Shown: one piece after another, positions 1 through 64,000 of the stretch
Numbering within the stretch: position 1 is the stretch's first letter
Layout: each line of letters begins with the position of its first letter
Source: Thermoanaerobaculia bacterium
GTDB lineage: Bacteria > Acidobacteriota > Thermoanaerobaculia > Gp7-AA8
Reading direction: 5' to 3'
Assembly (NCBI GenBank): GCA_017883265.1
Contig: JADGNX010000001.1
Coordinates: 812-64,811 of the forward strand
Length of the DNA stretch: 64,000 nt
Made by a program: the position numbers and the translations under genes
The notes under the pieces: model-generated
What the model was told of the DNA's origin: nothing
Database searches by the model: none
What the model saw: only the letters and a program-made list of their open reading frames with translations

Positions 1-170
1 GTTCGTGCTCCTGCGCCTGCCAGTACGTCCGTCCCTTCGCCTGGAAGCTGATACGGCGTGAGCGTCCGGTTGTACGCGCTGCTGCGAGGTCCAGGGTTTG
101 GTCCGTGCGATGGGGCAGGCCTTGACGCCTACCGGCCCTGGCCCGCGACGGCCGAGCTAATCTCGCGCCA

Positions 171-2885
171 TTGCGCGGAGGGCGTGCAACCCATAAGCTA
201 CAGCGGCGAATGAGCGACGAGGAGAATCTGGACGCCCAGCAACTGGCCATGCTCGTCAAGCGCCTTGACCGGCAACGGCGTGCACGAAACGCTGCCGACG
301 CTATCTCCGAGCAGGCCACCGGAGAACTAACGTATGACCGTCAGCAGCATCTCAAACTGCTCCAGGCAGTGGCGGTTGCAGCGAACGAGTCCCCTTCGCT
401 GGATGACGCGCTGCAGGCCGCGGTCGACGAGGTCTGCGCGTACTTTGGCTTTCCCGTCGGGCACGCTTATCTGGCCATCGGCAACTCGTCGATTCTGGCG
501 TTGAGCGACATCTGGTTCGTCGGGGACTTCGCACGCTTCGAGCAGTTTCGCCTGGCTGTGGAGATGACGCTCATCGCTCCCAGGACCAGCGTAGCCGGCC
601 GCGCGCTGACTCAACGCGCGCCAGCCAGCTCGTCGGAGCTGGACCGCGTCCTGCCGCCCCCACTGGCGGCGGCCGCGAAGGATGCCGGGCTGGCTGCCGC
701 ATTCGCCTTTCCTGTGATTGGCATCGACGCTCCGGTCGCGGTCCTCGAGTTCTTCGCCACCGAGCCCTTCGTACTCGACGAAGGGATGGACGACGTCATC
801 AGGCGCGTGGGCGACCTTCTCGGCAAAGTCCACGTCCGGACCATGGCTCAGGCCACCTCCAGCAGCTCGCCCGAACAGTATCGACTTCTCTTCGAGGGAA
901 ATCCGAATCCGATGTGGATCCATGATGCCGAATCGTTTGAACTGATTGCCCTCAACGATGCTGCGGCCGCCCAATTCGGTTATACGCGCGACGAGTTGCT
1001 GACGATGACCGTTTTTGACCTGCAGCGTCCTGCGGATCGGGCCGGCGGTCTCCCACCTCGTAGCGGTGCCCTGACTCTGCTGACTCGGGATGGCCACGCT
1101 CTCACCTTCGATGTTACCGGCTACGACATCCGCCTGCCCGGTCGCAATGCGCGCATGACGATGGCCGTCGACATCGATGAGGGCCGTCGCGCCGCGGAGG
1201 GACTGCGTGAGTCGGAACGCCGATTTCGCGAGATGCTCGACACCATCGAGCTTGCGGCGGTCCTTCTCGACGTGGTGGGCCATGTGACGTACTGCAACCC
1301 CTACCTCCTCCACTTGACCGGCTTCGGCAAGGATGAAGTCCTTGGAAACAATTTCTTTGAGCTGTTCCTGCCAGAGGAGAGACGAGATCAGGGAGCGAGA
1401 AACTTCGCATCCAATATCGGCGCCGGCATGATCGCCTCGCACGATGAATCGGAGATCGTCACGCGGCACGGTGAACGCCGCACGATCCTCTGGAACAACA
1501 CCGTTCTGCGCAACTCTCAGGGAAGCATCCTCGGAACGGCCAGTATCGGCTCCGATGTCACCGAGCAGCGCATCGCCGAGAAGCAGCTGGTCTACAACGC
1601 CTTCCACGACTCACTCACCGGCCTGCCCAATCGGGCGCTCTTCCTGGACCGGGTTTCCCATGCCCTCAACCGGGTCAAGCGTGACGGCGGCCAGAACTTC
1701 GCCGTCCTGCTGCTGGACGTCGATCACTTCAAGAACGTGAATGACAGCCTGGGACACGCCATGGGGGATCTGTTGCTCGTGGCCATCGGTGAGCGCCTGT
1801 CGCAGTCGCTGCGCGCGGCCGACACCGTGGCCAGGTTCGGCGGGGACGAGTTCACGATTCTCGTCGAGCCGGTCACCGACGCCACCGGCTCCACCCGCGC
1901 CGCCGAGCGGATCCAGCGTGCCATCGCAGCGCCATTCCTGATCGGCGAGGTCGAGATCTTCGTCTCCATCAGCGTCGGAGTCACTCTGGCCGGACCGGAG
2001 TACGAGGATCCCGGACAGATCGTCCGCGACGCCGACACCGCCATGTACAGGGCCAAGGGCCAGGGGAGAGGCCGGTCCGAGATCTTCGACGCAGACATGC
2101 GCGCCGAGGTCGTGGCTCGCTTACAACTCGAAAATGACCTGCGCCGAGCCGTCGAGCGCGACGAGCTGCGCGTTGTCTACCAACCTCTGGTCCGCCTCGA
2201 CTCGGGTCAACTGGTCGGGTTCGAGGCTCTGGTCCGCTGGCAGCATCCGCGGCGCGGTCTGGTGTCGCCGGCGGCATTCATCCCCGTCGCGGAAGAGAGC
2301 GGCCTCATCGTATCCATCGGGAAATTCGTCCTTGGTGAAGCCTCGCACCAGGCCGCGCTATGGCCCGCTGAGAGCGCGGCGGCGGCTCCCCTTCACGTCA
2401 GCGTCAACGTCTCCACGCGCCAATTCGCCAAGAGCGATCTGGTGGCCGATGTGCGCAGCGCGCTCGATGCCTCCGGCCTTCACCCTTCGCGCCTTCACAT
2501 CGAGGTGACAGAGAGTGTCATCATGCTTCAGCCGGAGGCGGCACTGAAGGTGATGAACGACGTGCGGGCTCTCGGTTGCCGTATCTCGCTCGACGATTTC
2601 GGAACAGGCTACTCATCGCTCAGCTATCTGCATCGCTTCCCGATCGATACGCTGAAGATCGACGCGTCGTTCGTTCGCAATACCAGCCGCGACACGAAGA
2701 ACGTCGAGATCATCCGCTCCATCATTGCCCTGGCCCGTGCGCTGTCCATCGAAGTCGTGGCCGAGGGAATCGAGACCATGGAGCAGCATGCGATGCTGCG
2801 GGATCTGGGCTGCCCGCTCGGTCAGGGCTATCTATTCGCCAGACCGCTTCCCCCCGACCAGGCCCTCGAATTCACCCGCAAATAG
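171..2885 (+). CDS. Multidomain c-di-GMP signalling protein with N-terminal sensory (GAF/PAS-like) regions, a GGDEF diguanylate cyclase domain and an EAL phosphodiesterase domain
   Basis: 904-aa ORF. Contains the literal GGDEF motif (RFGGDEFTIL) and EAL motif (GFEALVRWQHP), followed by the typical C-terminal EAL-domain block (DDFGTGYSSLSYL). Confidence 0.8.
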   Translation: MRGGRATHKLQRRMSDEENLDAQQLAMLVKRLDRQRRARNAADAISEQATGELTYDRQQHLKLLQAVAVAANESPSLDDALQAAVDEVCAYFGFPVGHAYLAIGNSSILALSDIWFVGDFARFEQFRLAVEMTLIAPRTSVAGRALTQRAPASSSELDRVLPPPLAAAAKDAGLAAAFAFPVIGIDAPVAVLEFFATEPFVLDEGMDDVIRRVGDLLGKVHVRTMAQATSSSSPEQYRLLFEGNPNPMWIHDAESFELIALNDAAAAQFGYTRDELLTMTVFDLQRPADRAGGLPPRSGALTLLTRDGHALTFDVTGYDIRLPGRNARMTMAVDIDEGRRAAEGLRESERRFREMLDTIELAAVLLDVVGHVTYCNPYLLHLTGFGKDEVLGNNFFELFLPEERRDQGARNFASNIGAGMIASHDESEIVTRHGERRTILWNNTVLRNSQGSILGTASIGSDVTEQRIAEKQLVYNAFHDSLTGLPNRALFLDRVSHALNRVKRDGGQNFAVLLLDVDHFKNVNDSLGHAMGDLLLVAIGERLSQSLRAADTVARFGGDEFTILVEPVTDATGSTRAAERIQRAIAAPFLIGEVEIFVSISVGVTLAGPEYEDPGQIVRDADTAMYRAKGQGRGRSEIFDADMRAEVVARLQLENDLRRAVERDELRVVYQPLVRLDSGQLVGFEALVRWQHPRRGLVSPAAFIPVAEESGLIVSIGKFVLGEASHQAALWPAESAAAAPLHVSVNVSTRQFAKSDLVADVRSALDASGLHPSRLHIEVTESVIMLQPEAALKVMNDVRALGCRISLDDFGTGYSSLSYLHRFPIDTLKIDASFVRNTSRDTKNVEIIRSIIALARALSIEVVAEGIETMEQHAMLRDLGCPLGQGYLFARPLPPDQALEFTRK

Positions 2886-2906
2886 TGGATACCAGAAGGG
2901 ACCTCG

Positions 2907-4115
2907 ATGCTCGTCGATCCTCTCCTCGAATTTCGAAGCCACTTTCCGATCCTCGCCCAGACCACCTATCTCGTTTCGCACTCTCTCGGTGCCATGCCGG
3001 CGGCCACCCGTGAGGCACTGGCTGAATATGCCGAACTGTGGGCCACGCGCGGCGTCCGGGCCTGGGGCGACCGGTGGTGGCTCATGTCCATTGAGATCGG
3101 CGACCTCATCGCTCCCTTGATCGGTGCGCCGAGGGGATCCGTGGTCATGCTTCCGAACGTGACGACGGCTGAAGCGGTCGTGTTGTCGTCTTTCGACTTC
3201 TCAGGACCCCGAAACCGCGTGGTCATCGTCGATGGAGAGTTTCCTTCGGTCCGCTACATCTACGATGGTCTGGCCCGCCGCCTCGGAGCCGACATCGTCA
3301 CGATTCCTCACGACGCGACCGGACTCGGATTCGATCTCGATCGCCTTCTCAAAGCGATCGACGAGCGCACACAGATCGTCCCGATCGCACACGTCCTGTT
3401 CGAATCCTCGTTCATGATCGATGTCGAACCGATCGCGCGTCGCTGCCGGGAGGTCGGCGCCACGCTGGTTCTCGATGTCTTCCAATCGGCCGGAATCGCT
3501 CCGGTGGAGGTAAAGCGGTGGGACGTTCCCATCGCGGTCGGAGGCGTGCTGAAGTGGCTTTGCGGCGGCCCGGGAGGGTCGTTCCTCTACGTCGACCCTG
3601 AGCTCCGTCCGAGGCTGGAGCCGAGCTTCACCGGCTGGATGGCGCATGCGAACCCGTTCGGCTTCGAGCCGCCGCCAATGCGGTTTCGAGACGATGCCTT
3701 GCGCTTTGCCCTCGGCACCCCTTCGGTACCGTCGCTATACGCAGCGCGCGAGGGGCCGAAGATCATCAGCGAGGCCTGCGGCGGAGAAATGATCCTGATC
3801 CGCAGGAAGTCTCTGCGGCAGACAGAGAAGCTCATCGCCATGGCAGATCAGCGCGGGTTCGAGGTGCGCACTCCTCGCGATACTTTGCAACGTGGCGGGT
3901 CCGTTTCGATCCTCATTCCTCACGCCAAAGAGGTCGCCGCAGAGCTCAATGCCGAGGACATCGTCTGCGACTTCCGCCCAGGCGCCGGGGTCCGGTTTTC
4001 GCCCCACTTCTACACCACGGATGAAGATCTGGACCGTGCCTTTGCCGCGGTGGACGATATCCTGCGCAGCGAGCGCTGGCATCGGCAGGACTCCAGGCAA
4101 AACATCGTGACCTGA
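2907..4115 (+). CDS. Kynureninase-like PLP-dependent enzyme (aminotransferase class V fold)
   Basis: 402 aa. N-terminal LEFRSHFP...YLVSHSLGAMP, plus KWLCGGPGGSFLYV and FTGWMAHANPFGF blocks resembling kynureninase family signatures. A GGAGG-free 20 nt gap separates it from the upstream gene. Confidence 0.55.
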   Translation: MLVDPLLEFRSHFPILAQTTYLVSHSLGAMPAATREALAEYAELWATRGVRAWGDRWWLMSIEIGDLIAPLIGAPRGSVVMLPNVTTAEAVVLSSFDFSGPRNRVVIVDGEFPSVRYIYDGLARRLGADIVTIPHDATGLGFDLDRLLKAIDERTQIVPIAHVLFESSFMIDVEPIARRCREVGATLVLDVFQSAGIAPVEVKRWDVPIAVGGVLKWLCGGPGGSFLYVDPELRPRLEPSFTGWMAHANPFGFEPPPMRFRDDALRFALGTPSVPSLYAAREGPKIISEACGGEMILIRRKSLRQTEKLIAMADQRGFEVRTPRDTLQRGGSVSILIPHAKEVAAELNAEDIVCDFRPGAGVRFSPHFYTTDEDLDRAFAAVDDILRSERWHRQDSRQNIVT

Positions 4116-4125
4116 TGCGATCAGC

Positions 4126-4611
4126 TTACGCCGGCGCTTCGTCGCCCGACGGTCCGTAGATCGACGGAACCTTCCCGCCCATCGGTCGGATATAGGCCGC
4201 CAACTGTCCGCGGTGATGAACCATGTCGAAGAGAAAGCCCCACAGATAGTCCCGCACAGAAGATTCACCGACGACCTTGCCACCCATGATGAACTTTCCG
4301 CCGCTCTCGAATTTGTGATCGTCGAGCTTCGCCAGTTTCCTGCGCAGGTCGTCGGTATGCTTCTCGTACGCGGCGACGATACCGTCGAGGGTCGCCGGCC
4401 GATCGCTCTTATCCCATCGGATCTCCCCCTTATCCACGAGGTCGCAAAGGCTCTTCTGCTCCTCGGCCAGCTGCCATGCGAGATCTCCCGCGCTTGCCGA
4501 TCGCTCATGGGGCTTGTACGAAAGCTTGTCCGCCGGCAGCGCGCGCAGGACCCGCAGGAATGCCGGCTGCTCCATCTCCCACCGTTTTGCATAGAATTCG
4601 CGAACGTTCAT
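4126..4611 (-). CDS. DinB-family (DinB_2) four-helix-bundle metalloprotein
   Basis: 161 aa with a HHRGQ motif near the C-terminus and His-rich helices typical of DinB/YfiT proteins. Confidence 0.65.
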   Translation of the reverse strand: MNVREFYAKRWEMEQPAFLRVLRALPADKLSYKPHERSASAGDLAWQLAEEQKSLCDLVDKGEIRWDKSDRPATLDGIVAAYEKHTDDLRRKLAKLDDHKFESGGKFIMGGKVVGESSVRDYLWGFLFDMVHHRGQLAAYIRPMGGKVPSIYGPSGDEAPA

Positions 4612-4795
4612 CGGTCACCTCCACTTGATTCCCGTGGCGAGAGGATACGCGAATCGCCTGCGATCTGACCGGGAGTACTGCGGAAACTTTCGGCTGCTGC
4701 TCAGGGCTGCGGCACGGCGTTCTTCCCCATTTGCCGCGGTACAGGTAACCTGACGCCGCGCGGCTGGGCGAAGCGGCGGGCGCGGGAGGCTGTCT

Positions 4796-5152
4796 GTGGA
4801 ACGGAAGGTCTATGCGGCGAAGGCGGCGTTTCCCATCCGCGAGGTCTGCTCGCGGCTCGAGGAGCGCCTGGCCCTCAGGAAGTTCCCGAAGATCGAGGTC
4901 GACGTCGAAGCGGGGACGCGATGGGAGTACGCCTCATCCGGGAACAAAGCCGTTACGCTCACCGTGACCCAGCTGGTCAAGAGCGTCAACCCGACGACCC
5001 ACAGAACGATGTGGGACGCACCTGAAAAGAACTATCAATTCATCGTCACTCTTCTACGCGATAGCGACACGACATTCGAGCGCGTAGCGCAGCAGATCGG
5101 CCTGGCTTTGGAGAGCCGGCTGGAGCCTTACCCCACCGATTGGAAGTTCTGA
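4796..5152 (+). CDS. Hypothetical protein
   Basis: 118-aa ORF in an otherwise empty gap. No recognisable motifs. Confidence 0.3.
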   Translation: MERKVYAAKAAFPIREVCSRLEERLALRKFPKIEVDVEAGTRWEYASSGNKAVTLTVTQLVKSVNPTTHRTMWDAPEKNYQFIVTLLRDSDTTFERVAQQIGLALESRLEPYPTDWKF

Positions 5153-5180
5153 AGCGCGGAACAGCCGCTCCACTCCGCTA

Positions 5181-5516
5181 TCAGACGACTGTGGTCGTTC
5201 CCAGCCGCGAGTCACCGATGAACGAGGCGAGAGTCCGAAGTGCGGATTCGACCTGCCGAGCATCGCTCGTGGCGCCGATGGAGAGACGAACGGCCTGGGA
5301 CGGACTCGAGCGGCTTACCGCAAACGATGACGCCGGGGCCACGGCGATCCCGCGCAATCGAGCACGGTCGGCGATCTCATGAGCCTCCATTCCGTGGGGC
5401 AGCATCAACCACAAGTGCGGACTCATCGGGTGCGCTGCGACGGAGAGGTGGCCGAGGCCGCCATGATCGTCATCCTCGCGGGTGTGGCGGTCATTCAGTT
5501 TGACCGCCGGCTGCAA
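5181..5516 (-). pseudogene. C-terminal remnant of a PLP-dependent aminotransferase (class I/II or MocR-type C-terminus)
   Basis: 111-aa ORF starting at TTG. LWLMLPHGMEAHEIADRARLRGIAVAPASSF...VRLSIGA resembles only the last ~100 aa of aminotransferases. The upstream in-frame sequence shows no aminotransferase similarity. Confidence 0.4.
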
Positions 5517-5556
5517 GTGGTAAGAAGAACGTGAATCCGGCTGCCCAAGGTAGGAC

Positions 5557-6279
5557 CTATTCCTTCTCGACGCTGAGGCGCGCCATCAGTCGAATGAGGT
5601 TGCGATCCTCCTCGGTCCCTTCGAGATACGTCTGGCAAAGCTCCTCGACCTCGCGCTCGGTTTCGGAGGCCGAGACTGTGAACCCTTCCGCCGGCTGCTC
5701 GGGCGTCCGGCTCCACTTTGTTTCCCATCTCCGGTCGATCAGTGTGCAGCGAAGGTAACCTCGCTCGATCGCTACGGAAGATTTCGGGAGAATCTTCTCG
5801 TCGCCCTCATCGACTGGCACGCCTCCAACCGCTGCGACGATCCCTTCCCGGAATACAGGCATGACCGGTGGGGTGGCGGGAAGCACTCCGCGCGCGTTGG
5901 CCACTTGCTCGGCCAGGGAGCGGGTCACGACTGTGGAGACCAGATCCCTCAGTGCGCTGGCCGCCTCTCCTTTGTAGTCGGTAAAGGAGAGACCCGACTG
6001 ATACACGGTCGTTCCGTCCTCCCCTTCGGCAAAGCGATGGACGCGGCAGGAGACGACCTGAGCGCTCGTCTCGATCTTCGTCTCGTTCCACTGAAACCGG
6101 AACGCCGAGGTTTTCCGGAGCTCCACGCGATTGAAATGTTCGATCCGTGCACCGATATCCGTGATGTCGAGGATGATCGCTCCCATGCCTCCGAACCTGG
6201 CGATCAATCCCCGGGTCAGCTGGATCCGGGTCTTGCTCCGCCGCTCCGAGGGACGCACGGCCCCGCTTCTCGTCAACAT
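5557..6279 (-). CDS. PilZ-domain (c-di-GMP-binding-like) protein with an unknown C-terminal domain
   Basis: 240 aa. N-terminal RRSKTR (RxxxR) followed ~25 aa later by DITDIGARI (D-x-S/T-x-x-G), matching the bipartite PilZ c-di-GMP binding signature. Lies directly downstream of the ABC/M1 gene on the same strand. Confidence 0.5.
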   Translation of the reverse strand: MLTRSGAVRPSERRSKTRIQLTRGLIARFGGMGAIILDITDIGARIEHFNRVELRKTSAFRFQWNETKIETSAQVVSCRVHRFAEGEDGTTVYQSGLSFTDYKGEAASALRDLVSTVVTRSLAEQVANARGVLPATPPVMPVFREGIVAAVGGVPVDEGDEKILPKSSVAIERGYLRCTLIDRRWETKWSRTPEQPAEGFTVSASETEREVEELCQTYLEGTEEDRNLIRLMARLSVEKE

Positions 6280-6343
6280 TCCAGCGCGATCTTACATCGC
6301 CACCCTGGCCAGGTACGTGTGGTACCGGTGACTTCCGCCGAGT

Positions 6344-9300
6344 CTAGTTTGCACCGACTTTCTTCGTGTTGTCTTCAGGATTCCGGTCGATCAGCTTATT
6401 GAGCGGATCGATCCCTCCCTTCGACGGTTTCCCGCTCACGACGAAGTCGAACGATGTCTGTCGTGCCGTGAGATGGTGCTTCTCCAGAATGAGGACCTTA
6501 TCGTCGTTCTTCGAGGAGCCGCTGGACAGCACTCCCAGGTCGATCCAGTCGTCGAGTGGCACCTCTTTCTCGTCTCCCATCCCGCTGGCGCGCAGCTTCT
6601 TCGCCTCCACCGTGGCCCGAACGTGGTATCTGCCGTCGGCCGACTTCGTCGATGTCAGCGCAACGTCCTTATTGTCGTAAAGCGTAATCGTCTCGAAGAG
6701 ATCGTGAATGATCGACTGGCGGTCGAGCGGCGTCATGGCCCGGAACTGCGCTACGAGCTCGCTGCTCCGCACATACGGCGGTCCCTTGAAGGCCCAGCGA
6801 CCGATGATGTTGCGGAGCGCGCGATTGACACCCTCTTCGCCGATGTAGTCACGGAGCGCATACATGACCAGCGATCCCTTCCGGTAATGAACGTATGCCT
6901 GATTCTCAACCAGCATCAGAGGCATCTCGGCGATCAATTCCCCTCCGCGTCCCTGCAGGTACGAGTTCAGCTCATGCGCCAGGAACTTGCGCATCTGGTC
7001 CCGACCGTATTCTTTCTCCATGACCATGAGTGCCGAATATTGGGCCATCGTTTCGGTGATCATCGTTGCTCCCTGCACCTGAGCACCGATGACCTGATGG
7101 GCCCACCATTGATGTGCGACTTCGTGAGCCGTGACATAGAAGACGTAGTCGATCGCCGTCTTGTCGCGCAGGTCGGCGATGAAGCCAATCGATTCAGAGA
7201 AAGGGATGGTATTGGGAAAGGACTGAGCGAAACGGGCGTAGCGGGGAAACTCCAGGATGCGGACCTGTTTGTGCTGGTAGGGAGAGAAGTTCGCCGTGTA
7301 GTAGTCGAGCGATCGCTTGACCCCGTCGATCATCCGGTCGACGTTGTACGGATGCTTCGCGTCGAAGTAGACCTCGATGGCCACATCCTTCCAGTGATCG
7401 CGCCTGACCTGATATCGAGCCGACAGGTACGACCAGAATCCGAGGATTGGCGATGTCGTCTTGTAGTGAAAGTAGTGGCGGCCGTTCGTGGTCCAATCCT
7501 TCTGCAGATAGCCGGGGGCGATGGCAATCTGATCCCCTGAAGTGCTGACGGTCGTGTCGAGATTGAGCCAGTCCGATTCCGAGGTCAGCTCATTGATGTT
7601 GCGCGCGACCGGATCATCGATCTTCGGCAGACGCTCGGCCGGCCCGAGACCGTACTTCTTCCGTTTGTTTCGGTCCTGCAGCTCAGCCACGGGCTGATAT
7701 GCAAGGTGGGGGAAATAAGCGAAGTTGTTGACGAAGGTGCCGTTGGCGACGATGTCGGTGTTGGCATTCGAGTTGACGAAGCCCTGACTCTCGACCTTGA
7801 CGGTGTATCGCATCGGCAGGGTCGCTCCGGCCGCCAGGGGAGGCGAGAGACGGTAGATGGTGTAGCCGAAGTTCCGGTCGTCGGAGCGAACCGCGGCGCC
7901 CGGAATGGTGATCGTATACGACGTGACGTCCGGATTCATCGAGACGTGCAGCTCCGGGATCGGGGCACCGCTCTTGTTCACGAGGGTATACGCGCCGCGG
8001 ATCTCCAGTGCCAGCCGTTCCGGATAAATGTCGACGTCGGCCCGGACGTCTGTGATCTTCGGTTGCGCCAGATACTGAAATCGCTTGTATTTCTTCTCGT
8101 ACTCAGCCGACCGCTTTTCGTTCTGGTCGGTCGTCCGATAGTGGTTGAGAATGTTGGTGTTGTAGTAGATGTAGCAGCCGCTGAAGACGAAGGCCACCGC
8201 CAGGAGCGCGAATACGGTTCGAGCAGGAGCGCCGAAGCGCGCCGCGGCAATCCGCAGTCGGGTTCGCATCGCGGTCTCGGAGCCTCGCACCCACATGAGA
8301 TGCCCGGCAACGATGAGGATGCCGCTGAATAGAAGCCAGTAGAGGTTGAACCACACCAACGGCTGCACAAAATGCCCAAAGCCGTTCATGTCCGAGTAGG
8401 GGGATGGCGGCGTCTGGGCGAAACGATAGAGGTAGTGCTCGAAGTGCATGGCCGGCAGCACCGCCAGGCTCACAAAGTACAGCAGCATGCACAGGAAGCC
8501 GACATACTTGTTGTTGGCCAGCACTTGTAGAAAGAACGCCAGCGTGGCGATCATGAACATGGGTAGAAGGCTGTCTGCCAGCAACCCTCTGGCGTAGAGC
8601 CCGAGCTCGTAGTTGTGATACCCCTTGGCGGTCTGCACGACGATGGTGGCCAGCACCGCCGTGGCCATGAGGAAGACGACCATGGCCCAGAGAGCCGCCA
8701 GCTTGCCGCCCCACACCGCGGAGCTGCGGACCGGCATCGAGTCGGTGACATCGCTCAGTTTCATCTGACGCTCGCGCCAGACGATCTCCCCCGCAAAAAA
8801 GGTCACGATGATCAGAGCGAAGAGGACGAAAGAGCCGGCGATCGTTCGCAGCATGACTCCGGTGACCGGATAGATCTTGGTATCGAACAATGAATCGGCG
8901 AAGGCAGCTCCGCCGGTCACGTTCAGCAATCCCAGAAAGAGAATGATGAGAAACGGCACGCTCTTGACGACGCTGGCCAGCTCGAGTCGGAAGGTGCTTC
9001 CGAACTGTGAAAGCCATGCACCGGCGTCGAAGCGCTGCGACGCGATCCCACTCCTGAGCGAAGCAGCGTTGTGCGGGCTCGCGGACAGCAACCCGGAATC
9101 GGCCGGCTCGGCGCCCTTCTGTTTCGACTTTCCCGACTTTCTTGGTCCGCTCTCGACGCGAAACCTCCAGACGGTGAAGACGAATACTGCGACGCCCACT
9201 CCGACCCAGAGAATCCGGTTCCAGAGAAAGATCCCTTCGAGTGGAAGCACCTTGGTATTGCGCTCGGCGACCGTCCAGTACCGCGTGGCCAGTGCGAACG

Positions 9301-9946
9301 AAGAGAGGCCGAAAGGATCGAACAGACTGGCGACCTTCTCGTACTCGAGATTGTTGCCGATGAACGAGTTGGCCACGACATAACTGACCAGAAACCCCAC
9401 CGCGCTGGCATAGGTGGCCATCGTGCTCCGCGTCAGGACGGCAACACAGAAGAAGATCGACGCGACGAGAAAAACGGTCGGGAGGACGAGCACGAAGAGC
9501 GAGTAGAGATACGGAACGAGGGTGAAGGCCCCGACCCGCTCCTTCTCCAGCCACGGCATGAAGCTGCCGATCATGATGCCTGCCACCACGCCGAGGTAGA
9601 CGAGGAAGGAGATGAAGACCGAGCCGGTGAAGCGGCCGAGGAGGTAGTCGCGCTTGCGGATTGGTGAAGAGAAGAAGAGGGAATCGGTGGACAGATCGTA
9701 GTCGCGCAGCGCGGCGTTGGACACGAATGCGGTCGTGGTGAAGACGGCGAAGACCGACATCACCAGCAGGAACTGCATGATGACGAACGGAGCGTTTCGA
9801 TGAACGTTGCCGATGCTGCCACCGATCTGCACGCTGTCGCTCGTCACCGCGCCGAAGGTCAGGAAAAAGAAGATGATCAGGCAGACGTAGAAGACGAGCT
9901 GCTTGAGGTGGTAGCGCGTTTCGAAGCGAATGAACTCCCTCAGCAT
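6344..9946 (-). CDS. Fusion protein: N-terminal ABC-2-type multi-pass permease and C-terminal M1-family zinc aminopeptidase
   Basis: 1200 aa. The first ~590 aa are dominated by hydrophobic TM segments. The C-terminal half contains the gluzincin motif HEVAHQWW with a downstream E, plus M1-like blocks. Confidence 0.75.
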   Translation of the reverse strand: MLREFIRFETRYHLKQLVFYVCLIIFFFLTFGAVTSDSVQIGGSIGNVHRNAPFVIMQFLLVMSVFAVFTTTAFVSNAALRDYDLSTDSLFFSSPIRKRDYLLGRFTGSVFISFLVYLGVVAGIMIGSFMPWLEKERVGAFTLVPYLYSLFVLVLPTVFLVASIFFCVAVLTRSTMATYASAVGFLVSYVVANSFIGNNLEYEKVASLFDPFGLSSFALATRYWTVAERNTKVLPLEGIFLWNRILWVGVGVAVFVFTVWRFRVESGPRKSGKSKQKGAEPADSGLLSASPHNAASLRSGIASQRFDAGAWLSQFGSTFRLELASVVKSVPFLIILFLGLLNVTGGAAFADSLFDTKIYPVTGVMLRTIAGSFVLFALIIVTFFAGEIVWRERQMKLSDVTDSMPVRSSAVWGGKLAALWAMVVFLMATAVLATIVVQTAKGYHNYELGLYARGLLADSLLPMFMIATLAFFLQVLANNKYVGFLCMLLYFVSLAVLPAMHFEHYLYRFAQTPPSPYSDMNGFGHFVQPLVWFNLYWLLFSGILIVAGHLMWVRGSETAMRTRLRIAAARFGAPARTVFALLAVAFVFSGCYIYYNTNILNHYRTTDQNEKRSAEYEKKYKRFQYLAQPKITDVRADVDIYPERLALEIRGAYTLVNKSGAPIPELHVSMNPDVTSYTITIPGAAVRSDDRNFGYTIYRLSPPLAAGATLPMRYTVKVESQGFVNSNANTDIVANGTFVNNFAYFPHLAYQPVAELQDRNKRKKYGLGPAERLPKIDDPVARNINELTSESDWLNLDTTVSTSGDQIAIAPGYLQKDWTTNGRHYFHYKTTSPILGFWSYLSARYQVRRDHWKDVAIEVYFDAKHPYNVDRMIDGVKRSLDYYTANFSPYQHKQVRILEFPRYARFAQSFPNTIPFSESIGFIADLRDKTAIDYVFYVTAHEVAHQWWAHQVIGAQVQGATMITETMAQYSALMVMEKEYGRDQMRKFLAHELNSYLQGRGGELIAEMPLMLVENQAYVHYRKGSLVMYALRDYIGEEGVNRALRNIIGRWAFKGPPYVRSSELVAQFRAMTPLDRQSIIHDLFETITLYDNKDVALTSTKSADGRYHVRATVEAKKLRASGMGDEKEVPLDDWIDLGVLSSGSSKNDDKVLILEKHHLTARQTSFDFVVSGKPSKGGIDPLNKLIDRNPEDNTKKVGAN

Positions 9947-10049
9947 CGGTCATCCCTGAAAGACGTTTGCGTCGTCAGCGGACCAGAGTACGGCCCCCTG
10001 AACGCCGGACGCTTCCGGCGCTTCGCCGTGCTGTCGACGAAGGTCCGTC

Positions 10050-11006
10050 TCATGCCGCATGGTGAAGCGTTGAAAAGTAGACGTCTTCGAGTGACGCATT
10101 CACCGGCTCGAATGTTTCGCCGGGGCTCGATTCACTGTAAACGTGGACCACGGTGCGTCCAGCCACGAGGCGGCTGGAGATCACGGCATGGTCGCGCTGA
10201 TACCCTTCCAGCTCGTTTCGGGGAACGGCGCGCTGCCAGATCCGGCCACCGATGGCCCCGATGGCCTCGGCCGGGTCGCCGGTCATCAACACCCGGCCGT
10301 GAGAGATGATGGCCATCCGGCTGCAGAGGTCGGAGACGTCCTCGACGATGTGCGTCGAGAGAATGACGATGACGTTCTCTCCGATCTCGGCCAGGAGATT
10401 GTGAAAGCGAACCCGCTCGCCCGGATCGAGTCCGGCCGTCGGTTCATCCACGATGATCAACTTCGGCGATCCCAGGAGCGCCTGAGCGATCCCGAAGCGC
10501 TGCCGCATACCGCCGGAGAAGGTCCCGAGGTTCTGCTTGCGGACGTCGAAGAGGTTGACGCGCTCGAGGAGAGCGTCGACCACTTCCTTCCGTTCTTTCG
10601 CGGCGGTCAGACCCTTGAGGACCGCGAAGTGGGTCAGCATCGTCTCGGCGGAGATCTTCGGATAGACGCCGAATTCCTGCGGCAGATATCCGAGAATGCG
10701 CCGGACCTCGTCCTTCTGAACCAACAGATCGAGATCGAGCTCCCCAATGCGCGCCGATCCCGAGTCGGCCTCCTGCAAGGTAGCCAACGTTCGCATGAGC
10801 GTCGACTTGCCGGCGCCGTTCGGCCCCAACAGGCCGAACATCCCGGTAGGAATCGTCAGTGTGACGTCCGACAACGCGCGCACACCATTCGGGTAAGTCT
10901 TCGACAGGCCGCGGATCGAAAGCTCCAGCATCAACCCTCCCAGAAAGTCGCGGATCATCGGATCATACGGTTCCCTTGCTACATTAGTTGCGACCGGCGG
11001 AGTCAA
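10050..11006 (-). CDS. ABC transporter ATP-binding protein
   Basis: 318 aa with Walker A GPNGAGKST, ABC signature LSGGMRQR and Walker B LIIVDEPTAGLD. Confidence 0.9.
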   Translation of the reverse strand: MTPPVATNVAREPYDPMIRDFLGGLMLELSIRGLSKTYPNGVRALSDVTLTIPTGMFGLLGPNGAGKSTLMRTLATLQEADSGSARIGELDLDLLVQKDEVRRILGYLPQEFGVYPKISAETMLTHFAVLKGLTAAKERKEVVDALLERVNLFDVRKQNLGTFSGGMRQRFGIAQALLGSPKLIIVDEPTAGLDPGERVRFHNLLAEIGENVIVILSTHIVEDVSDLCSRMAIISHGRVLMTGDPAEAIGAIGGRIWQRAVPRNELEGYQRDHAVISSRLVAGRTVVHVYSESSPGETFEPVNASLEDVYFSTLHHAA

Positions 11007-11040
11007 CCCTCAGCCTGAACAAGGACCCTGGGGATCTACT

Positions 11041-11667
11041 TTATGGATGGGGATCGGGTCGCGGCACCCGTGGCGGCGCGCCGGCCTCGATCGCAAACCG
11101 CTCGAATATCTCGTAGGGCTGGCAGCCGCTGAGGCCGAGGTTGCCGATGATGAACGTCGGGATCCCATGGACGCCGACCTCGCTGGCCTCGTCGCGAGCG
11201 TCGTCGACGCGCGCCAGGATCAGCGGATCGCGCGAACGCTCCACGGCATTCTCCGCGAGGCCGGAGTCCAGGGCAATCGCGGCCAGGTCGACGTCGTTCT
11301 CGAGGTCCATACCATCGCGCCAGTGCGCGTCCATGGCCCTCGTTCTGAAGGCCTCGAGCTTCCCTTCATCGCGCGCCACCTCGGCCAACGCCAGTGCGCG
11401 ACGCGTATTCGGAATCCGCTCGCGCTGCTGGAAGTCGTCGATGCCGAACTGCGAAGCGAAACGCTTCATGTAAGCCGCCATGCCGGACAGCTTATCGGCT
11501 GGGAACATCTCGTCGAGCCGCGCTCCGCCCGCCGGTGTCTCCGGATGAAGCTCGAACCCGCGCCAATCGAGCTCCAGATCGAATTCCCCGAGCAGCCTGA
11601 CCAGACTGCTTCGCTCAGCGATATAGCAGAACGGTCAGACGAAGTCGGAGTAAAGGCGAAGTTGCAT
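11041..11667 (-). CDS. FrnE/DsbA-family thiol:disulfide oxidoreductase with an in-frame TGA (candidate selenocysteine) replacing the first Cys of the CxxC motif
   Basis: ATG at 11667..11665 is preceded by an in-frame TAG. Translation gives MQLRLYSDFV-[TGA 11637..11635]-PFCYIAERSSLVRLLGEFDLELDWRGFELHPE, continuing in frame into the track ORF 11041..11508. This matches the FrnE N-terminus ([20 protein letters not shown]). The total 208 aa equals FrnE length. Confidence 0.55.
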
Positions 11668-11817
11668 GCGGAGGTTCTAATGCAAGAGCGTTCTCAGAGC
11701 AATCCTTAGAGCTGGGCATGACCCTGTTCGTCTCTGGGAATGAAGACTGCAAATGCGTCGCGAGGACGGCACGCTCCGTGCAGTCGCTATCGCCAGTCTT
11801 TCCCGCTGAGCTCGTAG

Positions 11818-11874
11818 CTCAAAGCGGTCTCTCTCGGCCTCCGCGTTCCACGCGCGGAGGCCTTCCTTGTTTTA
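11818..11874 (+). terminator. Terminator-like element, copy 1: 10-bp GC stem (GGCCTCCGCG / CGCGGAGGCC), 6-7 nt loop, then T-rich tract
   Basis: Perfect inverted repeat 11836..11845 / 11853..11862, followed by ttccttgtttt. A conserved 5' flank aaagcggtctctctc is shared with copy 2. Confidence 0.4.
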
Positions 11875-11975
11875 AGCGACTGGGTGCCGGTATTTTCGGG
11901 CATCCATCAGATTGCTGTTCTACGGGTGCCATTTGCAGTGTCTACCTTGTTGAACTCACCCGCTTTTCGCCCCTG

Positions 11976-12030
11976 CCCAAAGCGGTCTCTCTCCCGGCCC
12001 CCGCGCTGCACGCGGGGGCTTTTCTTTTGG
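11976..12030 (+). terminator. Terminator-like element, copy 2: stem GGCCCCCGCG / CGCGGGGGCT, 5-nt loop, then T-rich tract
   Basis: Same architecture and 5' flank as copy 1. The stem differs from copy 1 at one base pair, with the change on both arms (T/A to C/G), so pairing is preserved. Followed by tttcttttgg. Confidence 0.4.
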
Positions 12031-12062
12031 GCCACCTCGCGGCGTCCAGGGTGCAGTCCGCT

Positions 12063-12359
12063 TCACCGGCTATAGAACTCGACAGCTGAGATGCCGCCTT
12101 GCGAGTCGAAGATCGTTTCCGACCGCAGGCCCGATGTGCCCTTCATACTGTGGTTCCGCTGAAGATGCTCGCGCATGTCGTTGTGGACGGCAGGGTTACT
12201 GGTCGGTCCGGCGCTATCCATCGAACCACAGATGGAGCAGGTGTAGCGAATTCGGCCCTCATGCCACGCCAGAGCATCCACGATGAATGTTGCGACAATC
12301 GAGCGATACCCTGACTCTCCCGAAGGCGGATCCTCGACCCTCACGACACTCGCCCCCAC
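12063..12359 (-). CDS. Small hypothetical protein with a possible C2H2-like zinc-binding motif
   Basis: 98 aa. YTCSICGS ... AVHNDMREHLQRNH gives C-x2-C ... H-x4-H spacing. No other support. Confidence 0.25.
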   Translation of the reverse strand: MGASVVRVEDPPSGESGYRSIVATFIVDALAWHEGRIRYTCSICGSMDSAGPTSNPAVHNDMREHLQRNHSMKGTSGLRSETIFDSQGGISAVEFYSR

Positions 12360-12573
12360 CGCCTGCGCGTAAGAACCGTGAGGGCGAATAAGAGAGGGCA
12401 GTCAGCGGTCATTCGCCCAACGATAGCAGGGACAAAATGGCGGGGAGATTAACGCGCTCGGTCGTTCCCCTGACTGACGAAGTTACAGGGGGGCGGTTGC
12501 GTCGCGAGGAGCGCGAAACGTCTTTGAACGCGTAGGCCAGACCGGCGGCAGGCGTTTGAGATTCTCAATGAGG

Positions 12574-12606
12574 CCCAAAGACAAAAGCCACCGGGCGGCG
12601 GTGGCC
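12574..12606 (-). terminator. Rho-independent terminator of tRNA-Asn
   Basis: On the minus strand: GGCCACCG-CCGCC-CGGTGGC hairpin (plus 12587..12605), followed by UUUUGUCUUUGGG immediately 3' of the tRNA. Confidence 0.5.
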
Positions 12607-12624
12607 TTAAGCGACTGATTCTAA

Positions 12625-12700
12625 TGGCTCCGGCAGCAAGACTCGAACTTGCGACCCACGGATTAACAGTCCGTTGCTCTACCAACTGAGCTATGCCGGA
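12625..12700 (-). tRNA. tRNA-Asn (anticodon GTT), CCA encoded
   Basis: The reverse complement reads TCCGGCATAGCTCAGTTGGTAGAGCAACGGACTGTTAATCCGTGGGTCGCAAGTTCGAGTCTTGCTGCCGGAGCCA. It has a 7-bp acceptor stem, a GTTCGAGTC T-arm, the anticodon loop CT-GTT-AA and discriminator G. Confidence 0.9.
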
Positions 12701-12782
12701 GTGCTGGAAGGCGACGCAAAATATCAAAGGCGCGCTGGCGTCGTCAACAAAGGCGAACCGTCCAACCGGAGGGGTGGCGCGT

Positions 12783-13247
12783 TTATTCGCGGAGACCGGC
12801 AGCCACCCTTTCCAGGGTCTGGTCGAGACGTTCGAAGAGATCCTCCAGGCCCTTTTCGTCGTAGTCGATCGTCTCGATTCCGGCGTCCCCACGGATCATG
12901 GCCGAGCAGCGGCTGGTGTGCGCCGGACGGTAGAGGGCGATGACCGGCATGTCGAAACGATAGCGCGCCACGGCGATCTCGTAGCCGACGCCGGTGGAAG
13001 GAACGGAGACATCGGCCACCAGGACGCCTCCGGCAGCAGCCGCTTCGGCGATCCAGGCCAGGTCGCGCTCGAAGATGGCCCGCTCGCCCAAAGCCTCCCC
13101 GCCGGCTGAGACGCTCTCCGTGGCCACAGCTCCGGCCAGAACGCGGTGCCCCTTCGCCTCCAGATGGTCGACGATCCGGCGGTAGAGGCCCACGTCCTGC
13201 CGCCCGCCGCTGATCGAGCCTGAGAAGTAAATGGCCGCCGGCATCAT
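12783..13247 (-). CDS. Nucleoside 2-deoxyribosyltransferase-like (Rossmann-like, PF15891-type) protein
   Basis: The start is placed at the MM pair (ATG 13247..13245), giving MMPAAIYFSGSISGGR..., a typical N-terminus for this family. The longer track ORF (to 13367) has a non-homologous N-extension. Confidence 0.45.
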   Translation of the reverse strand: MMPAAIYFSGSISGGRQDVGLYRRIVDHLEAKGHRVLAGAVATESVSAGGEALGERAIFERDLAWIAEAAAAGGVLVADVSVPSTGVGYEIAVARYRFDMPVIALYRPAHTSRCSAMIRGDAGIETIDYDEKGLEDLFERLDQTLERVAAGLRE

Positions 13248-13390
13248 GATTTGATCAGCATCATTTAAGCATCCGCGGGGGGCATTCGACATTGCCCGTT
13301 TGTCATGCCGAGGCTCAAAGGGCCGTGGGTCGCGAAGTGCGGGCCCGTCCACCCGGCTCTGTCGCACCCCTCATGTACAATCGCCCACCC

Positions 13391-14881
13391 ATGGCCCGTG
13401 AGATCGTCATTAACACCACGAAGCACGAGTCACGCATCGCGGTGCTCGATGAGGGGCAGGTCGTGGAGCTCTGGGTCGAGCGGACCCGCCAGCGGACGAT
13501 CGTCGGCAACATCTACAAAGGCCGCGTCACCAAGGTCCTGCCGGGGATGCAGTCGGCCTTCGTCGATCTCGGGCTGGACCGCGATGCTTTCCTCTATGTC
13601 TCCGACGTCATCGAGGAGGTCGAGGATCTGGAGAGCGAGGGAACCCGGGAGATCCAGATCGATGACGTTCACCGCCCCGAGGCCTCGATCTCGGACCTGC
13701 TGCGTGAAGGTCAGGAGATCGTGGTGCAGGTCTCCAAAGACACCATCGCCACCAAGGGCGCCCGCATCACGACGCACGTTACCCTGCCGGGCCGGTTCCT
13801 GGTCTACATGCCGACCGTCAATCACATCGGCGTTTCCCGGCGCATCGAGAGCGAGGGGGAGCGAAGCCGTCTCAAAGAGATCCTCGAGAGGATCCGGAAA
13901 GGCCCCGGCGGATTCATCGTTCGCACCGCCGGCGAAGAGCGCAATGAAGAAGAGTTCGTCGCCGACCTCAACTATCTGACCGACCTGTGGGAACAGATCC
14001 GGCGACGAGCCGAAAAGACGGGCGCTCCCACCGCGCTTCATCACGATCTCGATCTGGTCCTCCGAACCATCCGCGATGTGCTGTCGCCCGAGTTCAAGAC
14101 GGTGTGGGTTGATTCGGTCGAGCAGTATCAGCGCATCGTCGAGTTTCTCGACCAGATTCAACCGAATCTGGTGTCACGCGTCCGTCTCTACCTTCGCGAC
14201 GACCCGATCTTCGAGGAGTTTGGCATCGAGCCCGAGATCGCCAAGGCCCTCAAGTCAAAGGCATGGCTCAAGTCGGGCGGCTACATCGTCATCAACCAGA
14301 CCGAAGCGCTCGTGGCCATCGACGTGAACACCGGAAAATATGTCGGCAAGCGCAATCTGGAGGAGACGGTCTTCCGCACCAACCTCGAGGCAGCGAAGGA
14401 GATCGTTCGCCAGATCAGGCTGCGCGATCTGGGCGGAATCATCGTCCTCGATTTCATCGACATGGAAATCCCGGAAAACCGGGCCGCACTCTTCGACGCT
14501 CTGGAAACAGAGATCCGCAAAGATCGGTCGAAGACAAAGATCCTGCAGATCTCCGAGTTCGGCCTGATCGAGATGACGCGAAAGCGCGTCCGCCAGAGTC
14601 TCGAGCGCTCCCTCACTCAGGCCTGTCCTTATTGCGGCGGCAGCGGGCGCATCAAGTCGAACGCCACGATCTCCATCGAGATCTGGCGCGAGCTGATGAA
14701 GCTGCGCGATCTGCACGAAGGGCAGGACGTCATCGTGCGCGTCAATCCGATCGTCTACGGAACTTTCTCCAACGGCTCCGAGCCGGTCTTCGCCGAGATC
14801 GAGAGTCATCTCGGAATCCATCTGGTTTTCAAGCCGGACGATTCGCTGCATCATGAGCAGTTCGATGTCATGACGATCTGA
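13391..14881 (+). CDS. rng: Ribonuclease G/E-family endoribonuclease (Rne/Rng)
   Basis: The start is set at ATG 13391 (MAREIVINTTKHESRIAVLDEGQVVELWVE = S1 domain). DNase I-like catalytic blocks and the C-terminal CPYCGGSGRIKS zinc link are present. Confidence 0.8.
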   Translation: MAREIVINTTKHESRIAVLDEGQVVELWVERTRQRTIVGNIYKGRVTKVLPGMQSAFVDLGLDRDAFLYVSDVIEEVEDLESEGTREIQIDDVHRPEASISDLLREGQEIVVQVSKDTIATKGARITTHVTLPGRFLVYMPTVNHIGVSRRIESEGERSRLKEILERIRKGPGGFIVRTAGEERNEEEFVADLNYLTDLWEQIRRRAEKTGAPTALHHDLDLVLRTIRDVLSPEFKTVWVDSVEQYQRIVEFLDQIQPNLVSRVRLYLRDDPIFEEFGIEPEIAKALKSKAWLKSGGYIVINQTEALVAIDVNTGKYVGKRNLEETVFRTNLEAAKEIVRQIRLRDLGGIIVLDFIDMEIPENRAALFDALETEIRKDRSKTKILQISEFGLIEMTRKRVRQSLERSLTQACPYCGGSGRIKSNATISIEIWRELMKLRDLHEGQDVIVRVNPIVYGTFSNGSEPVFAEIESHLGIHLVFKPDDSLHHEQFDVMTI

Positions 14882-15036
14882 AAATCTAACCGCCAGCCGG
14901 GAAAGCCCGCTGGGTGATGGCGAGCCCGATCGGTGGGCGGTCTGGTTCGGCCATCAGCAAGAGTTGAGAATCGAACAGCGGACAAGGCACGGCGATCCGT
15001 GGCATGTCGTGTGCAAATTTTGGCTCAGGAGAAGTG

Positions 15037-15351
15037 ATGTCCCTCGACGAAACCTTCCAGAATCTCAGCTCGTTTCTCAGCAGTCTGGATGCCGAGGGCG
15101 AGCAGAAGTTCGAGCTATCTCACTCGCTGGTAATCATTTGCCCCGACTGTGGGAAGAACATCGCGTTTCGTGGCCGCTGCCCGAAATGCGGTGGGAACAG
15201 CTGGATTCCGGCCGGTCACGCCGGCGGGATCTTCGAGCGCATGAAGGCGCAGCGGTGGCGGGCCATGATCCATACCGGAGATGAGGCGGAGGCGGAATCG
15301 TTCCCCTCTCCTGACGCCGTCGGGGAGCCGGGCGGCTCGCTCCCGCAGTAG
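15037..15351 (+). CDS. Small zinc-ribbon protein (CPDC...CPKC)
   Basis: ATG 15037 is preceded by GGAGAAG. Two CxxC pairs are spaced for a Zn ribbon. Confidence 0.4.
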   Translation: MSLDETFQNLSSFLSSLDAEGEQKFELSHSLVIICPDCGKNIAFRGRCPKCGGNSWIPAGHAGGIFERMKAQRWRAMIHTGDEAEAESFPSPDAVGEPGGSLPQ

Positions 15352-15354
15352 CAG

Positions 15355-15639
15355 TCAGATCGTCAGCCCGTCGTGGGCGTACTCCTCTTCCATCAACTGA
15401 CGGAAGAGCGTCTCGTACTCCCGGGTTTGCTGCAGTGGCGGCTTTTTCATCGCCAGAATTCGCAGCCGCACCCTCTGCTCGCGCTCTTCCTCGCGTTTCA
15501 GCTCATCGCCAAGAGCGTGAACGATCGATTGCCGCACGGCGTCGCGGTCCTTGAGCAGATTGACCGCACGCGCACGGGTCATCTCGTCCACCAGGAGCCG
15601 CGCCAATTGATTGACGCGGTCCCGCGAGAGTTTTGGCAT
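15355..15639 (-). CDS. Hypothetical small charged protein
   Basis: 94-aa ORF, strongly helical and charged, downstream of gyrA on the same strand. Confidence 0.35.
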   Translation of the reverse strand: MPKLSRDRVNQLARLLVDEMTRARAVNLLKDRDAVRQSIVHALGDELKREEEREQRVRLRILAMKKPPLQQTREYETLFRQLMEEEYAHDGLTI

Positions 15640-15741
15640 TCATTAATTGTACGACGGCGCTGACCGGGTGGAACGCAAACAGCGGGCTGCCGGTCGATCC
15701 GAGCCGGCGTGGCCGGTGCCGGCGATCAGCTGAAAAGCAAA

Positions 15742-15768
15742 GGCCGCCACTCATGCCAGCAGGCGGCC
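15742..15768 (-). terminator. Rho-independent terminator downstream of gyrA
   Basis: Perfect 7-bp inverted repeat GGCCGCC (15742..15748) / GGCGGCC (15762..15768). On the minus strand it is followed by UUUGCUUUUC, and lies ~25 nt after the gyrA stop. Confidence 0.5.
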
Positions 15769-15789
15769 CGTGCCACCCATCACGACCGC

Positions 15790-18381
15790 TTAGTGCACTG
15801 GTTCGTCGTCTTCCGGGACCTCCGAATCGGGTTCCTCGACTGAATCATCCTCGGGGAGATCGGCGTCATCAAGACTTGTCTCGGGAATCGCCACTTCCAC
15901 CCCTGCGGCGTCGAGCTCTTCCTCTGCATTGTCCCTCTCGACGATCTTGACCGCAGCAACGACGCTGTCGGCATCATCCACGTTGATCAGGCGGACGCCC
16001 TGGGTCGAGCGACCGATGGATCGGATCGTAGCGCAGGCCACGCGGATGATCTTCCCCTGTTCCGTAATGAGCAGCACCTGATCCTCAGCGGCTACGTGCT
16101 TGATCCCTGTGACTTTTCCATTCTTTTCGGTCGTCTTGATGTTGATGACGCCCAGTCCGCCCCGGGTCTGGAGGCGATACTCGTCAACGGCCGTGCGTTT
16201 GCCGAAGCCCTTCTCAGTGACCGTGAGGATCTCGCCGGGCTCGGACTTTCGCAGCACGTCCATCTCCACAACATAGTCGCCCTCGCGCAGGGTGATGCCC
16301 TTGACTCCCGCCGCTCCTCTTCCCATCGGCCGCACGTCTTCTTCGCTGAAACGGATGGCCACTCCGTTATGCGTTCCGATGAAGATCTGTGAATCGCCGT
16401 CGCTGGTATCGACGCTGTGAAGATCGTCGCCCTCGTTGATGTCGATGGCGATGATGCCCGCCGCGCGTGGATTGGAAAAGGCCGACAGCTCGGTCTTCTT
16501 GATCTTTCCGCCCCGCGTCGACATGACCACGTACTTCGCCGCGTTGTTGAAGTCACGTACCGTCAGAAGCGCGCGAACGTTCTCCCCCTGCTCGACCTGA
16601 AGCAGGTTGACGATGGCCTTGCCGCGCGCCGCGGTGCCCACCTCGGGCAGGGTGTGGACCTTCAGCCAGTAAAGACGCCCGCGATCGGTGAACACCAGGA
16701 TGTAGGCGTGCGTGGAGGCGACGAAAAGATGCTCCACGATGTCCTCTTCCTTCGGGATCATCCCGATCTTTCCTTTGCCGCCGCGGCGCTGCTCGCGATA
16801 GAGGGAGAGCGGAGACCTCTTGATATACCCGCCGCGCGAGACGGTGATCACCATGTCCTCTTCGGTGATCATGTCCTCGATGCTGATCTCGCGCGTCTCG
16901 GCCACGATCTCAGTGCGCCGTGGGTCGCCGTACTGTTCCCGGATCTGGCGGAGCTCACCGGCGATGATCTCCAGGACCAGGCGCTCGGAGGCCAGAATCT
17001 CTTTGAGCTTCTTGATGAGAGCCTGCACCTCCTGGTATTCGGTGACGATCTTGTCCCGCTCCAGACCGGTGAGACGCTGCAAGCGCATATCGAGGATGGC
17101 CTGGGCCTGAATCTCGGAGAAGGCGAACTCTCCCACCAGTCCGCTCTTGGCCTCGCCCGGTGTGGGACTTCTGCGGATCAGGGCGATGACCGCGTCGAGA
17201 TGATCGAGGGCCTTGACCAGTCCCTCGAGAATGTGAGCGCGCTCTTCGGCCTTCCGGAGATCGTAGCGGGTGCGGCGGACGACGATCTCTTTACGATGGT
17301 CGATGAAGTGCCGCAGCATCACCGGCAGGCTCATGACCTGCGGCTGGTTGTTGACGATGGCCAGGAAGATGATCCCGAAGGTCGTCTGCATCTGCGTATT
17401 CTTGTAGAGGCTGTTGAGGACGACTTCAGGGACCTCATTCCGCTTGAGCTCGATGGCCACTCGGATGCCGTCCCGGTCCGATTCGTCGCGGAGATCGGCG
17501 ATTCCTTCGATGCGTTTGTCGCGAACCAGTTCGGCAATCTTTTCGATCAACCGGGCCTTGTTCGTCATGTAGGGGATCTCGTTGATGATAATCGACTGCT
17601 TGTCGCTCCCTTTTTTCGGCGTCTCGATGGTGACGCGGGCCCGCAGCTGGATGATGCCGCGGCCGGTTTCGTAGGCCTGGCGGATGCCGTCCAGTCCATG
17701 AATGAAGCCGGCGGTCGGGAAGTCGGGGCCCGGCAACACGGTCATCAGTTCAGAGACGGTCGCGTTCGGGTTGTCGATGACCATGAGACAGGCGTCGATG
17801 ATCTCGCCGAGATTGTGCGGGGGAATGTTGGTTGCCATTCCGACGGCGATGCCGGAGGAGCCGTTGACGAGCAGGTTCGGGTACTTTGCGGGGAGGACGG
17901 AAGGCTCGGATAGTGAGCCGTCGTAGTTCGGTACCCAGTCGATGGTCTCCTTGTCGATGTCATCCCGCATCAGCTCTTCGGCCAGTTTGGTCAGACGGAC
18001 CTCGGTGTATCGCATGGCGGCCGCGTTGTCGCCGTCGAGCGACCCGAAGTTGCCCTGACCGTCGACCAGCCGGTAGCGCATCGAGAAATCCTGGGCCATG
18101 CGGACGACCGCATCGTAGATGGCGCTGTCGCCGTGCGGATGAAACTTGCCCATCACGTCGCCTACGATACGAGCCGATTTCTTGTAAGCCTTATTGGCCG
18201 TATTGCCCTGCTCATACATCCCGTAGAGGATGCGGCGGTGGACAGGCTTGAGGCCGTCGCGGACGTCAGGCAGGGCCCGCCCGATGATGACGGACATGGC
18301 GTAGTCGAGATACGACTTGCGCATCTCGTCTTCGATGTTGACCGGGATCCGGAGGTCGTCGATTAGCTGGTAGTCGGACAT
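15790..18381 (-). CDS. gyrA: DNA gyrase subunit A
   Basis: 863 aa with the canonical N-terminus [24 protein letters not shown], the active-site region AAMRYTE and an acidic C-terminal tail. Confidence 0.95.
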
Positions 18382-18572
18382 GGGTGCGAGTGTGCTCCGT
18401 TGCAGGCCTGGGGGCAGCGGGTTTCCGGGACCGGTCGGGTAACCGCTTTAACGGACTGCCTTTAAAGTCTGTATTTCCTTGCGATATAATGCTCGCAATA
18501 CTGAATACTATTAAATCGTTCTATTAACAACGTCGCGATACAAACGATTATCACCGCGTGATAACGTTGCTT

Positions 18573-20960
<2,388 letters not shown>

Positions 20961-20982
20961 TCAGTCGTTTTCTCGTGGTTGT

Positions 20983-21000
20983 GACTCCGATTTCGGAGTC
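20983..21000 (-). promoter_or_regulatory. Stable hairpin in the recF-gyrB intergenic region / gyrB 5' leader
   Basis: GACTCCGA-TT-TCGGAGTC perfect inverted repeat (7-8 bp stem), 22 nt upstream of the gyrB start codon. Confidence 0.3.
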
Positions 21001-21145
21001 CATTCGGCGTTCGCTCAGAGCTGCTTCGTGTCGGCCATCCCGCTGCGTAGGTCTCGCGTTACGAACGCGGACTGAGGACCGCCTTTCGGAACATTAATTG
21101 TGTATGGAAAATTCTCATTTTACGCCTTGGGGAAGGGCTCTCCTC

Positions 21146-22252
21146 TCAATGTTCGGAGACCTCGACCGCCCTACCGCCGTCCATCGCAAAACGCCGGTGC
21201 GGTCCTGTCTCTAAAGCGCTGATTACAGACTGTTTAGCAGACGTCGCGAAGAGCTGGGTGGCCGCGGGCAGATTCAGGAGCACCGCTTCGAGGATGTCGA
21301 CGTCGAGCTCGGCATCGATATCGTCGAGTACGAAGACGGCGGCCTCACCGGTCTCGTCGCGAAAATGCTCCAGTTTGGCGAATTTGAGAAACAGGACGAT
21401 CGTCTTGAGCTCCCCGCCCGAGAGGACCTCGGCGGCCGGCCTTCCTTCAAGCTCGAAAGCCACGTTGTCCCGCTGCGGTCCGACCAGAGTCATCCGGCTG
21501 CGCAACTCCTGTCGCTTCACCTCCTGGAGGCGCTGGCGCCAGGCGCCGGGGTCGCCCGAAGCCTCACCGCCCGGCAGGTAACGAAGCGTGAGGCCCGTGA
21601 CGTGGTAGCGGTAGCGGTCCACCGTAGCCCCGAGCAACGCCGAGATCCGCCTGGCATAGTCCGCCCGGGCCGCGGAGACCGGAATGGCCGCGAGCAGAAA
21701 CTCTTCATCCCACGCGTCCAGGTCGGACGCCCGGGCCTGACGCGCAGCAATTGCGTGGAGGAGCGCGTTCCGCTGTTTGAGCGCACGCTGGAAACGATTG
21801 AGCCGCTCGAGATAGCCTGGTTCCACGCTCGCGATGCCCCGGTCGAGAAACCGGCGCCGGTCTTCGGGCCCACCACGGATGATCTCCAGCCGAGAAGAGG
21901 AGTAAGCGATCACGGTCAGACTCTGGAGGTAGCGGCCGAGCGGCACCCTCTCGGCATTGATCGTCAGGACCCGCCGCGACTCCCCGGGATCGACTCCCGC
22001 GGATAGCGTCTGGGTCACACCCTGGCGCGCGATATCGCCGTTTACGAAAAGGTACGACTGCCCGAAACGGATGAGGCTCTGGGTCCTGGCAGTGCGAAAG
22101 GACTTGGTGGTGGCGAGGAAATAGACAGCCTCGAGAAGATTCGTCTTCCCCTGGCCGTTCATGCCGACGACCAGATTGACCGCCGGATGAAACCGATACT
22201 CGGCAGCTTCGAGGTTGCGAAAATTCTCGCTGCTCAGTCGCTCGAGAATCAA
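21146..22252 (-). CDS. recF: DNA replication and repair protein RecF
   Basis: 368 aa. N-terminal Walker A GMNGQGKTNLLEA, C-terminal VLDDIDAELD (Walker B/D-loop). Confidence 0.9.
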   Translation of the reverse strand: MILERLSSENFRNLEAAEYRFHPAVNLVVGMNGQGKTNLLEAVYFLATTKSFRTARTQSLIRFGQSYLFVNGDIARQGVTQTLSAGVDPGESRRVLTINAERVPLGRYLQSLTVIAYSSSRLEIIRGGPEDRRRFLDRGIASVEPGYLERLNRFQRALKQRNALLHAIAARQARASDLDAWDEEFLLAAIPVSAARADYARRISALLGATVDRYRYHVTGLTLRYLPGGEASGDPGAWRQRLQEVKRQELRSRMTLVGPQRDNVAFELEGRPAAEVLSGGELKTIVLFLKFAKLEHFRDETGEAAVFVLDDIDAELDVDILEAVLLNLPAATQLFATSAKQSVISALETGPHRRFAMDGGRAVEVSEH

Positions 22253-22256
22253 ATCG

Positions 22257-23381
22257 CTATGCGATCCGCATCGGCATGACGACGTAGAGATACTCGTACG
22301 ACAGATCGTCTGCCGCGGCGGCCGGTCGCCCGATGCACTGACTGTTCTCGTCCTTCAGTTCCAGCGAGACGTTCGGCGTGTCGACTGCGCTCAGAAAATC
22401 GGTCACGTAGGCCGCGTTGAGGCCCACGAAAAACGTCGCTCCGGCATAATCGATGGGCACCGTCTCCCGGGCGTCTCCGAGCTCCGGATTGGTCGACGAC
22501 ACGGTGAGCTTTCCCGGCGCGAAATCGAAACGGACCGCGCGCGTCCGCTCATTCGCCACGAGGGAGATCCGGCGAATCGTAGACAGCAGGCGTTCGCGGT
22601 CGACCATGACGCGACGGTCGTTGTCGCGGGCGATTACTTCCATGTAATTGGGGAAATTCACGTCGATCATGCGAGCTAGAAGCCTTCGATCGCCCGCTTC
22701 GAAGAAAAGGTGGTTTTCCGAGGTGCCGAATTGCACCAGGCCGTCTTCAGAAGCCTCGAGCCGCAGGATCTCATGAAGCGCCTTCCGTGGAATGAGAATG
22801 GTCAGCTCCTCGCTCTTCTTATGCCCGACGGTCTGGGCGAAGTTGATGAGCGCCATTCTGTGTCCGTCGGTAGCCACCATCTCCATCTTCGACGGTTGGA
22901 CTTTCAGAAGGGCGCCGTTCAACTGGAAACGCGTCTCTTCATGGGTGATGGCGAAAATCACCTTGCCGACCATTGTCTTCAGCTCATCGAGCGGCATGGA
23001 ATAGGGGTCTGTCGAGGTGACCGTCGGAAGCGTTGGATAGTCCTCCGCCGGCAGACCCAGCAGCCGGAACTTGGCGGTACCCGATTCGACCTGCAGAGAG
23101 AAATTCTCCTGCAGCGTGAGCTTGACGTCATCGTTTGGCAGGGAACGGATCACATCGAAAAAGCGGCGCGCCTCGATTGTGACTCCGCCTTCTGTGATGA
23201 CGGTTGCCGGGCAGGAGCTGAGGATCGTGACATCGAGGTCGGTGGCGGCGATCTCGAGCCGGCCATCAGTGGCCTTGATCAGAACGTTCGACAAAATCGG
23301 AATCGTCGAGCGTTTCTCGACAACTCCCTGGCAAAGCTGCAGCTCCTTTTGCAGATCAGCTTTGGCGAGCGTCAGCTCCAT
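22257..23381 (-). CDS. dnaN: DNA polymerase III beta sliding clamp
   Basis: 374 aa with three-domain clamp similarity (MELTLAKADLQKELQ...). The 4-nt gap to recF is the typical dnaN-recF arrangement. Confidence 0.9.
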   Translation of the reverse strand: MELTLAKADLQKELQLCQGVVEKRSTIPILSNVLIKATDGRLEIAATDLDVTILSSCPATVITEGGVTIEARRFFDVIRSLPNDDVKLTLQENFSLQVESGTAKFRLLGLPAEDYPTLPTVTSTDPYSMPLDELKTMVGKVIFAITHEETRFQLNGALLKVQPSKMEMVATDGHRMALINFAQTVGHKKSEELTILIPRKALHEILRLEASEDGLVQFGTSENHLFFEAGDRRLLARMIDVNFPNYMEVIARDNDRRVMVDRERLLSTIRRISLVANERTRAVRFDFAPGKLTVSSTNPELGDARETVPIDYAGATFFVGLNAAYVTDFLSAVDTPNVSLELKDENSQCIGRPAAAADDLSYEYLYVVMPMRIA

Positions 23382-23625
23382 GTCTATTCCTTTTAAAACA
23401 GAGACTCTTTAATTTGTGGTTGTAGTAGTAGATGCGTGCGGAAAAACTCGGAGTGAGTGCCAAGTGCCTCAAAAGTATAGCAGTCTTCGCAGGCGGGCCG
23501 TGTGGAGATCGTCGAGGAAAACGAGTGGATTACTCCTGAGTTTTCCACCGTGGTGACGGGCCGCTTTTTCGGCCTCTCGCTTTTCCGCAGGATTTAGGCA
23601 CTCATTCCGCAGACCGTCGCGGAAA
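23382..23625. other. Candidate oriC (dnaA-dnaN intergenic region) with an AT-rich stretch and degenerate DnaA-box-like 9-mers
   Basis: Locally AT-rich (ttttaaaacagagactctttaatttg). Contains TGTGGAGAT, TTTTCCACC and GAGTGGATTA-type matches to TTATCCACA with 1-2 mismatches. Confidence 0.4.
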
Positions 23626-24933
23626 TCATCGAAAGTGCTTGATCATCATATCGAGCGTGCTGGCCACCGATTGATCCTCCTGGCGCAGCTTGTCGATCTT
23701 CTCGACCGAGTAGATGACTGTCGAATGATGTTTGTTGTTGAAGAGTTTTCCTATTTCCGGATAGGAAAGATCGGTCAGTGACTTGCAGATGAACATGGCC
23801 ACCTGGCGTGGATAGGCCACGGGACGCGCGTTCGATTTCGACTTCAGGTCGGAAACCTTGATCCCATAGTGAGCGGCTACGAGTTTCAGGATCTCCGTCG
23901 CTGTGATCGGCTTGTTCTCCTTCGAGAGAAGATCGCGGAGTGCCTCCTTGGTCAGATCGAGGTCGATCCGATGGCCAGTGAGTGACGCGAATGCGGCGAC
24001 CCGGTTCAGATGACCCTCGAGCTCCCTGATGTTGGACCGCACACGCTCCGCCACAAAAAGCGCCACGTCATCGGGCAGAAACAATTTCCGATCCTCGGCC
24101 TTCTTTCTGAGAATGGCCACCTTCGTCTCCAGATCGGGAGGCTGGATGTCGGCGATCAGTCCCCATTCGAAACGGGAGCGGAGCCGGTCTTCAAGCGTCG
24201 GTATATCCCTGGGCGGTGCATCGGAGGTAAATACGATCTGTTTCTGCGCTTCGTACAGAGCGTTGAAGGTGTGGAAAAACTCCTCCTGCGTTCGCTCTTT
24301 GCCGGCCAGGAATTGAATATCGTCGAGCAGCAGCGCGTCGACTGACCGATAACGATCTCGAAACGAGCTCATACGGTCGTAGCGGATCGAGCTGATGAGC
24401 TCCGTGACGAACGAATCGGCCGACATGTAGACGACCTTCAGCGTCGGATTCTGTTGCTTCATCTGCTGGCCGATGGCCTGGATGAGGTGCGTCTTTCCGA
24501 GGCCTGCGCCTCCGTAGATGAAGAGAGGATTGAACGAGCCGCTCGGCTTCTCGGCGATGGAGAGCGAGGCGGCATAGGCCAGTTGATTCGAGCTCCCAAC
24601 CACGAACGTGCTGAAGCGGTATCGCGGGTTGAACAGTGCGGTGGGGGGCTCGGTCGGCGGCGGCGGAGCGGACCCGGATGGCGCCTGCTGATGCGCGGAG
24701 GCGTCTGCGACGAAATGAATTTTGGTCCGGTCTGACGCGAGCTGGCTGAGGATCGATCGGATCTGTGGACTGTAGCGATCGGAGATCGCGTCGACGAACC
24801 GTTCGTCCGGGACTCTCACTTCAATGGTCTCGCCGCGAGCCGCCAGAAAGGTGGTCGGAGCGAACCAGGTCTCGTACTCCGACCGGTCTACGGTTTGCTC
24901 GAGCCGGAGCAGGACTTCGTTCCAGAGATTCAT
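23626..24933 (-). CDS. dnaA: Chromosomal replication initiator DnaA
   Basis: AAA+ block GGAGLGKTHL and C-terminal DNA-binding helix-turn-helix (VAMFICKSLTDLSYPEIG). The start is placed at MNLWNEVLLRLEQ (ATG 24933), matching the usual DnaA N-terminus. The track ORF extends 87 nt further over the DnaA-box palindrome. Confidence 0.85.
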   Translation of the reverse strand: MNLWNEVLLRLEQTVDRSEYETWFAPTTFLAARGETIEVRVPDERFVDAISDRYSPQIRSILSQLASDRTKIHFVADASAHQQAPSGSAPPPPTEPPTALFNPRYRFSTFVVGSSNQLAYAASLSIAEKPSGSFNPLFIYGGAGLGKTHLIQAIGQQMKQQNPTLKVVYMSADSFVTELISSIRYDRMSSFRDRYRSVDALLLDDIQFLAGKERTQEEFFHTFNALYEAQKQIVFTSDAPPRDIPTLEDRLRSRFEWGLIADIQPPDLETKVAILRKKAEDRKLFLPDDVALFVAERVRSNIRELEGHLNRVAAFASLTGHRIDLDLTKEALRDLLSKENKPITATEILKLVAAHYGIKVSDLKSKSNARPVAYPRQVAMFICKSLTDLSYPEIGKLFNNKHHSTVIYSVEKIDKLRQEDQSVASTLDMMIKHFR

Positions 24934-24960
24934 GCGAGGAGGGGGCGTATCTGTCTGATG

Positions 24961-24990
24961 TTCCACAACTTTTCCACAATTGTGGAAATC
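24961..24990. promoter_or_regulatory. Cluster of DnaA-box-like sites, including the perfect palindrome TTCCACAATTGTGGAA, upstream of dnaA (autoregulatory operator candidate)
   Basis: TTTTCCACA (one mismatch to TTATCCACA) at 24970..24978. The 16-bp palindrome at 24972..24987 reads as two inverted boxes. Confidence 0.5.
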
Positions 24991-25128
24991 GCGGATGGGG
25001 AAGGCGAGGGAGTCTAGCACAGCACCCCAGCCTCATCAACCGGCGTTGTAACCACTCCGAAAGCGGTGACTCGGCGCTGGAATAGGGCACCGTTCAGTCT
25101 CGTTTGCGGCGGTGCTCTCGGTATCGCG

Positions 25129-25157
25129 TTGACCGGCCCTGGTATGACCGCTATACT
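25129..25157 (+). promoter_or_regulatory. Sigma-70-type promoter of the rpmH-rnpA-yidD-yidC operon
   Basis: TTGACC (25129..25134), a 17-bp spacer, then TATACT (25152..25157), ~30 nt upstream of the rpmH ATG. Confidence 0.5.
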
Positions 25158-25188
25158 CCCCGCTTTCTTTTCAAAAGGTTAGGACAAT

Positions 25189-25323
25189 ATGAAGCGTACC
25201 TTTCAACCGAACAACCGCCGGCGTAAGCGCACGCATGGCTTTCTCGTCCGCATGAGAACCAAAGATGGCCAGGCGGTGCTTTCGCGCCGTCGTCGCAAGG
25301 GGCGCAAGCGTCTGGCGGTTTAG
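25189..25323 (+). CDS. rpmH: 50S ribosomal protein L34
   Basis: Translates to [44 protein letters not shown] (44 aa). Not in the ORF track because it is short. Confidence 0.9.
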
Positions 25324-25347
25324 CCGTAGCCACAACGCGAGGGGTCG

Positions 25348-25734
25348 GTGGAAAACAGCCTCCTGACCGCTCGCGGTCGCCGCACCCTGCCAAAGCAGAC
25401 TCGTCTTGCCAAGCGCGCGGACTACCTTCGTACGTACGAGTCGGGACGAAAGTATTTTTCGCGTTTCTCCGTGCTGTTCATCGCTGACAACCAGATGACC
25501 TTTTCCCGGCTCGGGATTACCGCCACGAAGAAGGCAGGCAAGGCGAACATCCGCAATCGCCTCAAGCGATGGACGCGGGAGGTCTGGCGTGCTCATCGGG
25601 AGCCGCTCGCTCTCGATCTTCAGCGAGCCGATTTTGTCGTGAACATCAAACCATCGGCGGCTCGAGCCTCTTTTACCGATTTCAAGTCGGACCTGGTGGC
25701 CCTGTTCCGCCGCGCTGCAACGAGCCTGCAGTGA
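25348..25734 (+). CDS. rnpA: Ribonuclease P protein component
   Basis: 128 aa with a GTG start. A basic protein with an RNR-like motif ([18 protein letters not shown]), immediately after rpmH. Confidence 0.8.
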
Positions 25735-25744
25735 CTGGATCGCG

Positions 25745-25954
25745 ATGCGCTGGCTTCTCCTCTTCCTGCTGCGGCTCTACAAGGTGGTCGTCTCCCCGAT
25801 CCTGCCTCCGATGTGCCGATTCGAGCCGACGTGCTCGATGTATGCCATGAACGCTGTGGAAAAATACGGCGCTGTACACGGCAGTTGGCTGGCTCTCAAG
25901 CGACTCTTCCGCTGTCATCCGTTTCACCCTGGAGGTTGGGACCCCGTCCCGTAA
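25745..25954 (+). CDS. yidD: Membrane protein insertion efficiency factor YidD
   Basis: 69 aa with [31 protein letters not shown], the canonical YidD sequence. Confidence 0.85.
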
Positions 25955-25957
25955 CAA

Positions 25958-27607
25958 ATGGAAAAGCGACTATTCATGGCGGTCCTGATCTCGATCGCCT
26001 TTCTGTGGGCGTGGGCGGCGCTGGTCCCGAGATTCTTTCCCGAGCTGGTCAAACAGAAAGCCGTGGTGAAGGCAGCCGCACCTGCGTCACGTCCGAGTGT
26101 CCCGGCTGCGGTGGCCGGCGGCCAGCGGCCGGCCGCTGAAACGAGAGTGCCGGCGCCGGCACCTGTGGCGCCTATCACTCCGAAGAAGACCACGGCTTCC
26201 CTTCGGGTGACCACAGTCGATGCTCCCGACTTTGTCGCGCGATTCTCGAACCGCGGCGCGCAGCTCGTCTCCTTCCAGCTCAAACATTACAAGATGGCCG
26301 ACGGTTCGGCGGTCGATCTGGTGAAGGGACGCGACCCGACGAGGACCGACTACCCGTTCGCAATCATCGGCGCAGATCCGGCTTTCAACTCATTCGCCAA
26401 CGGGTCGCTCTATGAAGTCGCGGACGAGGTTGTGGGTCCCATCCATACCATCACATACACGGTCAGCGACGGAACGGTCTCGATCAGCAAGGTCTTCCGG
26501 ATGGGCAACGAACCGCAATTTGCCTTTTCGGTCTCCGCGACCCCACAAGGCATCCCATTCCGCGTTGTCATTGGGCCTGGAATCCGGACGCTCGCACCGG
26601 ATGAGAAGGACAACCAGTTCATCGTGACTGGAAACGCTGTCGTCCAGCGCGATGACAGCCTCAAGACCGTGCCTCGTGAGAAGGCCCCCCTCTTTCAGAC
26701 TTTCGACCCGCCAATCGACTACATCGGCATCGAAGACAACTATTTCCTCACAGTCCTCAAGCCCGAGAAAGCAGGCAGTGCTTCGATCAAGGCAGAGGAT
26801 TTCCCGCTTCTCGGAAGCGAACAGAAGAAACGCCGCGATCTGTACGCCGGTCTCAATTCAGCACCCGGCCTGGGTATGGTGAGTGGAACGTCGTTTTTCG
26901 GTCCGAAGAAGGCTGAGTTGCTCGATCACTACGGCCTCGAAAAGACCCTGCAGTTCGGCGTGTTCGGAATCATCGCCCGCTTTCTGCTGACCGCCCTGGT
27001 CTGGATCAACAAGACGACCCGGAACTACGGCTTCGCGATCATCGTCCTGACTATCCTCCTCAAAGTCGTGCTCTACCCGCTGCAACACAAGAGCATTGTC
27101 TCGATGAAGAAAATGCAGCGGGTGCAGCCGAAGATGAACGTGATCCGCGATCGCTACAAGAAGGCCAAGACCGATTCGGAACAACGCCAGAAGATGAACA
27201 TGGAGATGATGAAGCTCTACCAGACGGAGGGCATCAGCCCGATGAGCGGTTGTCTCCCGATGGTGCTTCAGCTTCCTATCCTCTGGGGTTTCTACGGGCT
27301 GCTGGGCAAGGCCATCGAATTGCGCGGAGCGCCCTTCATCTGGTGGATCCATGATCTCTCGCTCAAGGACCCGTACTACATCACGCCGATCCTCATGACC
27401 ATCACGATGTTCGTGCAGCAGCTCATCACGCCGAACACCGCGGACGCGACGCAACGGCGCATGTTTCTCATGATGCCGCTGATCTTCGGCTGGATCTTCA
27501 AGGAATTCCCGAGCGGTCTGGTTCTCTACTGGCTCGTTCAGAACATTTTGACGATAATCCAGCAGACCATCATGAATAAGTACTGGAAGGATCATCCGGC
27601 TGATTGA
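25958..27607 (+). CDS. yidC: Membrane protein insertase YidC
   Basis: 549 aa with an N-terminal TM, a large periplasmic domain and a C-terminal 5-TM core (LYPLQHKSIVSMKKMQRVQPKM...). Confidence 0.9.
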   Translation: MEKRLFMAVLISIAFLWAWAALVPRFFPELVKQKAVVKAAAPASRPSVPAAVAGGQRPAAETRVPAPAPVAPITPKKTTASLRVTTVDAPDFVARFSNRGAQLVSFQLKHYKMADGSAVDLVKGRDPTRTDYPFAIIGADPAFNSFANGSLYEVADEVVGPIHTITYTVSDGTVSISKVFRMGNEPQFAFSVSATPQGIPFRVVIGPGIRTLAPDEKDNQFIVTGNAVVQRDDSLKTVPREKAPLFQTFDPPIDYIGIEDNYFLTVLKPEKAGSASIKAEDFPLLGSEQKKRRDLYAGLNSAPGLGMVSGTSFFGPKKAELLDHYGLEKTLQFGVFGIIARFLLTALVWINKTTRNYGFAIIVLTILLKVVLYPLQHKSIVSMKKMQRVQPKMNVIRDRYKKAKTDSEQRQKMNMEMMKLYQTEGISPMSGCLPMVLQLPILWGFYGLLGKAIELRGAPFIWWIHDLSLKDPYYITPILMTITMFVQQLITPNTADATQRRMFLMMPLIFGWIFKEFPSGLVLYWLVQNILTIIQQTIMNKYWKDHPAD

Positions 27608-27628
27608 GCTGGTGATCGAGGTGATTCG

Positions 27629-28528
27629 ATGAGTCCACAGTTCGACGGAAGAACACTCGAAGAAGCCCTCGCCAGCGCGGGTGAGACACTCGGCGTCGAT
27701 CGTTATCGGCTCACCTACCACGTGGTGCTCGAGAAGAGAGGCTTTCTCGGAGGAATCAAGAGGGTAGTCATCGAGGCCGACGTCAACGACGAGGAAATAT
27801 CTCAGGAGCCGGCTCCTCGCCAGCACGCGGATAGGGTCTCCAGTGACTCCAGCACCGCTTCTCCCCGCCCCACTCCCTCTCGTTCTCGTGGCCGGCGCGG
27901 CCGTGGCCGCGATCGGGGCCCCGCTCAGGGCGCCGGCCGGACCTCACGATCCGAAAGAGGAGAGCGCGGTGAGCGGCCGCGACAGGCCCGGCGACCCGAC
28001 GAGAACGAGATCGGCGCGGCCTCCGTCTCCGCTCCCGTTCAAGAGCCGCAGACCCCGGAGGCGGCAGCAGTGGCCGAATGGTGCGGACGACTCGTCCAGC
28101 TCACGAACCTGCAACTCGATCTTCGGACGTTTGAGGACGATCAACAGATCTCGGTTCGCCTCTACGGGCGCGATCGCATGCTTGTTCTGGAGCAGAACGG
28201 CGCGCTGATGGATTCACTGCAAGTACTTACGAATAAGGCACTTGTCGGTCGCAAGGTCGAGAAGATCATCGAGTTCGACTGCGAGGAGTTCAAGGGGAAA
28301 CGCAACGATGACCTCGGCAAACAGGCGCGAGGCCTCGCCGACCGCGTCCGCAGTGACGGCCGAGAACAGCTGCTGCCGGCCATGACGCCGATCGAGCGTC
28401 GTATCGTTCATCTGGCGCTTCAGGACGACCACGAAGTGACGACCGAATCGCGCGGTGAGGGCTTCTACAAGCGAGTGGCTATCATTCGTCGGCAGGCTCC
28501 TCCCGCCGGCATGCAGCGCGAGCCGTGA
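27629..28528 (+). CDS. Jag/KhpB-family RNA-binding protein (Jag_N, KH and R3H domains) with an Arg/Gly-rich low-complexity linker
   Basis: 299 aa at the conserved position after yidC. C-terminal R3H-like block (IERRIVHLALQDDHEVTTESRGEGFYKRVAI). Confidence 0.7.
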   Translation: MSPQFDGRTLEEALASAGETLGVDRYRLTYHVVLEKRGFLGGIKRVVIEADVNDEEISQEPAPRQHADRVSSDSSTASPRPTPSRSRGRRGRGRDRGPAQGAGRTSRSERGERGERPRQARRPDENEIGAASVSAPVQEPQTPEAAAVAEWCGRLVQLTNLQLDLRTFEDDQQISVRLYGRDRMLVLEQNGALMDSLQVLTNKALVGRKVEKIIEFDCEEFKGKRNDDLGKQARGLADRVRSDGREQLLPAMTPIERRIVHLALQDDHEVTTESRGEGFYKRVAIIRRQAPPAGMQREP

Positions 28529-29859
28529 GCAGCGGCGACCCGGCCGATACCATCGTCGCTGCAGCGACGCCGCCGGCGAAGAGCGCGCTGGCGCTGGTCC
28601 GTATGGACGGGCCACGAGCGCATTCGATGATTTGCGGGCTAGCCAACCGGGAGCCTCCAGCCGAACGCGTGGCAACCCGCGTGACGCTGACCGATCATGG
28701 GGAAACCCTGGACGACTGCGTGATGACCCTCTACATGGGGCCGCGTAGCTTCACCGGGAATGACCTGGTCGAGCTCTCACTTCACGGCAGCCCACTGGTG
28801 GTAGAGAACGTCATCAGGGCCGCGCTTCGATGTGGTGCGCGGATGGCGGAACCGGGCGAATTCACGGAGCGGGCGGTCCTGAATGGAAAGATCGATCTCA
28901 TTCAGGCCGAGGCCATCGCGGATCTCATCGACGCGCGCACGTCGCTCCAGGCTCGCATGTCTCTGGCGAACATGGCCGGGCGTCTGAGTAATGAAGCTGC
29001 TGGTATTCGCGAGAGGCTGTTGTTCGTCATTTCGCGCCTCGAGGCGGCTCTCGATTTCAGCGAAGAAGGTTACGACTTCATCAGTCGCGAGGCTGCCGGC
29101 ACGATTCTCGACGAAGTCATTCGCCTGGAAGAGACGTTGGCGCAGACCTACGAGAGGGGTCGAGCGACACGACGAGGCCTGAAGATCGTCCTCCTCGGCG
29201 CACCGAACTCGGGAAAATCGACGCTGCTCAACACCTTGGTCGGGAGTGAGCGCGCCATCGTCACGGAGATCGCGGGCACGACCCGCGACCTGATCTCAGA
29301 AACGATCGAGATCGCGGGACTTCCCGTGACGGTAACGGATACTGCCGGGCTTCGGGCCAGCGACAACCTTATCGAGGTCATGGGGATCGAGCGTGCCCGT
29401 CTGGCGGCATCAGATGCCGACCTCATCCTGTATCTGATCGACACGACAGTGGGCCGGACGGTAGCGGACAATGACGAGCTCAGCCGCTTGCCGCATCCTC
29501 CCCTCGTCGTTTACACCAAGGGAGATCTGAGCTCGGGGCCCGTGGGCGAGTTGGCCATCAGCGCCCTCCGGGGAGCCGGGATGCCAGAGCTGTTCTGCGA
29601 GCTCGACCGTACGGTTCGCGACCGGTTCGCGGTCCGCTCCGACTCCCCGGCTGTTGTAAACGAGCGGCAGATCGCCGCCCTGCGCGACGGAATCTCGGCC
29701 TTGCAAATGGCGCGAGAGACGCTCGAGACGGGTGCTTCTGAGGAAGTGATCCTGGTCGATCTTTACCGAGGTGCGGAGGCCGTGGAAAGGCTGATTGGCC
29801 GGATAGAGAGCGAGGAGGTTTTCGCCGAGATCTTTGCAAAATTTTGCATCGGTAAGTAG
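28525..29859 (+). CDS. mnmE: tRNA modification GTPase MnmE
   Basis: 444 aa with G1 GAPNSGKSTLLN, G3 DTAGLR and C-terminal CIGK. Confidence 0.9.
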   Translation: MSSGDPADTIVAAATPPAKSALALVRMDGPRAHSMICGLANREPPAERVATRVTLTDHGETLDDCVMTLYMGPRSFTGNDLVELSLHGSPLVVENVIRAALRCGARMAEPGEFTERAVLNGKIDLIQAEAIADLIDARTSLQARMSLANMAGRLSNEAAGIRERLLFVISRLEAALDFSEEGYDFISREAAGTILDEVIRLEETLAQTYERGRATRRGLKIVLLGAPNSGKSTLLNTLVGSERAIVTEIAGTTRDLISETIEIAGLPVTVTDTAGLRASDNLIEVMGIERARLAASDADLILYLIDTTVGRTVADNDELSRLPHPPLVVYTKGDLSSGPVGELAISALRGAGMPELFCELDRTVRDRFAVRSDSPAVVNERQIAALRDGISALQMARETLETGASEEVILVDLYRGAEAVERLIGRIESEEVFAEIFAKFCIGK

Positions 29860-29874
29860 TGTTCCACGTGAAAC

Positions 29875-31866
29875 ATGACGGATAGATACGATGTCGTCGT
29901 GATCGGCGGCGGTCACGCCGGCGCGGAAGCCGCCCGCATCGCCGCCCGTGGCGGGTCCAGCGTTGCTCTGGTGACCATGGCCCGACAGGCCATCGGCCGC
30001 ATGTCGTGCAACCCGGCGATCGGCGGCCTGGCCAAGGGCAATCTGGTCAAAGAGATCGATGCGCTCGGCGGGCTGATGGGCGAAGCCGCGGATCGCTCCG
30101 GCATCCAATTCAAGATTCTCAATCGCTCCAAGGGACCTGCGGTTCAGGGACCTCGAGCGCAGTGTGATCGTGATCTCTATGCCGAAGCGGTTCAGAATCT
30201 TCTGGCATGCGAGGCCAACCTCGCCGTGGTCGAGGGAACGGTCCGTTCGCTCCTGATCGAGGGGTCTCGCGTCCGCGGTGTTCTACTCATTGACGGGCGG
30301 CTCCTGACCAGCTCCGCGTGCGTCGTGACGACCGGTACCTTTCTGCGAGCCCTCATGCATTCGGGCGAAGAACAGAGCCCAGGTGGCCGCTTCGGCGAGC
30401 CTTCGGCCCAGACCCTGTCCGATTCGCTCCGGATGCTCGGCCTCAACCTCGGCCGGCTCAAGACCGGAACCCCGCCTCGCGTCGATCGGAGCTCGGTCGA
30501 TTTCGGCCGGCTCGTTCCGCAGCCCGGCGATGCCTCCCCACGGCCGTTTTCGATTCTCACCGACCGCCTCGAGCTTCCGCAGGTCCTTTGCCACCTCACG
30601 CATACGAGCGAGGCCACGCACCAGCTCATCCGGGCCAACCTTCACAGGGCTCCGATGTACAGCGGACAGATCGCCGCCACCGGTCCGCGTTACTGCCCGT
30701 CGATCGAGGATAAGGTCGTCCGCTTTTCAGACAAGCCGAGGCATCAGGTGTTTGTCGAGCCGGAAGGGCTGAATCACCCGTGGTTGTACATGAATGGGAT
30801 CTCGACATCGCTACCGTCCGATGTCCAGGACGGTGTCGTTCGGTCGTTGCCCGGCTTCGAAGAGGCCGTGATAGCCCGCTACGGATATGCCGTCGAGTAC
30901 GATTTCGTGAATCCGCAACAGCTGGAGCCGACTCTGAAGGTCCGGGGGATCGAAGGCTTGTATCTGGCTGGCCAGATCAACGGTACCTCAGGATATGAAG
31001 AGGCGGCGGCCCAGGGCCTCATCGCCGGGATCAACGCCCTCCTGGCGGTAAGAGGCCGGCAACCGTTCATCCTTCGCCGGGATCAGGCCTATGCCGGCGT
31101 GATGATCGACGACCTCGTGACTCAGGGCACCGAGGAGCCGTATCGCATGTTTACCTCGCGGGCCGAGCACCGGTTACTTCTGGGATGCGATTCGGTCTAC
31201 GAACGTTTGACGCCCCTGATCGAAGAGCTGGGTATCTCGGACATCGAGCGGCTGCGGCGGGCTGCCGGGCGCCGCAGCCGTATGCGAGCAGCTTGCGCTG
31301 CTGCTGAGCAGGCGGTATTGACACCGGAACGGGGCACGACAGAATGGCTCGGTCCTCTGGGAATCGTACTGCGGGAAAAGACGACCGTGGCGCGGCTGGC
31401 GCAACGGATCCCGTTCGAGCTGAAGGATTTCGTGACGCACTGCCGGGAAGCTTCGCGCTGGCCGGAGTTGACCTGGGCGGTCGACGGGCTCTCGGACGAA
31501 GAGCGGGAGGGGGTCGTCAACGAGTTGCGCTACGCGGGTTACCTGGAGCGGCAGCAGCGCGAGGCCGATTCGCTTCAACGGGTCGAGGCAGTCGCGATCC
31601 CCGGCGACATGGCGTACGAGTTGCCAGGCTTGTCCCGTGAATTAGTCGAAAAGCTCAATGCCACGCGGCCTGTCTCCCTCGGACAGGCCAGTCGAATACG
31701 AGGGATGACGCCCGCGGCGTTGTCCCTTCTTCGCATGCATCTGCACCAGAGAGGACGCAGGGCCGATGGAGCAGCAGGAGCGGTTGGAAAGGTTTCGAGA
31801 TCTTCTGCGCGCGTGGGGCCGGAAGGTCAATCTGATCGGTCCGGAAGCGTTCGCTCATCTGGATGA
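29875..31866 (+). CDS. mnmG: tRNA uridine 5-carboxymethylaminomethyl modification enzyme MnmG (GidA)
   Basis: 663 aa with FAD motif VVIGGGHAGAEAA, the conserved SCNPAIGG block and C-terminal LGQASRIRGMTPAALSLL. It ends with a ~38-aa low-complexity tail that overlaps rsmG. Confidence 0.9.
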   Translation: MTDRYDVVVIGGGHAGAEAARIAARGGSSVALVTMARQAIGRMSCNPAIGGLAKGNLVKEIDALGGLMGEAADRSGIQFKILNRSKGPAVQGPRAQCDRDLYAEAVQNLLACEANLAVVEGTVRSLLIEGSRVRGVLLIDGRLLTSSACVVTTGTFLRALMHSGEEQSPGGRFGEPSAQTLSDSLRMLGLNLGRLKTGTPPRVDRSSVDFGRLVPQPGDASPRPFSILTDRLELPQVLCHLTHTSEATHQLIRANLHRAPMYSGQIAATGPRYCPSIEDKVVRFSDKPRHQVFVEPEGLNHPWLYMNGISTSLPSDVQDGVVRSLPGFEEAVIARYGYAVEYDFVNPQQLEPTLKVRGIEGLYLAGQINGTSGYEEAAAQGLIAGINALLAVRGRQPFILRRDQAYAGVMIDDLVTQGTEEPYRMFTSRAEHRLLLGCDSVYERLTPLIEELGISDIERLRRAAGRRSRMRAACAAAEQAVLTPERGTTEWLGPLGIVLREKTTVARLAQRIPFELKDFVTHCREASRWPELTWAVDGLSDEEREGVVNELRYAGYLERQQREADSLQRVEAVAIPGDMAYELPGLSRELVEKLNATRPVSLGQASRIRGMTPAALSLLRMHLHQRGRRADGAAGAVGKVSRSSARVGPEGQSDRSGSVRSSG

Positions 31867-32341
31867 GCACATCCTCGAGGCGGTAGCGGCTGCCCGGCAG
31901 GTGCAGCCGGCCGGCGAGTGTCTCGATTTCGGAAGTGGCGGCGGCTTGCCGGCGATTCCGATGGCCATCGTGGCGGGGGATGCTGCCCGGTTTCATCTCG
32001 TGGAATCGGACGTCAAGAAGTGGTCCTTCCTCAAGCGGGCGGTCCGCGAATGCGAATTGAACTGCGTAGTTCACGGTGATAGATTGGCCGCTGTTCTCAA
32101 ACGGCTGCCGCCTCAGCAGCGGTTTACGCTCGTGACGTCGCGAGCGGTCGGCTATCCTGAAACGTGGGTTCCGCTACTTTCAGACCGCCTTGCCACCGGG
32201 GGACGCATCGCGCTTTTTCAAGGTTCTCCGGAGTTGCCGCCGAACCTCTCGGCTTTCGACGTCGAAGTATTCGCCCTGCCGCGAGGATCGGCAAACTATC
32301 TCGTAACCTTTGACGTTCCACGTGGAACAGCGGACTCATGA
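31766..32341 (+). CDS. rsmG: 16S rRNA (guanine527-N7)-methyltransferase RsmG (GidB)
   Basis: 191 aa with LLRAWGRKVNLIGPEAFAHLDEHILEA and the SAM-binding block LDFGSGGGLPAIPMAIV. Confidence 0.8.
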   Translation: MEQQERLERFRDLLRAWGRKVNLIGPEAFAHLDEHILEAVAAARQVQPAGECLDFGSGGGLPAIPMAIVAGDAARFHLVESDVKKWSFLKRAVRECELNCVVHGDRLAAVLKRLPPQQRFTLVTSRAVGYPETWVPLLSDRLATGGRIALFQGSPELPPNLSAFDVEVFALPRGSANYLVTFDVPRGTADS

Positions 32342-33108
32342 CCAGGATCGTATCGATAGCCAACCAGAAGGGGGGCGTTGGAAAAACGACGACCGCGATC
32401 AATCTCGCGGCCTCGATCGCCGCTTGTGAACGCCGCGTTCTGCTGGTAGACCTCGATCCTCAGGCCAATGCGACGTCAGGGCTTGGGTTTTCCAAGTTCG
32501 AAGAACCATCGATCTATCCTGTTCTAGTGCAAGGACTTAGCGCTCAGGAAACGGTCCGCAAGACAGAGATTCCGACACTCGATATCATCCCGTCATCCGT
32601 CGATCTCGTGGCTGCCGAACTCGAGCTTACCGACGCAGGCGGCCGCGAGTTTCATCTTCAGAAGGCTCTCGAGTCCGTTGCGGCAGCCTACGATTACGTG
32701 CTCATCGACTCCCCTCCTTCCCTCGGTCTCCTGACGATCAACGGGCTGACAGCTGCCGACAGCGTCCTCGTCCCGATGCAGTGCGAGTACTTCGCCCTCG
32801 AGGGTATCTCCCAGCTGATGAATACCGTCGAGAGAGTGCGGGATGGGCTGAATCCCTCTCTCGAAATCGAGGGGATCGCCCTGACCATGTACGACGACCG
32901 CATCAATCTCTCACGCCAGGTGGCCGATGAGGTCCGCACGCACTTCGGCGACAAGGTCTACCGCTCCGTCATTCCTCGAAATGTGCGGCTTGGGGAAGCA
33001 CCATCATTCGGCAAGCCGATCATTCTTTACGATATCCGTTCGCGCGGCAGCGAGGCGTATCTGGCGCTGGCCCGCGAGTTCATCCAGCGCGCCGAAACCA
33101 TCATTTAG
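32338..33108 (+). CDS. parA: Chromosome partitioning ATPase ParA (Soj)
   Basis: 256 aa with the deviant Walker A IANQKGGVGKTTTAINLA. Confidence 0.9.
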   Translation: MTRIVSIANQKGGVGKTTTAINLAASIAACERRVLLVDLDPQANATSGLGFSKFEEPSIYPVLVQGLSAQETVRKTEIPTLDIIPSSVDLVAAELELTDAGGREFHLQKALESVAAAYDYVLIDSPPSLGLLTINGLTAADSVLVPMQCEYFALEGISQLMNTVERVRDGLNPSLEIEGIALTMYDDRINLSRQVADEVRTHFGDKVYRSVIPRNVRLGEAPSFGKPIILYDIRSRGSEAYLALAREFIQRAETII

Positions 33109-33120
33109 GAATGCAATCGT

Positions 33121-33991
33121 GAGCACTCAGAAAAAAGTTCTCGGGAGGGGCCTCGGCGCCCTGATCCCACAAAGGCAGACTCCTCACCAGGCGGCGCCGG
33201 ATTCGGCGACAGGTCTTCTGGAGATTCCGGTAGCGCTCATTTCGCCGAATCCGCTTCAGCCGCGAAAAACATTCAACGAAGCGTCGATCGAGGAGCTGGC
33301 CCGCAGCGTGCGCGAGCATGGAATCGTTCAGCCGCTCGTCGTAACCCGGTCCGGTGACCGCTACAAGCTGATCGCGGGAGAGCGGCGTTTCCGTGCTGCA
33401 CAGAAGGCCGGGCTGACCACCGTACCCGTCGTTGTCAAGGAGGCCATCGGCGAGAGCGATGCGCTCCAGGTGGCGCTCATCGAGAACATTCAGCGCGAAG
33501 ATCTGAACCCGATCGAAGAGGCGATGGCCTACCATCAGCTTCATCGCGATTTCGGACTGACGCAGGAGGAGATCGCCAGGCGCGTCGGCAAAGAGCGGTC
33601 GACGGTGGCAAATTTCTTACGGCTCATGAAGCTCCCGGACAGCGTGAAGCGCCTGCTGGCGGCCGGCCAGCTGTCGATGGGCCACGCCCGCGCGCTGCTT
33701 GCCGTAGAGACGACGAAGAAACAGGAACTGCTGGCTGAACGTGTCGTGCGCAAGAGTCTCAACGTCCGCCAGACAGAGTTGCTGGCCTCGCCGGCAGCCG
33801 GCGGCAGGGAGCGGCAGCCGGAGCGCGAGAAGGATGTGTTTACCCGCGACGCGGAAGAGAAACTGACTCGCAGTCTGCATTCGCGCGTGGAGATCGATCG
33901 GAAGCGCCGAGGCGGTTCGATCGTGATCCGATTTTCAAATGAGGAGGACCTCATGAGGCTGTTCGAGGAGTTGACGGGGAGGAGACGATGA
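33121..33991 (+). CDS. parB: Chromosome partitioning protein ParB (Spo0J)
   Basis: GTG 33121 gives VSTQKKVLGRGLGALIP..., the canonical ParB N-terminus, with ParB box GERRFRAA and HTH. The track ORF carries a non-homologous N-extension back to 32927. Confidence 0.85.
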
Positions 33992-34362
33992 AATCAAAGG
34001 GTGGAGAACTGAATGGCTTTCTCGATCGCGGCGCGTCGTTCCGGGGCGAGCTGGAGTTCGAGGACACTATGCGTATCGATGGCCGGTTCAACGGAAAAAT
34101 CTTTTCCAAGAACGAGCTGATCGTCGGTGAGACGGCCACCGTCGAAGGAGAGATCCACGTCGGACGAGTGGCCATCAGCGGCACGGTGATCGGCAAGATC
34201 ACAGCCGATCAGAAGATCGAGATCCACCGCAGCGGAAAGGTCTACAGCGATGTCGACACGCCCGCGCTGGTGATCGAGGAAGGGGCGATTTTCCAGGGCA
34301 ATTGCGTCATGGGCGACCGCGACCGCTCACGCGATAACGTCACAAACATCGCGGCCAAGTAG
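33988..34362 (+). CDS. Bactofilin-family cytoskeletal protein
   Basis: 124 aa made of repeated beta-helical turns (GKIFSKNELIVGETATVEGEIHVGRVAISGTVIGKITAD...). Its start overlaps the parB stop by 4 nt. Confidence 0.7.
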   Translation: MKSKGGELNGFLDRGASFRGELEFEDTMRIDGRFNGKIFSKNELIVGETATVEGEIHVGRVAISGTVIGKITADQKIEIHRSGKVYSDVDTPALVIEEGAIFQGNCVMGDRDRSRDNVTNIAAK

Positions 34363-34393
34363 ACGCCATTCTCGAGAGATTTCGGTTCTGGCG

Positions 34394-34957
34394 CTACAGC
34401 CAGCCCCGAATCCGCGCTGCGATCATGATCGCCTCCGGAATGGTGTACTCATCCTCCGGTCCGACGACGTCTTCCCACTGCAGATCCCACGCGGCCGAGC
34501 TTTTTTCGGCATCTGATGCGTCGCGAAAATTGAGATCGCAGATGTCGCCGATGTAGCGGCGGCCGTCCCGGAGGGGGAGTCCGAACGTGCGGCAGATGAG
34601 CGGGCGCGATTCGTAAATCAGGCACTCCCCGAAATCCGAGAGATTCGGACAGGCGACGGCGTCGGTTCGCTTGAAGAAGCGCTCCTTTTCCCCTGTGCCG
34701 CAGTCCCGCAGATCGGGGTGGGCGTATTCCTCCATGATCTTCGCAGCCCGGCCGATGACCGCCCTCCGAGTACGTCCGTCGAGCGTTTCCAGTCCCTCTG
34801 CGATCATGGCGATATCCGCCTCGGCGACTCCAAAAAGGCCGTGACAACAGAAGGAGCAGCCTTTGCCGCATTGCAGGTTTGCGGGCTGCTCGGCAAGGAC
34901 CTGCGCGAAATGGGAATCGGCGTGTTTGAGAATCGCTTTGTAGCTGTCGTCCTTCAT
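34394..34957 (-). CDS. YkgJ-family (UPF0153) Fe-S/zinc-chelating CxxCxxCC protein
   Basis: The start is placed at MKDDSYKAI (34957). The CGKGCSFCCHG motif plus downstream Cys residues match the YkgJ family. Confidence 0.55.
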   Translation of the reverse strand: MKDDSYKAILKHADSHFAQVLAEQPANLQCGKGCSFCCHGLFGVAEADIAMIAEGLETLDGRTRRAVIGRAAKIMEEYAHPDLRDCGTGEKERFFKRTDAVACPNLSDFGECLIYESRPLICRTFGLPLRDGRRYIGDICDLNFRDASDAEKSSAAWDLQWEDVVGPEDEYTIPEAIMIAARIRGWL

Positions 34958-35182
34958 CGGAGTGGCCGGAAGAGAGGGCGCCCACGAAAGCAAGGGAAAC
35001 GGCAGCGGGTGCCGAATCGCTAACCTCCTCAGTCAACAGCATCGACGCGACTCCACTTCCCAACGTCGCGGTTGCGATCCCTCTCTGGCGTATGCTATAC
35101 AACGGCGGCCTTCGGGCACCGGGTTCGTGCGCGCTTTCGGCCGGCGCCCGGCCGGTCCGACCTCCACGACAAACCAAACTTT

Positions 35183-35611
35183 ATGAAGCTGACGCCCGAC
35201 TACTCTCTATTCGTCATCCTGGCGATCTTTTTTCTCACCTACCTGGTCGTCAGGCGCTTTTTCCTGATGCCGGTCAACAGGATTCTAGTCGAGAGAGATA
35301 GCGAGCACCGTGCAGCCGAGCAGCTCTACGAGTCTGCCCTGGCCCGCTTCCGGGACGCGACGGCGGCCATGGAGAGCAAGCTGCAGGAGGCCCGGCGCGA
35401 GGGGTCACGATTGCGTGACCGGTTCCGATCTGACGCCGCGGCGCATCGCGCTGAAGTGCTTCAGCGGACGAACTCGCAGGCCGATGTCATCGTGGCGGAA
35501 GCCGATACGAGTCTGAAGAGGGACGTCGAAGAGGCCCGGCGCAAGATCGTTGCTGAATCGGAGTCGCTGGCTCATCTGGCCGCCGAGCGGATTCTCGGGA
35601 GGGCGGTGTGA
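35183..35611 (+). CDS. ATP synthase Fo subunit b' (second b-type stalk subunit)
   Basis: ATG 35183 gives MKLTPDYSLFVILAIFFLTYLVVRRFF (single TM), then a long charged coiled coil. It overlaps the next b-subunit gene. Confidence 0.6.
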   Translation: MKLTPDYSLFVILAIFFLTYLVVRRFFLMPVNRILVERDSEHRAAEQLYESALARFRDATAAMESKLQEARREGSRLRDRFRSDAAAHRAEVLQRTNSQADVIVAEADTSLKRDVEEARRKIVAESESLAHLAAERILGRAV

Positions 35612-36264
35612 TCAAGCGCCTTTCCGCTGGAATCTTCCTTCTCCTCCTGATCGCAGCGACGATGGCCCGAGCCGAGACCGCGCGGACCGGCGAGATCGCC
35701 CATGGCGCCGAGAAGGACGTACACGCCATCGCCCATCCTCACGAGGGCAATGGTGTAGGCACAGAGGAGCCCGAGACGACCTGGGGCATCCCGACGTGGA
35801 TCTTCAAGCTGGCCAACATGATCGTATTCATCGGCGTGCTGGTCTACTTCCTCAAGGGGCCGGTGACGGGGGCCTTCCGCGCTCGACACGAAAGCGTCCG
35901 AGCCGCCACCGAAGAGGCGAGAGCACGACGGAAGAAGTCGGACGATCTCGCAGCAGACATTCAGGCGAGGCTCGGGCAGATCGAGCAGGAAGTCGCAGCG
36001 ATCGTCGAGCGCGCCCGGCAGGAAGGGGAGCGTCAGAGAGTCGAGCTGGTGGCGGCGGCTGAAGCGGAGAGCAGGAAGATCCTGCTGGCCGCGAAGAACG
36101 AAGTCGAGAACCGTCTCAAGGCCGCGCGTACCGAGTTGACGCAGTACGCCGGCGAGCTGGCAGCCGATCGTGCCGAACAAATCCTCAGGAGCTCGATCAC
36201 CGAGGGTGACCAGAAGAAACTCTTCCAGGACAGCCTCTCCGAGATCGGCGAGGTGGGCTCTTGA
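35608..36264 (+). CDS. atpF: ATP synthase Fo subunit b
   Basis: 218 aa with one TM (IPTWIFKLANMIVFIGVLVYFL) followed by an Ala/Glu/Arg-rich helix. Confidence 0.65.
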   Translation: MIKRLSAGIFLLLLIAATMARAETARTGEIAHGAEKDVHAIAHPHEGNGVGTEEPETTWGIPTWIFKLANMIVFIGVLVYFLKGPVTGAFRARHESVRAATEEARARRKKSDDLAADIQARLGQIEQEVAAIVERARQEGERQRVELVAAAEAESRKILLAAKNEVENRLKAARTELTQYAGELAADRAEQILRSSITEGDQKKLFQDSLSEIGEVGS

Positions 36265-36794
36265 TCCGCCGCTTCGCCCGTCCTTACGCAACGGCCATCA
36301 TGCAGGTGGCCGGCACCCCGGAAGCGGCCCGGAAGGTCTACGACGAACTGGTGCGCTTTGACCGGACCCGCCGGAGGTCGAATGAGCTCCAGGAAGTATT
36401 CGCCAACCCGGGAATCGAGACCTCCGCGAAGCTGGCTATCGCCAGTGCGATCGGCGGGAAGCTGGGGCTTTCGCCTCTCACGACCAAAGTCCTCGAGATC
36501 CTCATCAACAACCATCGGATCAACGATCTCGGGGCCATAGCCGAGGGACTTTCGATCATGATTCACAGCGCGCTCGATATCGTCGTGGCCGAGGTGAGCA
36601 CGGCTCACGAGTTGAATGCCGGCGAGGTACACGATCTGACAGCGGCGCTGGAGAAGAAGACCGGGAAGACGGTCGAAGTGCAGCTGAGGACCGATCCGAC
36701 CCTGCTGGGCGGGATGGTTGCTCGGATCGGCAGCGAGATCTTCAACGCTTCGGTATCCGGGCGGATCGAGAAGCTGCGCCACAATTTGACGTAG
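36261..36794 (+). CDS. atpH: ATP synthase F1 subunit delta (OSCP)
   Basis: 177 aa with RYARPYATAIMQVAG, a typical delta N-terminus. Its start overlaps the atpF stop. Confidence 0.75.
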   Translation: MIRRFARPYATAIMQVAGTPEAARKVYDELVRFDRTRRRSNELQEVFANPGIETSAKLAIASAIGGKLGLSPLTTKVLEILINNHRINDLGAIAEGLSIMIHSALDIVVAEVSTAHELNAGEVHDLTAALEKKTGKTVEVQLRTDPTLLGGMVARIGSEIFNASVSGRIEKLRHNLT

Positions 36795-36851
36795 CGAATT
36801 GTCGCTGGGCTTTATCAGGCGACGATTCCGTCTCACATTAGGAGAGCTTTT

Positions 36852-38393
<1,542 letters not shown>

Positions 38394-38399
38394 TCCGAC

Positions 38400-39257
38400 G
38401 TGCCGAATACACTCGACATCCGGCGACGGATCCGAAGCGTCAAGAACACGCAGCAGATCACCAAAGCCATGAAGATGGTGGCGGCGGCGAAGTTGCGGCG
38501 GGCCCAGGCCCGCATGCTGGCCGCGCGTCCCTATTCGGCAGGGCTGGAGACCGTTCTGCGTTCTGTGGCCTCGCGAGTTGACGCCGAGAGGCACCCGCTT
38601 CTGGCCGAGCGCGATGAGAACAAGGTGCTTCTGGTCGTCATTACCAGCGACAAGGGTCTGGCCGGAGCGTTCAACGCCAATGTCTTGAAGACGACGCAGC
38701 GTCTGGTGGCCGAACGGAGCTGGAGTGAGGTCGAGGTGCTACCGATCGGACGAAAAGCATCGGACTTCTTCAAGCGCCGCGAGCTGGCCATCCGGCAATC
38801 GCAGGTCAACGTCCTGCAGGCTCTTTCGATCGAGACAGCCCGGGAACTGGCCGCATCGATCTCCGAAGACTTTGTCAGCGGAGAGCTCGACGCCGTCTAC
38901 CTTGTCTACAGCGAGTTCGTATCGGTCATCTCGCAGGCGGTCAAGGCCGAGCGCCTCCTCCCGATCCAGCGAGACGTGCAGGATCCCTCGACACCTGAGA
39001 TCGACTATCTCTACGAGCCGGGGCCGGAGCAGATTCTGGCGCAGCTCCTGCCGAAGTACATCGAGTTTCAGTTGTATCGGGCACTGCTTGAGTCGGCGGC
39101 CGCGGAGCAGGGAGCGCGCATGACTGCGATGGAGGCGGCTTCGAAGAACGCCTCGGAGATGATCGAGAGTCTGACCCTCACTTACAACCGGATCCGCCAG
39201 GCAGCCATCACCAAGGAAATCATCGAAATCGTCTCAGGTGCTGCGGCCCTGGACTAG
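38400..39257 (+). CDS. atpG: ATP synthase F1 subunit gamma
   Basis: 285 aa with N-terminal IRRRIRSVKNTQQITKAMKMVAAAKLRRAQ and a C-terminal conserved helix. Confidence 0.9.
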   Translation: MPNTLDIRRRIRSVKNTQQITKAMKMVAAAKLRRAQARMLAARPYSAGLETVLRSVASRVDAERHPLLAERDENKVLLVVITSDKGLAGAFNANVLKTTQRLVAERSWSEVEVLPIGRKASDFFKRRELAIRQSQVNVLQALSIETARELAASISEDFVSGELDAVYLVYSEFVSVISQAVKAERLLPIQRDVQDPSTPEIDYLYEPGPEQILAQLLPKYIEFQLYRALLESAAAEQGARMTAMEAASKNASEMIESLTLTYNRIRQAAITKEIIEIVSGAAALD

Positions 39258-40730
<1,473 letters not shown>

Positions 40731-40737
40731 GGCAACG

Positions 40738-41169
40738 ATGGCAGACAACATCCCATCGTTGCCGACAAAACTGAATCTCACGGTGGTGAGCCGCGATCGG
40801 AAGGTCCTCGAGGCGGAAGCCGATGAGGTTGTCCTTCCGGCAACTGACGGAGAGATCGGCATCCTGCCGGGACACACGCCTCTCTTGACGACGCTGAAAA
40901 TCGGTGAGATGCGTTATCGGAGCGGGACCAACGTCTCTCGGCTGGTGCTGCTCTGGGGACTGGCGGAAGTTCTTCCGGACCGCGTGACGGTGCTGGCCGA
41001 CACCGCGGTCCTGGCCAGCGAGATCGACCCGGCTGTAGCCGAGCAGGAGCGGGTGGCCGCGGAGAAGGAGCTGGCCTCGCTGGCCTCACACGATTCCGAA
41101 TTCGCGATGGTGGAAGCGCGTCTCGAGGAATCGATCGCCCGGATCAACGTCAGTCGATTCGACGCTTAG
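40738..41169 (+). CDS. atpC: ATP synthase F1 subunit epsilon
   Basis: ATG 40738 gives MADNIPSLPTKLNLTVVSRDRKVLEAEADEVVLPATDGEIGILPGHTPLLT, the canonical epsilon N-terminus. Confidence 0.85.
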   Translation: MADNIPSLPTKLNLTVVSRDRKVLEAEADEVVLPATDGEIGILPGHTPLLTTLKIGEMRYRSGTNVSRLVLLWGLAEVLPDRVTVLADTAVLASEIDPAVAEQERVAAEKELASLASHDSEFAMVEARLEESIARINVSRFDA

Positions 41170-41243
41170 GCCCGGCGGCCGATTCTGTCGCCGTCACGCA
41201 CCCGCCGCAAGTGCTGTCGTACCATGCCGAATCTGGGGGCTCG

Positions 41244-41909
41244 ATGCAACGCTGGCTGGAGGACTATGCTGCGGTGGCGTTTTCCCGCGCCGGCGACACG
41301 GCGCACGACCTGAAGACGCCGCTGAACATCGCCGTGCTCAATCTCGAGCTGCTTCGGATGCGGCTTCGGAAGCTTTCCGACGGCCCACCGGACGAGCGGC
41401 TGGAGCAGTACGCGCGGTCCATTGAGATCGAGCTGCGGCGCATGGCGGACATTTTCGACGCCTACTTCATCTTTTCCACTCCGCCAAAGGGGGAGGGGGA
41501 CCCGCAACTCATCGACCTGGTGGCCCTTTGTGACGATGCGGCGACCACAACAGTGACCGCTCTCGATGCCGTTGCAGGCCCAGCCACGACGGTCGCACAC
41601 GAGGGGAGAATTCGCCAGGCCTTCAGGCTGTTTTTCGCAGGAGTACAAAAGGTCCTAAAGTCAGGTTTCCTCTCGTCGACGGCTGTGCGCGATGGTCAAT
41701 TCGTGGTTCGGGCCCGGGGCACTCCAGCGACCGAGGACTTTGAAATCTCCAAGATCTTCAAGTTCTATTACACTGACGCGCTCGGAAATCCGGAACTGTC
41801 GCTGGCTACCGCGCGTCTCATCGCCGAGACGTACGGCGGTCGGCTGTCAGCCAGGCTGGATGAGCAGCAAGCGGTCCTCGAGCTCTCGTTGCCGCTGGGA
41901 GAAGAATGA
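41244..41909 (+). CDS. Minimal cytoplasmic histidine kinase-like protein (DHp H-box plus a short, divergent catalytic region; no sensor/TM)
   Basis: H-box AHDLKTPLN. The C-terminus has a G-box-like TYGGRL but lacks clear N/G1 boxes. The stop overlaps the response-regulator start. Confidence 0.5.
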   Translation: MQRWLEDYAAVAFSRAGDTAHDLKTPLNIAVLNLELLRMRLRKLSDGPPDERLEQYARSIEIELRRMADIFDAYFIFSTPPKGEGDPQLIDLVALCDDAATTTVTALDAVAGPATTVAHEGRIRQAFRLFFAGVQKVLKSGFLSSTAVRDGQFVVRARGTPATEDFEISKIFKFYYTDALGNPELSLATARLIAETYGGRLSARLDEQQAVLELSLPLGEE

Positions 41910-43279
41910 ACAGAGTCCTGATCGTTGATGATGATCGCGCCACGAGCGCTGGTATGGCCGACGTAATCGAGGAATGGGGATACGAGGCGGAAGTGGCGGA
42001 TACCTTGAAGGCCGGCTGGAACTCTGTGTCCAAACTGGTACCCGACATCGCCATCGTCGATCTCAAGCTTCCGGACGGGTCGGGCCTCGATCTTCTCCAT
42101 CGCATCAAGGAGACTTATCCCGACGTATCGGTGGTCATCCTGACCGGTCACGCCACGGTTGACTCCGCGGTCAAGGCACTCAAGGTCGGTGCTGAGGATT
42201 ATGTAACCAAGCCTGTCGATCTTCCGCGCCTGCAGGTCATCCTCAAGACCGTCGAAGACAAGCAGGAGATGAAAAAAGAGATTCTCGAGCTGCGCCGCCA
42301 GCTCCAGAAGATGGGAGCACTCGGGCATCTGGTCGGAAAGTCACCAGCCATGCAGCGTCTCTTCGAAGAGATCGAGATGGTGGCGAATACCGACGCCAAT
42401 GTCTTCATCGTCGGCGAGTCCGGCTCGGGAAAAGAGGTCGTGGCCAACACGATTCACTCGCTCTCACGGCGGCGCAATAAGCCGTTCATCGCCTTCAACT
42501 GTGGCGCGATATCCCCCACCCTCATCGAATCGGAGATCTTCGGCCACGAGAAAGGGGCCTTCACGAACGCCATCAAACGCCGCGAAGGCTACTTCGAGCT
42601 GGCCAAAGGGGGGACGGTATTTCTCGATGAGATTACCGAGATGCCGATCGAGCTGCAGGTCAAGCTCCTTCGAGTGCTGGAAGAGTCGAAGTTCCGCCGG
42701 GTTGGCGGCAATGAAGAGATCAACATCGACGCACGCATCATCGCGGCATCGAACCGCGATCCGGCGAAGGCCATTGCGGACGGGAAGCTGCGGGAAGATC
42801 TCTACTATCGGTTGAACGTCTTTCCCATCGACGTGCCCCCGTTGCGCGAGCGCCTCGAGGACATTCCACTTTTCTCCTATTTCTTCCTCGAGAAGCTGAA
42901 CGAGACCGAGGAAAAGAAGGTGGAGAAGATCGATCCGGAGTTCGTCGAGGCGCTGCAGCAATACGAGTGGCCCGGCAATGTTCGCGAATTGCGCAATGTC
43001 ATCAACCGCTCGTTCATCATGGCCAGGACCAGCAGTCTCACCGTAGAGTGCCTTCCCGATAAGTTCCTCGGCGCGCGCCGGCGACGCAACCGCACCAGCA
43101 TCAACGTGCCCCTCGGATCGCCCATGGAAGAGATCGAGAAGATCGTGATCGAGGAGACGCTGGTGATGACCGACGGGGATCGGCGCAAGACCGCGGACAT
43201 CCTCGGAATCTCCTACAAGACGCTTTACAACAAGACGAAGAAGTACAAGCAGGGCGGAGACGAGGAAGACGACGAGTAA
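41906..43279 (+). CDS. Sigma-54-dependent two-component response regulator (NtrC family: REC + AAA+ + Fis-type HTH)
   Basis: 457 aa with receiver Asp region IVDLKLPDGSG, Walker A GESGSGKE, GAFTNA, the ESKFRRVGG arginine finger region and C-terminal HTH TADILGISYKTLYNK. Confidence 0.85.
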   Translation: MNRVLIVDDDRATSAGMADVIEEWGYEAEVADTLKAGWNSVSKLVPDIAIVDLKLPDGSGLDLLHRIKETYPDVSVVILTGHATVDSAVKALKVGAEDYVTKPVDLPRLQVILKTVEDKQEMKKEILELRRQLQKMGALGHLVGKSPAMQRLFEEIEMVANTDANVFIVGESGSGKEVVANTIHSLSRRRNKPFIAFNCGAISPTLIESEIFGHEKGAFTNAIKRREGYFELAKGGTVFLDEITEMPIELQVKLLRVLEESKFRRVGGNEEINIDARIIAASNRDPAKAIADGKLREDLYYRLNVFPIDVPPLRERLEDIPLFSYFFLEKLNETEEKKVEKIDPEFVEALQQYEWPGNVRELRNVINRSFIMARTSSLTVECLPDKFLGARRRRNRTSINVPLGSPMEEIEKIVIEETLVMTDGDRRKTADILGISYKTLYNKTKKYKQGGDEEDDE

Positions 43280-43651
43280 GGGTCTGCTGGCAACGGCGCC
43301 AACTGCCCGAGAGGCCAGGGCCATAACGTCATTCGGAACGTGACGAAGGGGCGCGCATGAGCGCGCTGATACGGGAACCCGCACCAGGCGGCTACCCGCT
43401 CTCTCCACAGCGATCCTTTCAAGGCGCCACGGTGTGCCTCAAACGGCAGCCGGGAAGCCCATTGATAGAGCCTTTCTGCCGGCGTACCTGCGGGTGGCCG
43501 ATTTGGGGCCGCTGCGGCGGTCTGATATTGTCCCCTGGTCCGCAACGGAGCACCCGGCATCTCGCGCGCGAGCGACGCCCGCGCGAGGAATATTGCGGAG
43601 GAGCGGCTCAGTTTGCGGCGCTGCTGAACATAGACATAGGAGAAGCAGCCC

Positions 43652-46078
43652 TTGGCCAAGAATCTCGTCATCGTCGAGTCGCCTGCAAAGGCAAAGACGA
43701 TCAATAAATTCATCGGGAGCGACTACGTCGTGAAAGCGTCAGTCGGACATGTCCGCGACCTCCCGAAGAGCGAGCTCGGAGTCGACGAGACCACATTCAT
43801 GCCCACCTACGAAATCCTGGAAGGCAAGGAGAAAGTAGTCGCTGACCTCCGGAGCGCGGCCAAGAAGGCCGACGTGATCTATATAGCCTCCGACCCTGAC
43901 CGGGAAGGAGAAGCGATCGGCTGGCACGTCATGAAACTGATCGGCGGTGACACGAGCAAGATCCGTCGCATTCTCTTTCACGAGATCACCAAGAACGCCG
44001 TCAAGAAGGCCATCTCTCAGCCGGGCGAGATCGACATGAACAAGGTCAACGCGCAACAGGCCCGCCGCGTACTGGACCGCCTCGTTGGCTATAAGCTCTC
44101 GCCGCTCTTGTGGGACAAGGTACGTCGAGGTCTCTCCGCCGGCCGCGTCCAGTCGGTGGCCATGAAGATGATCGTCGACCGCGAGGATGCCATCAATGCA
44201 TTCGTGCCCGAGGAGTACTGGACCTTCGGGGCCCGTCTCTCCGGCAGCAATCCGCCGCCCTTCATCGCCAAGCTGAGCAAGGTCGACGGAAAGAAGGCCG
44301 AAGTCGGCAACGAAGAACTGGCCCGGACCATCGAAACGCAGCTCCGCTCCGGAAAGTACGCCGTCGAGAAGATCGCCAGGAAGGAAAAGAAACAAACCCC
44401 TGGCGCTCCATTCATTACCTCCAAGCTTCAGCAGGAGGCGTACCGACGTTTCAAGTACCCGGTCAAGCGCACCATGCAGATCGCCCAGAAGCTCTATGAA
44501 GGAAAAGAGCTCGGAGAGTTCGGTCACGTCGGGTTGATCACGTACATGCGAACCGATTCGACGCGGGTGTCGGACGAGGCTCTGGCGGAGGTGCGCGATT
44601 ACATCGCCAATCGCTATGGCGCCGAGATCCTTCCTGAAAAGCCGAATGTCTATAAGGCCAAGAAATCGGCGCAGGAAGGGCACGAAGCGATCCGTCCGAC
44701 CACGACCGAGTTCGACGCCGACAAGATTCAGAGCTATCTGACCAAGGACGAATACAACGTTTACAAGCTCATCTTCGAGCGCTTCGTGGCCTCGCAGATG
44801 AAGCCGGCGCTTTTCGACGTCACCGACGTCGACATCCAGTCGGGCAATCTGACCCTGCGCGCTTCCGGTGAGGTACTTCGCTTCCCCGGCTTCCTGGCCA
44901 TCTTTCAGGAGGCCCGCGAGCAGGACGACGAAGAAAGCGGCGAGGAGAAGGAGAGCTCCAAGACCCTGCCTCTTCTCAGCGAAGGGGAAATCCTCGAGCT
45001 CCTCGGCCTCGATACGAAGCAGAACTTCACCCAGCCCCCTCCACGCTACACAGAAGCCACCCTGGTCAAGGCCCTGGAAGAAAACGGAATCGGACGCCCG
45101 TCGACTTACGGCACGATTCTGACCACCATTCAGACCCGTGATTACACCTACAAGGAAGAGGGCAAGTTTTATCCGAGTCAGCTCGGCATGCTGGTCACGC
45201 GGCTCCTTCGAGAGTCCTTCGGCGACATCATCGACGAGAAGTACACGGCCAGGCTGGAGGAAGAGCTCGACGAGATCGAGGAGGGAAAGCTCGACTGGGT
45301 CACATCGATCCGCAATTTCTCGCTTCATTTCAACAAGGATCTGGAGCGGGCTAAGGAGGAGATGAAGCAGGTCAAAGGCGAAGGGATCAAGACCGACGAG
45401 ATCTGCGATAAGTGCGGGTCGCCGATGGCCATCAAGTTCGGGCGGTTCGGCGAGTTCCTGGCCTGTACGAACTATCCGGAGTGCAAGAACACGAAGGAGT
45501 TGGCTAAGGGCGAGGAAAAAAGCACCCCTGCCGGCGACGAAGAGCAGGTGATCTGCGACAAGTGCGGCAAGCAGATGACGCTCAAGCGATCCCGCTTCGG
45601 ACAGTTCTATGCCTGCAGCGGCTACCCCGATTGCAAGAACACCAAAGACCCCCGTCTCCTCAAGGTCGACGTCTCAGGCGAGCCACAGCCTCCCTGTGAG
45701 AACTGCGGGAAGGAAATGGTTCTCAAGAGCGGCCGGTACGGTCCCTTCTATAGTTGCTCCGGCTATCCGGAATGCAAGACGATTCGCAAGATCGGGAAGA
45801 GTGGAGCCCCGGCTAAACCGACCGGCGTCAAGTGCCCCACCTGCAGCGAGGGCGATCTGGTCGAGCGCCGCTCCCGGCGAGGCGTCTTTTACTCCTGTTC
45901 GCGCTATCCCAAGTGCGAGTTTTCTCTCTCCAACCGCCCGATCCCGAAGGCCTGTCCGAAATGCGCCGCGCCCTATCTCATGGAGAAGGAGACGAAGCGC
46001 GAAGGAAAAGTGGAGCTCTGCAACAATCCTGAGTGCGACTACAAAGAAAGGGCGGCTGTCGAAGCCACCGCGGTCTGA
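43652..46078 (+). CDS. topA: DNA topoisomerase I with four C-terminal C4 zinc ribbons
   Basis: TTG start preceded by GGAGAAG. Toprim LVIVESPAKAKTI, active-site region GLITYMRTDS and four CxxC...CxxC repeats at the C-terminus. Confidence 0.9.
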   Translation: MAKNLVIVESPAKAKTINKFIGSDYVVKASVGHVRDLPKSELGVDETTFMPTYEILEGKEKVVADLRSAAKKADVIYIASDPDREGEAIGWHVMKLIGGDTSKIRRILFHEITKNAVKKAISQPGEIDMNKVNAQQARRVLDRLVGYKLSPLLWDKVRRGLSAGRVQSVAMKMIVDREDAINAFVPEEYWTFGARLSGSNPPPFIAKLSKVDGKKAEVGNEELARTIETQLRSGKYAVEKIARKEKKQTPGAPFITSKLQQEAYRRFKYPVKRTMQIAQKLYEGKELGEFGHVGLITYMRTDSTRVSDEALAEVRDYIANRYGAEILPEKPNVYKAKKSAQEGHEAIRPTTTEFDADKIQSYLTKDEYNVYKLIFERFVASQMKPALFDVTDVDIQSGNLTLRASGEVLRFPGFLAIFQEAREQDDEESGEEKESSKTLPLLSEGEILELLGLDTKQNFTQPPPRYTEATLVKALEENGIGRPSTYGTILTTIQTRDYTYKEEGKFYPSQLGMLVTRLLRESFGDIIDEKYTARLEEELDEIEEGKLDWVTSIRNFSLHFNKDLERAKEEMKQVKGEGIKTDEICDKCGSPMAIKFGRFGEFLACTNYPECKNTKELAKGEEKSTPAGDEEQVICDKCGKQMTLKRSRFGQFYACSGYPDCKNTKDPRLLKVDVSGEPQPPCENCGKEMVLKSGRYGPFYSCSGYPECKTIRKIGKSGAPAKPTGVKCPTCSEGDLVERRSRRGVFYSCSRYPKCEFSLSNRPIPKACPKCAAPYLMEKETKREGKVELCNNPECDYKERAAVEATAV

Positions 46079-46082
46079 CCCC

Positions 46083-47192
46083 TCACGGCCGCGCCAGGAA
46101 TTCTGTCACCGGCGGGGTGATGAGCTCGTAGTCGATCAGGAAGGTGTCGTGTCCATTGGGAGAAGAGAGGCGTCGGTGCGTGACGTCGATGCCATTGGTT
46201 TTCATGGCATCCTCGACCTTCTCGACATCACTGACCGGAAAGAGCCAGTCGGTATCGAATGAGATGAGCAGAGCGGGCGAACGAAATTCTGCGAACGCCG
46301 CCTCCAGTGAGCCGTATTGCTCGGCCAGGTCCATCTCATCCATCGCTGCCTGCACGCGGACGTAGGAATTCGCATCATAGGTGCCGGCGAATTTTCTCCC
46401 CTGGTACTCGAAGTACGAATCGATCTCGAACTGACGGGTGGTGCCGCGTCGTCGTCGTCCGAACTTCATCTGCAGCGCCCGCGTCGAGAGATAGGTCATG
46501 TGGCCGACCATTCGGGCCACTTCGAGACCTCGCAGCTGGTGAGGCTCGTCGTAGTAGTCGCCTCCCTTGAAAGCGGCATCGGCCTCGATGATCTTGCGCC
46601 CTATGATGTGCCAGGCGATCCCCTGCACGGGCACGGCTGCGCCCGCGGCCATGGCAATGAGAGATCCGACCATCCCGGGATAGCAGACGGCCCACATCAA
46701 TACCTGCATGCCGCCGAGTGAGCCACCGGCAACAGCAAGCAGGCGCTCGATCCCCAGATGATCGACCACCCGTTTCTCTGCGTGAATCATGTCCTCGATG
46801 GTGACGACCGGGTACTGCGACCCGTATCGCCGGCCCGTCCCTGGATTGACGCTGCTCGGCGAGGTGGTGCCAAAACAGGAGCCGGGGATGTTCACACAGA
46901 GGACGAAGTACTTCGCGAGATCGATGCCTTTCCCGTAGCCAACCAGGCCGTCCCACCACCCTGCCTTCTCGTCGCCCGCATCGTACTTGCCGGCCACATG
47001 CGCGCTCGCTGATAGGGCGTGGCAAACGAGGATGGCGTTCGATCGCTCCTCGTTCAATTCGCCGAAGGTCTCATAGGCGATCGTGAACGGAGCGATGGTC
47101 TGCCCATGCTGAAAACGAAACCCATCAGGCAGCAGCAACTGCTGCAGAGGAGGTGTGATGAACGTGTTGCCTGGGAGCTGAGGGGGGACCAT
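46083..47192 (-). CDS. metX: Homoserine O-acetyltransferase
   Basis: 369 aa, alpha/beta hydrolase with GGSLGGMQ nucleophile motif and typical MetX N-terminus (FTIAYETFGELN). Confidence 0.8.
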   Translation of the reverse strand: MVPPQLPGNTFITPPLQQLLLPDGFRFQHGQTIAPFTIAYETFGELNEERSNAILVCHALSASAHVAGKYDAGDEKAGWWDGLVGYGKGIDLAKYFVLCVNIPGSCFGTTSPSSVNPGTGRRYGSQYPVVTIEDMIHAEKRVVDHLGIERLLAVAGGSLGGMQVLMWAVCYPGMVGSLIAMAAGAAVPVQGIAWHIIGRKIIEADAAFKGGDYYDEPHQLRGLEVARMVGHMTYLSTRALQMKFGRRRRGTTRQFEIDSYFEYQGRKFAGTYDANSYVRVQAAMDEMDLAEQYGSLEAAFAEFRSPALLISFDTDWLFPVSDVEKVEDAMKTNGIDVTHRRLSSPNGHDTFLIDYELITPPVTEFLARP

Positions 47193-47252
47193 GCCTGGCC
47201 ACGGAGCATAGCAAATCGCGTCGCGTCGCGGCCCGTGTAGCCAGGAGCGGCA

Positions 47253-48971
47253 TCAGGAGTCGGCCTGCGGAACGATGTCGATCTCGTTCGGATCGACGTC
47301 TCCGCCCGGGGCGGTATCCGACGGTGAACCGACAGCTCTCACTCCCTCGCGCTTCAGCTGACCTTCGTAGATTCGCCGGACCTCGTCGATTGTCGAGATC
47401 TGTTCGACAGTCTTGTCGTCGCGAATCCGTGCGATCCGCGGAAATCGAAGTGCGTAACCTGATTTGTGACGTCCAGACACTTGAATTCGATCGAATGCGA
47501 TCTCCACCACCACTTCGGGACGCACCAGGTGCACGGGGCCATGCCTGCCGGTCGAGATGGCCAGGAATCGCTCAGTGAGCGACGCGATCTCGACGTCGGT
47601 CAGCCCTGAGTACGCTTTGCCGATGTTGACCAGGTCGTCCTCCCTCCTGACTGCGAAGGTGTAGTCGGATAGAACATTTCGCCGCTTTCCGTGACCGAAT
47701 TCAGCCGCAGTCACGACACAATCCAGGGTAGCCATTGCTTTCTTGTACTTGAGCCACGATTTGCCGCGCCTGCCCGGCGTGTAAACCGAGCCGATGTCCT
47801 TGATCACCAGCCCTTCGTTTGCCCGATCCCTCGCCGCGTCGAAGAGCTCATCGATGTGACTCGCGCTGATTGCGGGCGACTGGGTCGATATCCGAATGGC
47901 CGAGTCATCGGCGCCAGCGATGAGTTCCCGCAAGAGGAGCAGCCGCTCGTGCAGCGGTTTCTCCAGAACAGGCCCGCCGTCGAGGTAAAGGATATCGAAG
48001 GCGAAGAAGGAGACCGGGGCATCCATGAGGAGCTTCGGCGTAACCTTTCGACGCCCCAGCCGGGTCTGGATCGTTGCGAAAGGGAGAATGCGTCCGTCAA
48101 ACGCTACGATCTCACCGTCGAGAATGAAACTCCGGCCCTTAGCCACACCTCGGGCGGCGCTCTCGATCTCCGGAAAACGATGTGTGATCTCATCGAGGGT
48201 TCGGGAGAAAATCCGCACCTCCTGCTCACGCCCGTGGATCTGAGCGCGGATGCCGTCGTACTTGTCGTCTGCGACGGCGTCCGGCCCCAGGGTATCGATG
48301 ATCCTCTCCGGGTCTTCTTCCGGTTGTGCCAGCATGAGTCCGACGGCGTGAAAGAGTGTCATGACGGCCGAATCGAGGGCGTTGGCGCGGGCCAGAAGAG
48401 CGGTGGCGCCGATGTCAGCCGTCAACATGTTGGCGCGTCGCACGTCCGTCAGTGGCCGGCCGAACGCTCGGGCCACAGCCGATTCGACCAGCCCTTCCTG
48501 CAGACCGATGCGAAATTCGTTCTGAAGGATCTTGATGACGAACCTGGCCTCCTGCCCATTGAGACCGCCGAGGAGCTCGGCCAGAATGGCGCGTTTGGCC
48601 GAGGTCCCGGGTGTTGCCGCGAGTCGATCGAAATAGTCGCCGAGCTGGGAGAGCGTCATCGAACGCCTTTCTTCCGCCGGGAACAGCTCGGCCACGCCAT
48701 CTCCGAGATCGCCGTGGCGACCTGCAGCGCCGAAAATCGAGTCGTGATCGATCGACCAGGCGTCCGATACGGCGTCGACAATCGTTGACCACCCGATGCC
48801 GGTCACCCGCTCGTCGCGTCGCGGAAAGGGTCCGCCTGAGAGAAAGACCACTGCGCGCTCCAGCTCAGCGTCATCGAGACGGATGAGATATGCAGCCAGG
48901 AGCGTCTCCTTCACGCTCTTCTTCTTCGTGCCGGAAATGGCCTGAGCAACTGCGGCAAAGTCGGCCAGCAT
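47253..48971 (-). CDS. ATP-dependent DNA ligase
   Basis: Adenylation motif I KYDGIRAQI, with further ligase and OB-fold blocks. The start is set at MLADFAAVAQAISGTKKK. The track ORF runs to 49307, overlapping the mdh start. Confidence 0.75.
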   Translation of the reverse strand: MLADFAAVAQAISGTKKKSVKETLLAAYLIRLDDAELERAVVFLSGGPFPRRDERVTGIGWSTIVDAVSDAWSIDHDSIFGAAGRHGDLGDGVAELFPAEERRSMTLSQLGDYFDRLAATPGTSAKRAILAELLGGLNGQEARFVIKILQNEFRIGLQEGLVESAVARAFGRPLTDVRRANMLTADIGATALLARANALDSAVMTLFHAVGLMLAQPEEDPERIIDTLGPDAVADDKYDGIRAQIHGREQEVRIFSRTLDEITHRFPEIESAARGVAKGRSFILDGEIVAFDGRILPFATIQTRLGRRKVTPKLLMDAPVSFFAFDILYLDGGPVLEKPLHERLLLLRELIAGADDSAIRISTQSPAISASHIDELFDAARDRANEGLVIKDIGSVYTPGRRGKSWLKYKKAMATLDCVVTAAEFGHGKRRNVLSDYTFAVRREDDLVNIGKAYSGLTDVEIASLTERFLAISTGRHGPVHLVRPEVVVEIAFDRIQVSGRHKSGYALRFPRIARIRDDKTVEQISTIDEVRRIYEGQLKREGVRAVGSPSDTAPGGDVDPNEIDIVPQADS

Positions 48972-49119
48972 CGTCACGGGGACTGTGCGAAAGCTGTTCC
49001 GAGTTGCCCAGGCAGAGTGATCCGTTGTGGTGCGTCGAGGGGTACCTCCCGCCCTTCCCGGTCCCCGGCGGCTCGAACTCGCTGATAGAATCCGGCGACC
49101 ATATTTCGAGGAGTCCGGG

Positions 49120-50049
49120 ATGAAAACAAAAGTAACCGTCGTGGGTGGAGGCAATGTCGGAGCCACTGTAGCGCAGGGAATCGCTCTGAAAGAGCTGGCC
49201 GATGTCGTCCTGGTCGACATTGTCGAGGGCGTTCCACAGGGGAAATCACTCGACCTCATGGAGACTGCCCCGGTCGAGAAATACGACTCGATTCTGACCG
49301 GCGTCAACGGCTACGACGGAACCGAGGGATCGGATGTGGTGGTGATCACGGCCGGCCTGCCGCGCAAACCGGGAATGAGCCGCGATGACCTTCTCTGGAA
49401 AAACGAAGAGATCGTGGCGGGAGTGACAGGCGAGGTAGTCAAGCGATCGCCCCACTGCATTCTCGTGATCGTCTCCAATCCGCTCGATGCGATGTGCGAG
49501 GTGGCCAGGCGAGTTTCCGGCTTTCCCCGCGAACGGGTGATCGGCATGGCCGGAGTTCTCGATTCGGCGCGCATGAGGGCCTTCATCGCCATGGAGTTGA
49601 AGGTCTCCGTGGAGAACACACACGCATTCGTTCTCGGCGGCCACGGTGACACCATGGTTCCACTTCCCCGCTACTCGACCGTAGCCGGGATCCCGATCAC
49701 GGAGCTGCTCTCCAAGGAGCGCATCGATGCCATTGTCGAACGGACGCGCAACGGCGGGGCGGAGATCGTCAATCTGCTCAAGACCTCGGCGTGGTACGCG
49801 CCGGGCGCCTCGACCGTGGAGATGGTGGAAGCAATCCTGAAAGACAAGAGAAAGATTCTTCCCTGCGCCGCCTATCTGAACGGCGAGTACGGCCTCCACA
49901 ACCTCTACATCGGAGTACCGGTCAAACTGGGCCGCAACGGGATCGAACAGATCATCCAGATCGAGCTGAAGGGCGACGAGAAGACCGCGCTTCAAAAATC
50001 GGCCGACGCAGTGAAAGAGTTGTTCGACAAGCTGAAGACCGCCGCCTGA
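49120..50049 (+). CDS. mdh: Malate dehydrogenase (LDH-like family)
   Basis: ATG 49120 gives [16 protein letters not shown], the NAD Rossmann motif. Substrate loop [13 protein letters not shown] and catalytic His region [10 protein letters not shown] are present. Confidence 0.9.
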
Positions 50050-50054
50050 GCAGT

Positions 50055-50942
50055 ATGAAGAAACTCGTCATCGATATCGAGACCGTTGGCACTCCCTGGG
50101 AAGAGCACGATTCTTACGTTCGCGAATACCTGATCAAAGGGATGAACGACGCCGAAGCCGAGGAAGAGAAACGTCGCGGCGCTTTGTCGCCGTTCACCGG
50201 CAAGATCGTTGCGATCGGCGTGGTCAACGCTGAGAACGGGCGCTCCTGTGCCCTCTATGAGATTCCGGGGCAGACCGAGCTCGTAACGCGCAAGGAAGGC
50301 AATCGGACCCTGATCTCGGGCAGTGAGAAACAGATCCTGGAGAAATTCTGGGACTTTCTCGGTCGTGACGACCGCTTCATTTCATTCAATGGACGCCAGT
50401 TCGACGGCCCGTTTCTGATGATTCGATCGGCGATTCATGGCGTCGTACCGAAGCGCGACCTGGTGGGCTACCGGTACGCCTTTCATCCGAACTGCGATCT
50501 GCGCGAGGCTCTTAATTTCTCGGGAACTCTCTACGGACGGCAGGTGCGATTCAATCTCGATCTGGCCTGCAAGAGCTTTGGCATCGTCAGCTCAAAAACC
50601 GAGGGCAAGGACGGGCGGGCGGTGGAGTCGATGTATCGCGCCGGACGCTACGAGGAGATCGCCACTTATTGTCTCGAGGACGTGCGCGCTACTTGCGAGT
50701 TGTATCTCAAGCTGGCCCCCACGCTTCTCTCGTTCAATAAGGAGCTGAGGGAGGCGGAAGAGCGCGCGGCGTTCGCCTCGTCGCGCCGCCCGACTCCGGC
50801 CGAACGTCAGGCTGAGCAGACCGCGCCTGACGACGGTCTCTCCGACATAGTTCCTTCCGGTGAGGCCGAGCCGGGACCCGAAACCCTCGGCGATGGCGTC
50901 ACACTCGACGTTCTAGAAGATGAGATTCCGTCGAGCAGCTGA
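50055..50942 (+). CDS. RNase H-like 3'-5' exonuclease-fold protein (PolB-exonuclease-like / YprB-type) with an acidic low-complexity tail
   Basis: ATG 50055. Putative Exo I VIDIETVG, Exo II FISFNGRQFD and Exo III YCLEDV. The C-terminal 50 aa are Asp/Glu/Pro-rich. Confidence 0.5.
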   Translation: MKKLVIDIETVGTPWEEHDSYVREYLIKGMNDAEAEEEKRRGALSPFTGKIVAIGVVNAENGRSCALYEIPGQTELVTRKEGNRTLISGSEKQILEKFWDFLGRDDRFISFNGRQFDGPFLMIRSAIHGVVPKRDLVGYRYAFHPNCDLREALNFSGTLYGRQVRFNLDLACKSFGIVSSKTEGKDGRAVESMYRAGRYEEIATYCLEDVRATCELYLKLAPTLLSFNKELREAEERAAFASSRRPTPAERQAEQTAPDDGLSDIVPSGEAEPGPETLGDGVTLDVLEDEIPSSS

Positions 50943-51037
50943 GTGTTCCTTCGATTATCGGGATTGTGCCACCGCGAGTCCGCTCTCTGCTTGCTTGGCG
51001 ACGAAGGCCTGTGGGAAATGCGAGCTAGAATGCGCGC

Positions 51038-52378
51038 GTGAGGATCTTTCGCGGACGTCTCTTCACACCGCATTCCAGTCCGTTCGGAACGGACGATGTC
51101 GCCGCCAGCTTTACCTATCACGAGGATGGGTTTCTGGCTGTGGACGACGACGGCCGTATCGCATCAGCAGGCTCATGGGAGAGGCGATCCGCGCAATCGC
51201 CTGAGGCAGAGGTCACGACTTTCGGGGCGCACGCATTGATGACCCCCGGCTTTGTCGACACGCATCTCCATGCCCCGCAGCTGGAAATGATCGGCTCGTA
51301 TGGCGGGCACCTCCTGGAGTGGTTGAACCGCTACACCTTCCCTACCGAAGCAAAGTTTGCCGATGCCGGGCACGCCGGTATGATCGCCCAGTCCCTTTTC
51401 GACGAACTGCTGCACAACGGGACGCTGACGGCGCTCATCTTCTCGACCATTCACTACGAGGCCACCGACATCTTCTTCCGTGAGGCCGAACGGCGCGGCT
51501 TTCGGGCCATCATCGGAAAGACGATGATGGACCGCAATGCGCCCGCCGCCCTGCTGGAGGGCGCTGTCGAATCGTACGAGGCAAGCCGCGCGCTGCTGGA
51601 GAAGTGGAACGGCCGGGGTCTGCTGCGCTACGCCATCACGCCGCGCTTTGCGCCGACCTCGACCCCGGAGCAGTTGCGACTGGCAGGGAAGCTCAAGCAG
51701 GAGTTTCCCGATGCCTACGTCCATACGCATATCTCCGAGAACCGGTCCGAGGTCGGCTGGGTCTCAGAGCTCTTCCCGGAAAGCAGCAGTTACGCCGGGG
51801 TCTACGATCACTTCGGACTGCTGAGCGACCGCACTGTGCTGGCACACGGCGTTCACTTGAGCGATGCCGAGCTCGACCTGCTCAGCGCTCGAGGCAGCCG
51901 GATCTCCCACTGCCCGAACTCCAATCTCTTTCTGGGAAGCGGTCTCTTTCCCCTGGGGCGTACCGTAGAGCATCATGTCCAGGTCGGTCTCGGAAGCGAC
52001 ATCGGCGCCGGTACCACTCCCTCGATGTTCAACGCCATGGCCGACGCCTACAAGGTCCAGCAGGTTCAGGGGGTGTCGCTTACTCCCTTCCACCTCTGGT
52101 ACCTGGCGACTCTGGGGGGAGCACGCACACTCTCTCTCGATCCGGCTATCGGAAGCCTCGAGAAGGGGAAGGATGCCGATTTTCTCGTCCTCGACCTTCA
52201 TGCGACGCCATTGATCAGCCTGCGAAGCGACCGCGCGTCATCGGTCGAGGATCTGCTCGCCGGCTTGATCTTCATGGGAGATGACCGGGTCGTGGAACGC
52301 GCCTTCATCGGCGGCAGGGAGGTGTCGAGTCGCCGAGCCTCCGAGGCGCCGGCGGCTCGGATGGAAGCAATGTCTTAG
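51038..52378 (+). CDS. guaD: Guanine deaminase (amidohydrolase superfamily)
   Basis: 446 aa with PGFVDTHLHAPQ metal-binding motif, YVHTHISEN and HGVHLSD blocks typical of guanine deaminases. Confidence 0.7.
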   Translation: MRIFRGRLFTPHSSPFGTDDVAASFTYHEDGFLAVDDDGRIASAGSWERRSAQSPEAEVTTFGAHALMTPGFVDTHLHAPQLEMIGSYGGHLLEWLNRYTFPTEAKFADAGHAGMIAQSLFDELLHNGTLTALIFSTIHYEATDIFFREAERRGFRAIIGKTMMDRNAPAALLEGAVESYEASRALLEKWNGRGLLRYAITPRFAPTSTPEQLRLAGKLKQEFPDAYVHTHISENRSEVGWVSELFPESSSYAGVYDHFGLLSDRTVLAHGVHLSDAELDLLSARGSRISHCPNSNLFLGSGLFPLGRTVEHHVQVGLGSDIGAGTTPSMFNAMADAYKVQQVQGVSLTPFHLWYLATLGGARTLSLDPAIGSLEKGKDADFLVLDLHATPLISLRSDRASSVEDLLAGLIFMGDDRVVERAFIGGREVSSRRASEAPAARMEAMS

Positions 52379-52487
52379 GCTGGAGGCCTCGCTGTGACCC
52401 CAAACCACCTATTTTTGGAGTATTCGGTGCGCTAGAGAGCGTTCTGGCGTGCCGTTTGCCGTATCGATGGCGATCCAGGAGGTAGCA

Positions 52488-53804
52488 ATGAAGCAGAAAT
52501 CATCAAAGTCGTGGCTGGTGGCCGTCGCATTGTTTGTCGGCAGCGGATCGATGCTGTCCACTTTTTCTCAAGATCGTACCGTTTGGCGTACAGCGAACGA
52601 CATCCGCAACAATGTTCGAGGCACGATCGTCGGCACGATCGCCGAGATCGATTCCTCGCGGCATCGGTTTCAGGTGCTCGCTGATAGCGATCGGACTGCC
52701 AGGATCAACGTCGTGACGGATTCGATTTCGACTCAGTATTCGGGCTACGCCGGGGTTGTCGGAAGCCAGCCCGAGATCCTCAGCGGATCGAGCGGCTTCG
52801 ACATGGTCAGGACGGGCGACCGGGTGGAAGTCCGTGGAGTGGGCTTTTCGGACGGTAGCGTCTCCGCGGATCAGATCCTCCTGCTGGGGCGATCTTCAAC
52901 GGGCGTTAGCGCGTCGAGCGCCCCAAGCACCAACGCCGCCGATGCGCAGGGTCGCTTTGAAGGAGTCGTCCGCCAGGTGAATCTGGCCGAAAATCGTCTG
53001 GTCATCGAAACCGATCGACGACAGATGTTCACCATAAGCGGCAGCTCTCAGACGCCGGTTAACTTCCGCGGGCAGGTCTATGCGATCGCCAACATCGAGG
53101 TGGGCGATCGCGTTCGAGTCGATCCCTATTCGGCTGCGACTTCCGGTGGGGAGATCCAGGCACGGTCGATCGACGTGCTCTCCAGCGTGTCGGACGGAAC
53201 ACCGGCCGGGGCGATGGATCGGACGGTGGCATCCATCACCGGCCGCGTCACTCGAATCGACCAGCGCGCAGAAGCGATCTGGGTCGACACGGGGCGCTCG
53301 ACCGAGGTCCGCGTCGATACGCATAACGTCAGTGACGACTCCGGACGCCGCATCCGGTCTGCTGATTTTCAAGTGGGCGATCGAGTCACGATCTCCGGCA
53401 CCTACGACCGCAATGACAACTTCCGAGCGAGCTCGATCCGCTTCGGCGATTCGAGCGGCGGCAGTCAGGGCTCTTATCCGGACGCCACCAGCGGCACCCT
53501 TGGCGGAACACCGTCATCGTCCACGCGCACGTCCGCGACAGTTACTGCTGCCGATTACGTCTCCACGGTCATCTATGCCAAGGTTCAGGAGACCCTCGGC
53601 AGCGCCCCGACGCTCCTTCTCCAGGATACGGCGGCGACCCCCAAACGTACGCTCCGCGTGCTCGTTTCCGAAGACTTCGCCGTGCGCACGAAGACCGGCA
53701 ACTATGTCATGGCCGATTCGCTGAAGGTGGGCGATCAGGTCGTTGTGAAGGCTTACCGCGATCCGAGCGGCAACTACATTGCACAGACCATTCGGATGCG
53801 CTGA
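52488..53804 (+). CDS. Secreted protein built from ~5 internal repeats of a ~70-80 aa beta-rich module (DUF5666-like)
   Basis: Signal peptide MKQKSSKSWLVAVALFVGSGSMLS. Repeated (V/I)GDRV(E/R)V(R/D)G..., VGDRVRVDP, VGDRVTISG and VGDQVVVKA segments. Confidence 0.5.
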   Translation: MKQKSSKSWLVAVALFVGSGSMLSTFSQDRTVWRTANDIRNNVRGTIVGTIAEIDSSRHRFQVLADSDRTARINVVTDSISTQYSGYAGVVGSQPEILSGSSGFDMVRTGDRVEVRGVGFSDGSVSADQILLLGRSSTGVSASSAPSTNAADAQGRFEGVVRQVNLAENRLVIETDRRQMFTISGSSQTPVNFRGQVYAIANIEVGDRVRVDPYSAATSGGEIQARSIDVLSSVSDGTPAGAMDRTVASITGRVTRIDQRAEAIWVDTGRSTEVRVDTHNVSDDSGRRIRSADFQVGDRVTISGTYDRNDNFRASSIRFGDSSGGSQGSYPDATSGTLGGTPSSSTRTSATVTAADYVSTVIYAKVQETLGSAPTLLLQDTAATPKRTLRVLVSEDFAVRTKTGNYVMADSLKVGDQVVVKAYRDPSGNYIAQTIRMR

Positions 53805-53826
53805 GGCGCATTCATCGCGTTTCAAC

Positions 53827-53854
53827 AAAAGGGCGGTCGAGAGACCGCCCTTTT
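53827..53854. terminator. Bidirectional rho-independent terminator between two convergent genes
   Basis: AAAA-GGGCGGTC-GAGA-GACCGCCC-TTTT: a perfect 8-bp GC stem with a 4-nt loop, flanked by an A-tract and a T-tract. It sits 23 nt after the secreted-protein gene stop and 11 nt after the SOD gene stop. Confidence 0.75.
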
Positions 53855-53864
53855 GACTTGCAGG

Positions 53865-54566
53865 CTACCGTGACGTGGCCAGTGAAGACTGTCTCTTGAG
53901 CCGCGCGTCGATGACATTCCAGTCCACATGGGCCAGAAAGGCCTCGATGTATTTCGGGCGATCGGCTGGTTTGTAGTCCAGCAGATAAGCGTGCTCCCAT
54001 ACGTCCATGATGAGAATCGGAGCGAAACCGGCGACGTTGCCTGTTTCATGGAGAGTGATCCAGTGATTCAACAGGCGGCCTGTGGTTGGATCCTCCGAGC
54101 AGACGGCCCAGCCGACCCCCCGCATCTTTCCGATTCCGACGAAGTCGGCTCGCCAGATGTCGAGGCTGCCGAAGCTTTCTTCCGCCGCGCGTTTGAATGA
54201 TGAATCGCGCGCCGGCACCCCTCCCGCCTTCTTCGTCATGTTACCGAAGTAGTATTCGTGCAGGACCATGCCGTTGTACTCGAATCCGAGACGTCGGGTG
54301 AGCTCCGAATACGCGGGCATTTCCTCCTGATCGACCTTTCCGTCTGCGAGAATCGCGGAGATCTTCTCGGTCAGCTCGTTCGTCGCCTTGACATAACCTT
54401 CATAAAGCTTGAAATGCATCTCCAGAGTCTTGTCCGAGATGCCCGTCAGACCGCTGAGATCAAAAGCCTTCGGCTTGTAAACCTTGGAATTTGCCATCGT
54501 CGATGCCATTGTCGTTACCATGTCAAACACCTTCCTTTCATCCCATATCAGATGCATTTCCCGCAC
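53865..54566 (-). CDS. sodA: Fe/Mn-family superoxide dismutase
   Basis: C-terminal DVWEHAYLLDYKPADRPKYIEAF, with N-terminal ligand His and Tyr spacing (MHFKLYEGYV). The true start is probably an internal Met (around 54497-54509). The track coordinates are kept. Confidence 0.8.
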   Translation of the reverse strand: MREMHLIWDERKVFDMVTTMASTMANSKVYKPKAFDLSGLTGISDKTLEMHFKLYEGYVKATNELTEKISAILADGKVDQEEMPAYSELTRRLGFEYNGMVLHEYYFGNMTKKAGGVPARDSSFKRAAEESFGSLDIWRADFVGIGKMRGVGWAVCSEDPTTGRLLNHWITLHETGNVAGFAPILIMDVWEHAYLLDYKPADRPKYIEAFLAHVDWNVIDARLKRQSSLATSR

Positions 54567-54616
54567 CCGCTATGGAAGGCCAGCCGGCGGAAGCTGCTGA
54601 CTCCGCTTTGTTCGCG

Positions 54617-55951
54617 TCAGTCCCGAACACAGCGGAACGTCGCGTAGAGGTATGGATATATCGGTCGAAACCAATTTCGAAAACTGCGCCGGACGAGAAG
54701 GTCATCCGTGACGGGCGATGCTCCCTTCAATACGAAGTGCTGCCCATCAAAAAAATCAGTCGAGTAGACCGGATAAGAAGCCATCGGCGAGAAGCCCTCG
54801 AAGGGGGCAAACGGCGTCGACGTCCACTCCCAACCGTTGCCTACGAGATCCTCGACGCCCCATGCGCTGGCCCCGGCAGGAAACGAGCCGACCGCGACAG
54901 GATCAGCGGCGCGGAAGCCGAAATTGCCATGATGAGCGGCTGGGGCCTCGTCGCCCCACGGATGGAGCCGTTCAGCCCCCTGCGGCGTGCCGAAGGCCGC
55001 TCGATGGTATTCGGCCTCGGTGGGAACCCTCATGCCGGCCCAGCGCGCGTAAGCGGAAGCTTCGGCATGCGTGACATATACCGGACCATGCGGAGGGAGC
55101 GGATAAGCCTCGAACAGACCTCGCCACATCCAGCTCTCTCCTGAACGCGTCCAGAAGTGCGGATGACTCACTCCCTCTTTCTCGATCCACCGCCGGGCCT
55201 CGGCGGTCCAGAGAGACCGATCCGTGTAGCCTCCCGCCCCGACAAAGTCGAGATACTCATTGTTTGTCACATTGAATTTCTGAATGCTGAACGGAGAAAC
55301 GTGCTGCACGTTCGTCGGAAACTCGTTGTCCCAGAAGAAGTCGTCGGTCGTGTAGTCGGTGCCGAGCGTTGCCGTACCGCCCGGAATATCGATCAATTCC
55401 TGCACGACGACGCGGTCGGTCGACGTATGGCGTTGGGGGCTGTTCGGCCGCTTCCTGCCATACGACAGCTCGTGCAGGATGTAGTGCAGCGTCTCCTGAT
55501 GCATGAACTCGTGCTCGATCACCGCCAATGCCGCCTGCCCGCGACGCAGCATCGGGTTGTCATCGTTCTCGAGCTCGGATTCGAGGAGCGTTTTCTCGAT
55601 GATCTCGTCCGCCGCCCGGCCGTATGCGAGCACTTCCGACCGGGAGGGCCAGCCAGAGGCCTTTCCCTTTGCCGCCGCCTGTTCATCCTCGGGATCAATG
55701 CCTCTGGCGAAAAGAACTTCCAGCCGCTCATCGATCCCCGGCCGGCCGAGCGCTCCCTTGATCAGCGTGTTGATGATGAACGCCGGAAGGTGCCCCTCGT
55801 AAAAGACAAATGGATGGCGGAGTGGAATCGGCCGTTCGTAGTACGCGTCTTCGCTCGGGATGGCAAAAATGGAGTGAGTGCGGCGACGAGCGGATCGATA
55901 ACGTCCGACAAGCGCACTACGGTCGGACAGGGAGCTGGCGTAGGTCTTCAC
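54617..55951 (-). CDS. EgtB-like enzyme: N-terminal DinB_2 domain fused to a C-terminal FGE-sulfatase (formylglycine-generating-enzyme-like) domain
   Basis: 444 aa. Its length and two-domain layout match EgtB-type sulfoxide synthases. It has the DinB-type His-rich region (IEHEFMHQETLHYILHE), and GNGWEWT and RSFRNW blocks in the FGE half. Confidence 0.6.
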   Translation of the reverse strand: MKTYASSLSDRSALVGRYRSARRRTHSIFAIPSEDAYYERPIPLRHPFVFYEGHLPAFIINTLIKGALGRPGIDERLEVLFARGIDPEDEQAAAKGKASGWPSRSEVLAYGRAADEIIEKTLLESELENDDNPMLRRGQAALAVIEHEFMHQETLHYILHELSYGRKRPNSPQRHTSTDRVVVQELIDIPGGTATLGTDYTTDDFFWDNEFPTNVQHVSPFSIQKFNVTNNEYLDFVGAGGYTDRSLWTAEARRWIEKEGVSHPHFWTRSGESWMWRGLFEAYPLPPHGPVYVTHAEASAYARWAGMRVPTEAEYHRAAFGTPQGAERLHPWGDEAPAAHHGNFGFRAADPVAVGSFPAGASAWGVEDLVGNGWEWTSTPFAPFEGFSPMASYPVYSTDFFDGQHFVLKGASPVTDDLLVRRSFRNWFRPIYPYLYATFRCVRD

Positions 55952-55991
55952 GGCTATATTTCTAACACGGAAGCGCTGCGCTGCGGGCCGA

Positions 55992-56750
55992 TCAACCGGT
56001 GCGCGCCGGCACCTCCGCGGGCACTTCGAATAGCCGGAACGCCGGCTTGTCGGGATAGAGGCGCGCCAGGAGGGGCATGGCCACGTTGAACACCGGGATG
56101 TTGCTCCTGGTCCGCCCTTCTGGCGCCCCGTGGTGCGCGTGGCCGTGGAATACTGCGTTGACGCGGTACCGCTCGAGCGGCTCTTCCAGACGGCTGGAGC
56201 CGAGGAAGGCGATCATTTCGGGAGGCTCGCCGACTACGGTGGCCTGAATCGGTGCGTAGTGAAGGACGGCGATTTTCTGCGGGGTGCGGAGCCGTGCCAG
56301 AGCCGCCTCGAGTTTCAGGCTCTCCTCCACGGCCTCGTGCACGAAGTCCTTGATGAGCTTTTCTCCCCAGGCGCCGAGGGCACGCCGGCCGAACCCACCG
56401 GCGAAACCTTTAACCCCCGCAAAACCGACGCCGTGCAACTCGTGCGAATCTCCGTCCAGCATGATCACGCCGGCCCCGGCCAGAATCTTCGTTACCTCGT
56501 CCTGCTGGCCCGACTCGAAATCATGGTTTCCGAGCACGGCGATGACCGGTACGCGGACCGAGGTCGTCAAATCCTTCGCCAGGATCTTTGCCTCTTCCAC
56601 CGTGCCATAGTCGGTGAGGTCACCACAGAGGAGGAGGACGTCCGCGTCCTCATTCGCGCTCGCGAAGAGTGGCTGTAGTGACCCGGCTGAATTCTTCTTG
56701 ATGTGAATATCGCCAACAGCAGCGATACGCAGCGTTGCTCGAGTGGCCAT
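55992..56750 (-). CDS. Calcineurin-like metallophosphoesterase
   Basis: 252 aa with GDIH, GDLTDYG, GNHD and GHAHH motifs in canonical order. Confidence 0.75.
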   Translation of the reverse strand: MATRATLRIAAVGDIHIKKNSAGSLQPLFASANEDADVLLLCGDLTDYGTVEEAKILAKDLTTSVRVPVIAVLGNHDFESGQQDEVTKILAGAGVIMLDGDSHELHGVGFAGVKGFAGGFGRRALGAWGEKLIKDFVHEAVEESLKLEAALARLRTPQKIAVLHYAPIQATVVGEPPEMIAFLGSSRLEEPLERYRVNAVFHGHAHHGAPEGRTRSNIPVFNVAMPLLARLYPDKPAFRLFEVPAEVPARTG

Positions 56751-56753
56751 GAA

Positions 56754-57557
56754 TCATTTGTCCTTGTCGATCGCTGCAGTCCAGTGCGCGATCTCCGCAG
56801 AGGTCATGTTTCCTCGCGGCTGCAGACGAGCGTCCTCGTAACCCCACAGGCCGATGTCGGTAAGATACTGCTGGCGCGAGATAATCGGACCGAAACAGAC
56901 TCGTTCGCTGCCTTCCGGCGCAGCCGTTTCCTGCTGCAGCCTCCCGGTCAACTCCTGGACTACCCACCTTGGAACTTTGGATCGATGGGAGGGATAGATA
57001 AACCCGAAGAGGATGATGTGTGCAAACAGAGGTCTCCACAGATGGCCGAAACGGTCGAGGAGCCGGCGCCAGTCCATCTGATCGCCGCGAGCGTGGATGA
57101 CGTGCGCGACATCCGCGCCATCGTAGCGCTCGCGCTCCATGATCAGGCCCTTCGACCAGATCATCTCCTCGGCCGGAATGAGACGGACCGGCAGGTCGAG
57201 CACGGTGCCTTCCGTCGACTTCTCAAACCAGATATTGTCAACGCGCGCCACGCCGTTTCCAGCACTGAAGATGAGGTCGATGAAGTCCTCGCCGTGATAC
57301 GCCTTGCCCAGCCAGTGGGGAAAGGTAAGGTCCGTTTGATAGCCGGCGTCCTGCAGCGTCCGGGAGATCCGCGGATAGTCCTCGCGTTTGACAAAGATGT
57401 CGAAGTCCTTGGTGTGACGCTCGATGCCGGTGTATCTGGCAAAGGCGTACGCTCCGCCGACCAGGTAAGGCAGCTTCTGCTCGTTCATGATCGACAGCGC
57501 GCGCCGATAAAATGTCCGGCTCTTTTCGTCGATCCCCTGGTCCATCGCGGTAGGCAT
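56754..57557 (-). CDS. Pol-beta-superfamily nucleotidyltransferase-domain protein
   Basis: ATG 57557 is preceded by GAGGAAGAG. The LVGGAYAFARYTGIERHTKDFDIFV segment matches the hG[GS]x9-13DhD NTase signature. The ~180-aa C-terminal domain has unknown function. Confidence 0.5.
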   Translation of the reverse strand: MPTAMDQGIDEKSRTFYRRALSIMNEQKLPYLVGGAYAFARYTGIERHTKDFDIFVKREDYPRISRTLQDAGYQTDLTFPHWLGKAYHGEDFIDLIFSAGNGVARVDNIWFEKSTEGTVLDLPVRLIPAEEMIWSKGLIMERERYDGADVAHVIHARGDQMDWRRLLDRFGHLWRPLFAHIILFGFIYPSHRSKVPRWVVQELTGRLQQETAAPEGSERVCFGPIISRQQYLTDIGLWGYEDARLQPRGNMTSAEIAHWTAAIDKDK

Positions 57558-57625
57558 TGGATTCTCTTCCTCAACCCGAGGTCGTTCCGGATAAGTGCAC
57601 CTTCCGGACCACTTGCGAGGAGTGG

Positions 57626-58450
57626 TCAGGCTTCCTTGATTCCCTCGGCCCACGACATCGCAAACCAGAAGGCCGCGTCATCCCGACTCGACCACGCAAT
57701 GAGGTTTCGTAGAACGACATCGTAGTAATCGGCGTCGAACAGCTTGTGAAGGACCACGGTCTCCCTTGCCCCGTCCAGGATGCCGTGAAGGTTTTCCACG
57801 AGATCGGCAAAGTTGTCGCTACCGGCGCAGCCTCCGAAAAAAATCCAGTCATTGCGTCGGGCCCTTGCTCCTGCTTCGACCAGCAAGGAGGTCAGGCGTC
57901 GCCCGATGAATGGATCATTTCCGATGCGCTCATAGGACCGCATGTACGCTCTCCAGAGATCGGCCAGCCCCGGCGGCTCGGGCCACAAACGCAGAACGTC
58001 GTGGTCGTCGTCGGCCAGGATGATCCGGCCACCGGGCTTCACGGCTCCCACCATGGCCTGCACCACAGACAGAGGGTCAGAAAGATGTTCGAGGAGAAAA
58101 CGGGCGTGCGCGACATCGAACGACCCATCCTCCGCGTCGGTGAGGGGAGGATCGGCTGCGTCGCCGTGGCGGAAAAGGACCAGAGATTCTTCGTTGTCGG
58201 CACGAGCCAGCTCGATGGCCCTCGCGAGCTGCTCCTCACTCCGTTCGATGCCGACCACGCGACCGGGGGCGGCCTCGCGCGCCATCTCACGGGTGAACTG
58301 ACCGAGGCCACAGCCGAAATCGACGACGCTGTCTCCGGGCTGGAGGCTCAAACGGGCGCGCGAGGCGGGGTTCAGAATCCGGTTCATCACTCCGAGGCGG
58401 CGCTGTTCCACCGGAGATGTGCCATGAATGTAAGTCGATGGAGACTGCAT
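57626..58450 (-). CDS. Class I SAM-dependent methyltransferase
   Basis: ATG 58450 gives MQSPSTYIHG. Motif I VVDFGCGLG and post-I acidic residue. The start ATG overlaps the upstream stop as TGATG. Confidence 0.7.
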   Translation of the reverse strand: MQSPSTYIHGTSPVEQRRLGVMNRILNPASRARLSLQPGDSVVDFGCGLGQFTREMAREAAPGRVVGIERSEEQLARAIELARADNEESLVLFRHGDAADPPLTDAEDGSFDVAHARFLLEHLSDPLSVVQAMVGAVKPGGRIILADDDHDVLRLWPEPPGLADLWRAYMRSYERIGNDPFIGRRLTSLLVEAGARARRNDWIFFGGCAGSDNFADLVENLHGILDGARETVVLHKLFDADYYDVVLRNLIAWSSRDDAAFWFAMSWAEGIKEA

Positions 58451-59391
58451 CACTCCGCCTCGACTGCCTTCACAGAATAACCGGCGTCGGCCCAGCCCTC
58501 CAGCCCTCCTGCGAGGGGGCGAACCAGCGTGAATCCCTGATCGATCAGCATGCGAGCCACACGGGCCGCTGAGGCTTCGTTTGGTCACGTGCAGTACAGG
58601 ATGATCTCCTGGGATGGCTTCATCCCCGCCATGCGCTCGTTGATCTCAGAGAGGCTCATGACCATGGCTCCGGGGATCATTCGTGGATCGCTCTTCCGCG
58701 CCGAGCGCGTCCTGACGTCGAGAACCACGACCGCCTCGCCAGCGTCCATCATTCGCTTGAGCTCTGCCGGCTGGATGCGGGCCATACGCAGGTGGCGATA
58801 GAACCGGATTCGCTGCCACCACTTCAGGAAAATGAAGAGCGCAAGCAGCGAGACAGCCACCACGCCGCCCCAGACGCCCAGATTCTGCAGATGCCGCAAC
58901 ACTTCGTGAAGCGCGTGCCGGAAGATGAAGCCGACGGCGATCCCGCTACCGGCCCAGAGAAGCGCTCCAGCCGCATCGTAGGCCATGAAGAGGAGTGCCG
59001 ATGCCCCGATGGCTCCGGCCAGAGGAGGTCCGACGGTCGAATATCCGGGGATGAACTTCGCCGCGATCAGCGAGGGAAGTCCCCAGCGCTCGAAAAAAGT
59101 CTCGGTTTCGCGAACGCAGGAATCGGGGGAAAGAGAAATCCTGCAGAGCGTGCGCAGGATCCTCCAGCCGTAGCGACGGCCGAGGAGAAACCAGACGATA
59201 TCAGCGATCAGAGAGGCGAGCACCGCAGCCATCAGGATCGATGAAGTCGAGAGGCGGCCTTCGCGAATGAGCGAGCCGGCGACGAGCAGAACGGGAAGTG
59301 CCGGAATCGGCGCTCCTAGCTGCTCCAGAAGGACGTTCAGAAACACGAGCGGTGTGCCATGGCGCACGACGAGGGTGACCAGCTGCTCCAT
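58450..59391 (-). CDS. DedA(VTT)-family membrane domain fused to a C-terminal rhodanese domain, with an in-frame TGA (candidate selenocysteine) at the rhodanese catalytic-Cys position
   Basis: The track ORF 58585..59391 ends ...EIILYCT-TGA(58587..58585). The same frame continues PNEASAARVARMLIDQGFTLVRPLAGGLEGWADAGYSVKAVEAE to TGA 58452..58450, which overlaps the methyltransferase ATG. The extension is the canonical rhodanese C-terminus (GG..W). Ungapped alignment to GlpE puts the TGA on the catalytic Cys. Confidence 0.55.
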
Positions 59392-59435
59392 ACTCGACAG
59401 TGTGCCACAGCGCCGCGGAGCGCTGGAGACCTTGC

Positions 59436-60395
59436 TTACCAGACCTCGTCAATCCGGATCGCAGAGCTCCGGGTGGTGAGCCGGATGACCGGGCTGGCTT
59501 TCCCGATCCGCAGATGGCGAGGTGGATGGTCTGGCGGCAGCTCCATGCAACGGGCCAGATGGCACTCGATCTGCCCGCCCGCGGCAGACTCAGCTTCGAT
59601 GCGCCCGCTGAAATCATCTCGTACATGCAGGCGAACATCCCCACTCTCGCTCCGAGCGTCGAGCAGACGGCCCCATTTCTGGCCCGGCAGGCTGATGGCG
59701 ATGTCGCCGGTGACGGTCGCGGCCGAGACGTCCCCGGTGGTCGACTCGATGGCGATGCCGCCACTCTCGCTGCGGGCGTCGAGCGAGCCGCCGGCATGAT
59801 CGATGGTAATGCCGCCGCCCACGGAATGAACGTGCTGCTCGCCGACGCAGGAGGCCAGGGAGATCTGGCCGTTCGTGGTTTGTGCCTCGATGCGGCCATT
59901 CATGTTACGGACGGCGATGCCGCCGTTTGCAGCCGCCAGCTCGAGGGCAATACCACGCGGAACCTCGAGAATCATATGGACCCACCAGGCCCGCTCGGAA
60001 GTGAGGGCAGGCCCGCTCGACCTGATCCGGCCGTCGAGGGCGCTGGTCACCGAAACCGATCCCAGGACATTCCGCGCCTCCAGAATGGTGGCGGCCGCCG
60101 CAAACTTACAGACCGTCAGGCGCGCGTCCGAGCGACTCCATCCCCGAATGGAGATGCCGCCCGCCTCGCTGGCGGTTACCGAGAGCCTGCCCAATGACGA
60201 GATGGGAAGGAGCCGATGCTCTTCGCCATGGACTTCCGCTCCCAGGGTCGTGAAGCTCGTCGTGTGAAAGTGCTCGCACGATTCGACGTCGCTATGCTCC
60301 TGTGTCGTGGCGATGAAGGAGCGCGTCGTTGGTCGCGCCGCAACCGCGGTGATCAGCAGTACAGGAATCAGAGCTGCCGCAATGCGCATGACCAT
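59436..60395 (-). CDS. Secreted DUF4097-like (putative adhesin / beta-helix repeat) protein
   Basis: Signal peptide MVMRIAAALIPVLLITAVAA, then repeated G-x-I-x-(V/I)-x-x-x-x-G(D/S)(I/V) turns such as GGIAIESTTGDV and GDIAISLPG. Confidence 0.5.
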   Translation of the reverse strand: MVMRIAAALIPVLLITAVAARPTTRSFIATTQEHSDVESCEHFHTTSFTTLGAEVHGEEHRLLPISSLGRLSVTASEAGGISIRGWSRSDARLTVCKFAAAATILEARNVLGSVSVTSALDGRIRSSGPALTSERAWWVHMILEVPRGIALELAAANGGIAVRNMNGRIEAQTTNGQISLASCVGEQHVHSVGGGITIDHAGGSLDARSESGGIAIESTTGDVSAATVTGDIAISLPGQKWGRLLDARSESGDVRLHVRDDFSGRIEAESAAGGQIECHLARCMELPPDHPPRHLRIGKASPVIRLTTRSSAIRIDEVW

Positions 60396-60453
60396 CGTGG
60401 TTCTTCGCGTCTCACTCTGATACGCGACACGGGCTGCCAGGTTTCTTTCGGAC

Positions 60454-61464
60454 CTATCCGCCGATATGCGACATCTCGACTTTCTTCAGACGGAGAGTCG
60501 CCTCCGAGCGGATCTCCGAGTAGCGGTCACCGCGATCAGCCCAGGTCGAGGCGATCAAAGCCGCGACCGTCTCATCGTCGGCGCCGGCACGGAGGAGTCC
60601 TCTCACGTCGCGACCAGAGCCCGCGAAAAGGCAAGTATAGAGCTCGCCGGCGGCTGAGAGCCGTGCCCGCGTGCAACTGCCGCAGAACGGCTGGGTGACC
60701 GAAGTGATGATGCCGATCTCCCCGGCGCCGTCTTCGTACGTCCATCTCCCGGCAACCTCGCCAAAATAAGTCGGCTCTGCGGTTCGCAACGGCCATTCAG
60801 CCGCGATCCTTTCGGCGATCTCCCGGCCGGCTACGACGTCTTCCATACGCCAGGCGTTGGTGTTCCCCACATCCATGTACTCAATGAATCGCACGATATG
60901 TCCCGACCAGCGGAAGCGAGCCGCCATCGGAACGACGCTGGCATCGTTCACGCCGCGCTTGACCACCATATCGATTTTCAGTGGGGTGAGACCGGCCGCA
61001 GCCGCCGCGTCGATGGCGTCGAGAACCCGGGTCACTGGAAAGCTGACGTCGTTCATCGAGCGGAAGACCGCATCGTCGAGAGAATCGAGGCTGATGGTGA
61101 TACGCCGGAGGCCCGCCGCCCTGAGTGCCCTGGCCCGCTCCGCGGTCAGCAGCGAACCGTTCGTGGTCAGCGCGAGATCCTCGAGGCCATCGATCGACCC
61201 GAGCATTGCGATGAGGTGTTCGATGTTGCGCCGGAGCAGAGGCTCACCGCCGGTGAGGCGAATCTTCTTCACTCCCTGCCGCACGAAGATTGCCGCAAGC
61301 CGGGCGATCTCTTCAAAGGAAAGAAGCTCACTCCGTTCGAGAAACGCAAACTCACGGCCGAAAATCTCCTTCGGCATGCAATACGGACAGCGGAAGTTGC
61401 ACCGGTCGGTGACCGAGATCCGCAGATCGCGCAGAGGTCTACGCAGTTTGTCGAAGAGAGGCAT
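60454..61464 (-). CDS. moaA: GTP 3',8-cyclase MoaA (radical SAM, molybdenum cofactor biosynthesis)
   Basis: 336 aa with the radical-SAM cluster CNFRCPYC near the N-terminus and a C-terminal second cluster region (CGSCTRARLSAAGELYTC). Confidence 0.85.
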   Translation of the reverse strand: MPLFDKLRRPLRDLRISVTDRCNFRCPYCMPKEIFGREFAFLERSELLSFEEIARLAAIFVRQGVKKIRLTGGEPLLRRNIEHLIAMLGSIDGLEDLALTTNGSLLTAERARALRAAGLRRITISLDSLDDAVFRSMNDVSFPVTRVLDAIDAAAAAGLTPLKIDMVVKRGVNDASVVPMAARFRWSGHIVRFIEYMDVGNTNAWRMEDVVAGREIAERIAAEWPLRTAEPTYFGEVAGRWTYEDGAGEIGIITSVTQPFCGSCTRARLSAAGELYTCLFAGSGRDVRGLLRAGADDETVAALIASTWADRGDRYSEIRSEATLRLKKVEMSHIGG

Positions 61465-61697
61465 TCGCGTTGAAAAGCCAGGCCTCCGTTGGCGAATTCC
61501 TCGCCACGCAGGTCTTGGGCCGGACTGCCGTCGAGGAGTCAGCCCCCGCCGGATGGACGATGGGAGAGCATGAACCCGGGCGAGAAATGTTGCAAGGAAT
61601 CAATGCTCGCTCACTCCCGGTGTTCGGACCCCAGGGGTCGCACGAATGCGCAGGTCACCCGGATAGGACAGTCCTGTCTCGGCCGTGCCGACCGGTG

Positions 61698-62393
61698 CTA
61701 GCGGAGCGCGGTCATGAAGCGGTCGAAGCGCGGCTTGAAATGATTGGCTCGATCGAAGGAGAACGCCACGGCTGTGGCTTTGCCGACGATGGCTTCCCCT
61801 TTGATGAATCCGATGTAGCGGCTGTCGTTGCTGTCGTCGCGGTTATCTCCCATGACGAAGTATTCGCCTGCCGGCACCTTCCGCGCTTCGAACGAGCGGA
61901 GTGCGGGGACGTTTTCGGTGATCATCAGCATGTGGTGGGTGCCGCTCACCGCCTCCTCGACCTGCCATGCGCGCTGGCCCGCAAAATCGGACAGGCCGGA
62001 AACGTCGGATGGGGACGTCCAGTGCGCCGGCTCGCCGTTGATGAAGAGCTGTTCATCCCTCATGGCGACGGTGTCGCCCGGCAATCCGATGACCCGCTTT
62101 ACGAGACGCATGCCGTCAGCCGGAGAATAGAAGACGATCACGTCGCCGCGCTGCGGTTCGCTCCATCGTGCGATCCGGACCCTGGAGAACGGCACCTTGA
62201 GGTCGTACGCCAGTTTGTTCACGATCACGCGGTCGCCCTCCAGGATCGTTGGCTTCATCGACCCCGTGGGCACGTCATTCCAATCTGCCAGTGCCGATCT
62301 CATCGAACTGACGATGAGCACCATGAGGAGGATTCCCCGGCCGCTGGCCCAGATCTGAAGAGCGCGTTCTCTGAAGTTCATCGGTTCTCTCAT
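61698..62393 (-). CDS. lepB: Signal peptidase I
   Basis: 231 aa with an N-terminal TM, the catalytic Ser region GSMKPTL and GDNRDDSNDSRYIGF (box E). Confidence 0.85.
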   Translation of the reverse strand: MREPMNFRERALQIWASGRGILLMVLIVSSMRSALADWNDVPTGSMKPTILEGDRVIVNKLAYDLKVPFSRVRIARWSEPQRGDVIVFYSPADGMRLVKRVIGLPGDTVAMRDEQLFINGEPAHWTSPSDVSGLSDFAGQRAWQVEEAVSGTHHMLMITENVPALRSFEARKVPAGEYFVMGDNRDDSNDSRYIGFIKGEAIVGKATAVAFSFDRANHFKPRFDRFMTALR

Positions 62394-62552
62394 CAGGCAT
62401 TACGTCGCCGGGCCCGGAAAGGTTCTGAGACGCGGTGCGCGGCGTGTCCCCGACCTGCTGCCCTGCCTTCCCGATCGTGCGCAACTCGTTCGCCCCTGGA
62501 ATCGGTGGCGACCGCCGGTCGGTATACTGGCCGCGGCCCGGGACAGCGCGGA

Positions 62553-64000
62553 TGACGCAACAGACGACGATTCACGACCTCAAGAACCTCATACTCTCGT
62601 ATCACTCGCTCATCACCATCGAGACCGTCGAAGAGGAGCGGGTCTGGGCTCTCCTCAGCGACGTGGCCGGCGAAGCTCGACTTCCGCTCTATCAATGGTC
62701 GCAGAGCCGCGGCCTGGGCCTGGGAGTTCATCCTCCCCTTCTGGAAACGCAGGAGCCGCTGGCGGCGCTTCGCCACATTTCTGCCAGCGAGGGAGACGCC
62801 ATCTATCAGCTGAACGATCTGACGTGCCATCTGGATCAGGCGGCCATCGCCCGCGAATTGCGGGAGCTGGCCCAGAAGCTGACTTCGACGCGCTCCGCGA
62901 TCGTCATTACCGGCGACCCGATCGAGATGCCGCACGATCTCGCGTCCCTGGCCGTCGGATACCCTCTTCAACTGCCCGGCGAAGATGAACTGCGGGAGGT
63001 AGTGCGCGGCGTCGTGGAATCGATCGGAGCCCGCCAGCGGGTGTCGGTAGACCTCGATCGCGACGAGGCCGGCCGCGTCGTGAGGGCTCTGGCCGGACTG
63101 ACGCTCAATCAGGCCCGGCAGGTCGTGGCGGGCGTCATCGTCACTGACGGTCGTCTAACAGGTTCCGACATCGAGAATATCATCAGGACGAAAGGAGAGA
63201 TGATCTCGCGAGAGCGCCTGCTCGAGTTCATTCCGCCGCAGTCGAATCGCTTTCAGCTCGGTGGCTTCGGACGATTGAAACGGTGGCTGGACGATGCCAG
63301 GATCGGCTTTTCACCCGAGGCGCGTGCGTTGAACCTCGAAGCGCCGAAAGGGCTTCTACTTGTCGGCGTTCAGGGCTGTGGAAAGTCGCTGGCGGCGAAG
63401 TTCATCGCCTCTCAATGGCAATTGCCGCTACTCAAGCTGGACGCCGCCCGTCTCTACGACAAGTTTGTCGGAGAGACAGAGAATAACTTTCGCCGTGCCA
63501 CGAGCGTGGCAGAAGCGATGGCGCCCGCGGTCCTCTGGATCGATGAGATCGAGAAGGCGTTCGCCTCAGGAGGATCGGGCGAATCCGACGGCGGTCTGTC
63601 CCAACGCCTTCTGGGCTCATTCCTCACATGGTTGCAGGAGAAGAAGACTGAGGTTTTCGTCGTTGGAGCTGCGAACGACCTTGGCCGACTGCCGCCGGAA
63701 TTGCTGAGAAAGGGGCGATTCGATGAAATCTTCTTCGTCGACCTGCCGGACGCCAGCGAGCGACAGGAGATCTGGACGATTCATCTGGCGTTGCGCAGGC
63801 AGGACCCCGCGGCCTTCGACCTCGGCGATCTGGTTGCCGATAGCGAAGGCTTCAGCGGAGCGGAGATCGAGCAGGCCATCGTCGCCGCTCTGTATGCAGC
63901 GCTTCACCACCGGGAGTCCCTCACAACTCAGCTGCTGAAGAAGTCGCTCTCATCGACCGTTCCGCTCTCTGTGTCGCGGCGCGAGGATGTCGAACTGTTG
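62553..64000 (+). CDS. AAA+ ATPase (Ycf46-like), partial - runs off the window end
   Basis: ATG 62553. N-terminal domain of ~280 aa, then Walker A GVQGCGKS, Walker B VLWIDEIEK and sensor/arginine-finger region GAANDLGRLPPELLRKGRFDEIFFV. Confidence 0.7.

Follow-up and report, generated by a model that had tools for sequence, protein, structure and literature searches.

The closest described counterpart of the locus analysed here is TCDB family 3.A.1.145, whose prototype, Q1D520 of Myxococcus xanthus, is a protein of about 1200 residues with 13 transmembrane segments (TMS), an N-terminal ABC-2 region and a C-terminal Peptidase_M1 domain (PMC3924187). The catalogue entry proposed, without evidence, that the family exports amino-acid derivatives, and this entry is all that the literature yielded (PMC3924187). 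No functional work on any family member was found, in agreement with the preliminary description of the locus, which had called such fusions annotated but uncharacterised. Two neighbouring bodies of work bear on the comparison: GXMEN is the exopeptidase signature of the M1 family (PMC10221039), and UxxC DsbA-like (COG2761/FrnE-type) proteins are a known selenoprotein family (PMC1088965, PMC13188914).

The window, a stretch of 64,000 nucleotides, is from the origin region of a Thermoanaerobaculia (Acidobacteriota) bacterium. It holds four ORFs on the minus strand whose coordinates bear out the common direction and the intergenic gaps first reported for them (34, 103 and 64 nt with the assigned starts); the four identities proposed at that time, a UxxC selenocysteine FrnE/DsbA-like protein, an ABC ATPase, an ABC-2 permease::M1 fusion and a PilZ-domain protein, also hold. 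The features of the locus are as follows.

11041..11667, minus strand: FrnE-like selenoprotein gene, with an in-frame TGA at 11637-11635
11591..11610, minus strand: SECIS-like hairpin with an 8-bp stem and a GGUC loop, beginning 24 nt past the UGA
10050..11006, minus strand: ABC ATPase gene, with a TTG start
6344..9946, minus strand: fusion (ABC-2 permease::M1) gene, 1200 aa
9161..9946, minus strand: first six-helix ABC-2 (type V, NosY-like) domain, residues 1-262
8162..8980, minus strand: second six-helix ABC-2 domain (TM7-12) with a loop and the 13th helix, residues 323-595
6344..8161, minus strand: M1-fold zinc metallopeptidase module, residues 596-1200, predicted to be periplasmic
7217..7231, minus strand: FAQSF, residues 906-910, at the GXMEN position, opposite the GAMEN of ERAP2 in a HMMER alignment
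7112..7126, minus strand: HEVAH zinc-binding motif, H941-H945, from alignment to ERAP2
5557..6279, minus strand: PilZ-domain protein gene, 240 aa
5181..5516, minus strand: deletion scar 3' of the PilZ gene, from blastn against relatives L081 and L082, both with intact genes

The conserved unit at this locus is the pair formed by the ATPase and the fusion, which belongs to the catalogued yet uncharacterised family 3.A.1.145. The fusion has the identical architecture (about 1200 aa, 13 TMS, then Peptidase_M1) and represents a Thermoanaerobaculia member; its full-length identity to Myxococcales/Archangium loci, taken as a proxy for comparison with the Q1D520 sequence, is 44-48%. An exact-sequence look-up of the protein returned no record, yet a 100%-identical cluster representative exists. 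Across 80 species-level loci spanning Acidobacteriota, Gemmatimonadota, Myxococcota, Bacteroidota, Ignavibacteria and Alpha-, Beta- and Gammaproteobacteria, the ATPase gene adjoins the fusion gene in every one of the 76 that have enough flanking DNA, the two being separated by a median of about 35 nt. Relatives are encoded by at least 584 species-level genomes, retrieved by two patterns, one of them FAQSFPNT, and at E <= 1e-30 the matches amount to about 1550 clusters (50% identity). This peptidase subtype hardly ever occurs outside the fusion: among the best 150 cluster representatives, 128 have a length of at least 1176 aa with the module at about 580-1200, and the shorter ones match up to their own C terminus, as expected for 5'-truncated fragments. 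All-versus-all ORF clustering of 83 loci revealed no third conserved partner; a response-regulator cluster (13 loci) was discarded as a candidate, being heterogeneous, with members 1-8 kb off at varying distances. Cultured hosts of the family include Stenotrophomonas, Microbulbifer and Pontibacter, from which loci were retrieved, and Myxococcus xanthus, the host of the TCDB prototype.

The ATPase matches Pfam ABC_tran (E = 6e-28) and resembles DrrA and GldA, scoring under the cutoff of every NCBIfam equivalog. Its translation shows intact Walker A (GPNGAGKS), Q-loop, signature (FSGGMRQR), Walker B (IIVDEPTAGLD) and H-loop (STH) motifs, and the protein presumably works as a dimer. Since homologue alignments start near residue 21-26, the in-frame ATGs at 10958 and 10931 fit the homologues better than the TTG, and one of them may be the true start; the first gap would then become 82-109 nt.

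The membrane part of the fusion comprises 6+6+1 helices, as judged from hydropathy, the positive-inside rule and helix counting. An Arg-rich cytoplasmic loop (residues 554-572) precedes the 13th helix (residues 573-595), which is predicted to carry the chain to the periplasm. The 13 helices and the alternation of K+R-rich loops between the two sides place the C-terminal M1 module outside, so that the side of the membrane on which it acts, a point left to topology prediction in the preliminary description, is predicted to be the periplasmic one. An AF2 model of the fusion has pLDDT 82 and pTM 0.76. By fold, the nearest relative of the membrane domains is NosY (PDB 7o0y), the next-best matches being the true exporters or extractors PmtD, Rv1217c and ABCG2. 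The likeness to NosY was detected by fold comparison alone, profile searches with either membrane half having given no match among PDB sequences even at E = 10; the Pfam match to ABC2_membrane_4 is weak (22.8 bits against a cutoff of 27). The six-helix fold and the partner ABC ATPase are those of ABC-2/type V systems. The two membrane halves are collinear but weakly aligned (hhalign E = 0.0097, probability 4%), and a putative internal duplication is weakly supported. Despite the shared fold, the organization differs from that of NosDFY, in which NosY is a separate dimerising 6-TM protein and its partner NosD a separate, non-peptidase one, whereas the fusion combines both membrane domains in a single chain with a covalently attached metallopeptidase as periplasmic partner. 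No nos genes were found near the fusion locus.

The peptidase module is built from an N-terminal beta domain, a thermolysin-like catalytic domain and a C-terminal beta-sandwich, and is recognized both by Pfam Peptidase_M1 (E = 1.5e-9) and by a match to the M1 fold. Alignment to ERAP2 identifies E965 as the third zinc ligand and Y1021, within HYRKG, as the catalytic Tyr. The module carries the HEXXH-X18-E and catalytic Tyr pattern of the MEROPS M1 aminopeptidases, with one extra spacer residue: the zinc site, initially called intact, is present and conserved, and 19 residues instead of the canonical 18 separate its second His from the Glu (HEVAH-X19-E). Conservation of these residues bears on two further proposals, namely that the module has a binding or receptor role and no catalysis, or that the whole system serves peptide uptake or nutrient scavenging, which together we regard as highly improbable. 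HExxH, E965 and Y1021 reach at least 90% conservation in a set of 78 sequences from diverse bacterial groups, and no region of the fusion protein is more strongly conserved than the catalytic domain, which argues against a non-catalytic role; an uptake function is opposed by the membrane fold, which is that of a type-V exporter or extractor, and by the lack of any conserved substrate-binding protein gene nearby among the clustered loci.

In contrast to its zinc site, the module departs from canonical M1 aminopeptidases (PepN, ERAP1/2, LTA4H) at the position of GXMEN, which is occupied by FAQSF throughout the family (FAQSFPNT is at least 90% conserved), as well as in its spacer and in its lack of helical domain IV. 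AF2 confidence is low at residues 903-907, in or near FAQSF. No helical domain covers the active site in the AF2 model, where the beta-sandwich (residues 1087-1196) ends the chain; domain IV is also missing from short M1 enzymes such as 6a8z. Because GXMEN is replaced family-wide, the label 'aminopeptidase' used in the preliminary description is doubtful, and the module is filed here as an M1-fold metallopeptidase. Taken with the missing helical lid, this makes it probable that the module is not a classical aminopeptidase and that its active site is open, and the name 'M1 family aminopeptidase' given in databases probably misleads. The module also differs from the canonical enzymes, and from the two-domain Deinococcus radiodurans M1 (6a8z), in being membrane-tethered and joined to an ABC permease.

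We consider it somewhat probable that the ATPase and the fusion form an export-and-cleave device, in which ATP-driven extraction or export of peptides is coupled to their cleavage by a self-contained two-gene machine flanked by unrelated genes. Binding and hydrolysis of ATP at the cytoplasmic face would drive the type-V membrane domains to move a peptide, or a substrate bearing one, to the outer face, by extraction or expulsion from the membrane or the cytoplasm; there the tethered periplasmic peptidase would cleave it. Disposal of membrane-active or membrane-embedded peptides is a possible role. Such a device would differ from the phenol-soluble-modulin exporter PmtCD, which has no peptidase, and from PCATs, whose transporter fold is different and whose C39 cysteine peptidase is cytoplasmic and acts before export, whereas the fusion has a zinc peptidase on the exit side. 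The NosY complex (NosDFY) works by mechanotransmission and not by transport, and NosY as the nearest relative of the membrane domains counts against the export-and-cleave reading. A possible but more doubtful reading is an ATP-gated periplasmic protease that transports nothing, in which, by analogy with NosDFY and FtsEX-type systems, the ATPase cycle would act through the NosY-like domains to open or close the lid-less M1 module or to set its position, and cytoplasmic ATP, or a signal, would govern the cleavage of a substrate in the periplasm or at the membrane surface. Domain IV normally closes the active site, and in its absence another element would have to gate it; the fusion is, moreover, obligatory across the family, and the periplasmic loops contain strongly conserved motifs (GNVxRNAPFVIMQ, DPFG..ATRYWTV and PYSDMNGxGHF). 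However, periplasmic loops are on average no more conserved than cytoplasmic ones, and the structural matches that rank behind NosY are those to true exporters or extractors.

The export-and-processing idea of the preliminary description is reasonable for the two-gene core; as originally framed, it extended to all four genes. In that version, which is unsupported and which we consider very unlikely, FrnE would handle cargo disulfides, the fusion would export and trim, and PilZ would provide c-di-GMP control. The FrnE-like protein matches Pfam DSBA (E = 2e-27, U read as C) and has the active site U11-P-F-C14. Its UxxC, at residues 11-14, lies right behind the start codon and no signal peptide was detected, so that the protein would be cytoplasmic and not periplasm-facing as first described, which sets it apart from the predicted periplasmic peptidase. 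Read-through of the TGA as selenocysteine holds: 7 orthologous genes keep the TGA in frame, and a Cys codon replaces it in distant homologues, which carry DFVCPFC (close ones are N-terminally truncated gene calls). The SECIS-like hairpin pairs completely in each of 6 distinct orthologous sequences, and one of its pairs alternates between C-G, U-G and U-A; this covariation is reached by 234/500 shuffles and is not significant, there being too little sequence variation, and the single-sequence minimum-energy fold of the region favours an alternative pairing. An Rfam search at gathering and permissive thresholds returned tRNA-Asn alone and neither a SECIS nor a riboswitch family; no tRNA-Sec was found within the window, and no Sec-pathway protein among the window proteins scanned. 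As judged from these sequence features, the protein is a cytoplasmic thiol-disulfide oxidoreductase of the COG2761-type selenoproteins, with which it shares UPFC, Cys-containing homologues and a SECIS-like hairpin downstream of a UGA at the first Cys of CxxC. It differs from them by lineage (Thermoanaerobaculia) alone, and has no conserved link to ABC genes.

In the PilZ-domain protein the beta-barrel spans about residues 12-105 (about nt 5965-6246); the C-terminal domain behind it, about 130 aa long, is conserved and has no assigned function. Its identity is supported indirectly: the protein of this window has no Pfam PilZ match even at E = 10, and the assignment derives from the 23 of 47 family members that do match (best E = 2.3e-7), from motifs that are invariant in the 47 sequences (R14xxxR18 and D38xTxxG43, in which Thr replaces the Ser of (D/N)xSxxG), and from the top Foldseek matches, the PilZ domains of YcgR, MapZ, MotI and MrkH. 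With the motifs for c-di-GMP binding intact, it is a probable c-di-GMP receptor, and a GGDEF-EAL gene lies about 2.7 kb from the block; both observations would suit a four-gene device.

Such a device would also be favoured by the co-directional arrangement and short gaps, and by the recurrence of the four-gene order in the two closest relatives recovered, L081 and L090, whose fusions are 87-89% identical; the fusion gene of L090 looks split because of a 100-N gap in the scaffold and is not a pseudogene. However, the order is not conserved beyond these close relatives. Neither FrnE nor PilZ homologues occur in any of the 80 species-level loci from many bacterial lineages, so that the co-occurrence of the fusion with FrnE-like genes suggested as a check is not seen at these loci, and FrnE and PilZ orthologues in other Thermoanaerobaculia lie in unrelated gene neighbourhoods. 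Every combination of presence and absence is found among close relatives: L082 has EamA directly after the fusion and no PilZ, L083 has neither FrnE nor PilZ, and L091 and L092 retain FrnE, directly followed by orf118, the gene beyond the block, with the ABC genes missing altogether. Intergenic DNA flanking the ABC pair fails to align with L081, while the ATPase-fusion spacer aligns, and the flanking gaps in L081 are about 200-260 nt, leaving room for separate promoters. From these comparisons, the FrnE and PilZ genes are recent, lineage-specific chance neighbours and not functional parts of the ABC machine. The deletion scar beyond the PilZ gene joins 54 nt of the 3' end of an EamA gene to the final 279 nt of a GntR/aminotransferase gene.

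Independent promoters and terminators between the genes had been named as evidence against an operon. On the coding strand the three gaps contain no terminator-like site; the three weak matches on that strand are intragenic, the total number of matches does not exceed that in shuffled sequence, and a sigma-70-like promoter scan over 5000-12500 found none; neither result is decisive in this phylum. Given the short gaps free of terminator-like sites, the FrnE and PilZ genes could be co-transcribed with the ABC pair in this genome, and possibly regulate it.

The two-gene core represents a large family that is functionally unstudied, and the four-gene arrangement a chance neighbourhood. What is new, and testable, is that the peptidase is predicted to face the periplasm, that the membrane domains are NosY-like, and that exopeptidase motif and lid domain are missing. 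A further, unlikely proposal is that the family is not a transporter but an ABC-powered periplasmic protease of a new class: cytoplasmic ATP hydrolysis would gate a lid-less, non-aminopeptidase M1 endopeptidase through NosY-like domains. If true, it would give diderm bacteria a means of energy-dependent, regulated proteolysis in the ATP-free periplasm.

Comparison across bacteria indicates that, among the four genes of the block, only the ABC ATPase and the ABC-2 permease::M1 fusion (hereafter, the fusion) behave as a unit. Reading of the ORFs places all four on the minus strand, at exactly the positions given in the preliminary description, and the claimed gaps of 34, 103 and 64 nt hold with the annotated starts:

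11667–11041, minus strand, FrnE-like ORF
11006–10050, minus strand, ABC ATPase
9946–6344, minus strand, permease::M1 fusion, 1200 aa
6279–5557, minus strand, PilZ-like protein, 240 aa

More than one start is plausible for the ATPase: two in-frame ATGs, 10958 and 10931, fit the homologues better, so the first gap may be 82–109 nt. A terminator scan detected no coding-strand terminator-like site in any of the three intergenic gaps; the three coding-strand matches are all intragenic, and the total number of matches is not above that of shuffled sequence. No sigma-70-like promoter was found in a promoter scan. Co-transcription of the four genes in this genome is possible. The ATPase–fusion spacer also holds a perfect 7-bp hairpin (CGCCGGA-AGCG-TCCGGCG; 10003–10020, minus strand), which has no T-run after it and so is not a canonical terminator.

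In a pattern scan limited to a single genome per species, relatives of the fusion turned up at 584 loci, the best 80 of which were analysed (fusion identity 39% to 74% over the best aligned segment). These belong to Acidobacteriota, Gemmatimonadota, Myxococcota, Bacteroidota, Ignavibacteria and Alpha-, Beta- and Gammaproteobacteria, with Stenotrophomonas, Microbulbifer, Pontibacter, Rufibacter and Oleisolibacter among the cultured hosts. The ATPase lies upstream of the fusion on the same strand in 75 of the 80 loci, with a gap below 200 nt in 73 of these 75 cases (median ~35 nt), and directly downstream in one; the upstream DNA is missing in the remaining four. With the FrnE-like or the PilZ-like protein as query, tblastn matched 0 of the 80 fusion loci. 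All-versus-all clustering of every ORF of 83 loci recovered the fusion (83/83) and the ATPase (79/83) as conserved clusters, and no other gene. Receiver-domain proteins, considered as a further cluster in the same set, were rejected as a heterogeneous group found at varying distances. The functional coupling of all four genes, previously proposed as an export-and-processing device under c-di-GMP control, is contradicted by these comparative data, both by the 0/80 loci with FrnE or PilZ homologues and by the varying gene content of close relatives:

L081, fusion 87% identical to that of the window, order FrnE, ATPase, fusion, PilZ
L090, fusion 89% identical, order FrnE, ATPase, fusion, PilZ
L082, fusion 83% identical, EamA directly after the fusion, PilZ absent
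L083, fusion 72% identical, FrnE and PilZ both absent
L091 and L092, FrnE 85.5% identical, followed directly by orf118 and DinB, ABC/fusion/PilZ block absent

The absence of ATPase, fusion and PilZ as a block from L091 and L092 suggests that this lineage acquired the ABC pair by insertion, or lost it, as a single unit. Nucleotide alignment with L081 shows a conserved ATPase–fusion spacer; the FrnE–ATPase and fusion–PilZ intergenic DNA is not alignable, and these two gaps measure ~200–260 nt in L081. Beyond the PilZ-like gene lie two further features:

5181–5516, minus strand, deletion scar in which 54 nt from the EamA 3′ end adjoin the final 279 nt of a GntR/aminotransferase gene (MocR-type)
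4796–5152, plus strand, orf118, a 118-aa protein 88–94% identical in five relatives and always adjoining a DinB-family gene

The scar was left by loss of an acetyltransferase gene, EamA and most of the GntR/aminotransferase gene, and L081 and L082 carry intact EamA and GntR/aminotransferase genes. Orf118 delimits the variable block on its far side. Taken together, the varying content of the relatives, the unaligned gaps and the scar mark the FrnE–orf118 stretch as a gene-turnover hot spot. The window, part of a Thermoanaerobaculia (Acidobacteriota) chromosome, also contains the chromosomal origin region (15790–33991):

15790–25020, minus strand, gyrA, gyrB, recF, dnaN and dnaA
25189–25323, plus strand, rpmH, divergent from the dnaA side
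beyond rpmH within 15790–33991, plus strand, rnpA, yidD, yidC, mnmE, mnmG and parB

Two tandem copies of a GC-rich hairpin (11820–11862 and 11978–12020) lie ~160 nt apart, each joined to the exact 16-mer GAGAGAGACCGCTTTG, which has 2 matches against 0.05 expected. On the plus strand, antisense to the cluster, they take a strong hairpin-plus-T-run terminator form, and the 361-nt region around them folds with z = −5.2. The element matches no Rfam family at threshold and is absent from 92 of 92 related loci; two small RNAs, or a repeat element, are candidate identities.

The assignment of a PilZ domain to the 240-aa protein proved right on the strength of motifs, family Pfam matches and fold. The protein itself has no Pfam match even at E = 10; Pfam PilZ is matched by 23 of 47 family members (best E = 2.3e-7), R14xxxR18 and D38xTxxG43 are invariant in the family alignment, and the AlphaFold2 model (pLDDT 70) has structural matches in the PilZ domains of YcgR, MapZ, MotI, MrkH and BcsA. 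All of the 234 homologues found that carry a taxon label are from Thermoanaerobaculia. The C-terminal half has invariant motifs of its own:

5557–5964, minus strand, conserved domain of ~130 aa that makes up the C-terminal half of the PilZ-like protein; invariant motifs SLAEQVANARG, MPVFR, GY.RC, GFT and LC

This domain has no Pfam or PDB relative, and residues 131–172 are predicted with low confidence. The family is an ordinary predicted single-domain receptor with a C-terminal extension of no known relative. No support emerges for a link between this family and the ABC genes, given the 0/80 loci and the unrelated contexts of its orthologues, which in other Thermoanaerobaculia (61–64% identity) adjoin a Ser/Thr kinase or metallo-beta-lactamase gene. 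A GAF-PAS-GGDEF-EAL protein of c-di-GMP turnover is encoded at 171–2885 (plus strand), ~2.7 kb from the PilZ-like gene, an observation of proximity only; in the close relative L090, too, a GGDEF-EAL gene is found a few kb past its PilZ-like gene.

The FrnE-like ORF reads MQLRLYSDFV-TGA-PFCY and, with the TGA taken as Cys, gives a Pfam DSBA hit at E = 2e-27. Seven orthologous genes keep the in-frame TGA together with its flanking codons and the ATG ten codons before it; close database homologues are all N-terminally truncated gene calls, and distant ones (52–61% identity) read DFVCPFC. A SECIS-like hairpin (8-bp stem, GGUC loop) begins 24 nt past the UGA and is fully paired in 6/6 distinct sequences, one pair changing between C-G, U-G and U-A through synonymous third positions. 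Because there is little variation, this covariation falls short of significance (equalled in 234 of 500 shuffles), and the single-sequence minimum-energy fold favours an alternative pairing. No Sec machinery was found within the 64-kb window. Selenoproteins of the DsbA-like (COG2761) type with a UxxC motif are already on record as a family (PMC1088965, PMC13188914), to which this protein belongs. Its placement facing the periplasm could not be upheld: the active site lies at the N-terminal start and there is no signal peptide, so the protein is cytoplasmic. FrnE-like orthologues in other Thermoanaerobaculia adjoin P450 or aldo-keto reductase genes.

The ATPase contains all ABC motifs and resembles DrrA and GldA, below every equivalog cutoff. 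The fusion matches Peptidase_M1 (E = 1.5e-9) and, weakly, ABC2_membrane_4. Sequence alignment with ERAP2 identifies HEVAH (941–945) and E965 as zinc ligands, with a spacer one residue longer than in ERAP2, and Y1021 as the catalytic Tyr, confirming that the HEVAH...E site is intact. The same alignment sets FAQSF opposite GAMEN. Each of FAQSFPNT, HEVAHQWW, E965 and HYRKG is at least 90% conserved across 78 full-length sequences drawn from varied groups of bacteria, and the strongest constraint falls on the catalytic domain (mean identity to consensus 0.73 versus ~0.45–0.6 elsewhere). GXMEN is the exopeptidase signature of M1 (PMC10221039). Unlike canonical M1 aminopeptidases, the fusion lacks both this motif and the lid: helical domain IV is not present in the AlphaFold2 model, which ends in a beta-sandwich. 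The label ‘aminopeptidase' is therefore doubtful, the module being an M1-fold zinc peptidase that is probably not a classical aminopeptidase. A HMMER scan with this module alone retrieved 1550 cluster representatives at E ≤1e-30. Of the best 150, 128 are at least 1176 aa long and carry the module at ~580–1200; shorter ones match to their own C-terminus, the four that were read start within or slightly ahead of TM12 or TM13, and they look like 5′-truncated fragments, so this peptidase subtype is essentially always found fused.

Hydropathy and charge distribution give the fusion 6 + 6 + 1 helices, in agreement with its confident AlphaFold2 model (pLDDT 82, pTM 0.76). The N-terminus and the K+R-rich loops 71–107, 263–322 (a linker with 9 K+R), 387–409 and 554–572 (5 K+R) are predicted to be cytoplasmic, and the 13th helix (573–595) would then place residues 596–1200 in the periplasm; the M1 module is thus well predicted to face outward. 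The helix count equals the 13 TMS published for Myxococcus xanthus Q1D520 (TC 3.A.1.145.1; PMC3924187).

The ATPase and permease::peptidase pair is conserved, and a type-V ABC fold is well predicted for the membrane domains. We tentatively favour a mechanism in which the ATP cycle would bring a substrate peptide out of the membrane or the cytoplasm and present it to the tethered peptidase for cleavage, as suggested by the exporter fold and by likeness to the peptide exporter PmtD. That the ATP cycle instead gates the peptidase by mechanotransmission, with nothing transported, seems only somewhat less probable, being supported by NosY as the nearest structural relative, a peptidase module without its lid and conserved motifs in the periplasmic loops; the present evidence fits both readings. 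The block holds no categorically new element: the fusion joins the uncharacterised TCDB family 3.A.1.145, catalogued since 2013, as a further member. What the analysis usefully adds is that the four-gene model is contradicted, that the M1 module is assigned by prediction to the periplasm, and that the aminopeptidase signature is missing family-wide.

Follow-up and report, generated by a model that had tools for sequence, protein, structure and literature searches.

The 64,000-nucleotide stretch of Thermoanaerobaculia bacterium DNA analyzed here (hereafter, the window) carries, on its minus strand, a gene for a DsbA/FrnE-like oxidoreductase whose reading frame is broken by a single TGA codon. 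The ORF list of the window contains only the 3′ part of this gene, a 155-aa ORF at 11041..11508 (-) that does not include the thioredoxin active site. Extension upstream in the same frame, without a frameshift, reaches an ATG at 11667..11665 (-) that lies behind an in-frame TAG; this gene structure had been put forward in an earlier note on the same DNA, and translation of the region agrees with it. When 11700..11041 is translated in this frame, it reads ...H-stop-NLR-MQLRLYSDFV-stop-PFCYIAERSSLVRLLGEFDLELDWRGFELHPETP... and then continues into the listed ORF. The TGA at 11637..11635, in the context MQLRLYSDFV-TGA-PFCYIAERSSLVRLLGEF, is the sole interruption of the frame. The reconstructed product comes to 208 codons, as had also been proposed. 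Orthologues share the same start Met and keep the frame across the TGA. The region 5′ of the ATG is unconserved among them, and several have stops there. The features of the locus are collected in Table 1.

Table 1. Features of the candidate selenoprotein genes in the window, with the observations on which each is based.
Feature	Position	Strand	Description and basis
DsbA/FrnE-like CDS, putative selenoprotein	11041..11667	(-)	208 codons including predicted Sec11; translation, PF01323, FrnE 5cnw, orthologues
Terminal stop TAA	11043..11041	(-)	translation
In-frame TAG upstream of the ATG	11677..11679	(-)	5′ bound of the ORF; translation
Predicted Sec codon UGA, residue 11	11635..11637	(-)	N-terminal nucleophilic position of U-P-F-C; Sec/Cys alignment
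Cys14 codon TGC	11626..11628	(-)	resolving Cys of UxxC; translation and alignment A2
Predicted bacterial SECIS hairpin	11591..11610	(-)	8-bp stem AGCAGUCU/AGGCUGCU; GGUC tetraloop 11602..11599
5′ strand of alternative helix, GUC-UGA-CCG-UUC-UGC-U	11625..11640	(-)	pairs with 11610..11595; sequesters the UGA
Putative cis-Pro loop, G168-I169-P170-T171	11155..11166	(-)	invariant in alignment A1 (25 sequences); aligned to GVP of FrnE
DedA/VTT membrane domain with C-terminal rhodanese, candidate selenoprotein	58450..59391	(-)	TGA 58587..58585

With Cys substituted at the TGA, the protein matched Pfam family PF01323 (DSBA) over residues 3-189 (E=2e-27; 96.7 bits, with a cut-off of 25.6). The closest solved structure is that of Deinococcus radiodurans FrnE (PDB 5cnw / 5cp1; E=1e-16, 64.5 bits, residues 3-187). 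The UGA is aligned with the first Cys of the FrnE motif CPWC, which reads CPFC in Cys homologues. Toward the C terminus, we take the G168-I169-P170-T171 segment to be the cis-Pro loop facing the active site, judging from its position and from general knowledge of the thioredoxin fold. NCBIfam held no specific model for the protein; the search returned only a weak partial match to NF041057 (22.7 bits, with a cut-off of 190), a different thioredoxin-like (seleno)lipoprotein family. The predicted Sec11 lies so near the N terminus that, judged by position, a signal peptide could not be accommodated ahead of the active site, and orthologues start alike. A cytoplasmic location is therefore probable, as for FrnE and in contrast to periplasmic DsbA.

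Homologues were sought among 5.8 billion proteins, and the best 120 clusters were inspected. The nearest relatives (66-100% identity) are all N-terminally truncated, with lengths of 147-194 aa and inconsistent starts located past the active site. Remoter relatives (52-61% identity) are full length (~203-207 aa) and begin with ...LRLY[ST]DFVCPFCFIAE. Overall, CPxC is present in 65 of these 120 closest clusters, and the N terminus is missing in 55. We also retrieved the DNA of 50 homologous loci from species-representative genomes and read the codon at the first CxxC Cys directly. This codon is TGA at 34 loci and TGC or TGT at the other 16; TAA and TAG do not occur. With the window gene included, TGA is found in 35 of 51 genes. 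The orthologue alignment, set as a test in the earlier note, thus contains a Cys/Sec pair at the first CxxC position. The TGA of the window gene falls on exactly this Cys, as had been claimed, and the accompanying judgment that a chance stop on the catalytic Cys codon is unlikely holds up against these counts.

The TGA loci span at least six lineages: Thermoanaerobaculia, Myxococcota, Binatia, Longimicrobiales, a Bacillota MAG, and Gaiellaceae. They include 11 Thermoanaerobaculia MAGs, whose proteins are 67-73% identical to that of the window, along with assorted “Deltaproteobacteria,” one Bacillota MAG, one Gaiellaceae MAG, and Myxococcota, Anaeromyxobacter among them. The Anaeromyxobacter sp. 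homologues among the fetched loci are 52-54% identical to the window protein, and one of them (L030) has TGA.

Purifying selection acts on both sides of the TGA. When entropy was summed over the 13 codons flanking it, third positions reached 11.2, compared with 4.5 at first and 4.5 at second positions. Since variation is concentrated at third positions on both sides, the frame must be translated before and after the TGA. Neither a pseudogene nor a sequencing error accounts for such a frame, and neither does translation restarting downstream. In the first two cases, the TGA would be a nonsense mutation or an error in the read sequence, and the gene would be a pseudogene or an artefact. Gene callers and databases do give only the 155-aa fragment, as would be expected in that case. 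However, the same TGA, and never TAA or TAG, recurs in 34 independent assemblies from several phyla; the codons on either side are constrained; and a TGA-specific hairpin, described below, is conserved downstream. We therefore assign a vanishingly small probability to a pseudogene or artefact.

If the UGA were instead a true stop, translation would start downstream of it and yield a shorter protein devoid of CxxC, to which the 10 codons upstream would not belong. Annotated homologues indeed begin at assorted downstream ATG, GTG, or TTG codons, but these starts differ between orthologues (residues 26, 36, 41, and 64), and the resulting product would be without strand beta-1 and the entire active site. 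Moreover, the N-terminal 10 residues together with the PFC that follows the UGA are conserved in frame, with variation at third positions. Downstream restart is thus very improbable, and we return to the reading in which the UGA is decoded.

The earlier note had also pointed to stem-loop potential in the mRNA after the UGA, which was essentially right. The actual hairpin, AGCAGUCU-GGUC-AGGCUGCU, spans nucleotides 25-44 past the UGA, is kept in orthologues, and is specific to the TGA forms; it encodes the peptide S-S-L-V-R-L-L. Its conservation was assessed in A2, an alignment without gaps of the 33 Sec forms that could be aligned. RNAfold predicted a hairpin with the GGUC loop in 30 of these 33 sequences. 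Standard pairs make up 90% of the hairpin cells in A2; with the 3′ partner shifted by 1-3 columns, the figure drops to 17-51%. Two-sided changes are seen at three pairs: G35-C52 becomes C-G in L037, G38-C49 becomes A-U in L022, and U39-G48 becomes U-A in L002. Two-sided covariation is this sparse (three cells) because the hairpin is so conserved. At columns 17-18 of the same alignment, which belong to the Cys14 codon, TG is invariant, and the C of this codon is nearly invariant. The two most divergent Sec forms, L047 and L050, have a differing sequence 3′ of the UGA; L047 has an 8-bp hairpin of its own, with a GGA loop, 21 nt past the UGA.

The hairpin is missing from most Cys forms, and its mean stability is -10.6 kcal/mol in Sec forms versus -5.5 kcal/mol in Cys forms. 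The same difference is visible in the encoded peptide and in codon choice. S-S-L-V-R-L is a signature peptide of Sec forms; in Cys forms, this stretch is S-T-V-P-R-L or a similar peptide. For the Arg within the stem, 30 of 35 Sec forms use the rare codon AGG, and most Cys forms use CGC or CGG. Two TGC homologues, from a Myxococcales MAG (L019:3001-3130) and an Anaeromyxobacter sp. (L031:3001-3130), retain most of the SECIS stem (AGCAGC...GGCUGC). Their stems fold at -11.1 and -11.8 kcal/mol, respectively, and the GGUC loop is gone. Judged by sequence, both appear to have changed from Sec to Cys recently and to retain a fossil SECIS.

The published model of the bacterial SECIS (bSECIS) specifies a loop of 3-9 nt, a stem of 4-16 bp, and a G in the first two loop positions, as well as a UGA-to-loop distance of 16-37 nt and a minimum free energy (MFE) of at most -7.5 kcal/mol (PMC13188914). 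A comparison of this kind had been suggested in the earlier note, and the hairpin falls within all four limits of the model, with a 4-nt loop (GGUC), an 8-bp stem, a UGA-to-loop distance of 32 nt (so that nucleotide 33 past the UGA is the first of the loop), and an MFE of -10.7 kcal/mol. The isolated hairpin folds at -10.7 to -12.2 kcal/mol. When the 60 nt after the UGA were folded by themselves, another check proposed earlier, the fold was no better than that of shuffled sequences (z=-1.0), and the same was true of the 42 and 31 nt after the UGA (z ~ -1). Since single-sequence folds match shuffles, thermodynamics was not used as evidence, and the assignment of the hairpin as a predicted SECIS is comparative, not thermodynamic. 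Rfam was searched with the entire window at the gathering threshold and with 11450..11750 at E<=10; the only hits were a tRNA-Asn and two chance miRNA matches, and no curated family corresponded to this SECIS.

The UGA might also be decoded as an amino acid other than Sec, either by a Cys-charged tRNA(Sec)-like tRNA acting with a SelB paralogue or by SECIS-independent read-through by a near-cognate tRNA. The first of these routes has precedents among known systems. Against such recoding, the hairpin fits the canonical SelB-type bSECIS model, including its GGUC loop; the family is a documented Sec family; and a second gene in the same window belongs to a known (seleno)protein family, NF041203. 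Non-Sec recoding is, in our view, distinctly improbable.

Sec decoding was next considered at the level of the window as a whole. TGA ends ~19 of the 44 high-GC3 ORFs in the window; since it is common as a normal stop, the recoding would be local, and UGA is not globally reassigned. SelA, SelB, and SelD were absent among the 40 ORFs of the 64-kb window that were scanned with Pfam, and ARAGORN found only tRNA-Asn in the window and no tRNA-Sec (selC). A GC3-based scan for in-frame TGA codons recovered the TGA at 11637..11635 and missed the second gene, a DedA-rhodanese fusion. Eight other in-frame TGA sites were rejected as antisense or adjacent-gene artefacts, judged from their translations alone.

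The second gene encodes a DedA/VTT membrane domain followed by a rhodanese domain. The context of its TGA translates as ILYCT-U-PNEASAARVARMLIDQGF..., and the putative Sec region reads ILYCT-U-PNEASAARVARM; Cys homologues have YCT-C-PNEAS at this place. Among the 120 closest database clusters, 90 end at exactly ...[VI]LYCT. A gene with 60% identity, the same TGA, and conserved read-through is present in a 5.9-Mb contig (L051). The top NCBIfam model is NF041203, “rhodanese_LYCAU rhodanese-related (seleno)protein,” with 81.9 bits, which is under its full-length cut-off of 115. The true stop of the DedA-rhodanese gene, TGA 58452..58450, overlaps an ATG at 58450 of a downstream methyltransferase gene (TGATG). 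Because this overlap places the ATG at 58450, the listed GTG start of the methyltransferase at 58588 is probably wrong. We also observed, ~20 nt past the UGA of the DedA-rhodanese gene, a GC stem with a CGUGU loop, in which the window and L051 differ by one G-U to C-G change.

The two genes are unrelated and lie 47 kb from each other, and in both the TGA is aligned with Cys; an organism that decodes Sec is the best explanation. The second gene thus gives indirect support for Sec decoding here, as far as sequence comparison can indicate it. Sec use by Acidobacteria was already documented in 2006 (PMC1794560). If both genes are read in this way, they mark the Thermoanaerobaculia lineage as a selenium user.

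Taken together, the position of the TGA, the Cys/Sec pair among homologues, and the predicted SECIS make it very likely that this is a selenoprotein gene, coding for a DsbA/FrnE-type oxidoreductase with UGA-encoded Sec in place of the first active-site Cys. From these comparisons, we infer both insertion of Sec at the UGA and binding of SelB. When a ribosome arrives at the UGA (11637..11635), the hairpin at 11610..11591 would recruit SelB with GTP and Sec-tRNA(Sec), and Sec would then be inserted in place of termination. In the protein, the Sec11 selenolate would attack substrate disulfides (or sulfenic/selenenic species) to form a selenenylsulfide, which Cys14 would resolve. Apart from its more reactive nucleophile, this would be ordinary CxxC chemistry.

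In free mRNA, the region around the UGA can also form a long-range helix. One part of it joins GUCUGACCG to UGGUCAGGC, and another joins CUGCU, in the Phe-Cys codons, to AGCAG; the UGA would thus be buried in ~14 bp. This helix is the MFE fold of the 71 nt that start 3 nt before the UGA (-33.5 kcal/mol, z=-4.18), and in this fold, the GUC-UGA-CCG strand is paired with UGGUCAGGC. Because the helix and the SECIS hairpin have a 3′ strand in common, they are mutually exclusive. The helix is also impossible while a ribosome occupies the UGA. Its pairing is preserved in 94.6% of cells across the 33 Sec forms, which represent several phyla, and covariation across these forms is no better than in shuffles.

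One model for these observations is a conserved toggle, in which the UGA would at first be sequestered in the helix; an advancing ribosome would then open the 5′ strand of the helix, and the freed 3′ strand would refold in time as the SelB-binding hairpin. Were this so, presentation of the SECIS would be coupled to translation, or Sec insertion would be tuned against termination. The only variant that discriminates between the two structures is L037, in which C35-G52 suits the hairpin and breaks the long helix. In L018, L037, and L050, the UGA is not consistently paired, which lowers the standing of the toggle, and we consider it unlikely. Alternatively, two sequences that are each constrained independently may give rise to the helix as a by-product.

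The earlier note had placed the gene at the head of a same-strand string with ABC ATPase and M1 peptidase genes, but this string is unconserved beside orthologues. No conserved neighbour was found when the window neighbours (ABC ATPase, M1-peptidase protein, 240-aa ORF, RNase G, and others) were compared by tblastn with the 50 loci, and all-against-all clustering of flanking ORFs revealed synteny within genus only. With conservation of neighbours confined to the genus, the surroundings point to no functional partner, and the ABC ATPase and M1-peptidase genes are uninformative about function. The 240-aa ORF at 5557..6279, which had been described as PilZ, has no Pfam match at 1e-5. The 1200-aa ORF at 6344..9946 (-), which is located downstream of the ABC ATPase gene, matches Peptidase_M1 over residues 874-1053 only (E=1.5e-9), and its N-terminal ~870 residues have no Pfam match at 1e-5.

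Several other features of the window were noted. Between the tRNA-Asn and the predicted selenoprotein gene lie ~900 nt (11668..12580) without a convincing ORF, in which Rfam detected nothing. Two similar GC-rich terminator-like hairpins are located there on the plus strand, at 11836..11862 and 11996..12020 (+), 160 nt apart. Both follow the pattern GGCC(T/C)CCGCG...CGCGG(A/G)GGC and then a T-run; the pair may represent a repeated element or small-RNA terminators. Farther away, 18573..33991 is the chromosomal replication-origin neighbourhood with gyrA, gyrB, recF, dnaN, dnaA, yidC, jag, mnmE, mnmG, parA, and parB, and the window also holds ATP synthase genes and topA.

The JGI name of the homologues is “predicted DsbA family dithiol-disulfide isomerase,” which we take to resemble the description of COG2761. 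A 2005 study of the Sargasso Sea metagenome introduced DsbA-like COG2761 proteins with UxxC as a new family of selenoproteins, with nine sequences and a predicted SECIS (PMC1088965), and DsbA-like selenoproteins were recorded in 2006 in Anaeromyxobacter dehalogenans, Desulfovibrio desulfuricans, and Desulfotomaculum reducens (PMC1794560). A 2026 review has the entry “DsbA-like protein form 1, PF01323, UxxC” (PMC13188914). The assertion of the earlier note that DsbA/FrnE-like proteins are among the documented selenoprotein families is thus borne out by published COG2761 UxxC members (PMC1088965, PMC1794560, PMC13188914). A literature search turned up no account of the family in Thermoanaerobaculia; one soil metaproteomics study contains both “Thermoanaerobacul” and “selenocysteine.”

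Because the gene has the features of DsbA-like form 1, namely PF01323, UxxC, and the cis-Pro loop, it is a member of the known family. It is a mis-annotated addition to that family and an element of no new kind, and it leaves general knowledge of selenoproteins unchanged. Its value lies in annotation: the window gene and 55 of the 120 closest clusters are stored in truncated form, with the catalytic residue lost, and 90 of the 120 closest DedA-rhodanese clusters are likewise truncated. Recognition of the putative Sec codons restores these active sites. In addition, the predicted GGUC-loop SECIS is conserved at the nucleotide level across Acidobacteriota, Myxococcota, Binatia, and Longimicrobiales. 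The resulting data set suits the study of constraint on coding sequence, for example, through the rare AGG codon and the S-S-L-V-R-L signature.

The predicted SECIS resembles that of the E. coli fdhF type in being a stem-loop within the coding sequence just 3′ of the UGA. The fdhF apex also has a GGUC loop, in which G23 and U24 contact SelB. A small apical loop with a G followed by G or U is shared with fdhF and with the bSECIS model of Zhang and Gladyshev; relative to that model, the UGA-to-loop distance of 32 nt is near the upper end of the 16-37 nt range. In contrast to the fdhF-type SECIS, no bulged U is evident in the upper stem here, and the 3′ strand can pair with the UGA region instead.

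At the protein level, the closest parallel is FrnE of D. radiodurans, a cytoplasmic disulfide isomerase of the DsbA family with an N-terminal active site, whose position also excludes a signal peptide. Similarity to FrnE is modest, however: FrnE has Cys (CPWC) where Sec is predicted here, and its chain is longer (260 residues versus 208), with the alignment stopping at FrnE residue 210. The C-terminal extension of FrnE (~50 residues) has no counterpart in the window protein, whose tail, RFAIEAGAPPRVPRPDPHP, is without Cys; in FrnE, this extension carries a second Cys pair. Periplasmic DsbA of the E. coli type differs in its N-terminal signal peptide, which is precluded by position here. Finally, DsbA-like selenoprotein form 1 has the same PF01323 domain and the same UxxC motif with Sec first. 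Nothing sets the window gene categorically apart from it; this copy lies in Thermoanaerobaculia (Acidobacteriota) and has been annotated as a 155-aa fragment.

Follow-up and report, generated by a model that had tools for sequence, protein, structure and literature searches.

The six minus-strand genes described here form a real gene cluster that is conserved across soil Acidobacteriota. In our preferred reading, to which we give a probability of about 0.55, they would belong to a stress-defence operon of three joined sub-modules that carries an ordinary ergothioneine-type EgtB. This reading is built on sequence comparison between the window (the whole 64-kb stretch that was analysed) and related loci. 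Sub-module 1 would consist of a DUF4097 protein, a DedA-fused membrane selenocysteine (Sec) rhodanese of the CxU type and a coupled SAM methyltransferase (MTase). Sub-module 2 would be a nucleotidyltransferase (NTase) and a metallophosphodiesterase (MPE), always together, whose most likely task is to put a nucleotidyl phosphodiester on an acceptor and take it off again (or to make and degrade one). Sub-module 3 would combine an EgtB-IV-type non-haem-iron sulfoxide synthase with an Fe/Mn superoxide dismutase (SOD). Like its egtD-linked orthologs, EgtB would most likely use O2 to join cysteine to C2 of hercynine, a step toward ergothioneine, and the hercynine would come from an egtD gene elsewhere in the genome. 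All three sub-modules are probably read as one transcript that starts at an ECF-type promoter 5' of the DUF4097 gene and stops at the terminator closing the string.

Gene organization and transcription signals

Domains were assigned with Pfam and NCBIfam profiles and the features are listed in Table 1. After start correction the six ORFs span 59391..53865, with intergenic gaps of -1, 68, 3, 40 and 95 nt. The operon-like string and the domain calls of the earlier note were upheld, as were the TGATG overlap, in which the MTase ATG overlaps the stop of the DedA-rhodanese gene, and the 3-nt spacing between the MPE and NTase genes. Its gap range of -1 to about 70 nt was right as to co-orientation and tight packing and wrong as to the upper limit, the largest gap being 95 nt.

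Table 1. Features of the gene string and its flanks (positions in the window)
Feature	Position	Strand	Length	Remarks
ECF-type promoter-like motif	60421..60445	minus		GAAAC-N16-CGTA; function inferred
DUF4097 ('toastrack') gene	59436..60395	minus	319 aa	Pfam PF13349, 37.8 bits
DedA/VTT + rhodanese gene	59391..58450	minus	313 aa	Pfam VTT_dom + Rhodanese
In-frame UGA (Sec, codon 269)	58585..58587	minus		in DedA-rhodanese gene
SECIS-like hairpin	58545..58572	minus		16-43 nt 3' of UGA
Class-I SAM MTase	58450..57626	minus	274 aa	Pfam Methyltransf_23/11/31/25
NTase	57557..56754	minus	267 aa	pol-beta superfamily, PF14907-like
MPE	56750..55992	minus	252 aa	calcineurin-like metallophosphoesterase
DinB_2 + FGE-sulfatase enzyme (EgtB-IV type)	55951..54617	minus	444 aa	Pfam
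Fe/Mn SOD	54521..53865	minus	218 aa	Pfam Sod_Fe_C, 73.8 bits
Bidirectional intrinsic terminator	53826..53855	both		common to string and convergent DUF5666 gene
DUF5666 gene, convergent	52449..53804	plus

The terminator consists of a perfect 13-bp stem closed by a 4-nt loop, with a folding energy of -25.6 kcal/mol (z = -5.2); none of 200 shuffled sequences was equally stable. It is the longest perfect hairpin of the window, in agreement with its proposed rank as the strongest terminator there. T-runs on both strands let it act for the convergent plus-strand gene as well. Within the string, only one match looks like a terminator, a weak 5-bp stem in the EgtB coding sequence, over conserved FF codons. 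No sigma-70-like promoter was found by consensus scan of 52000..62000. The tight spacing, the single strong terminator and the lack of internal terminators or sigma-70-like promoters argue for one transcription unit. Internal promoters could be hidden in the 68- and 95-nt gaps; the EgtB-SOD spacer holds a 16-nt motif common to the window and the close relative L001.

The DUF4097 gene, which encodes a protein with a hydrophobic N-terminus, is probably the first gene of the operon; 44 nt separate its end from the DedA-rhodanese gene. An ortholog is found at the same position in L001, L002, L013, L019, L027, L046 and L086. The ECF-like motif GAAAC-N16-CGTA lies 26 nt 5' of its start codon and is the single match on both strands of the window (0.16 expected). 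Motifs of the same type were found just 5' of the DUF4097 ortholog in L001, L002 (variant CGTC), L013, L019 and L027. The pattern used for the relatives, G[AT]AAC-N15-17-CGT[AC], has a background density of 0.039 per kb; the promoter motif was defined post hoc, on sequences already seen. The motif is a candidate start of the transcription unit, and its location suggests a seven-gene stress operon. A divergent gene pair for an ECF sigma factor and a ZAS-motif anti-sigma factor adjoins the cluster in at least nine relatives; the window's own lineage is without it.

Conservation and modularity of the cluster

The order [DUF4097] DedA-rhodanese [MTase] NTase MPE EgtB SOD was found in 13 genome loci, in L082, L084 and L086, and in dozens of metagenome loci with 53-90% protein identity. 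This recurrence is far beyond chance; the genes are thus syntenic in relatives, against the main objection that the earlier note had raised to its own reading. Spacers of 0-20 nt or overlaps between cluster genes are seen in many relatives; in some, EgtB is separated from MPE or from SOD by additional genes.

The cluster is also modular. Among 80 metagenome loci scanned with NTase as the anchor, and counting only loci with room, MPE adjoins NTase in 63 of 64, EgtB follows in 35 of 51 and SOD comes after EgtB in 25 of 39. The NTase-MPE pair is thus the tightest unit. It occurs in three different arrangements and as one natural fusion protein; EgtB and SOD join it in one large clade, and in more distant lineages it is also found without EgtB or SOD. 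The Sec rhodanese and the MTase are optional members: DedA-rhodanese is missing from about two thirds of the NTase-anchored loci, and an MTase is present in 6/13 genome loci and 10/43 metagenome loci. MTases of two different families occur across cluster versions. In L003 the Sec-rhodanese gene is located directly 5' of EgtB.

Sec-containing DedA-rhodanese and its coupled methyltransferase

The protein combines a DedA/VTT membrane domain (Pfam VTT_dom, score 33.7 against a threshold of 33.9) with a C-terminal rhodanese domain (Pfam Rhodanese). Reading through the in-frame TGA yields a complete rhodanese C-terminus with the active-site loop LYC-T-U-PNEAS, in which C267 aligns with the canonical catalytic Cys. 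The NCBIfam profile NF041203, 'rhodanese_LYCAU (seleno)protein', matched at 81.9 bits (cut-off 115). Public gene calls split the gene at the UGA into ORFs of 263-269 aa and 31-35 aa. The TGA occupies the identical codon in all 30 orthologous loci, and protein conservation continues 3' of it. The SECIS-like hairpin has an apical stem SGCC/GGCN and a CGUGU loop. Its 4-bp apical stem is paired in 98% of cells, with one pair covarying CG/GC/GU, and the lower stem is weaker (86% paired). Four-fold degenerate third positions of codons +6 to +11 are frozen, with a major base frequency of 0.83-1.0 compared to 0.32-0.79 elsewhere. A CxU rhodanese-like selenoprotein (form 3) is listed as a prokaryotic selenoprotein family (PMC13188914). 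Judged from the invariant TGA, the hairpin with its frozen synonymous sites and this known rhodanese type, the TGA very probably encodes Sec, as first suggested for this membrane-anchored rhodanese. A selB gene located some 5 kb from the cluster of L001 adds to this evidence.

The MTase is coupled translationally to the selenoprotein gene through the TGATG. Its nearest solved structures are phosphoethanolamine N-methyltransferases and 3mgg, and every NCBIfam match was far below cut-off. Structures or models of EgtD, OvsM and the OvoA C-terminal domain gave no match above threshold, which bears out the earlier assignment as a generic class-I MTase of non-EgtD type.

EgtB-type enzyme and SOD

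NCBIfam scores of the EgtB-like enzyme were 263 (ovoA_Nterm), 249 (EgtB) and 227 bits (SenA), all below the cut-offs. Its best solved relative is EgtB-IV (8vih, 210 bits); OvsA and SenA structures scored only 100-141 bits. The residues of the EgtB-IV composite motif RxYH--DxHxHYxNWFx, as defined by Kayrouz et al. (bioRxiv 10.1101/2024.04.10.588772), are present as R45, Y51, H54, D86, H147, H151, Y393, N426, W427 and F428. The SenA/OvsA motif (NEH..HR; Y/M, N/Q, F/A) is absent from the enzyme. An OvoA type was rejected, the motif not being (Y/F)AF.

The ortholog lies directly 5' of egtD in 66 of 81 genome loci, all from Acidobacteriota. In a comparison of 16 operon-type with these 66 egtD-linked sequences, all 13 mapped active-site positions were identical. 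Only three discriminating columns set the two groups apart overall, and operon-type EgtBs form one clade of their own. A search for egtD in the window, and in the 8-10 kb around each of the 90-odd operon-type loci, gave none. The cluster is also free of sen-type neighbors (selD-like and glycosyltransferase-like genes). Because of the EgtB-IV motif, the egtD-linked orthologs and the identical active sites, the uncharacterised thio/seleno chemistry proposed for this protein is unsupported. It resembles a normal ergothioneine synthase; its function may have shifted through changes at sites other than those mapped.

SOD is closest to the Aquifex Fe-SOD 1coj (119 bits) among solved structures. Its four metal ligands are intact (His in LEMHF, His in VLHEYY, Asp and His in DVWEH).

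Alternative explanations

One alternative is a single pathway, encoded by the whole cluster, that makes a thio- or seleno-histidine-type metabolite not yet described. Its EgtB homolog would then create a C-S or C-Se bond on some molecule that is not hercynine, the Sec rhodanese would deliver the chalcogen, and MTase, NTase and MPE would activate or tailor the product. The lack of egtD near any operon-type locus, the monophyly of the operon-type EgtBs, the L003 arrangement, the NCBIfam scores below the EgtB, OvoA and SenA cut-offs and the two MTase families are in keeping with it. However, every mapped position for iron, hercynine (N-W-F), the thiol and the catalytic Tyr is identical in the egtD-linked orthologs, the motif is of neither OvoA nor SenA/OvsA type, and a selD/senB-like gene is lacking. 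Because the MTase (missing in over half of the loci) and the Sec rhodanese are so often absent and NTase-MPE occurs without EgtB, a single six-enzyme tailoring pathway, the reading of the earlier note, is unlikely. A narrower proposal is that the Sec rhodanese and MTase handle selenium or another chalcogen (uptake, perselenide carrier, methylation) and share only a stress regulator with their antioxidant neighbors. DedA proteins have been associated with uptake of selenite or resistance to it, and a rhodanese can carry perselenide. The fusion of the CxU rhodanese to a membrane DedA, its translational coupling to the MTase and the nearby selB gene of L001 fit such a role. The MTase core resembles ArsM/UbiE-type enzymes, but only generically, with no specific similarity to known Se, As or Te methyltransferases (scores far below cut-offs), and the role of the rhodanese in DedA fusions has been called unclear (Todor et al., 2023; PMC10127716). 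This proposal is doubtful, and the complete metabolite pathway somewhat more so.

It is still less probable that the genes are unrelated, separately transcribed neighbors kept by inheritance in one lineage. Each sub-module is found without the others, spacers of 40-95 nt occur in the window and some relatives carry inserted genes, as this would predict. Yet dozens of loci with differing flanks keep the order and orientation although EgtB identity is down to 53-60%, many relatives have much shorter spacers or overlaps, and the sole strong terminator stands at the end of the string. Chance embedding of NTase-MPE as a toxin-antitoxin or anti-phage module is highly improbable. The best 120 homologs are 63-91% (NTase) and 74-92% (MPE) identical, a very strong conservation, and their vertical distribution in a housekeeping-like operon is not the pattern of mobile toxin-antitoxin or defence genes. 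The NTase had no PADLOC match, and the small-molecule NTases ANT(2'') and LnuA match it nearly as well.

Comparison with known systems

The rhodanese domain shares with rhodanese-like selenoprotein form 3 (NF041203) the LYC-x-U loop, in which Sec follows the catalytic Cys by two residues. That family is a 126-position profile, whereas here a DedA/VTT membrane protein carries the domain as its C-terminus. The PF09335 + PF00581 architecture is that of the DedA (COG0586)-rhodanese fusions of Todor et al. (2023; PMC10127716), in which no Sec form was described.

The NTase shares fold and catalytic motifs with the MenT/ANT(2'')/Lnu group of small pol-beta-fold NTases, as does the MPE, in which every metal-binding motif is present, with class-III-type metallophosphodiesterases (MPPED2, Rv0805, Lmo2642). 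Neither protein shows significant sequence similarity to the solved members of these groups. Unlike those, the two form an obligate, highly conserved pair that is sometimes fused.

The sen (SenA/SenB/SenC) and ovs (OvsA/OvsM/SenB/SenC) clusters likewise combine an enzyme of the EgtB family with a stand-alone MTase, in a redox-metabolite setting tied to selenium biology, but in the present cluster selenium belongs to a protein residue and not evidently to a metabolite. Closer are the egtB-egtD pairs of Vicinamibacterales, Thermoanaerobaculia and other Acidobacteriota, whose EgtB is orthologous (54-58% identity). There egtD directly follows egtB, while the window has SOD downstream and NTase-MPE upstream. 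The enzyme has the DinB + FGE-sulfatase architecture and composite active-site motif of EgtB-IV (8VIG, 8VIH), with an R..Y..H/D signature of the OvoA branch plus the hercynine-type N-W-F. It differs from EgtB-IV in being a distant sequence relative without egtD nearby in its lineage, and in the fixed location of its gene between those of the MPE and SOD.

Gene organization of the cluster

Six minus-strand ORFs lie between 59391 and 53865 in the window. Their Pfam and NCBIfam domains bear out six co-oriented genes with the products previously named: a DedA/VTT-rhodanese protein with selenocysteine (Sec), a SAM methyltransferase (MTase), a nucleotidyltransferase (NTase), a metallophosphoesterase (MPE), an EgtB-like enzyme and superoxide dismutase (SOD). 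Start codons were set by comparing relatives, and the coordinates were slightly corrected. The intergenic gaps are, in order, -1 (TGATG), 68, 3, 40, and 95 nt; the range of -1 to about 70 nt given in the earlier note holds for the first four, and the largest gap is 95 nt. The terminator hairpin at the end of the string folds at -25.6 kcal/mol (z = -5.2), and no perfect hairpin in the window is longer, in agreement with its description as the strongest terminator of the window. With T-runs on both strands, it is bidirectional and also closes the convergent DUF5666 gene, the protein of which keeps 79% identity in L001, a close syntenic relative. The terminator scan missed this hairpin, apparently because the A/T-extended stem uses up the T-run; the scan found no internal intrinsic terminator in the gene string. 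A consensus promoter scan detected no sigma-70-like promoter in 52-62 kb. The region 15790..31866 of the window carries a chromosomal origin-region gene set, and the operon is located ~30 kb from dnaA.

Features of the gene string and its surroundings in the window, and of related loci (L001, L082, L084, L086)
Locus	Feature	Position	Strand	Remark
Window	ECF-type promoter-like motif GAAAC-N16-CGTA	60445..60421	-	26 nt 5' of DUF4097 ATG
Window	DUF4097 gene	60395..59436	-	Ends 44 nt 5' of DedA-rhodanese start
Window	DedA/VTT+rhodanese	59391..58450	-	Pfam, NCBIfam domains
Window	Class-I SAM MTase	58450..57626	-	Pfam, NCBIfam domains
Window	PF14907-type NTase	57557..56754	-	Pfam, NCBIfam domains
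Window	Calcineurin-like MPE	56750..55992	-	Pfam, NCBIfam domains
Window	DinB_2 + FGE-sulfatase enzyme (EgtB-like)	55951..54617	-	Pfam, NCBIfam domains
Window	Fe/Mn SOD	54521..53865	-	Pfam, NCBIfam domains
Window	Hairpin terminator	53826..53855	Both	13-bp perfect stem, 4-nt loop; closes gene string
Window	DUF5666 neighbour, convergent	52449..53804	+	451 aa, Ser/Thr-rich repeats, signal-peptide-like N-terminus
Window	gyrA	15790..18381	-	Origin-region set
Window	gyrB	18573..20960	-	Origin-region set
Window	recF-like	21146..22252	-	Origin-region set
Window	dnaN	22257..23381	-	Origin-region set
Window	dnaA	23626..25020	-	Origin-region set
Window	yidC	25958..27607	+	Origin-region set; jag, mnmE, mnmG also plus strand
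L001	Split DedA-rhodanese gene	6466..7410
L082	Split DedA-rhodanese gene	7005..7928
L084	Split DedA-rhodanese gene	6186..7121
L084	Divergent ECF sigma + ZAS anti-sigma + HEAT/TPR protein	4750..6122
L082	Divergent ECF sigma + ZAS anti-sigma + HEAT/TPR protein	5391..6741
L086	Divergent ECF sigma + ZAS anti-sigma + HEAT/TPR protein	4585..5936

Identity of the EgtB-like enzyme

HMM searches for EgtB, SenA, OvoA and EgtD, proposed in the earlier note, gave scores below cut-off or no match. In NCBIfam the EgtB-like enzyme scored 262.6 bits against the OvoA N-terminal model (TIGR04344, cut-off 400), 249.3 against EgtB (TIGR03440, cut-off 360) and 226.7 against SenA (NF041186, cut-off 420). The closest solved structure is "sulfoxide synthase EgtB-IV" (8vih, 210 bits), followed by mycobacterial EgtB (178), OvoA (175), OvsA (141), SenA (100), and type II EgtB (90 bits). 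A 17-position composite motif has been reported to classify this family (Kayrouz et al., 2024; bioRxiv 10.1101/2024.04.10.588772): RxYH--DxHxHYxNWFx in EgtB-IV and RxYH--DxHxHYF(Y/F)AFx in OvoA, while EgtB-I ends with NWDR and SenA and OvsA begin with xNEH--HR. In pairwise alignments R45, Y51, H54, D86, H147, H151, Y393, N426, W427, and F428 of the window enzyme match the same residues in 8vih and 8vig; the mapped set also includes Y396. The final triplet is N-W-F as in EgtB-IV, whereas OvoA (8khq) has Y-A-F and MthEgtB and EgtB-I have N-W-D. By the published motif, with the 17 positions mapped from pairwise alignments and not from the authors' own alignment, the window enzyme classifies as an EgtB-IV. 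EgtB-IV uses hercynine and cysteine and sulfurises C2 (bioRxiv 10.1101/2024.04.10.588772).

Two other assignments were considered and rejected. OvoA would carry (Y/F)-A-F in place of N-W-F and a fused C-terminal N-methyltransferase; the window protein stops after the FGE domain, and the separate MTase scored 25.5 bits against ovoA_Cterm (cut-off 170). SenA and OvsA are expected to have xNEH--HRH where the window enzyme has R..Y..H and D. No selD-like or senB-like neighbours were found in the window or related loci. A tblastn search with an acidobacterial EgtD query found no EgtD in the 64-kb window or in any locus where EgtB has a window-like context (operon-type). Neither an egtD nor a sen-type context is therefore present, as had been noticed from the sequence.

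The other proteins of the cluster

The MTase matched generic class-I families alone in Pfam and NCBIfam, and its nearest structures are phosphoethanolamine N-methyltransferases and 3mgg. Assignment as EgtD (Methyltransf_33) was rejected, there being no family match and no EgtD structure among the PDB matches; no EgtD, OvsM or OvoA-C-terminal relationship was detectable. A generic class-I fold that is not of the EgtD type had been predicted. Among solved structures SOD is nearest to Aquifex Fe-SOD (1coj, 119 bits), and its four metal ligands (His, His, Asp, His) are conserved; its C-terminal Pfam domain scored 73.8 bits and the N-terminal domain 24.6, just under the cut-off of 27.

The NTase shows the features of the pol-beta superfamily (PF14907-like), namely hG[GS] and DxD motifs and the NTase fold. 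Its GG...DFD motif is invariant, which identifies it as a small transferase of the MenT/ANT/Lnu type. Small molecules, RNA ends and proteins are all conceivable acceptors. A literature search for PF14907 returned nothing relevant. In a PDB sequence search the MPE had no match and the best NTase match was at E = 0.76. All MPE metal-binding motifs (DxH / GD / GNH / H / GHxH) are present and invariant. Its predicted model (pLDDT 83.4) matches the nucleotide phosphodiesterases MPPED2 (19.4), TT1561, Lmo2642, and Rv0805. Of all the cluster proteins it shows the highest conservation (74-92% identity among the best 120 homologues).

Gene context in relatives

An EgtB-anchored scan with one genome per species returned 80 loci (52-61% identity), nearly all labelled Acidobacteriota (Vicinamibacterales, Thermoanaerobaculia). 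No identical copy of the window EgtB sequence was present in the contig index. An EgtD homologue (320-340 aa) is found directly 3' of EgtB on the same strand in 66 of 81 loci (a total that counts L001). The window-like context occurs in 12 loci (L001, L002, L003, L013, L019, L027, L037, L046, L057, L062, L070, and L073), and each lacks EgtD within 10 kb. Neighbour-joining places the operon-type enzymes in a single clade that branches from among the egtD-linked ones. Only three alignment columns (31, 32, and 170) separate 16 operon-type from 66 egtD-linked sequences, and 13 of 13 mapped composite positions are identical in all of them. The simplest reading is the same enzyme and the same reaction, with the gene relocated once. 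The new C-S or C-Se chemistry suggested in the earlier note finds no support here, given the EgtB-IV motif and an active site identical to that of egtD-linked orthologues. Retention of the hercynine-binding triplet across a clade ~55% identity deep argues that hercynine would still be available, in which case egtD is probably located elsewhere in the genome. At 2907..4115 (+), 50 kb away from the operon, the window encodes a protein whose class-V aminotransferase fold is joined to a kynureninase C-terminal domain. EgtE, the C-S lyase of ergothioneine synthesis, is of the same PLP fold class.

More than 7,800 NTase homologues were detectable in a word-indexed collection, the best 120 being 63-91% identical. 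Three long contigs among these 120 (L082, L084, and L086) have the same arrangement. On the opposite strand they carry ECF sigma, an anti-sigma of 257-260 aa and a HEAT/TPR protein; the cluster strand has (DUF4097-like), the split VTT gene, (MTase), NTase, MPE, the FGE-sulfatase enzyme and SOD. Neighbourhood conservation was thus confirmed, the gene order recurring in relatives. A metagenome-contig scan added 80 NTase loci, in which counts refer to loci with enough room. MPE adjoins NTase in 63/64 and EgtB follows in 35/51. Found beside NTase are SOD (25/39), DedA-rhodanese (13/43), MTase (10/43), ECF sigma (8/33), DUF4097 (8/35), and EgtD (0/80). The in-frame stop at the Sec codon is present in 18/18.

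NTase homologues of 60% identity or less retain MPE (NTase then MPE, MPE then NTase, or divergent) and have neither EgtB nor SOD. Their other neighbours vary (RidA-like, LigD-polymerase-like, and SRPBCC-like, by eye) with no common theme. Among 1.84 billion cluster representatives (clusters at 50% identity), searched exhaustively, 2,099 relatives reach E<=1e-3 and 309 reach E<=1e-30. One of these relatives, P0387, is a single protein of 510 aa that is 55% identical to the window MPE (248 aa) in its N-terminal half and 44% identical to the NTase in its C-terminal half. This apparent fusion supports functional coupling of NTase and MPE, although overlapping genes merged in gene calling could also account for it.

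It was concluded that the cluster is modular, since NTase-MPE is kept without EgtB and SOD and the other members are present in part of the loci. NTase-MPE is an obligate pair, which EgtB-SOD joined in a single large clade of Acidobacteriota; Sec-rhodanese and MTase are optional, though often present. Additional genes within the cluster were seen at L113 ~9640..10164, L119 2877..3404, L117 11034..12255, and L122 10985..12273 (all related loci). By eye, the MPE-EgtB interval contains a PadR-like winged-helix regulator and the EgtB-SOD interval small, secreted, Cys-rich proteins; these inserts are uninformative.

The probable DedA-rhodanese selenoprotein

The DedA-rhodanese ORF is halted by a TGA at 58587..58585 (-), directly after LYCT. 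Read-through of this TGA gives PNEASAARVARMLIDQGFTLVRPLAGGLEGWADAGY, a complete rhodanese C-terminus, and a second TGA overlapping the MTase ATG ends the frame. By alignment to solved rhodaneses the canonical catalytic Cys is C267, and Sec two residues after it would form a CxU loop. The CxU rhodanese form is listed as a prokaryotic selenoprotein family in a 2026 review (PMC13188914). The best NCBIfam match is NF041203, "rhodanese_LYCAU, rhodanese-related (seleno)protein" (81.9 bits, below the cut-off of 115); this model describes a stand-alone domain, whereas the window rhodanese is fused to DedA.

We recovered 30 orthologous loci in all (50-83% identity over the rhodanese part). TGA is found at the Sec codon in 30/30, and coding conservation continues beyond it (PNEASAARVAR...GG..W). 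A hairpin lies 16-43 nt 3' of the UGA, with a 4-bp apical stem paired in 98% of cells and a nearly invariant CGUGU loop. One apical-stem pair covaries (CG 24, GU 2, GC 1); this SECIS-like hairpin shows modest covariation and a weak lower stem. Over codons +6..+11 the four-fold degenerate third positions are fixed or nearly so (major base 0.83-1.0 vs 0.32-0.79 elsewhere), and codon -1 is ACG in 29/29 sequences. The evidence for SECIS is comparative, as the region 3' of the UGA, folded as a single sequence, was not more stable than its shuffled versions (z = -0.03). Together, the TGA, the conserved hairpin and the frozen synonymous sites make a strong comparative case for the selenocysteine proposed for this membrane-anchored rhodanese.

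None of the Sec machinery genes (selA, selB, selC, and selD) is found in the window, the sole tRNA of which is Asn. In L001 (79-91% protein identity, full synteny) selB is located ~5 kb beyond the cluster; by synteny it would lie just outside the end of the window. Public gene callers break the DedA-rhodanese gene at the UGA, calling a VTT_dom protein of 263-269 aa and an orphan ORF of 31-35 aa, so the selenoprotein is systematically mis-annotated. DedA (COG0586)-rhodanese fusions have been mentioned, unexplained, in the literature (PMC10127716), and our literature search found no account of a Sec form. In L003 (678..3036), from a Thermoanaerobaculia MAG, the DedA-rhodanese(Sec) gene is directly 5' of EgtB, and MTase, NTase and MPE do not intervene. 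Here the selenoprotein and EgtB are neighbours in a second, independent case.

Putative regulation of the cluster

A DUF4097 orthologue is found at the same position in seven relatives. The GAAAC-N16-CGTA motif 5' of the window gene is the sole match on either strand of the whole window (0.16 expected). The pattern G[AT]AAC-N15-17-CGT[AC] occurs just 5' of DUF4097 in L001, L002 (CGTC), L013, L019, and L027, with a background of 0.039 per kb in egtD-type loci; the motif was defined post hoc, after the sequences had been seen. In at least nine relatives an ECF sigma gene (66-86% identity among them) is divergent from the cluster, accompanied by a membrane anti-sigma with an N-terminal HxxxCxxC zinc-anti-sigma (ZAS) motif. 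Besides L082, L084, and L086, the relatives with the ECF sigma, ZAS anti-sigma and HEAT/TPR set include L013, L019, L027, L046, and L073. This set is absent locally in the window and L001. From the DUF4097 position, the promoter-like motif and the divergent ECF/anti-sigma genes in relatives, we propose a seven-gene unit from ~60445 to 53826 under putative ECF-type control. A conserved ABC-transporter gene set lies downstream of the cluster in several relatives, and GAAAC-N16/17-CGTA is also found just 5' of this set (L037 8443 and L003 6760 (+)), which hints at a shared regulon.

The 95-nt EgtB-SOD spacer at 54522..54616 (-) folds at -38.6 kcal/mol (z = -3.15), a fold in which GGAAGG, the ribosome-binding site of SOD, would be paired. 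A conserved RNA element was rejected, as the L001 spacer (11333..11434) has an unremarkable fold (z = -0.7) and the spacers of other relatives are 0-20 nt. The 16-mer GGGUGCGGGAAAUGCA is common to the window and L001 spacers and could be a regulator site. An Rfam search of the whole window at gathering thresholds found tRNA-Asn alone and no riboswitch.

Discussion

We favour, with a probability of roughly 0.55, a stress-defence operon in which ergothioneine-type thiol synthesis by EgtB-IV would be coupled to superoxide removal by SOD, with two accessory sub-modules. Most plausibly, NTase-MPE would write and erase, or make and degrade, a nucleotidyl phosphodiester. The earlier note read all the genes as a single pathway for an uncharacterised thio/seleno-metabolite. 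The consistent absence of egtD nearby fits that proposal, but the EgtB active site does not differ from that of egtD-linked orthologues, MTase and rhodanese are optional, and the NTase-MPE pair lives independently; we regard it as distinctly unlikely. It is also unlikely that the selenoprotein and the MTase act as a separate pair that handles selenium or another chalcogen. That the genes are unrelated neighbours seems improbable in view of a gene order that recurs in relatives.

A toxin-antitoxin or defence role for NTase-MPE is highly improbable. A MenT/AbiEii toxin-antitoxin system was rejected, the NTase partner being a conserved phosphoesterase, with both proteins highly conserved and inside a conserved operon. 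PADLOC returned weak or generic matches only and none for the NTase. The conservation of the MPE and apparent vertical inheritance in the operon argue against such a role. A bolder proposal is that the NTase-MPE-EgtB-SOD core is a dedicated egtD-independent pathway of Acidobacteriota, with optional Sec-rhodanese and MTase, making or recycling a nucleotide-activated or otherwise modified thiohistidine. In that pathway NTase-MPE would add a nucleotidyl group to the thiol, to its precursor, or to the EgtB or SOD proteins, and take it off again. We give this proposal little credence; if true, it would be a new low-molecular-weight-thiol or redox-regulatory system.

The cluster is a real, widespread and unannotated module in an understudied phylum, without support for new C-S or C-Se chemistry. 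Its EgtB active site points to ordinary EgtB chemistry, which corrects the more exciting reading. The cluster often adjoins an ECF sigma/ZAS anti-sigma pair and offers a testable oxidative-stress regulon in a poorly studied phylum. It provides a genetic context for a widespread, very conserved NTase-MPE pair (the 309 clusters) and brings out a DedA-fused CxU rhodanese that public gene callers truncate. Every component belongs to a known family, and both the Sec form of rhodanese and the fusion of DedA to rhodanese have been recorded before. Literature searches on the gene combination did not find the arrangement described. Apparently new, in the literature searched, are the fixing of egtB, with no egtD, between SOD and the obligate NTase-MPE pair, the DedA-fused Sec rhodanese, and the ECF/ZAS neighbours. 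Ergothioneine genes are normally spotted by the egtB-egtD pair, whereas here a large clade of abundant soil bacteria fixes egtB without egtD.

Follow-up and report, generated by a model that had tools for sequence, protein, structure and literature searches.

A predicted EgtB-IV-like sulfoxide synthase without a neighbouring egtD gene in a putative sigma-54-controlled operon of Acidobacteriota

To our knowledge, the role of ergothioneine in bacteria and the regulation of its synthesis are poorly understood. For the sulfoxide and selenoxide synthases, 17-position motif definitions have been given by Kayrouz et al. (bioRxiv 10.1101/2024.04.10.588772). Type IV EgtB is cyanobacterial (Liao & Seebeck 2017, as cited in that preprint) and is represented by PDB entries 8VIG and 8VIH. 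Ligand residues have also been assigned in OvoA_Th2 (H71, H162 and H166, together with Y406, R62 and Y68), and OvoA enzymes offered no histidine-type substrate, or a modified one, show cysteine dioxygenase activity (PMC10696552; abstract of PMC8943887).

The 64-kb stretch of DNA analysed here (the window) contains an open reading frame at 54617-55951 on the minus strand, the coordinates of which we confirmed exactly, that starts with GTG and encodes a protein of 444 amino acids. Pfam detected a DinB_2 domain at residues 18-154 (E 5e-5; 24.2 bits against a cut-off of 24.8, thus 0.6 bit short) and an FGE-sulfatase domain at residues 184-443 (E 8e-43), in agreement with the two-domain, EgtB-like architecture proposed in the initial annotation, and found no C-terminal methyltransferase domain. 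This is the arrangement of EgtB-IV, a class of about 440-470 amino acids with no methyltransferase fusion. All three NCBIfam models scored the protein under their cut-offs, the highest score being that of ovoA_Nterm (TIGR04344, 263 bits with a cut-off of 400), ahead of egtB (TIGR03440, 249 and 360) and SenA (NF041186, 227 and 420). Profile comparison therefore left the protein below threshold for OvoA, EgtB and SenA alike, and the nearest solved structures are those of EgtB-IV: 8vih and 8vig are the top full-length matches in the structural database (E 7e-61 and 2e-60), at only 32-33% identity to the characterised EgtB-IV. The weaker solved matches are, in order, OvoA 8khq (3e-50), OvsA (5e-40), SenA (1e-27) and EgtB-II (1e-24). 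The statement that the protein matches EgtB far better than OvoA holds for domain architecture only, as its best sequence matches, EgtB-IV and ovoA_Nterm, place it in the OvoA-like half of the family. The resemblance to SenA that had been suggested was not upheld, given the low SenA score, the absence of the selenosugar motif xNEH--HRH, and the lack of senB or a SelD-like senC in the window.

We mapped the active site onto the 444-amino-acid protein through a HMMER alignment to OvoA_Th2. The check recovered both a three-His iron site, with H54, H147 and H151 aligned to H71, H162 and H166, and the catalytic tyrosine, Y393 (Y406 in OvoA_Th2); these residues are invariant in set A1. L-Cys ligands of the OvoA/EgtB-IV type are present as R45 and Y51 (OvoA R62 and Y68) and D86, and Y396, N426, W427 and F428 make up a hercynine-type pocket, an aromatic/amide site by which enzymes accepting hercynine are told apart from those accepting histidine. 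Over the 17 positions the protein reads R.YH--D.H.HYYNWF., which matches the EgtB-IV motif RxYH--DxHxHYxNWFx at all informative positions. The gamma-Glu-Cys positions of EgtB-I (R,R...D,R) are absent and read D86/D89...F428/Y432, and the selenosugar positions of SenA and OvsA are replaced by the Cys-binding R/Y/D. By this motif we excluded SenA, OvsA, OvoA and the gamma-Glu-Cys type. Because the iron site, the Cys ligands, Y393 and the Y396/N426/W427/F428 pocket are all present, the predicted acceptor is hercynine and the predicted donor free L-Cys, so that the choice of nucleophile, left as a question in the initial annotation, is largely answered by the residues themselves. From its sequence, the enzyme is accordingly predicted to be an O2-dependent sulfoxide synthase that carries a mononuclear non-haem Fe(II) centre in an active site of the EgtB-IV type. 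The same motif is found in 66 homologues directly followed by egtD and at the 12 loci classed as lacking egtD in this comparison (the window included), the latter at 55-60% overall identity and with Tyr at the F428 position in two cases; positions 31/32 are the only systematic difference between the EgtBs of the two groups.

The partner genes of ergothioneine synthesis are missing around this gene, and the reported local absence of egtD, egtC and egtE stands within 64 kb. A tblastn search with EgtD from locus L002 found no EgtD homologue in the 64 kb (best E 0.23), and Pfam analysis of the approximately 49 largest ORFs of the window found no Methyltransf_33, EgtC-type amidohydrolase, EgtE, SelD, SelA or SelB. 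The only class-V aminotransferase in the window (2907-4115) is kynureninase-like and scored 45.9 bits against an EgtE cut-off of 400, and no lyase candidate was found linked to the EgtB gene. An Rfam scan returned tRNA-Asn only. Relatives with 53-62% identity are found in Acidobacteriota, in two mutually exclusive contexts. At 66 loci egtD lies directly after the EgtB gene; at 48 loci, including the window, the order is NTP_transf_5 nucleotidyltransferase (NTase), metallophosphoesterase, EgtB and Fe/Mn superoxide dismutase (SOD). None of the latter 48 has egtD within 10 kb (64 kb for the window), indicating that the 'orphan' status assigned to the gene is no accident of one genome, and the pairing with egtD (Methyltransf_33) that characterises EgtB-IV is lacking from all 48 loci, the window among them. 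Bootstrap support for the egtD-linked and egtD-less EgtBs as separate clades is low.

The second context is a four-gene unit that, from its sequence signals, is predicted to start at a conserved sigma-54 promoter and to end at an intrinsic terminator. In the window it comprises the NTase of the Pol-beta superfamily (56754-57557, minus strand; 267 amino acids from an ATG at 57557, with a GG...DFD motif), a calcineurin-like metallophosphoesterase (55992-56750, minus strand; 252 amino acids) starting 3 nt past the NTase stop, the EgtB-IV-like gene and, as last gene, an Fe/Mn superoxide dismutase (53865-54521, minus strand; 218 amino acids from an ATG at 54521). NTase, phosphoesterase and EgtB are translationally coupled in 47 of the 48 loci, the operon genes of L083-L085 overlap by 1-4 nt, and in L083 the cluster persists despite rearrangement. 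Of the 32 related loci that extend 1.5 kb or more downstream, 30 carry SOD. The window SOD scores under the NCBIfam cut-offs; aligned to 1COJ (E 2e-33), it keeps all four metal ligands, the histidines of EMHF and VLHEYYF and the D and H of DVWEHAY. Downstream of it lies a strong putative terminator (53822-53855, minus strand), in which a G+C-rich stem of 13 bp precedes UUUUGUUG; it folds at -24 kcal/mol (z -5.4) and is absent from the pattern-scan listing. A different O-methyltransferase gene follows sod in three related lineages only (four loci).

Sigma-54 promoters have the consensus TGGCAC-N5-TTGCA, with the GG of the -24 box and the GC of the -12 box 10 nt apart. The element TGGTCCGGAAGGTGCA (57596-57611, minus strand), located between the genes for a methyltransferase and the NTase and 39 nt ahead of the ATG of the latter, has this spacing with a weaker -24 box (TGGTCC). 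Such an element precedes the NTase gene in 36 of 48 loci by a strict pattern and in 45 by a loose one, as opposed to 0 and 2 of 65 egtBD loci, respectively, with a background for the pattern of 0.002 per 160 nt. A sigma-70 scan found nothing. The window contains a gene for a response regulator with a Sigma54_activat domain (41906-43279), and across loci the operon has no enhancer-binding protein as a consistent neighbour.

Taken together, we consider it likely that the protein acts as an ergothioneine sulfoxide synthase on hercynine made by an EgtD encoded elsewhere, and that the unit is a sigma-54 antioxidant or damage-response operon. As suggested by the active-site residues, the enzyme would join the sulfur of free L-Cys to the imidazole C2 of hercynine (N-alpha-trimethylhistidine), giving hercynyl-cysteine sulfoxide, from which a PLP C-S lyase would then yield ergothioneine. 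Hercynine would be supplied by an EgtD at an unlinked genome position, the presence of which we assume, and expression of the unit would probably be inducible and dependent on an enhancer-binding protein. Several observations count against this explanation, namely the sub-cut-off NCBIfam scores, the modest identity to EgtB-IV, the absence of egtD nearby, the lack of a linked lyase candidate and the placement of the clade outside EgtB-IV in the small tree described below. The tight coupling to NTase and phosphoesterase could also mean a shared, different pathway.

Such a pathway would be specific to the four-gene unit, with the EgtB-like enzyme working with the NTase and phosphoesterase, for example on a nucleotidylated intermediate, and with a betaine or imidazole substrate that is not EgtD-made hercynine, or else imported hercynine, being converted to an undescribed thiohistidine-type metabolite. 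We regard this as unlikely. The strict co-occurrence and translational coupling of the three genes speak for it, as does egtD never being nearby. Further support could come from the NTase: its AF2 model, compared by Foldseek, is nearest the small-molecule O-nucleotidyltransferases ANT(2'')-Ia and LnuA, but these are generic Pol-beta matches and weak (TM 0.4-0.47), and tRNA-modifying toxins also match. PDB sequence searches with the NTase and phosphoesterase gave absent or insignificant matches, with no solved sequence relative of the phosphoesterase; PADLOC returned only a weak PDC-S10 match, and PF14907 is mentioned in one paper. Against a pathway of this kind, the NTase-phosphoesterase pair occurs without EgtB or SOD, in other orientations, at 47 loci in all, of which 9 have 3.5 kb or more of flanking sequence on either side. 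The pair is therefore a self-contained module, and its stand-alone copies have no conserved neighbours. Conversely, L003 has kept EgtB and lost the pair, and active-site positions do not separate these EgtBs from the egtD-linked ones. A more far-reaching version, which we likewise hold to be improbable, is that the operon genomes have no EgtD and that the sigma-54 unit makes or acts on a thiohistidine-type compound by an undescribed route, with help, in roughly half of the lineages, from a membrane-anchored selenocysteine rhodanese and a SAM methyltransferase. Such a route could pass through a nucleotidylated intermediate, start from a betaine imported into the cell or draw on another system of methyl donors.

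It is still less probable that the enzyme, lacking hercynine, functions chiefly as a thiol (cysteine) dioxygenase that converts Cys and O2 to cysteine sulfinate in a redox response. The OvoA activity described above provides a precedent, and the unlinked egtD and predicted co-transcription with SOD would fit. However, Y396, N426, W427 and F428 (Tyr at F428 in the two loci mentioned) and the catalytic Tyr are kept in all 12 egtD-less loci compared. Conservation of the pocket at this level of overall identity makes an unused hercynine site unlikely, and the catalytic Tyr favours sulfoxide synthesis over dioxygenation.

Upstream of the unit lies a gene whose product joins a DedA (VTT) membrane domain to a rhodanese domain (58450-59391, minus strand), with an in-frame UGA at 58585-58587 at the catalytic position (LYCT-U-PNEAS). 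The TGA is kept in 25 of 25 homologous DedA-rhodanese genes, with a conserved downstream frame, and the protein is predicted to be a true selenoprotein, as had been noted for this neighbour. A SECIS-like hairpin (58542-58579, minus strand) begins 9 nt past the UGA, with its inner stem at +19 and an apical loop CGUGU; it is conserved, with one covarying pair (CG 10, GU 3, GC 1, broken 1), most pairs being invariant in a region that is protein-coding. Among NCBIfam models, the rhodanese domain is matched best by NF041203, a rhodanese-related (seleno)protein ('LYCAU'), which scores 81.9 bits when U is read as C, below the 115-bit cut-off. The two share the LYC-x-U motif, in which a Sec codon occupies the position of the catalytic Cys, and the neighbour studied here differs by its N-terminal DedA/VTT fusion and LYCTU. 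The rhodanese gene was initially placed in the same operon as the EgtB gene. This is doubtful, since the conserved sigma-54 promoter lies between the rhodanese and methyltransferase genes on one side and the NTase-phosphoesterase-EgtB-SOD unit on the other, and since only 16 of the 34 loci that reach far enough upstream have the rhodanese. The other member of that pair, an accessory class I SAM methyltransferase that is not of the EgtD type (57626-58450, minus strand; 274 amino acids, its ATG overlapping the rhodanese stop by 1 nt), was considered as an EgtD substitute and rejected as an obligatory partner because it occurs in only 12 of 34 related loci, always immediately after the rhodanese gene. 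A DUF4097 (Toastrack/LiaG-like) protein (59436-60395, minus strand) is a frequent upstream neighbour. The selenium hypothesis of the initial annotation, C-Se bond formation as by SenA or OvsA or use of a persulfide or perselenide that the Sec-rhodanese delivers, is very improbable. In its favour, the selenoprotein gene is on the same strand as EgtB, 2.6 kb upstream, directly adjoins EgtB in L003 and stays clustered in the rearranged L083, and the close relative L001 has SelB at a distance of about 8.5 kb from EgtB. Against it, the Cys-binding residues stand in place of the selenosugar positions, senB and senC are not in the window, and the rhodanese is missing from 18 of 34 loci and lies upstream of the sigma-54 promoter.

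Under the favoured assignment as an ergothioneine sulfoxide synthase, a large and previously uncharacterised Acidobacteriota lineage gains a predicted function, type-IV-like and using hercynine and L-Cys. The association of one branch with SOD under a putative sigma-54 promoter would mean that abundant soil bacteria couple ergothioneine-type chemistry to an inducible stress response. Identifying the hercynine source would either complete this picture or uncover a new route.

Among the described enzymes, SenA and OvsA share the fold and a similar size with the window protein, which differs in lacking the selenosugar N-E...H-R positions, senB and senC. EgtB-I and EgtB-II (mycobacterial 4X8B and Chloracidobacterium 6O6L) have in common with it the reaction type and the hercynine-binding N-W, and egtB-egtD pairing is seen in its sister loci. 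In contrast, the N-terminal domain aligns poorly, with 4X8B matching residues 143-441 only and 6O6L scoring E 1e-24, and neither the gamma-Glu-Cys RR..DR positions of type I nor the YY insertion of type II is found here. OvoA (5-histidylcysteine sulfoxide synthase, 8KHQ) shares with it the Fe ligands, the catalytic Tyr and the L-Cys ligands and lies in the same half of the family; unlike the window protein it carries a fused C-terminal SAM methyltransferase and a histidine-type pocket, F-(Y/F)-A-F rather than Y-N-W-F, and the TIGR04344 score stays below 400. The closest system is EgtB-IV, with two domains and no methyltransferase, a full-length alignment at E about 1e-60, an identical composite motif, the same predicted substrates, and a sister clade of the loci studied here that is paired with egtD. 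The window protein departs from it in the identity of only 32-33% and in its context, a putative sigma-54 operon with NTase, phosphoesterase and SOD in place of an egtD neighbour. In a neighbour-joining tree (a distance method with 16 taxa, 200 bootstraps, OvsA as outgroup and reference sequences transcribed from alignments), cyanobacterial EgtB-IV and OvoA group at 100% and the Acidobacteriota clade is their sister, not inside EgtB-IV; from this position, the hercynine-type motif of the clade could be ancestral or convergent. The EgtB-type enzyme itself is thus of a known kind, and it is the context that is noteworthy.

The EgtB-like gene occupies exactly the frame called in the initial annotation, 54617-55951 on the minus strand, with a GTG start and a product of 444 aa, and its GC3 of 0.71 versus a GC2 of 0.49, in surrounding sequence of 61% G+C, fits a real coding frame. 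The two-domain architecture proposed there was recovered with Pfam, with an FGE-sulfatase domain at residues 184-443 (E 8e-43), a DinB_2 domain at residues 18-154 (E 5e-5, slightly below the curated cut-off) and no third Pfam domain. The NCBIfam models ovoA_Nterm (263 bits, cut-off 400), egtB TIGR03440 (249 bits, cut-off 360) and SenA (227 bits, cut-off 420) gave near-equal matches, all of them sub-threshold. Among solved structures, the top full-length matches were EgtB-IV 8VIH (E 7e-61) and 8VIG (E 2e-60), followed by the M. thermoresistibile EgtB (C-terminal part only), OvoA 8KHQ, OvsA, SenA and the Chloracidobacterium EgtB.

The sulfoxide synthase family is classified by a 17-position composite motif, which reads RxYH--DxHxHYxNWFx in EgtB-IV, xNEH--HRHxHYYN(F/Y)(F/Y)R in SenA and xSDH--RRHQHYYNWDR in EgtB-I (Kayrouz et al., bioRxiv 10.1101/2024.04.10.588772). 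We assigned the query residues via a HMMER alignment to OvoA_Th2, whose residue roles were taken from its structure paper (PMC10696552). H54, H147 and H151 align with the metal ligands (H71, H162 and H166 of OvoA_Th2), Y393 with the catalytic Tyr (Y406), and R45 and Y51 with the L-Cys ligands (R62 and Y68). D86, which follows the position of backbone V102, is the conserved Asp of the OvoA-like motif, and Y396, N426, W427 and F428 fall in the substrate pocket, where OvoA has F..Y-A-F. The query therefore reads R.YH--D.H.HYYNWF., the EgtB-IV motif, which indicates that the donor is free L-cysteine and the acceptor hercynine, an N-alpha-trimethylated histidine. Among the nucleophiles left open by the initial annotation, free L-cysteine is thus the one indicated, and the motif argues against gamma-Glu-Cys or a selenosugar, as it does against histidine as a substrate.

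Homologues number in the thousands in the protein database, the best 120 listed having 55% to 95% identity. Scanning one genome per species yielded 80 loci at 53-58% identity, and almost every one of them comes from an Acidobacteriota MAG bearing the label Vicinamibacterales or Thermoanaerobaculia; another 80 loci came from metagenomes scanned with the adjacent nucleotidyltransferase as seed, and L001, L002 and L083-L085 were added from the loci of individual homologues. Sorting by tblastn with the window's neighbour genes and an EgtD revealed two mutually exclusive contexts. In type A (66 loci) egtD (Methyltransf_33) directly follows the EgtB-like gene. Type B, represented by 48 loci with the window counted, has, in order, an NTP_transf_5 nucleotidyltransferase (NTase), a metallophosphoesterase, the EgtB-like gene and an Fe/Mn SOD, and tblastn found no egtD in type B loci across about 700 kb. 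SOD is present in 30 of the 32 type B loci having at least 1.5 kb downstream, and in L083-L085 there are overlaps of 1-4 nt between the first three genes. In L083 sod and a rhodanese-methyltransferase pair lie on the opposite strand, still clustered, and the related locus L003 has kept rhodanese and EgtB and lost NTase, phosphoesterase and SOD. The complete chromosome L018 carries a type-A-like EgtB without an adjacent egtD, showing that unlinking of egtB and egtD occurs.

In the window the genes run on the minus strand from DUF4097 (59436-60395) through DedA-rhodanese (58450-59391) to a SAM methyltransferase (57626-58450), whose ATG overlaps the rhodanese stop by one base. A 68-nt gap separates the latter from the NTase (56754-57557), which is followed after 3 nt by the phosphoesterase (55992-56750), after a further 40 nt by the EgtB-like gene, and then by SOD (53865-54521) and a hairpin with a U-run (53822-53855, -24 kcal/mol, z -5.4). 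Alignment of type B upstream sequences revealed a conserved CGGCA(Y)G-N4-GTGCA element 5' of the NTase start, whose GG-N10-GC spacing is that of a sigma-54 -24/-12 promoter; the window copy, TGGTCCGGAAGGTGCA, lies inside the 68-nt gap at 57596-57611. The strict pattern occurs 22-59 nt before the predicted NTase start in 36 of 48 type B loci and the loose pattern within 160 nt in 45 of 48 (background per 160 nt, 0.002 and 0.015), compared with 0/65 and 2/65 upstream of type A egtB. The EgtB gene is therefore part of a discrete four-gene unit, with predicted dependence on sigma-54.

The strict -24/-12 pattern is matched at two other places in the window, by CGGCACGCTCCGTGCA at 11767-11782 (+) and by TGGCATGTCGTGTGCA at 15000-15015 (+); the latter lies where a 115-aa ORF without Pfam matches begins. 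Just 5' of the promoter, 60-200 nt before the NTase start, several related loci (L028, L072, L097, L108, L122 and L128) have long short-tandem-repeat arrays as inverted copies (e.g. GTGGTTA.../...TAACCAC, GATCTCT...), which may serve as activator binding sites or terminators, or may be REP-like elements. A sigma-54 activator gene lies in the window at 41906-43279, and no general linkage of such activators to the operon was found in the related loci. In many related loci (L028, L065, L072, L077, L083, L092, L094, L108 and L117) the region upstream of DUF4097 and rhodanese carries a gene trio, mostly in divergent orientation, for an ECF sigma factor, a zinc-finger anti-sigma factor and a HEAT-repeat protein; in the window that side has moaA and a signal peptidase gene instead of the trio.

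The initial annotation had proposed a selenoprotein in the operon and a possible selenium link, and it was right about the selenoprotein itself. The DedA-rhodanese frame runs on for 44 codons past a TGA at 58585-58587, and all 25 homologous rhodanese genes of the gathered loci have TGA (Cys in 0/25) within the motif LYCT-U-PNEA(S/T)AARVAR. A conserved hairpin with a CGUGU loop and one covarying pair lies 3' of the TGA (window 58542-58579 (-), SECIS-like), the best match of the rhodanese domain is the NCBI rhodanese-related (seleno)protein model (81.9 bits, cut-off 115), and in the close relative L001 the distance between the SelB and EgtB genes is about 8.5 kb. The selenocysteine is the catalytic residue of a rhodanese domain fused to a membrane DedA/VTT domain (LYCT-U-PNEAS in the window). 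In the window the SAM methyltransferase and rhodanese genes are translationally coupled, and wherever the former is present it lies directly 3' of the latter; the two may form a sulfur or selenium handling/methylation pair. As to the shared operon, the selenoprotein is indeed a neighbour, but the rhodanese and methyltransferase genes lie upstream of the predicted sigma-54 promoter of the EgtB unit, and of the 34 type B loci with sufficient upstream sequence only 16 have DedA-rhodanese. Selenium chemistry by the EgtB-like enzyme appears very improbable.

Within the four-gene unit, SOD matches the Aquifex Fe-SOD 1COJ (E 2e-33) with all four metal ligands kept in the alignment. The NTase carries the Pol-beta signature GG...D-x-D, and its AF2 model (pLDDT 81) has a loose likeness only to ANT(2'')-Ia, LnuA and MenT1; no solved sequence relative of the phosphoesterase was found. 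At 47 loci, 9 of which extend at least 3.5 kb to either side, the NTase and phosphoesterase genes are paired in other orientations and lack EgtB and SOD as neighbours, so the pair is an independent module. An NTase paired with a phosphoesterase under predicted sigma-54 control is reminiscent of sigma-54-controlled RNA-repair operons. At the stand-alone loci L124-L165 (e.g. L143, L147, L153 and L155) the sigma-54 motif is absent and the phosphoesterase mostly has an upstream or divergent position; some stand-alone loci adjoin, by eye, an apparent LigD primase-polymerase-type gene. In the window, at 47253-50942 and thus 4-7 kb from the EgtB operon, a malate/lactate dehydrogenase gene lies between those for an ATP-dependent DNA ligase (684 aa) and a PolB-exonuclease-like protein.

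The window spans the chromosomal replication-origin region at 13000-34000 (RNase E/G, dnaA-dnaN-recF-gyrBA, rnpA-yidC-jag-mnmEG-parAB), after which comes the F-type ATP synthase (atp) operon at 35-41 kb. As the initial annotation had noted, EgtD, EgtC and EgtE are missing nearby; neither these nor SelD, SelA, SelB or tRNA-Sec were found within the 64 kb. In a subset of related loci (L061, L065, L109, L115, L118, L119 and L133), though not in the window, the sequence 6-9 kb downstream of EgtB has, by eye, apparent genes for a GCS2-type carboxylate-amine ligase, an ATP-grasp enzyme and an esterase; GCS2-type ligases are the family of the gamma-glutamylcysteine ligase EgtA.

Comparison of 66 type A and 12 type B EgtB sequences, the window included, gave no sign of altered function in type B: the active-site motif is identical, with Y at the F428 position in 2 of the 12, and the two types differ systematically only at positions 31/32, far from known ligands. 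In a large NJ tree type B sequences group together at the base of the Acidobacteriota clade; in a bootstrapped subsample monophyly of type A and of type B was unsupported (12% and 5%). With OvsA as root, cyanobacterial EgtB-IV and OvoA group together in that subsample (100%) and are sister to the Acidobacteriota clade (90%), which tentatively hints that this clade is a separate deep lineage bearing the hercynine-type pocket.

Overall, the EgtB-like protein is probably a type IV ergothioneine sulfoxide synthase acting on hercynine and L-Cys, its likeliest function. Hercynine would be supplied by an EgtD encoded at an unlinked site, and the gene would be expressed together with SOD as part of an inducible sigma-54 operon. 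Depending on where the hercynine comes from, this operon could gain in importance. What is new is the conserved operon and its regulation; the enzyme itself is of a known kind, with 32-33% identity to EgtB-IV and 31% to OvoA.
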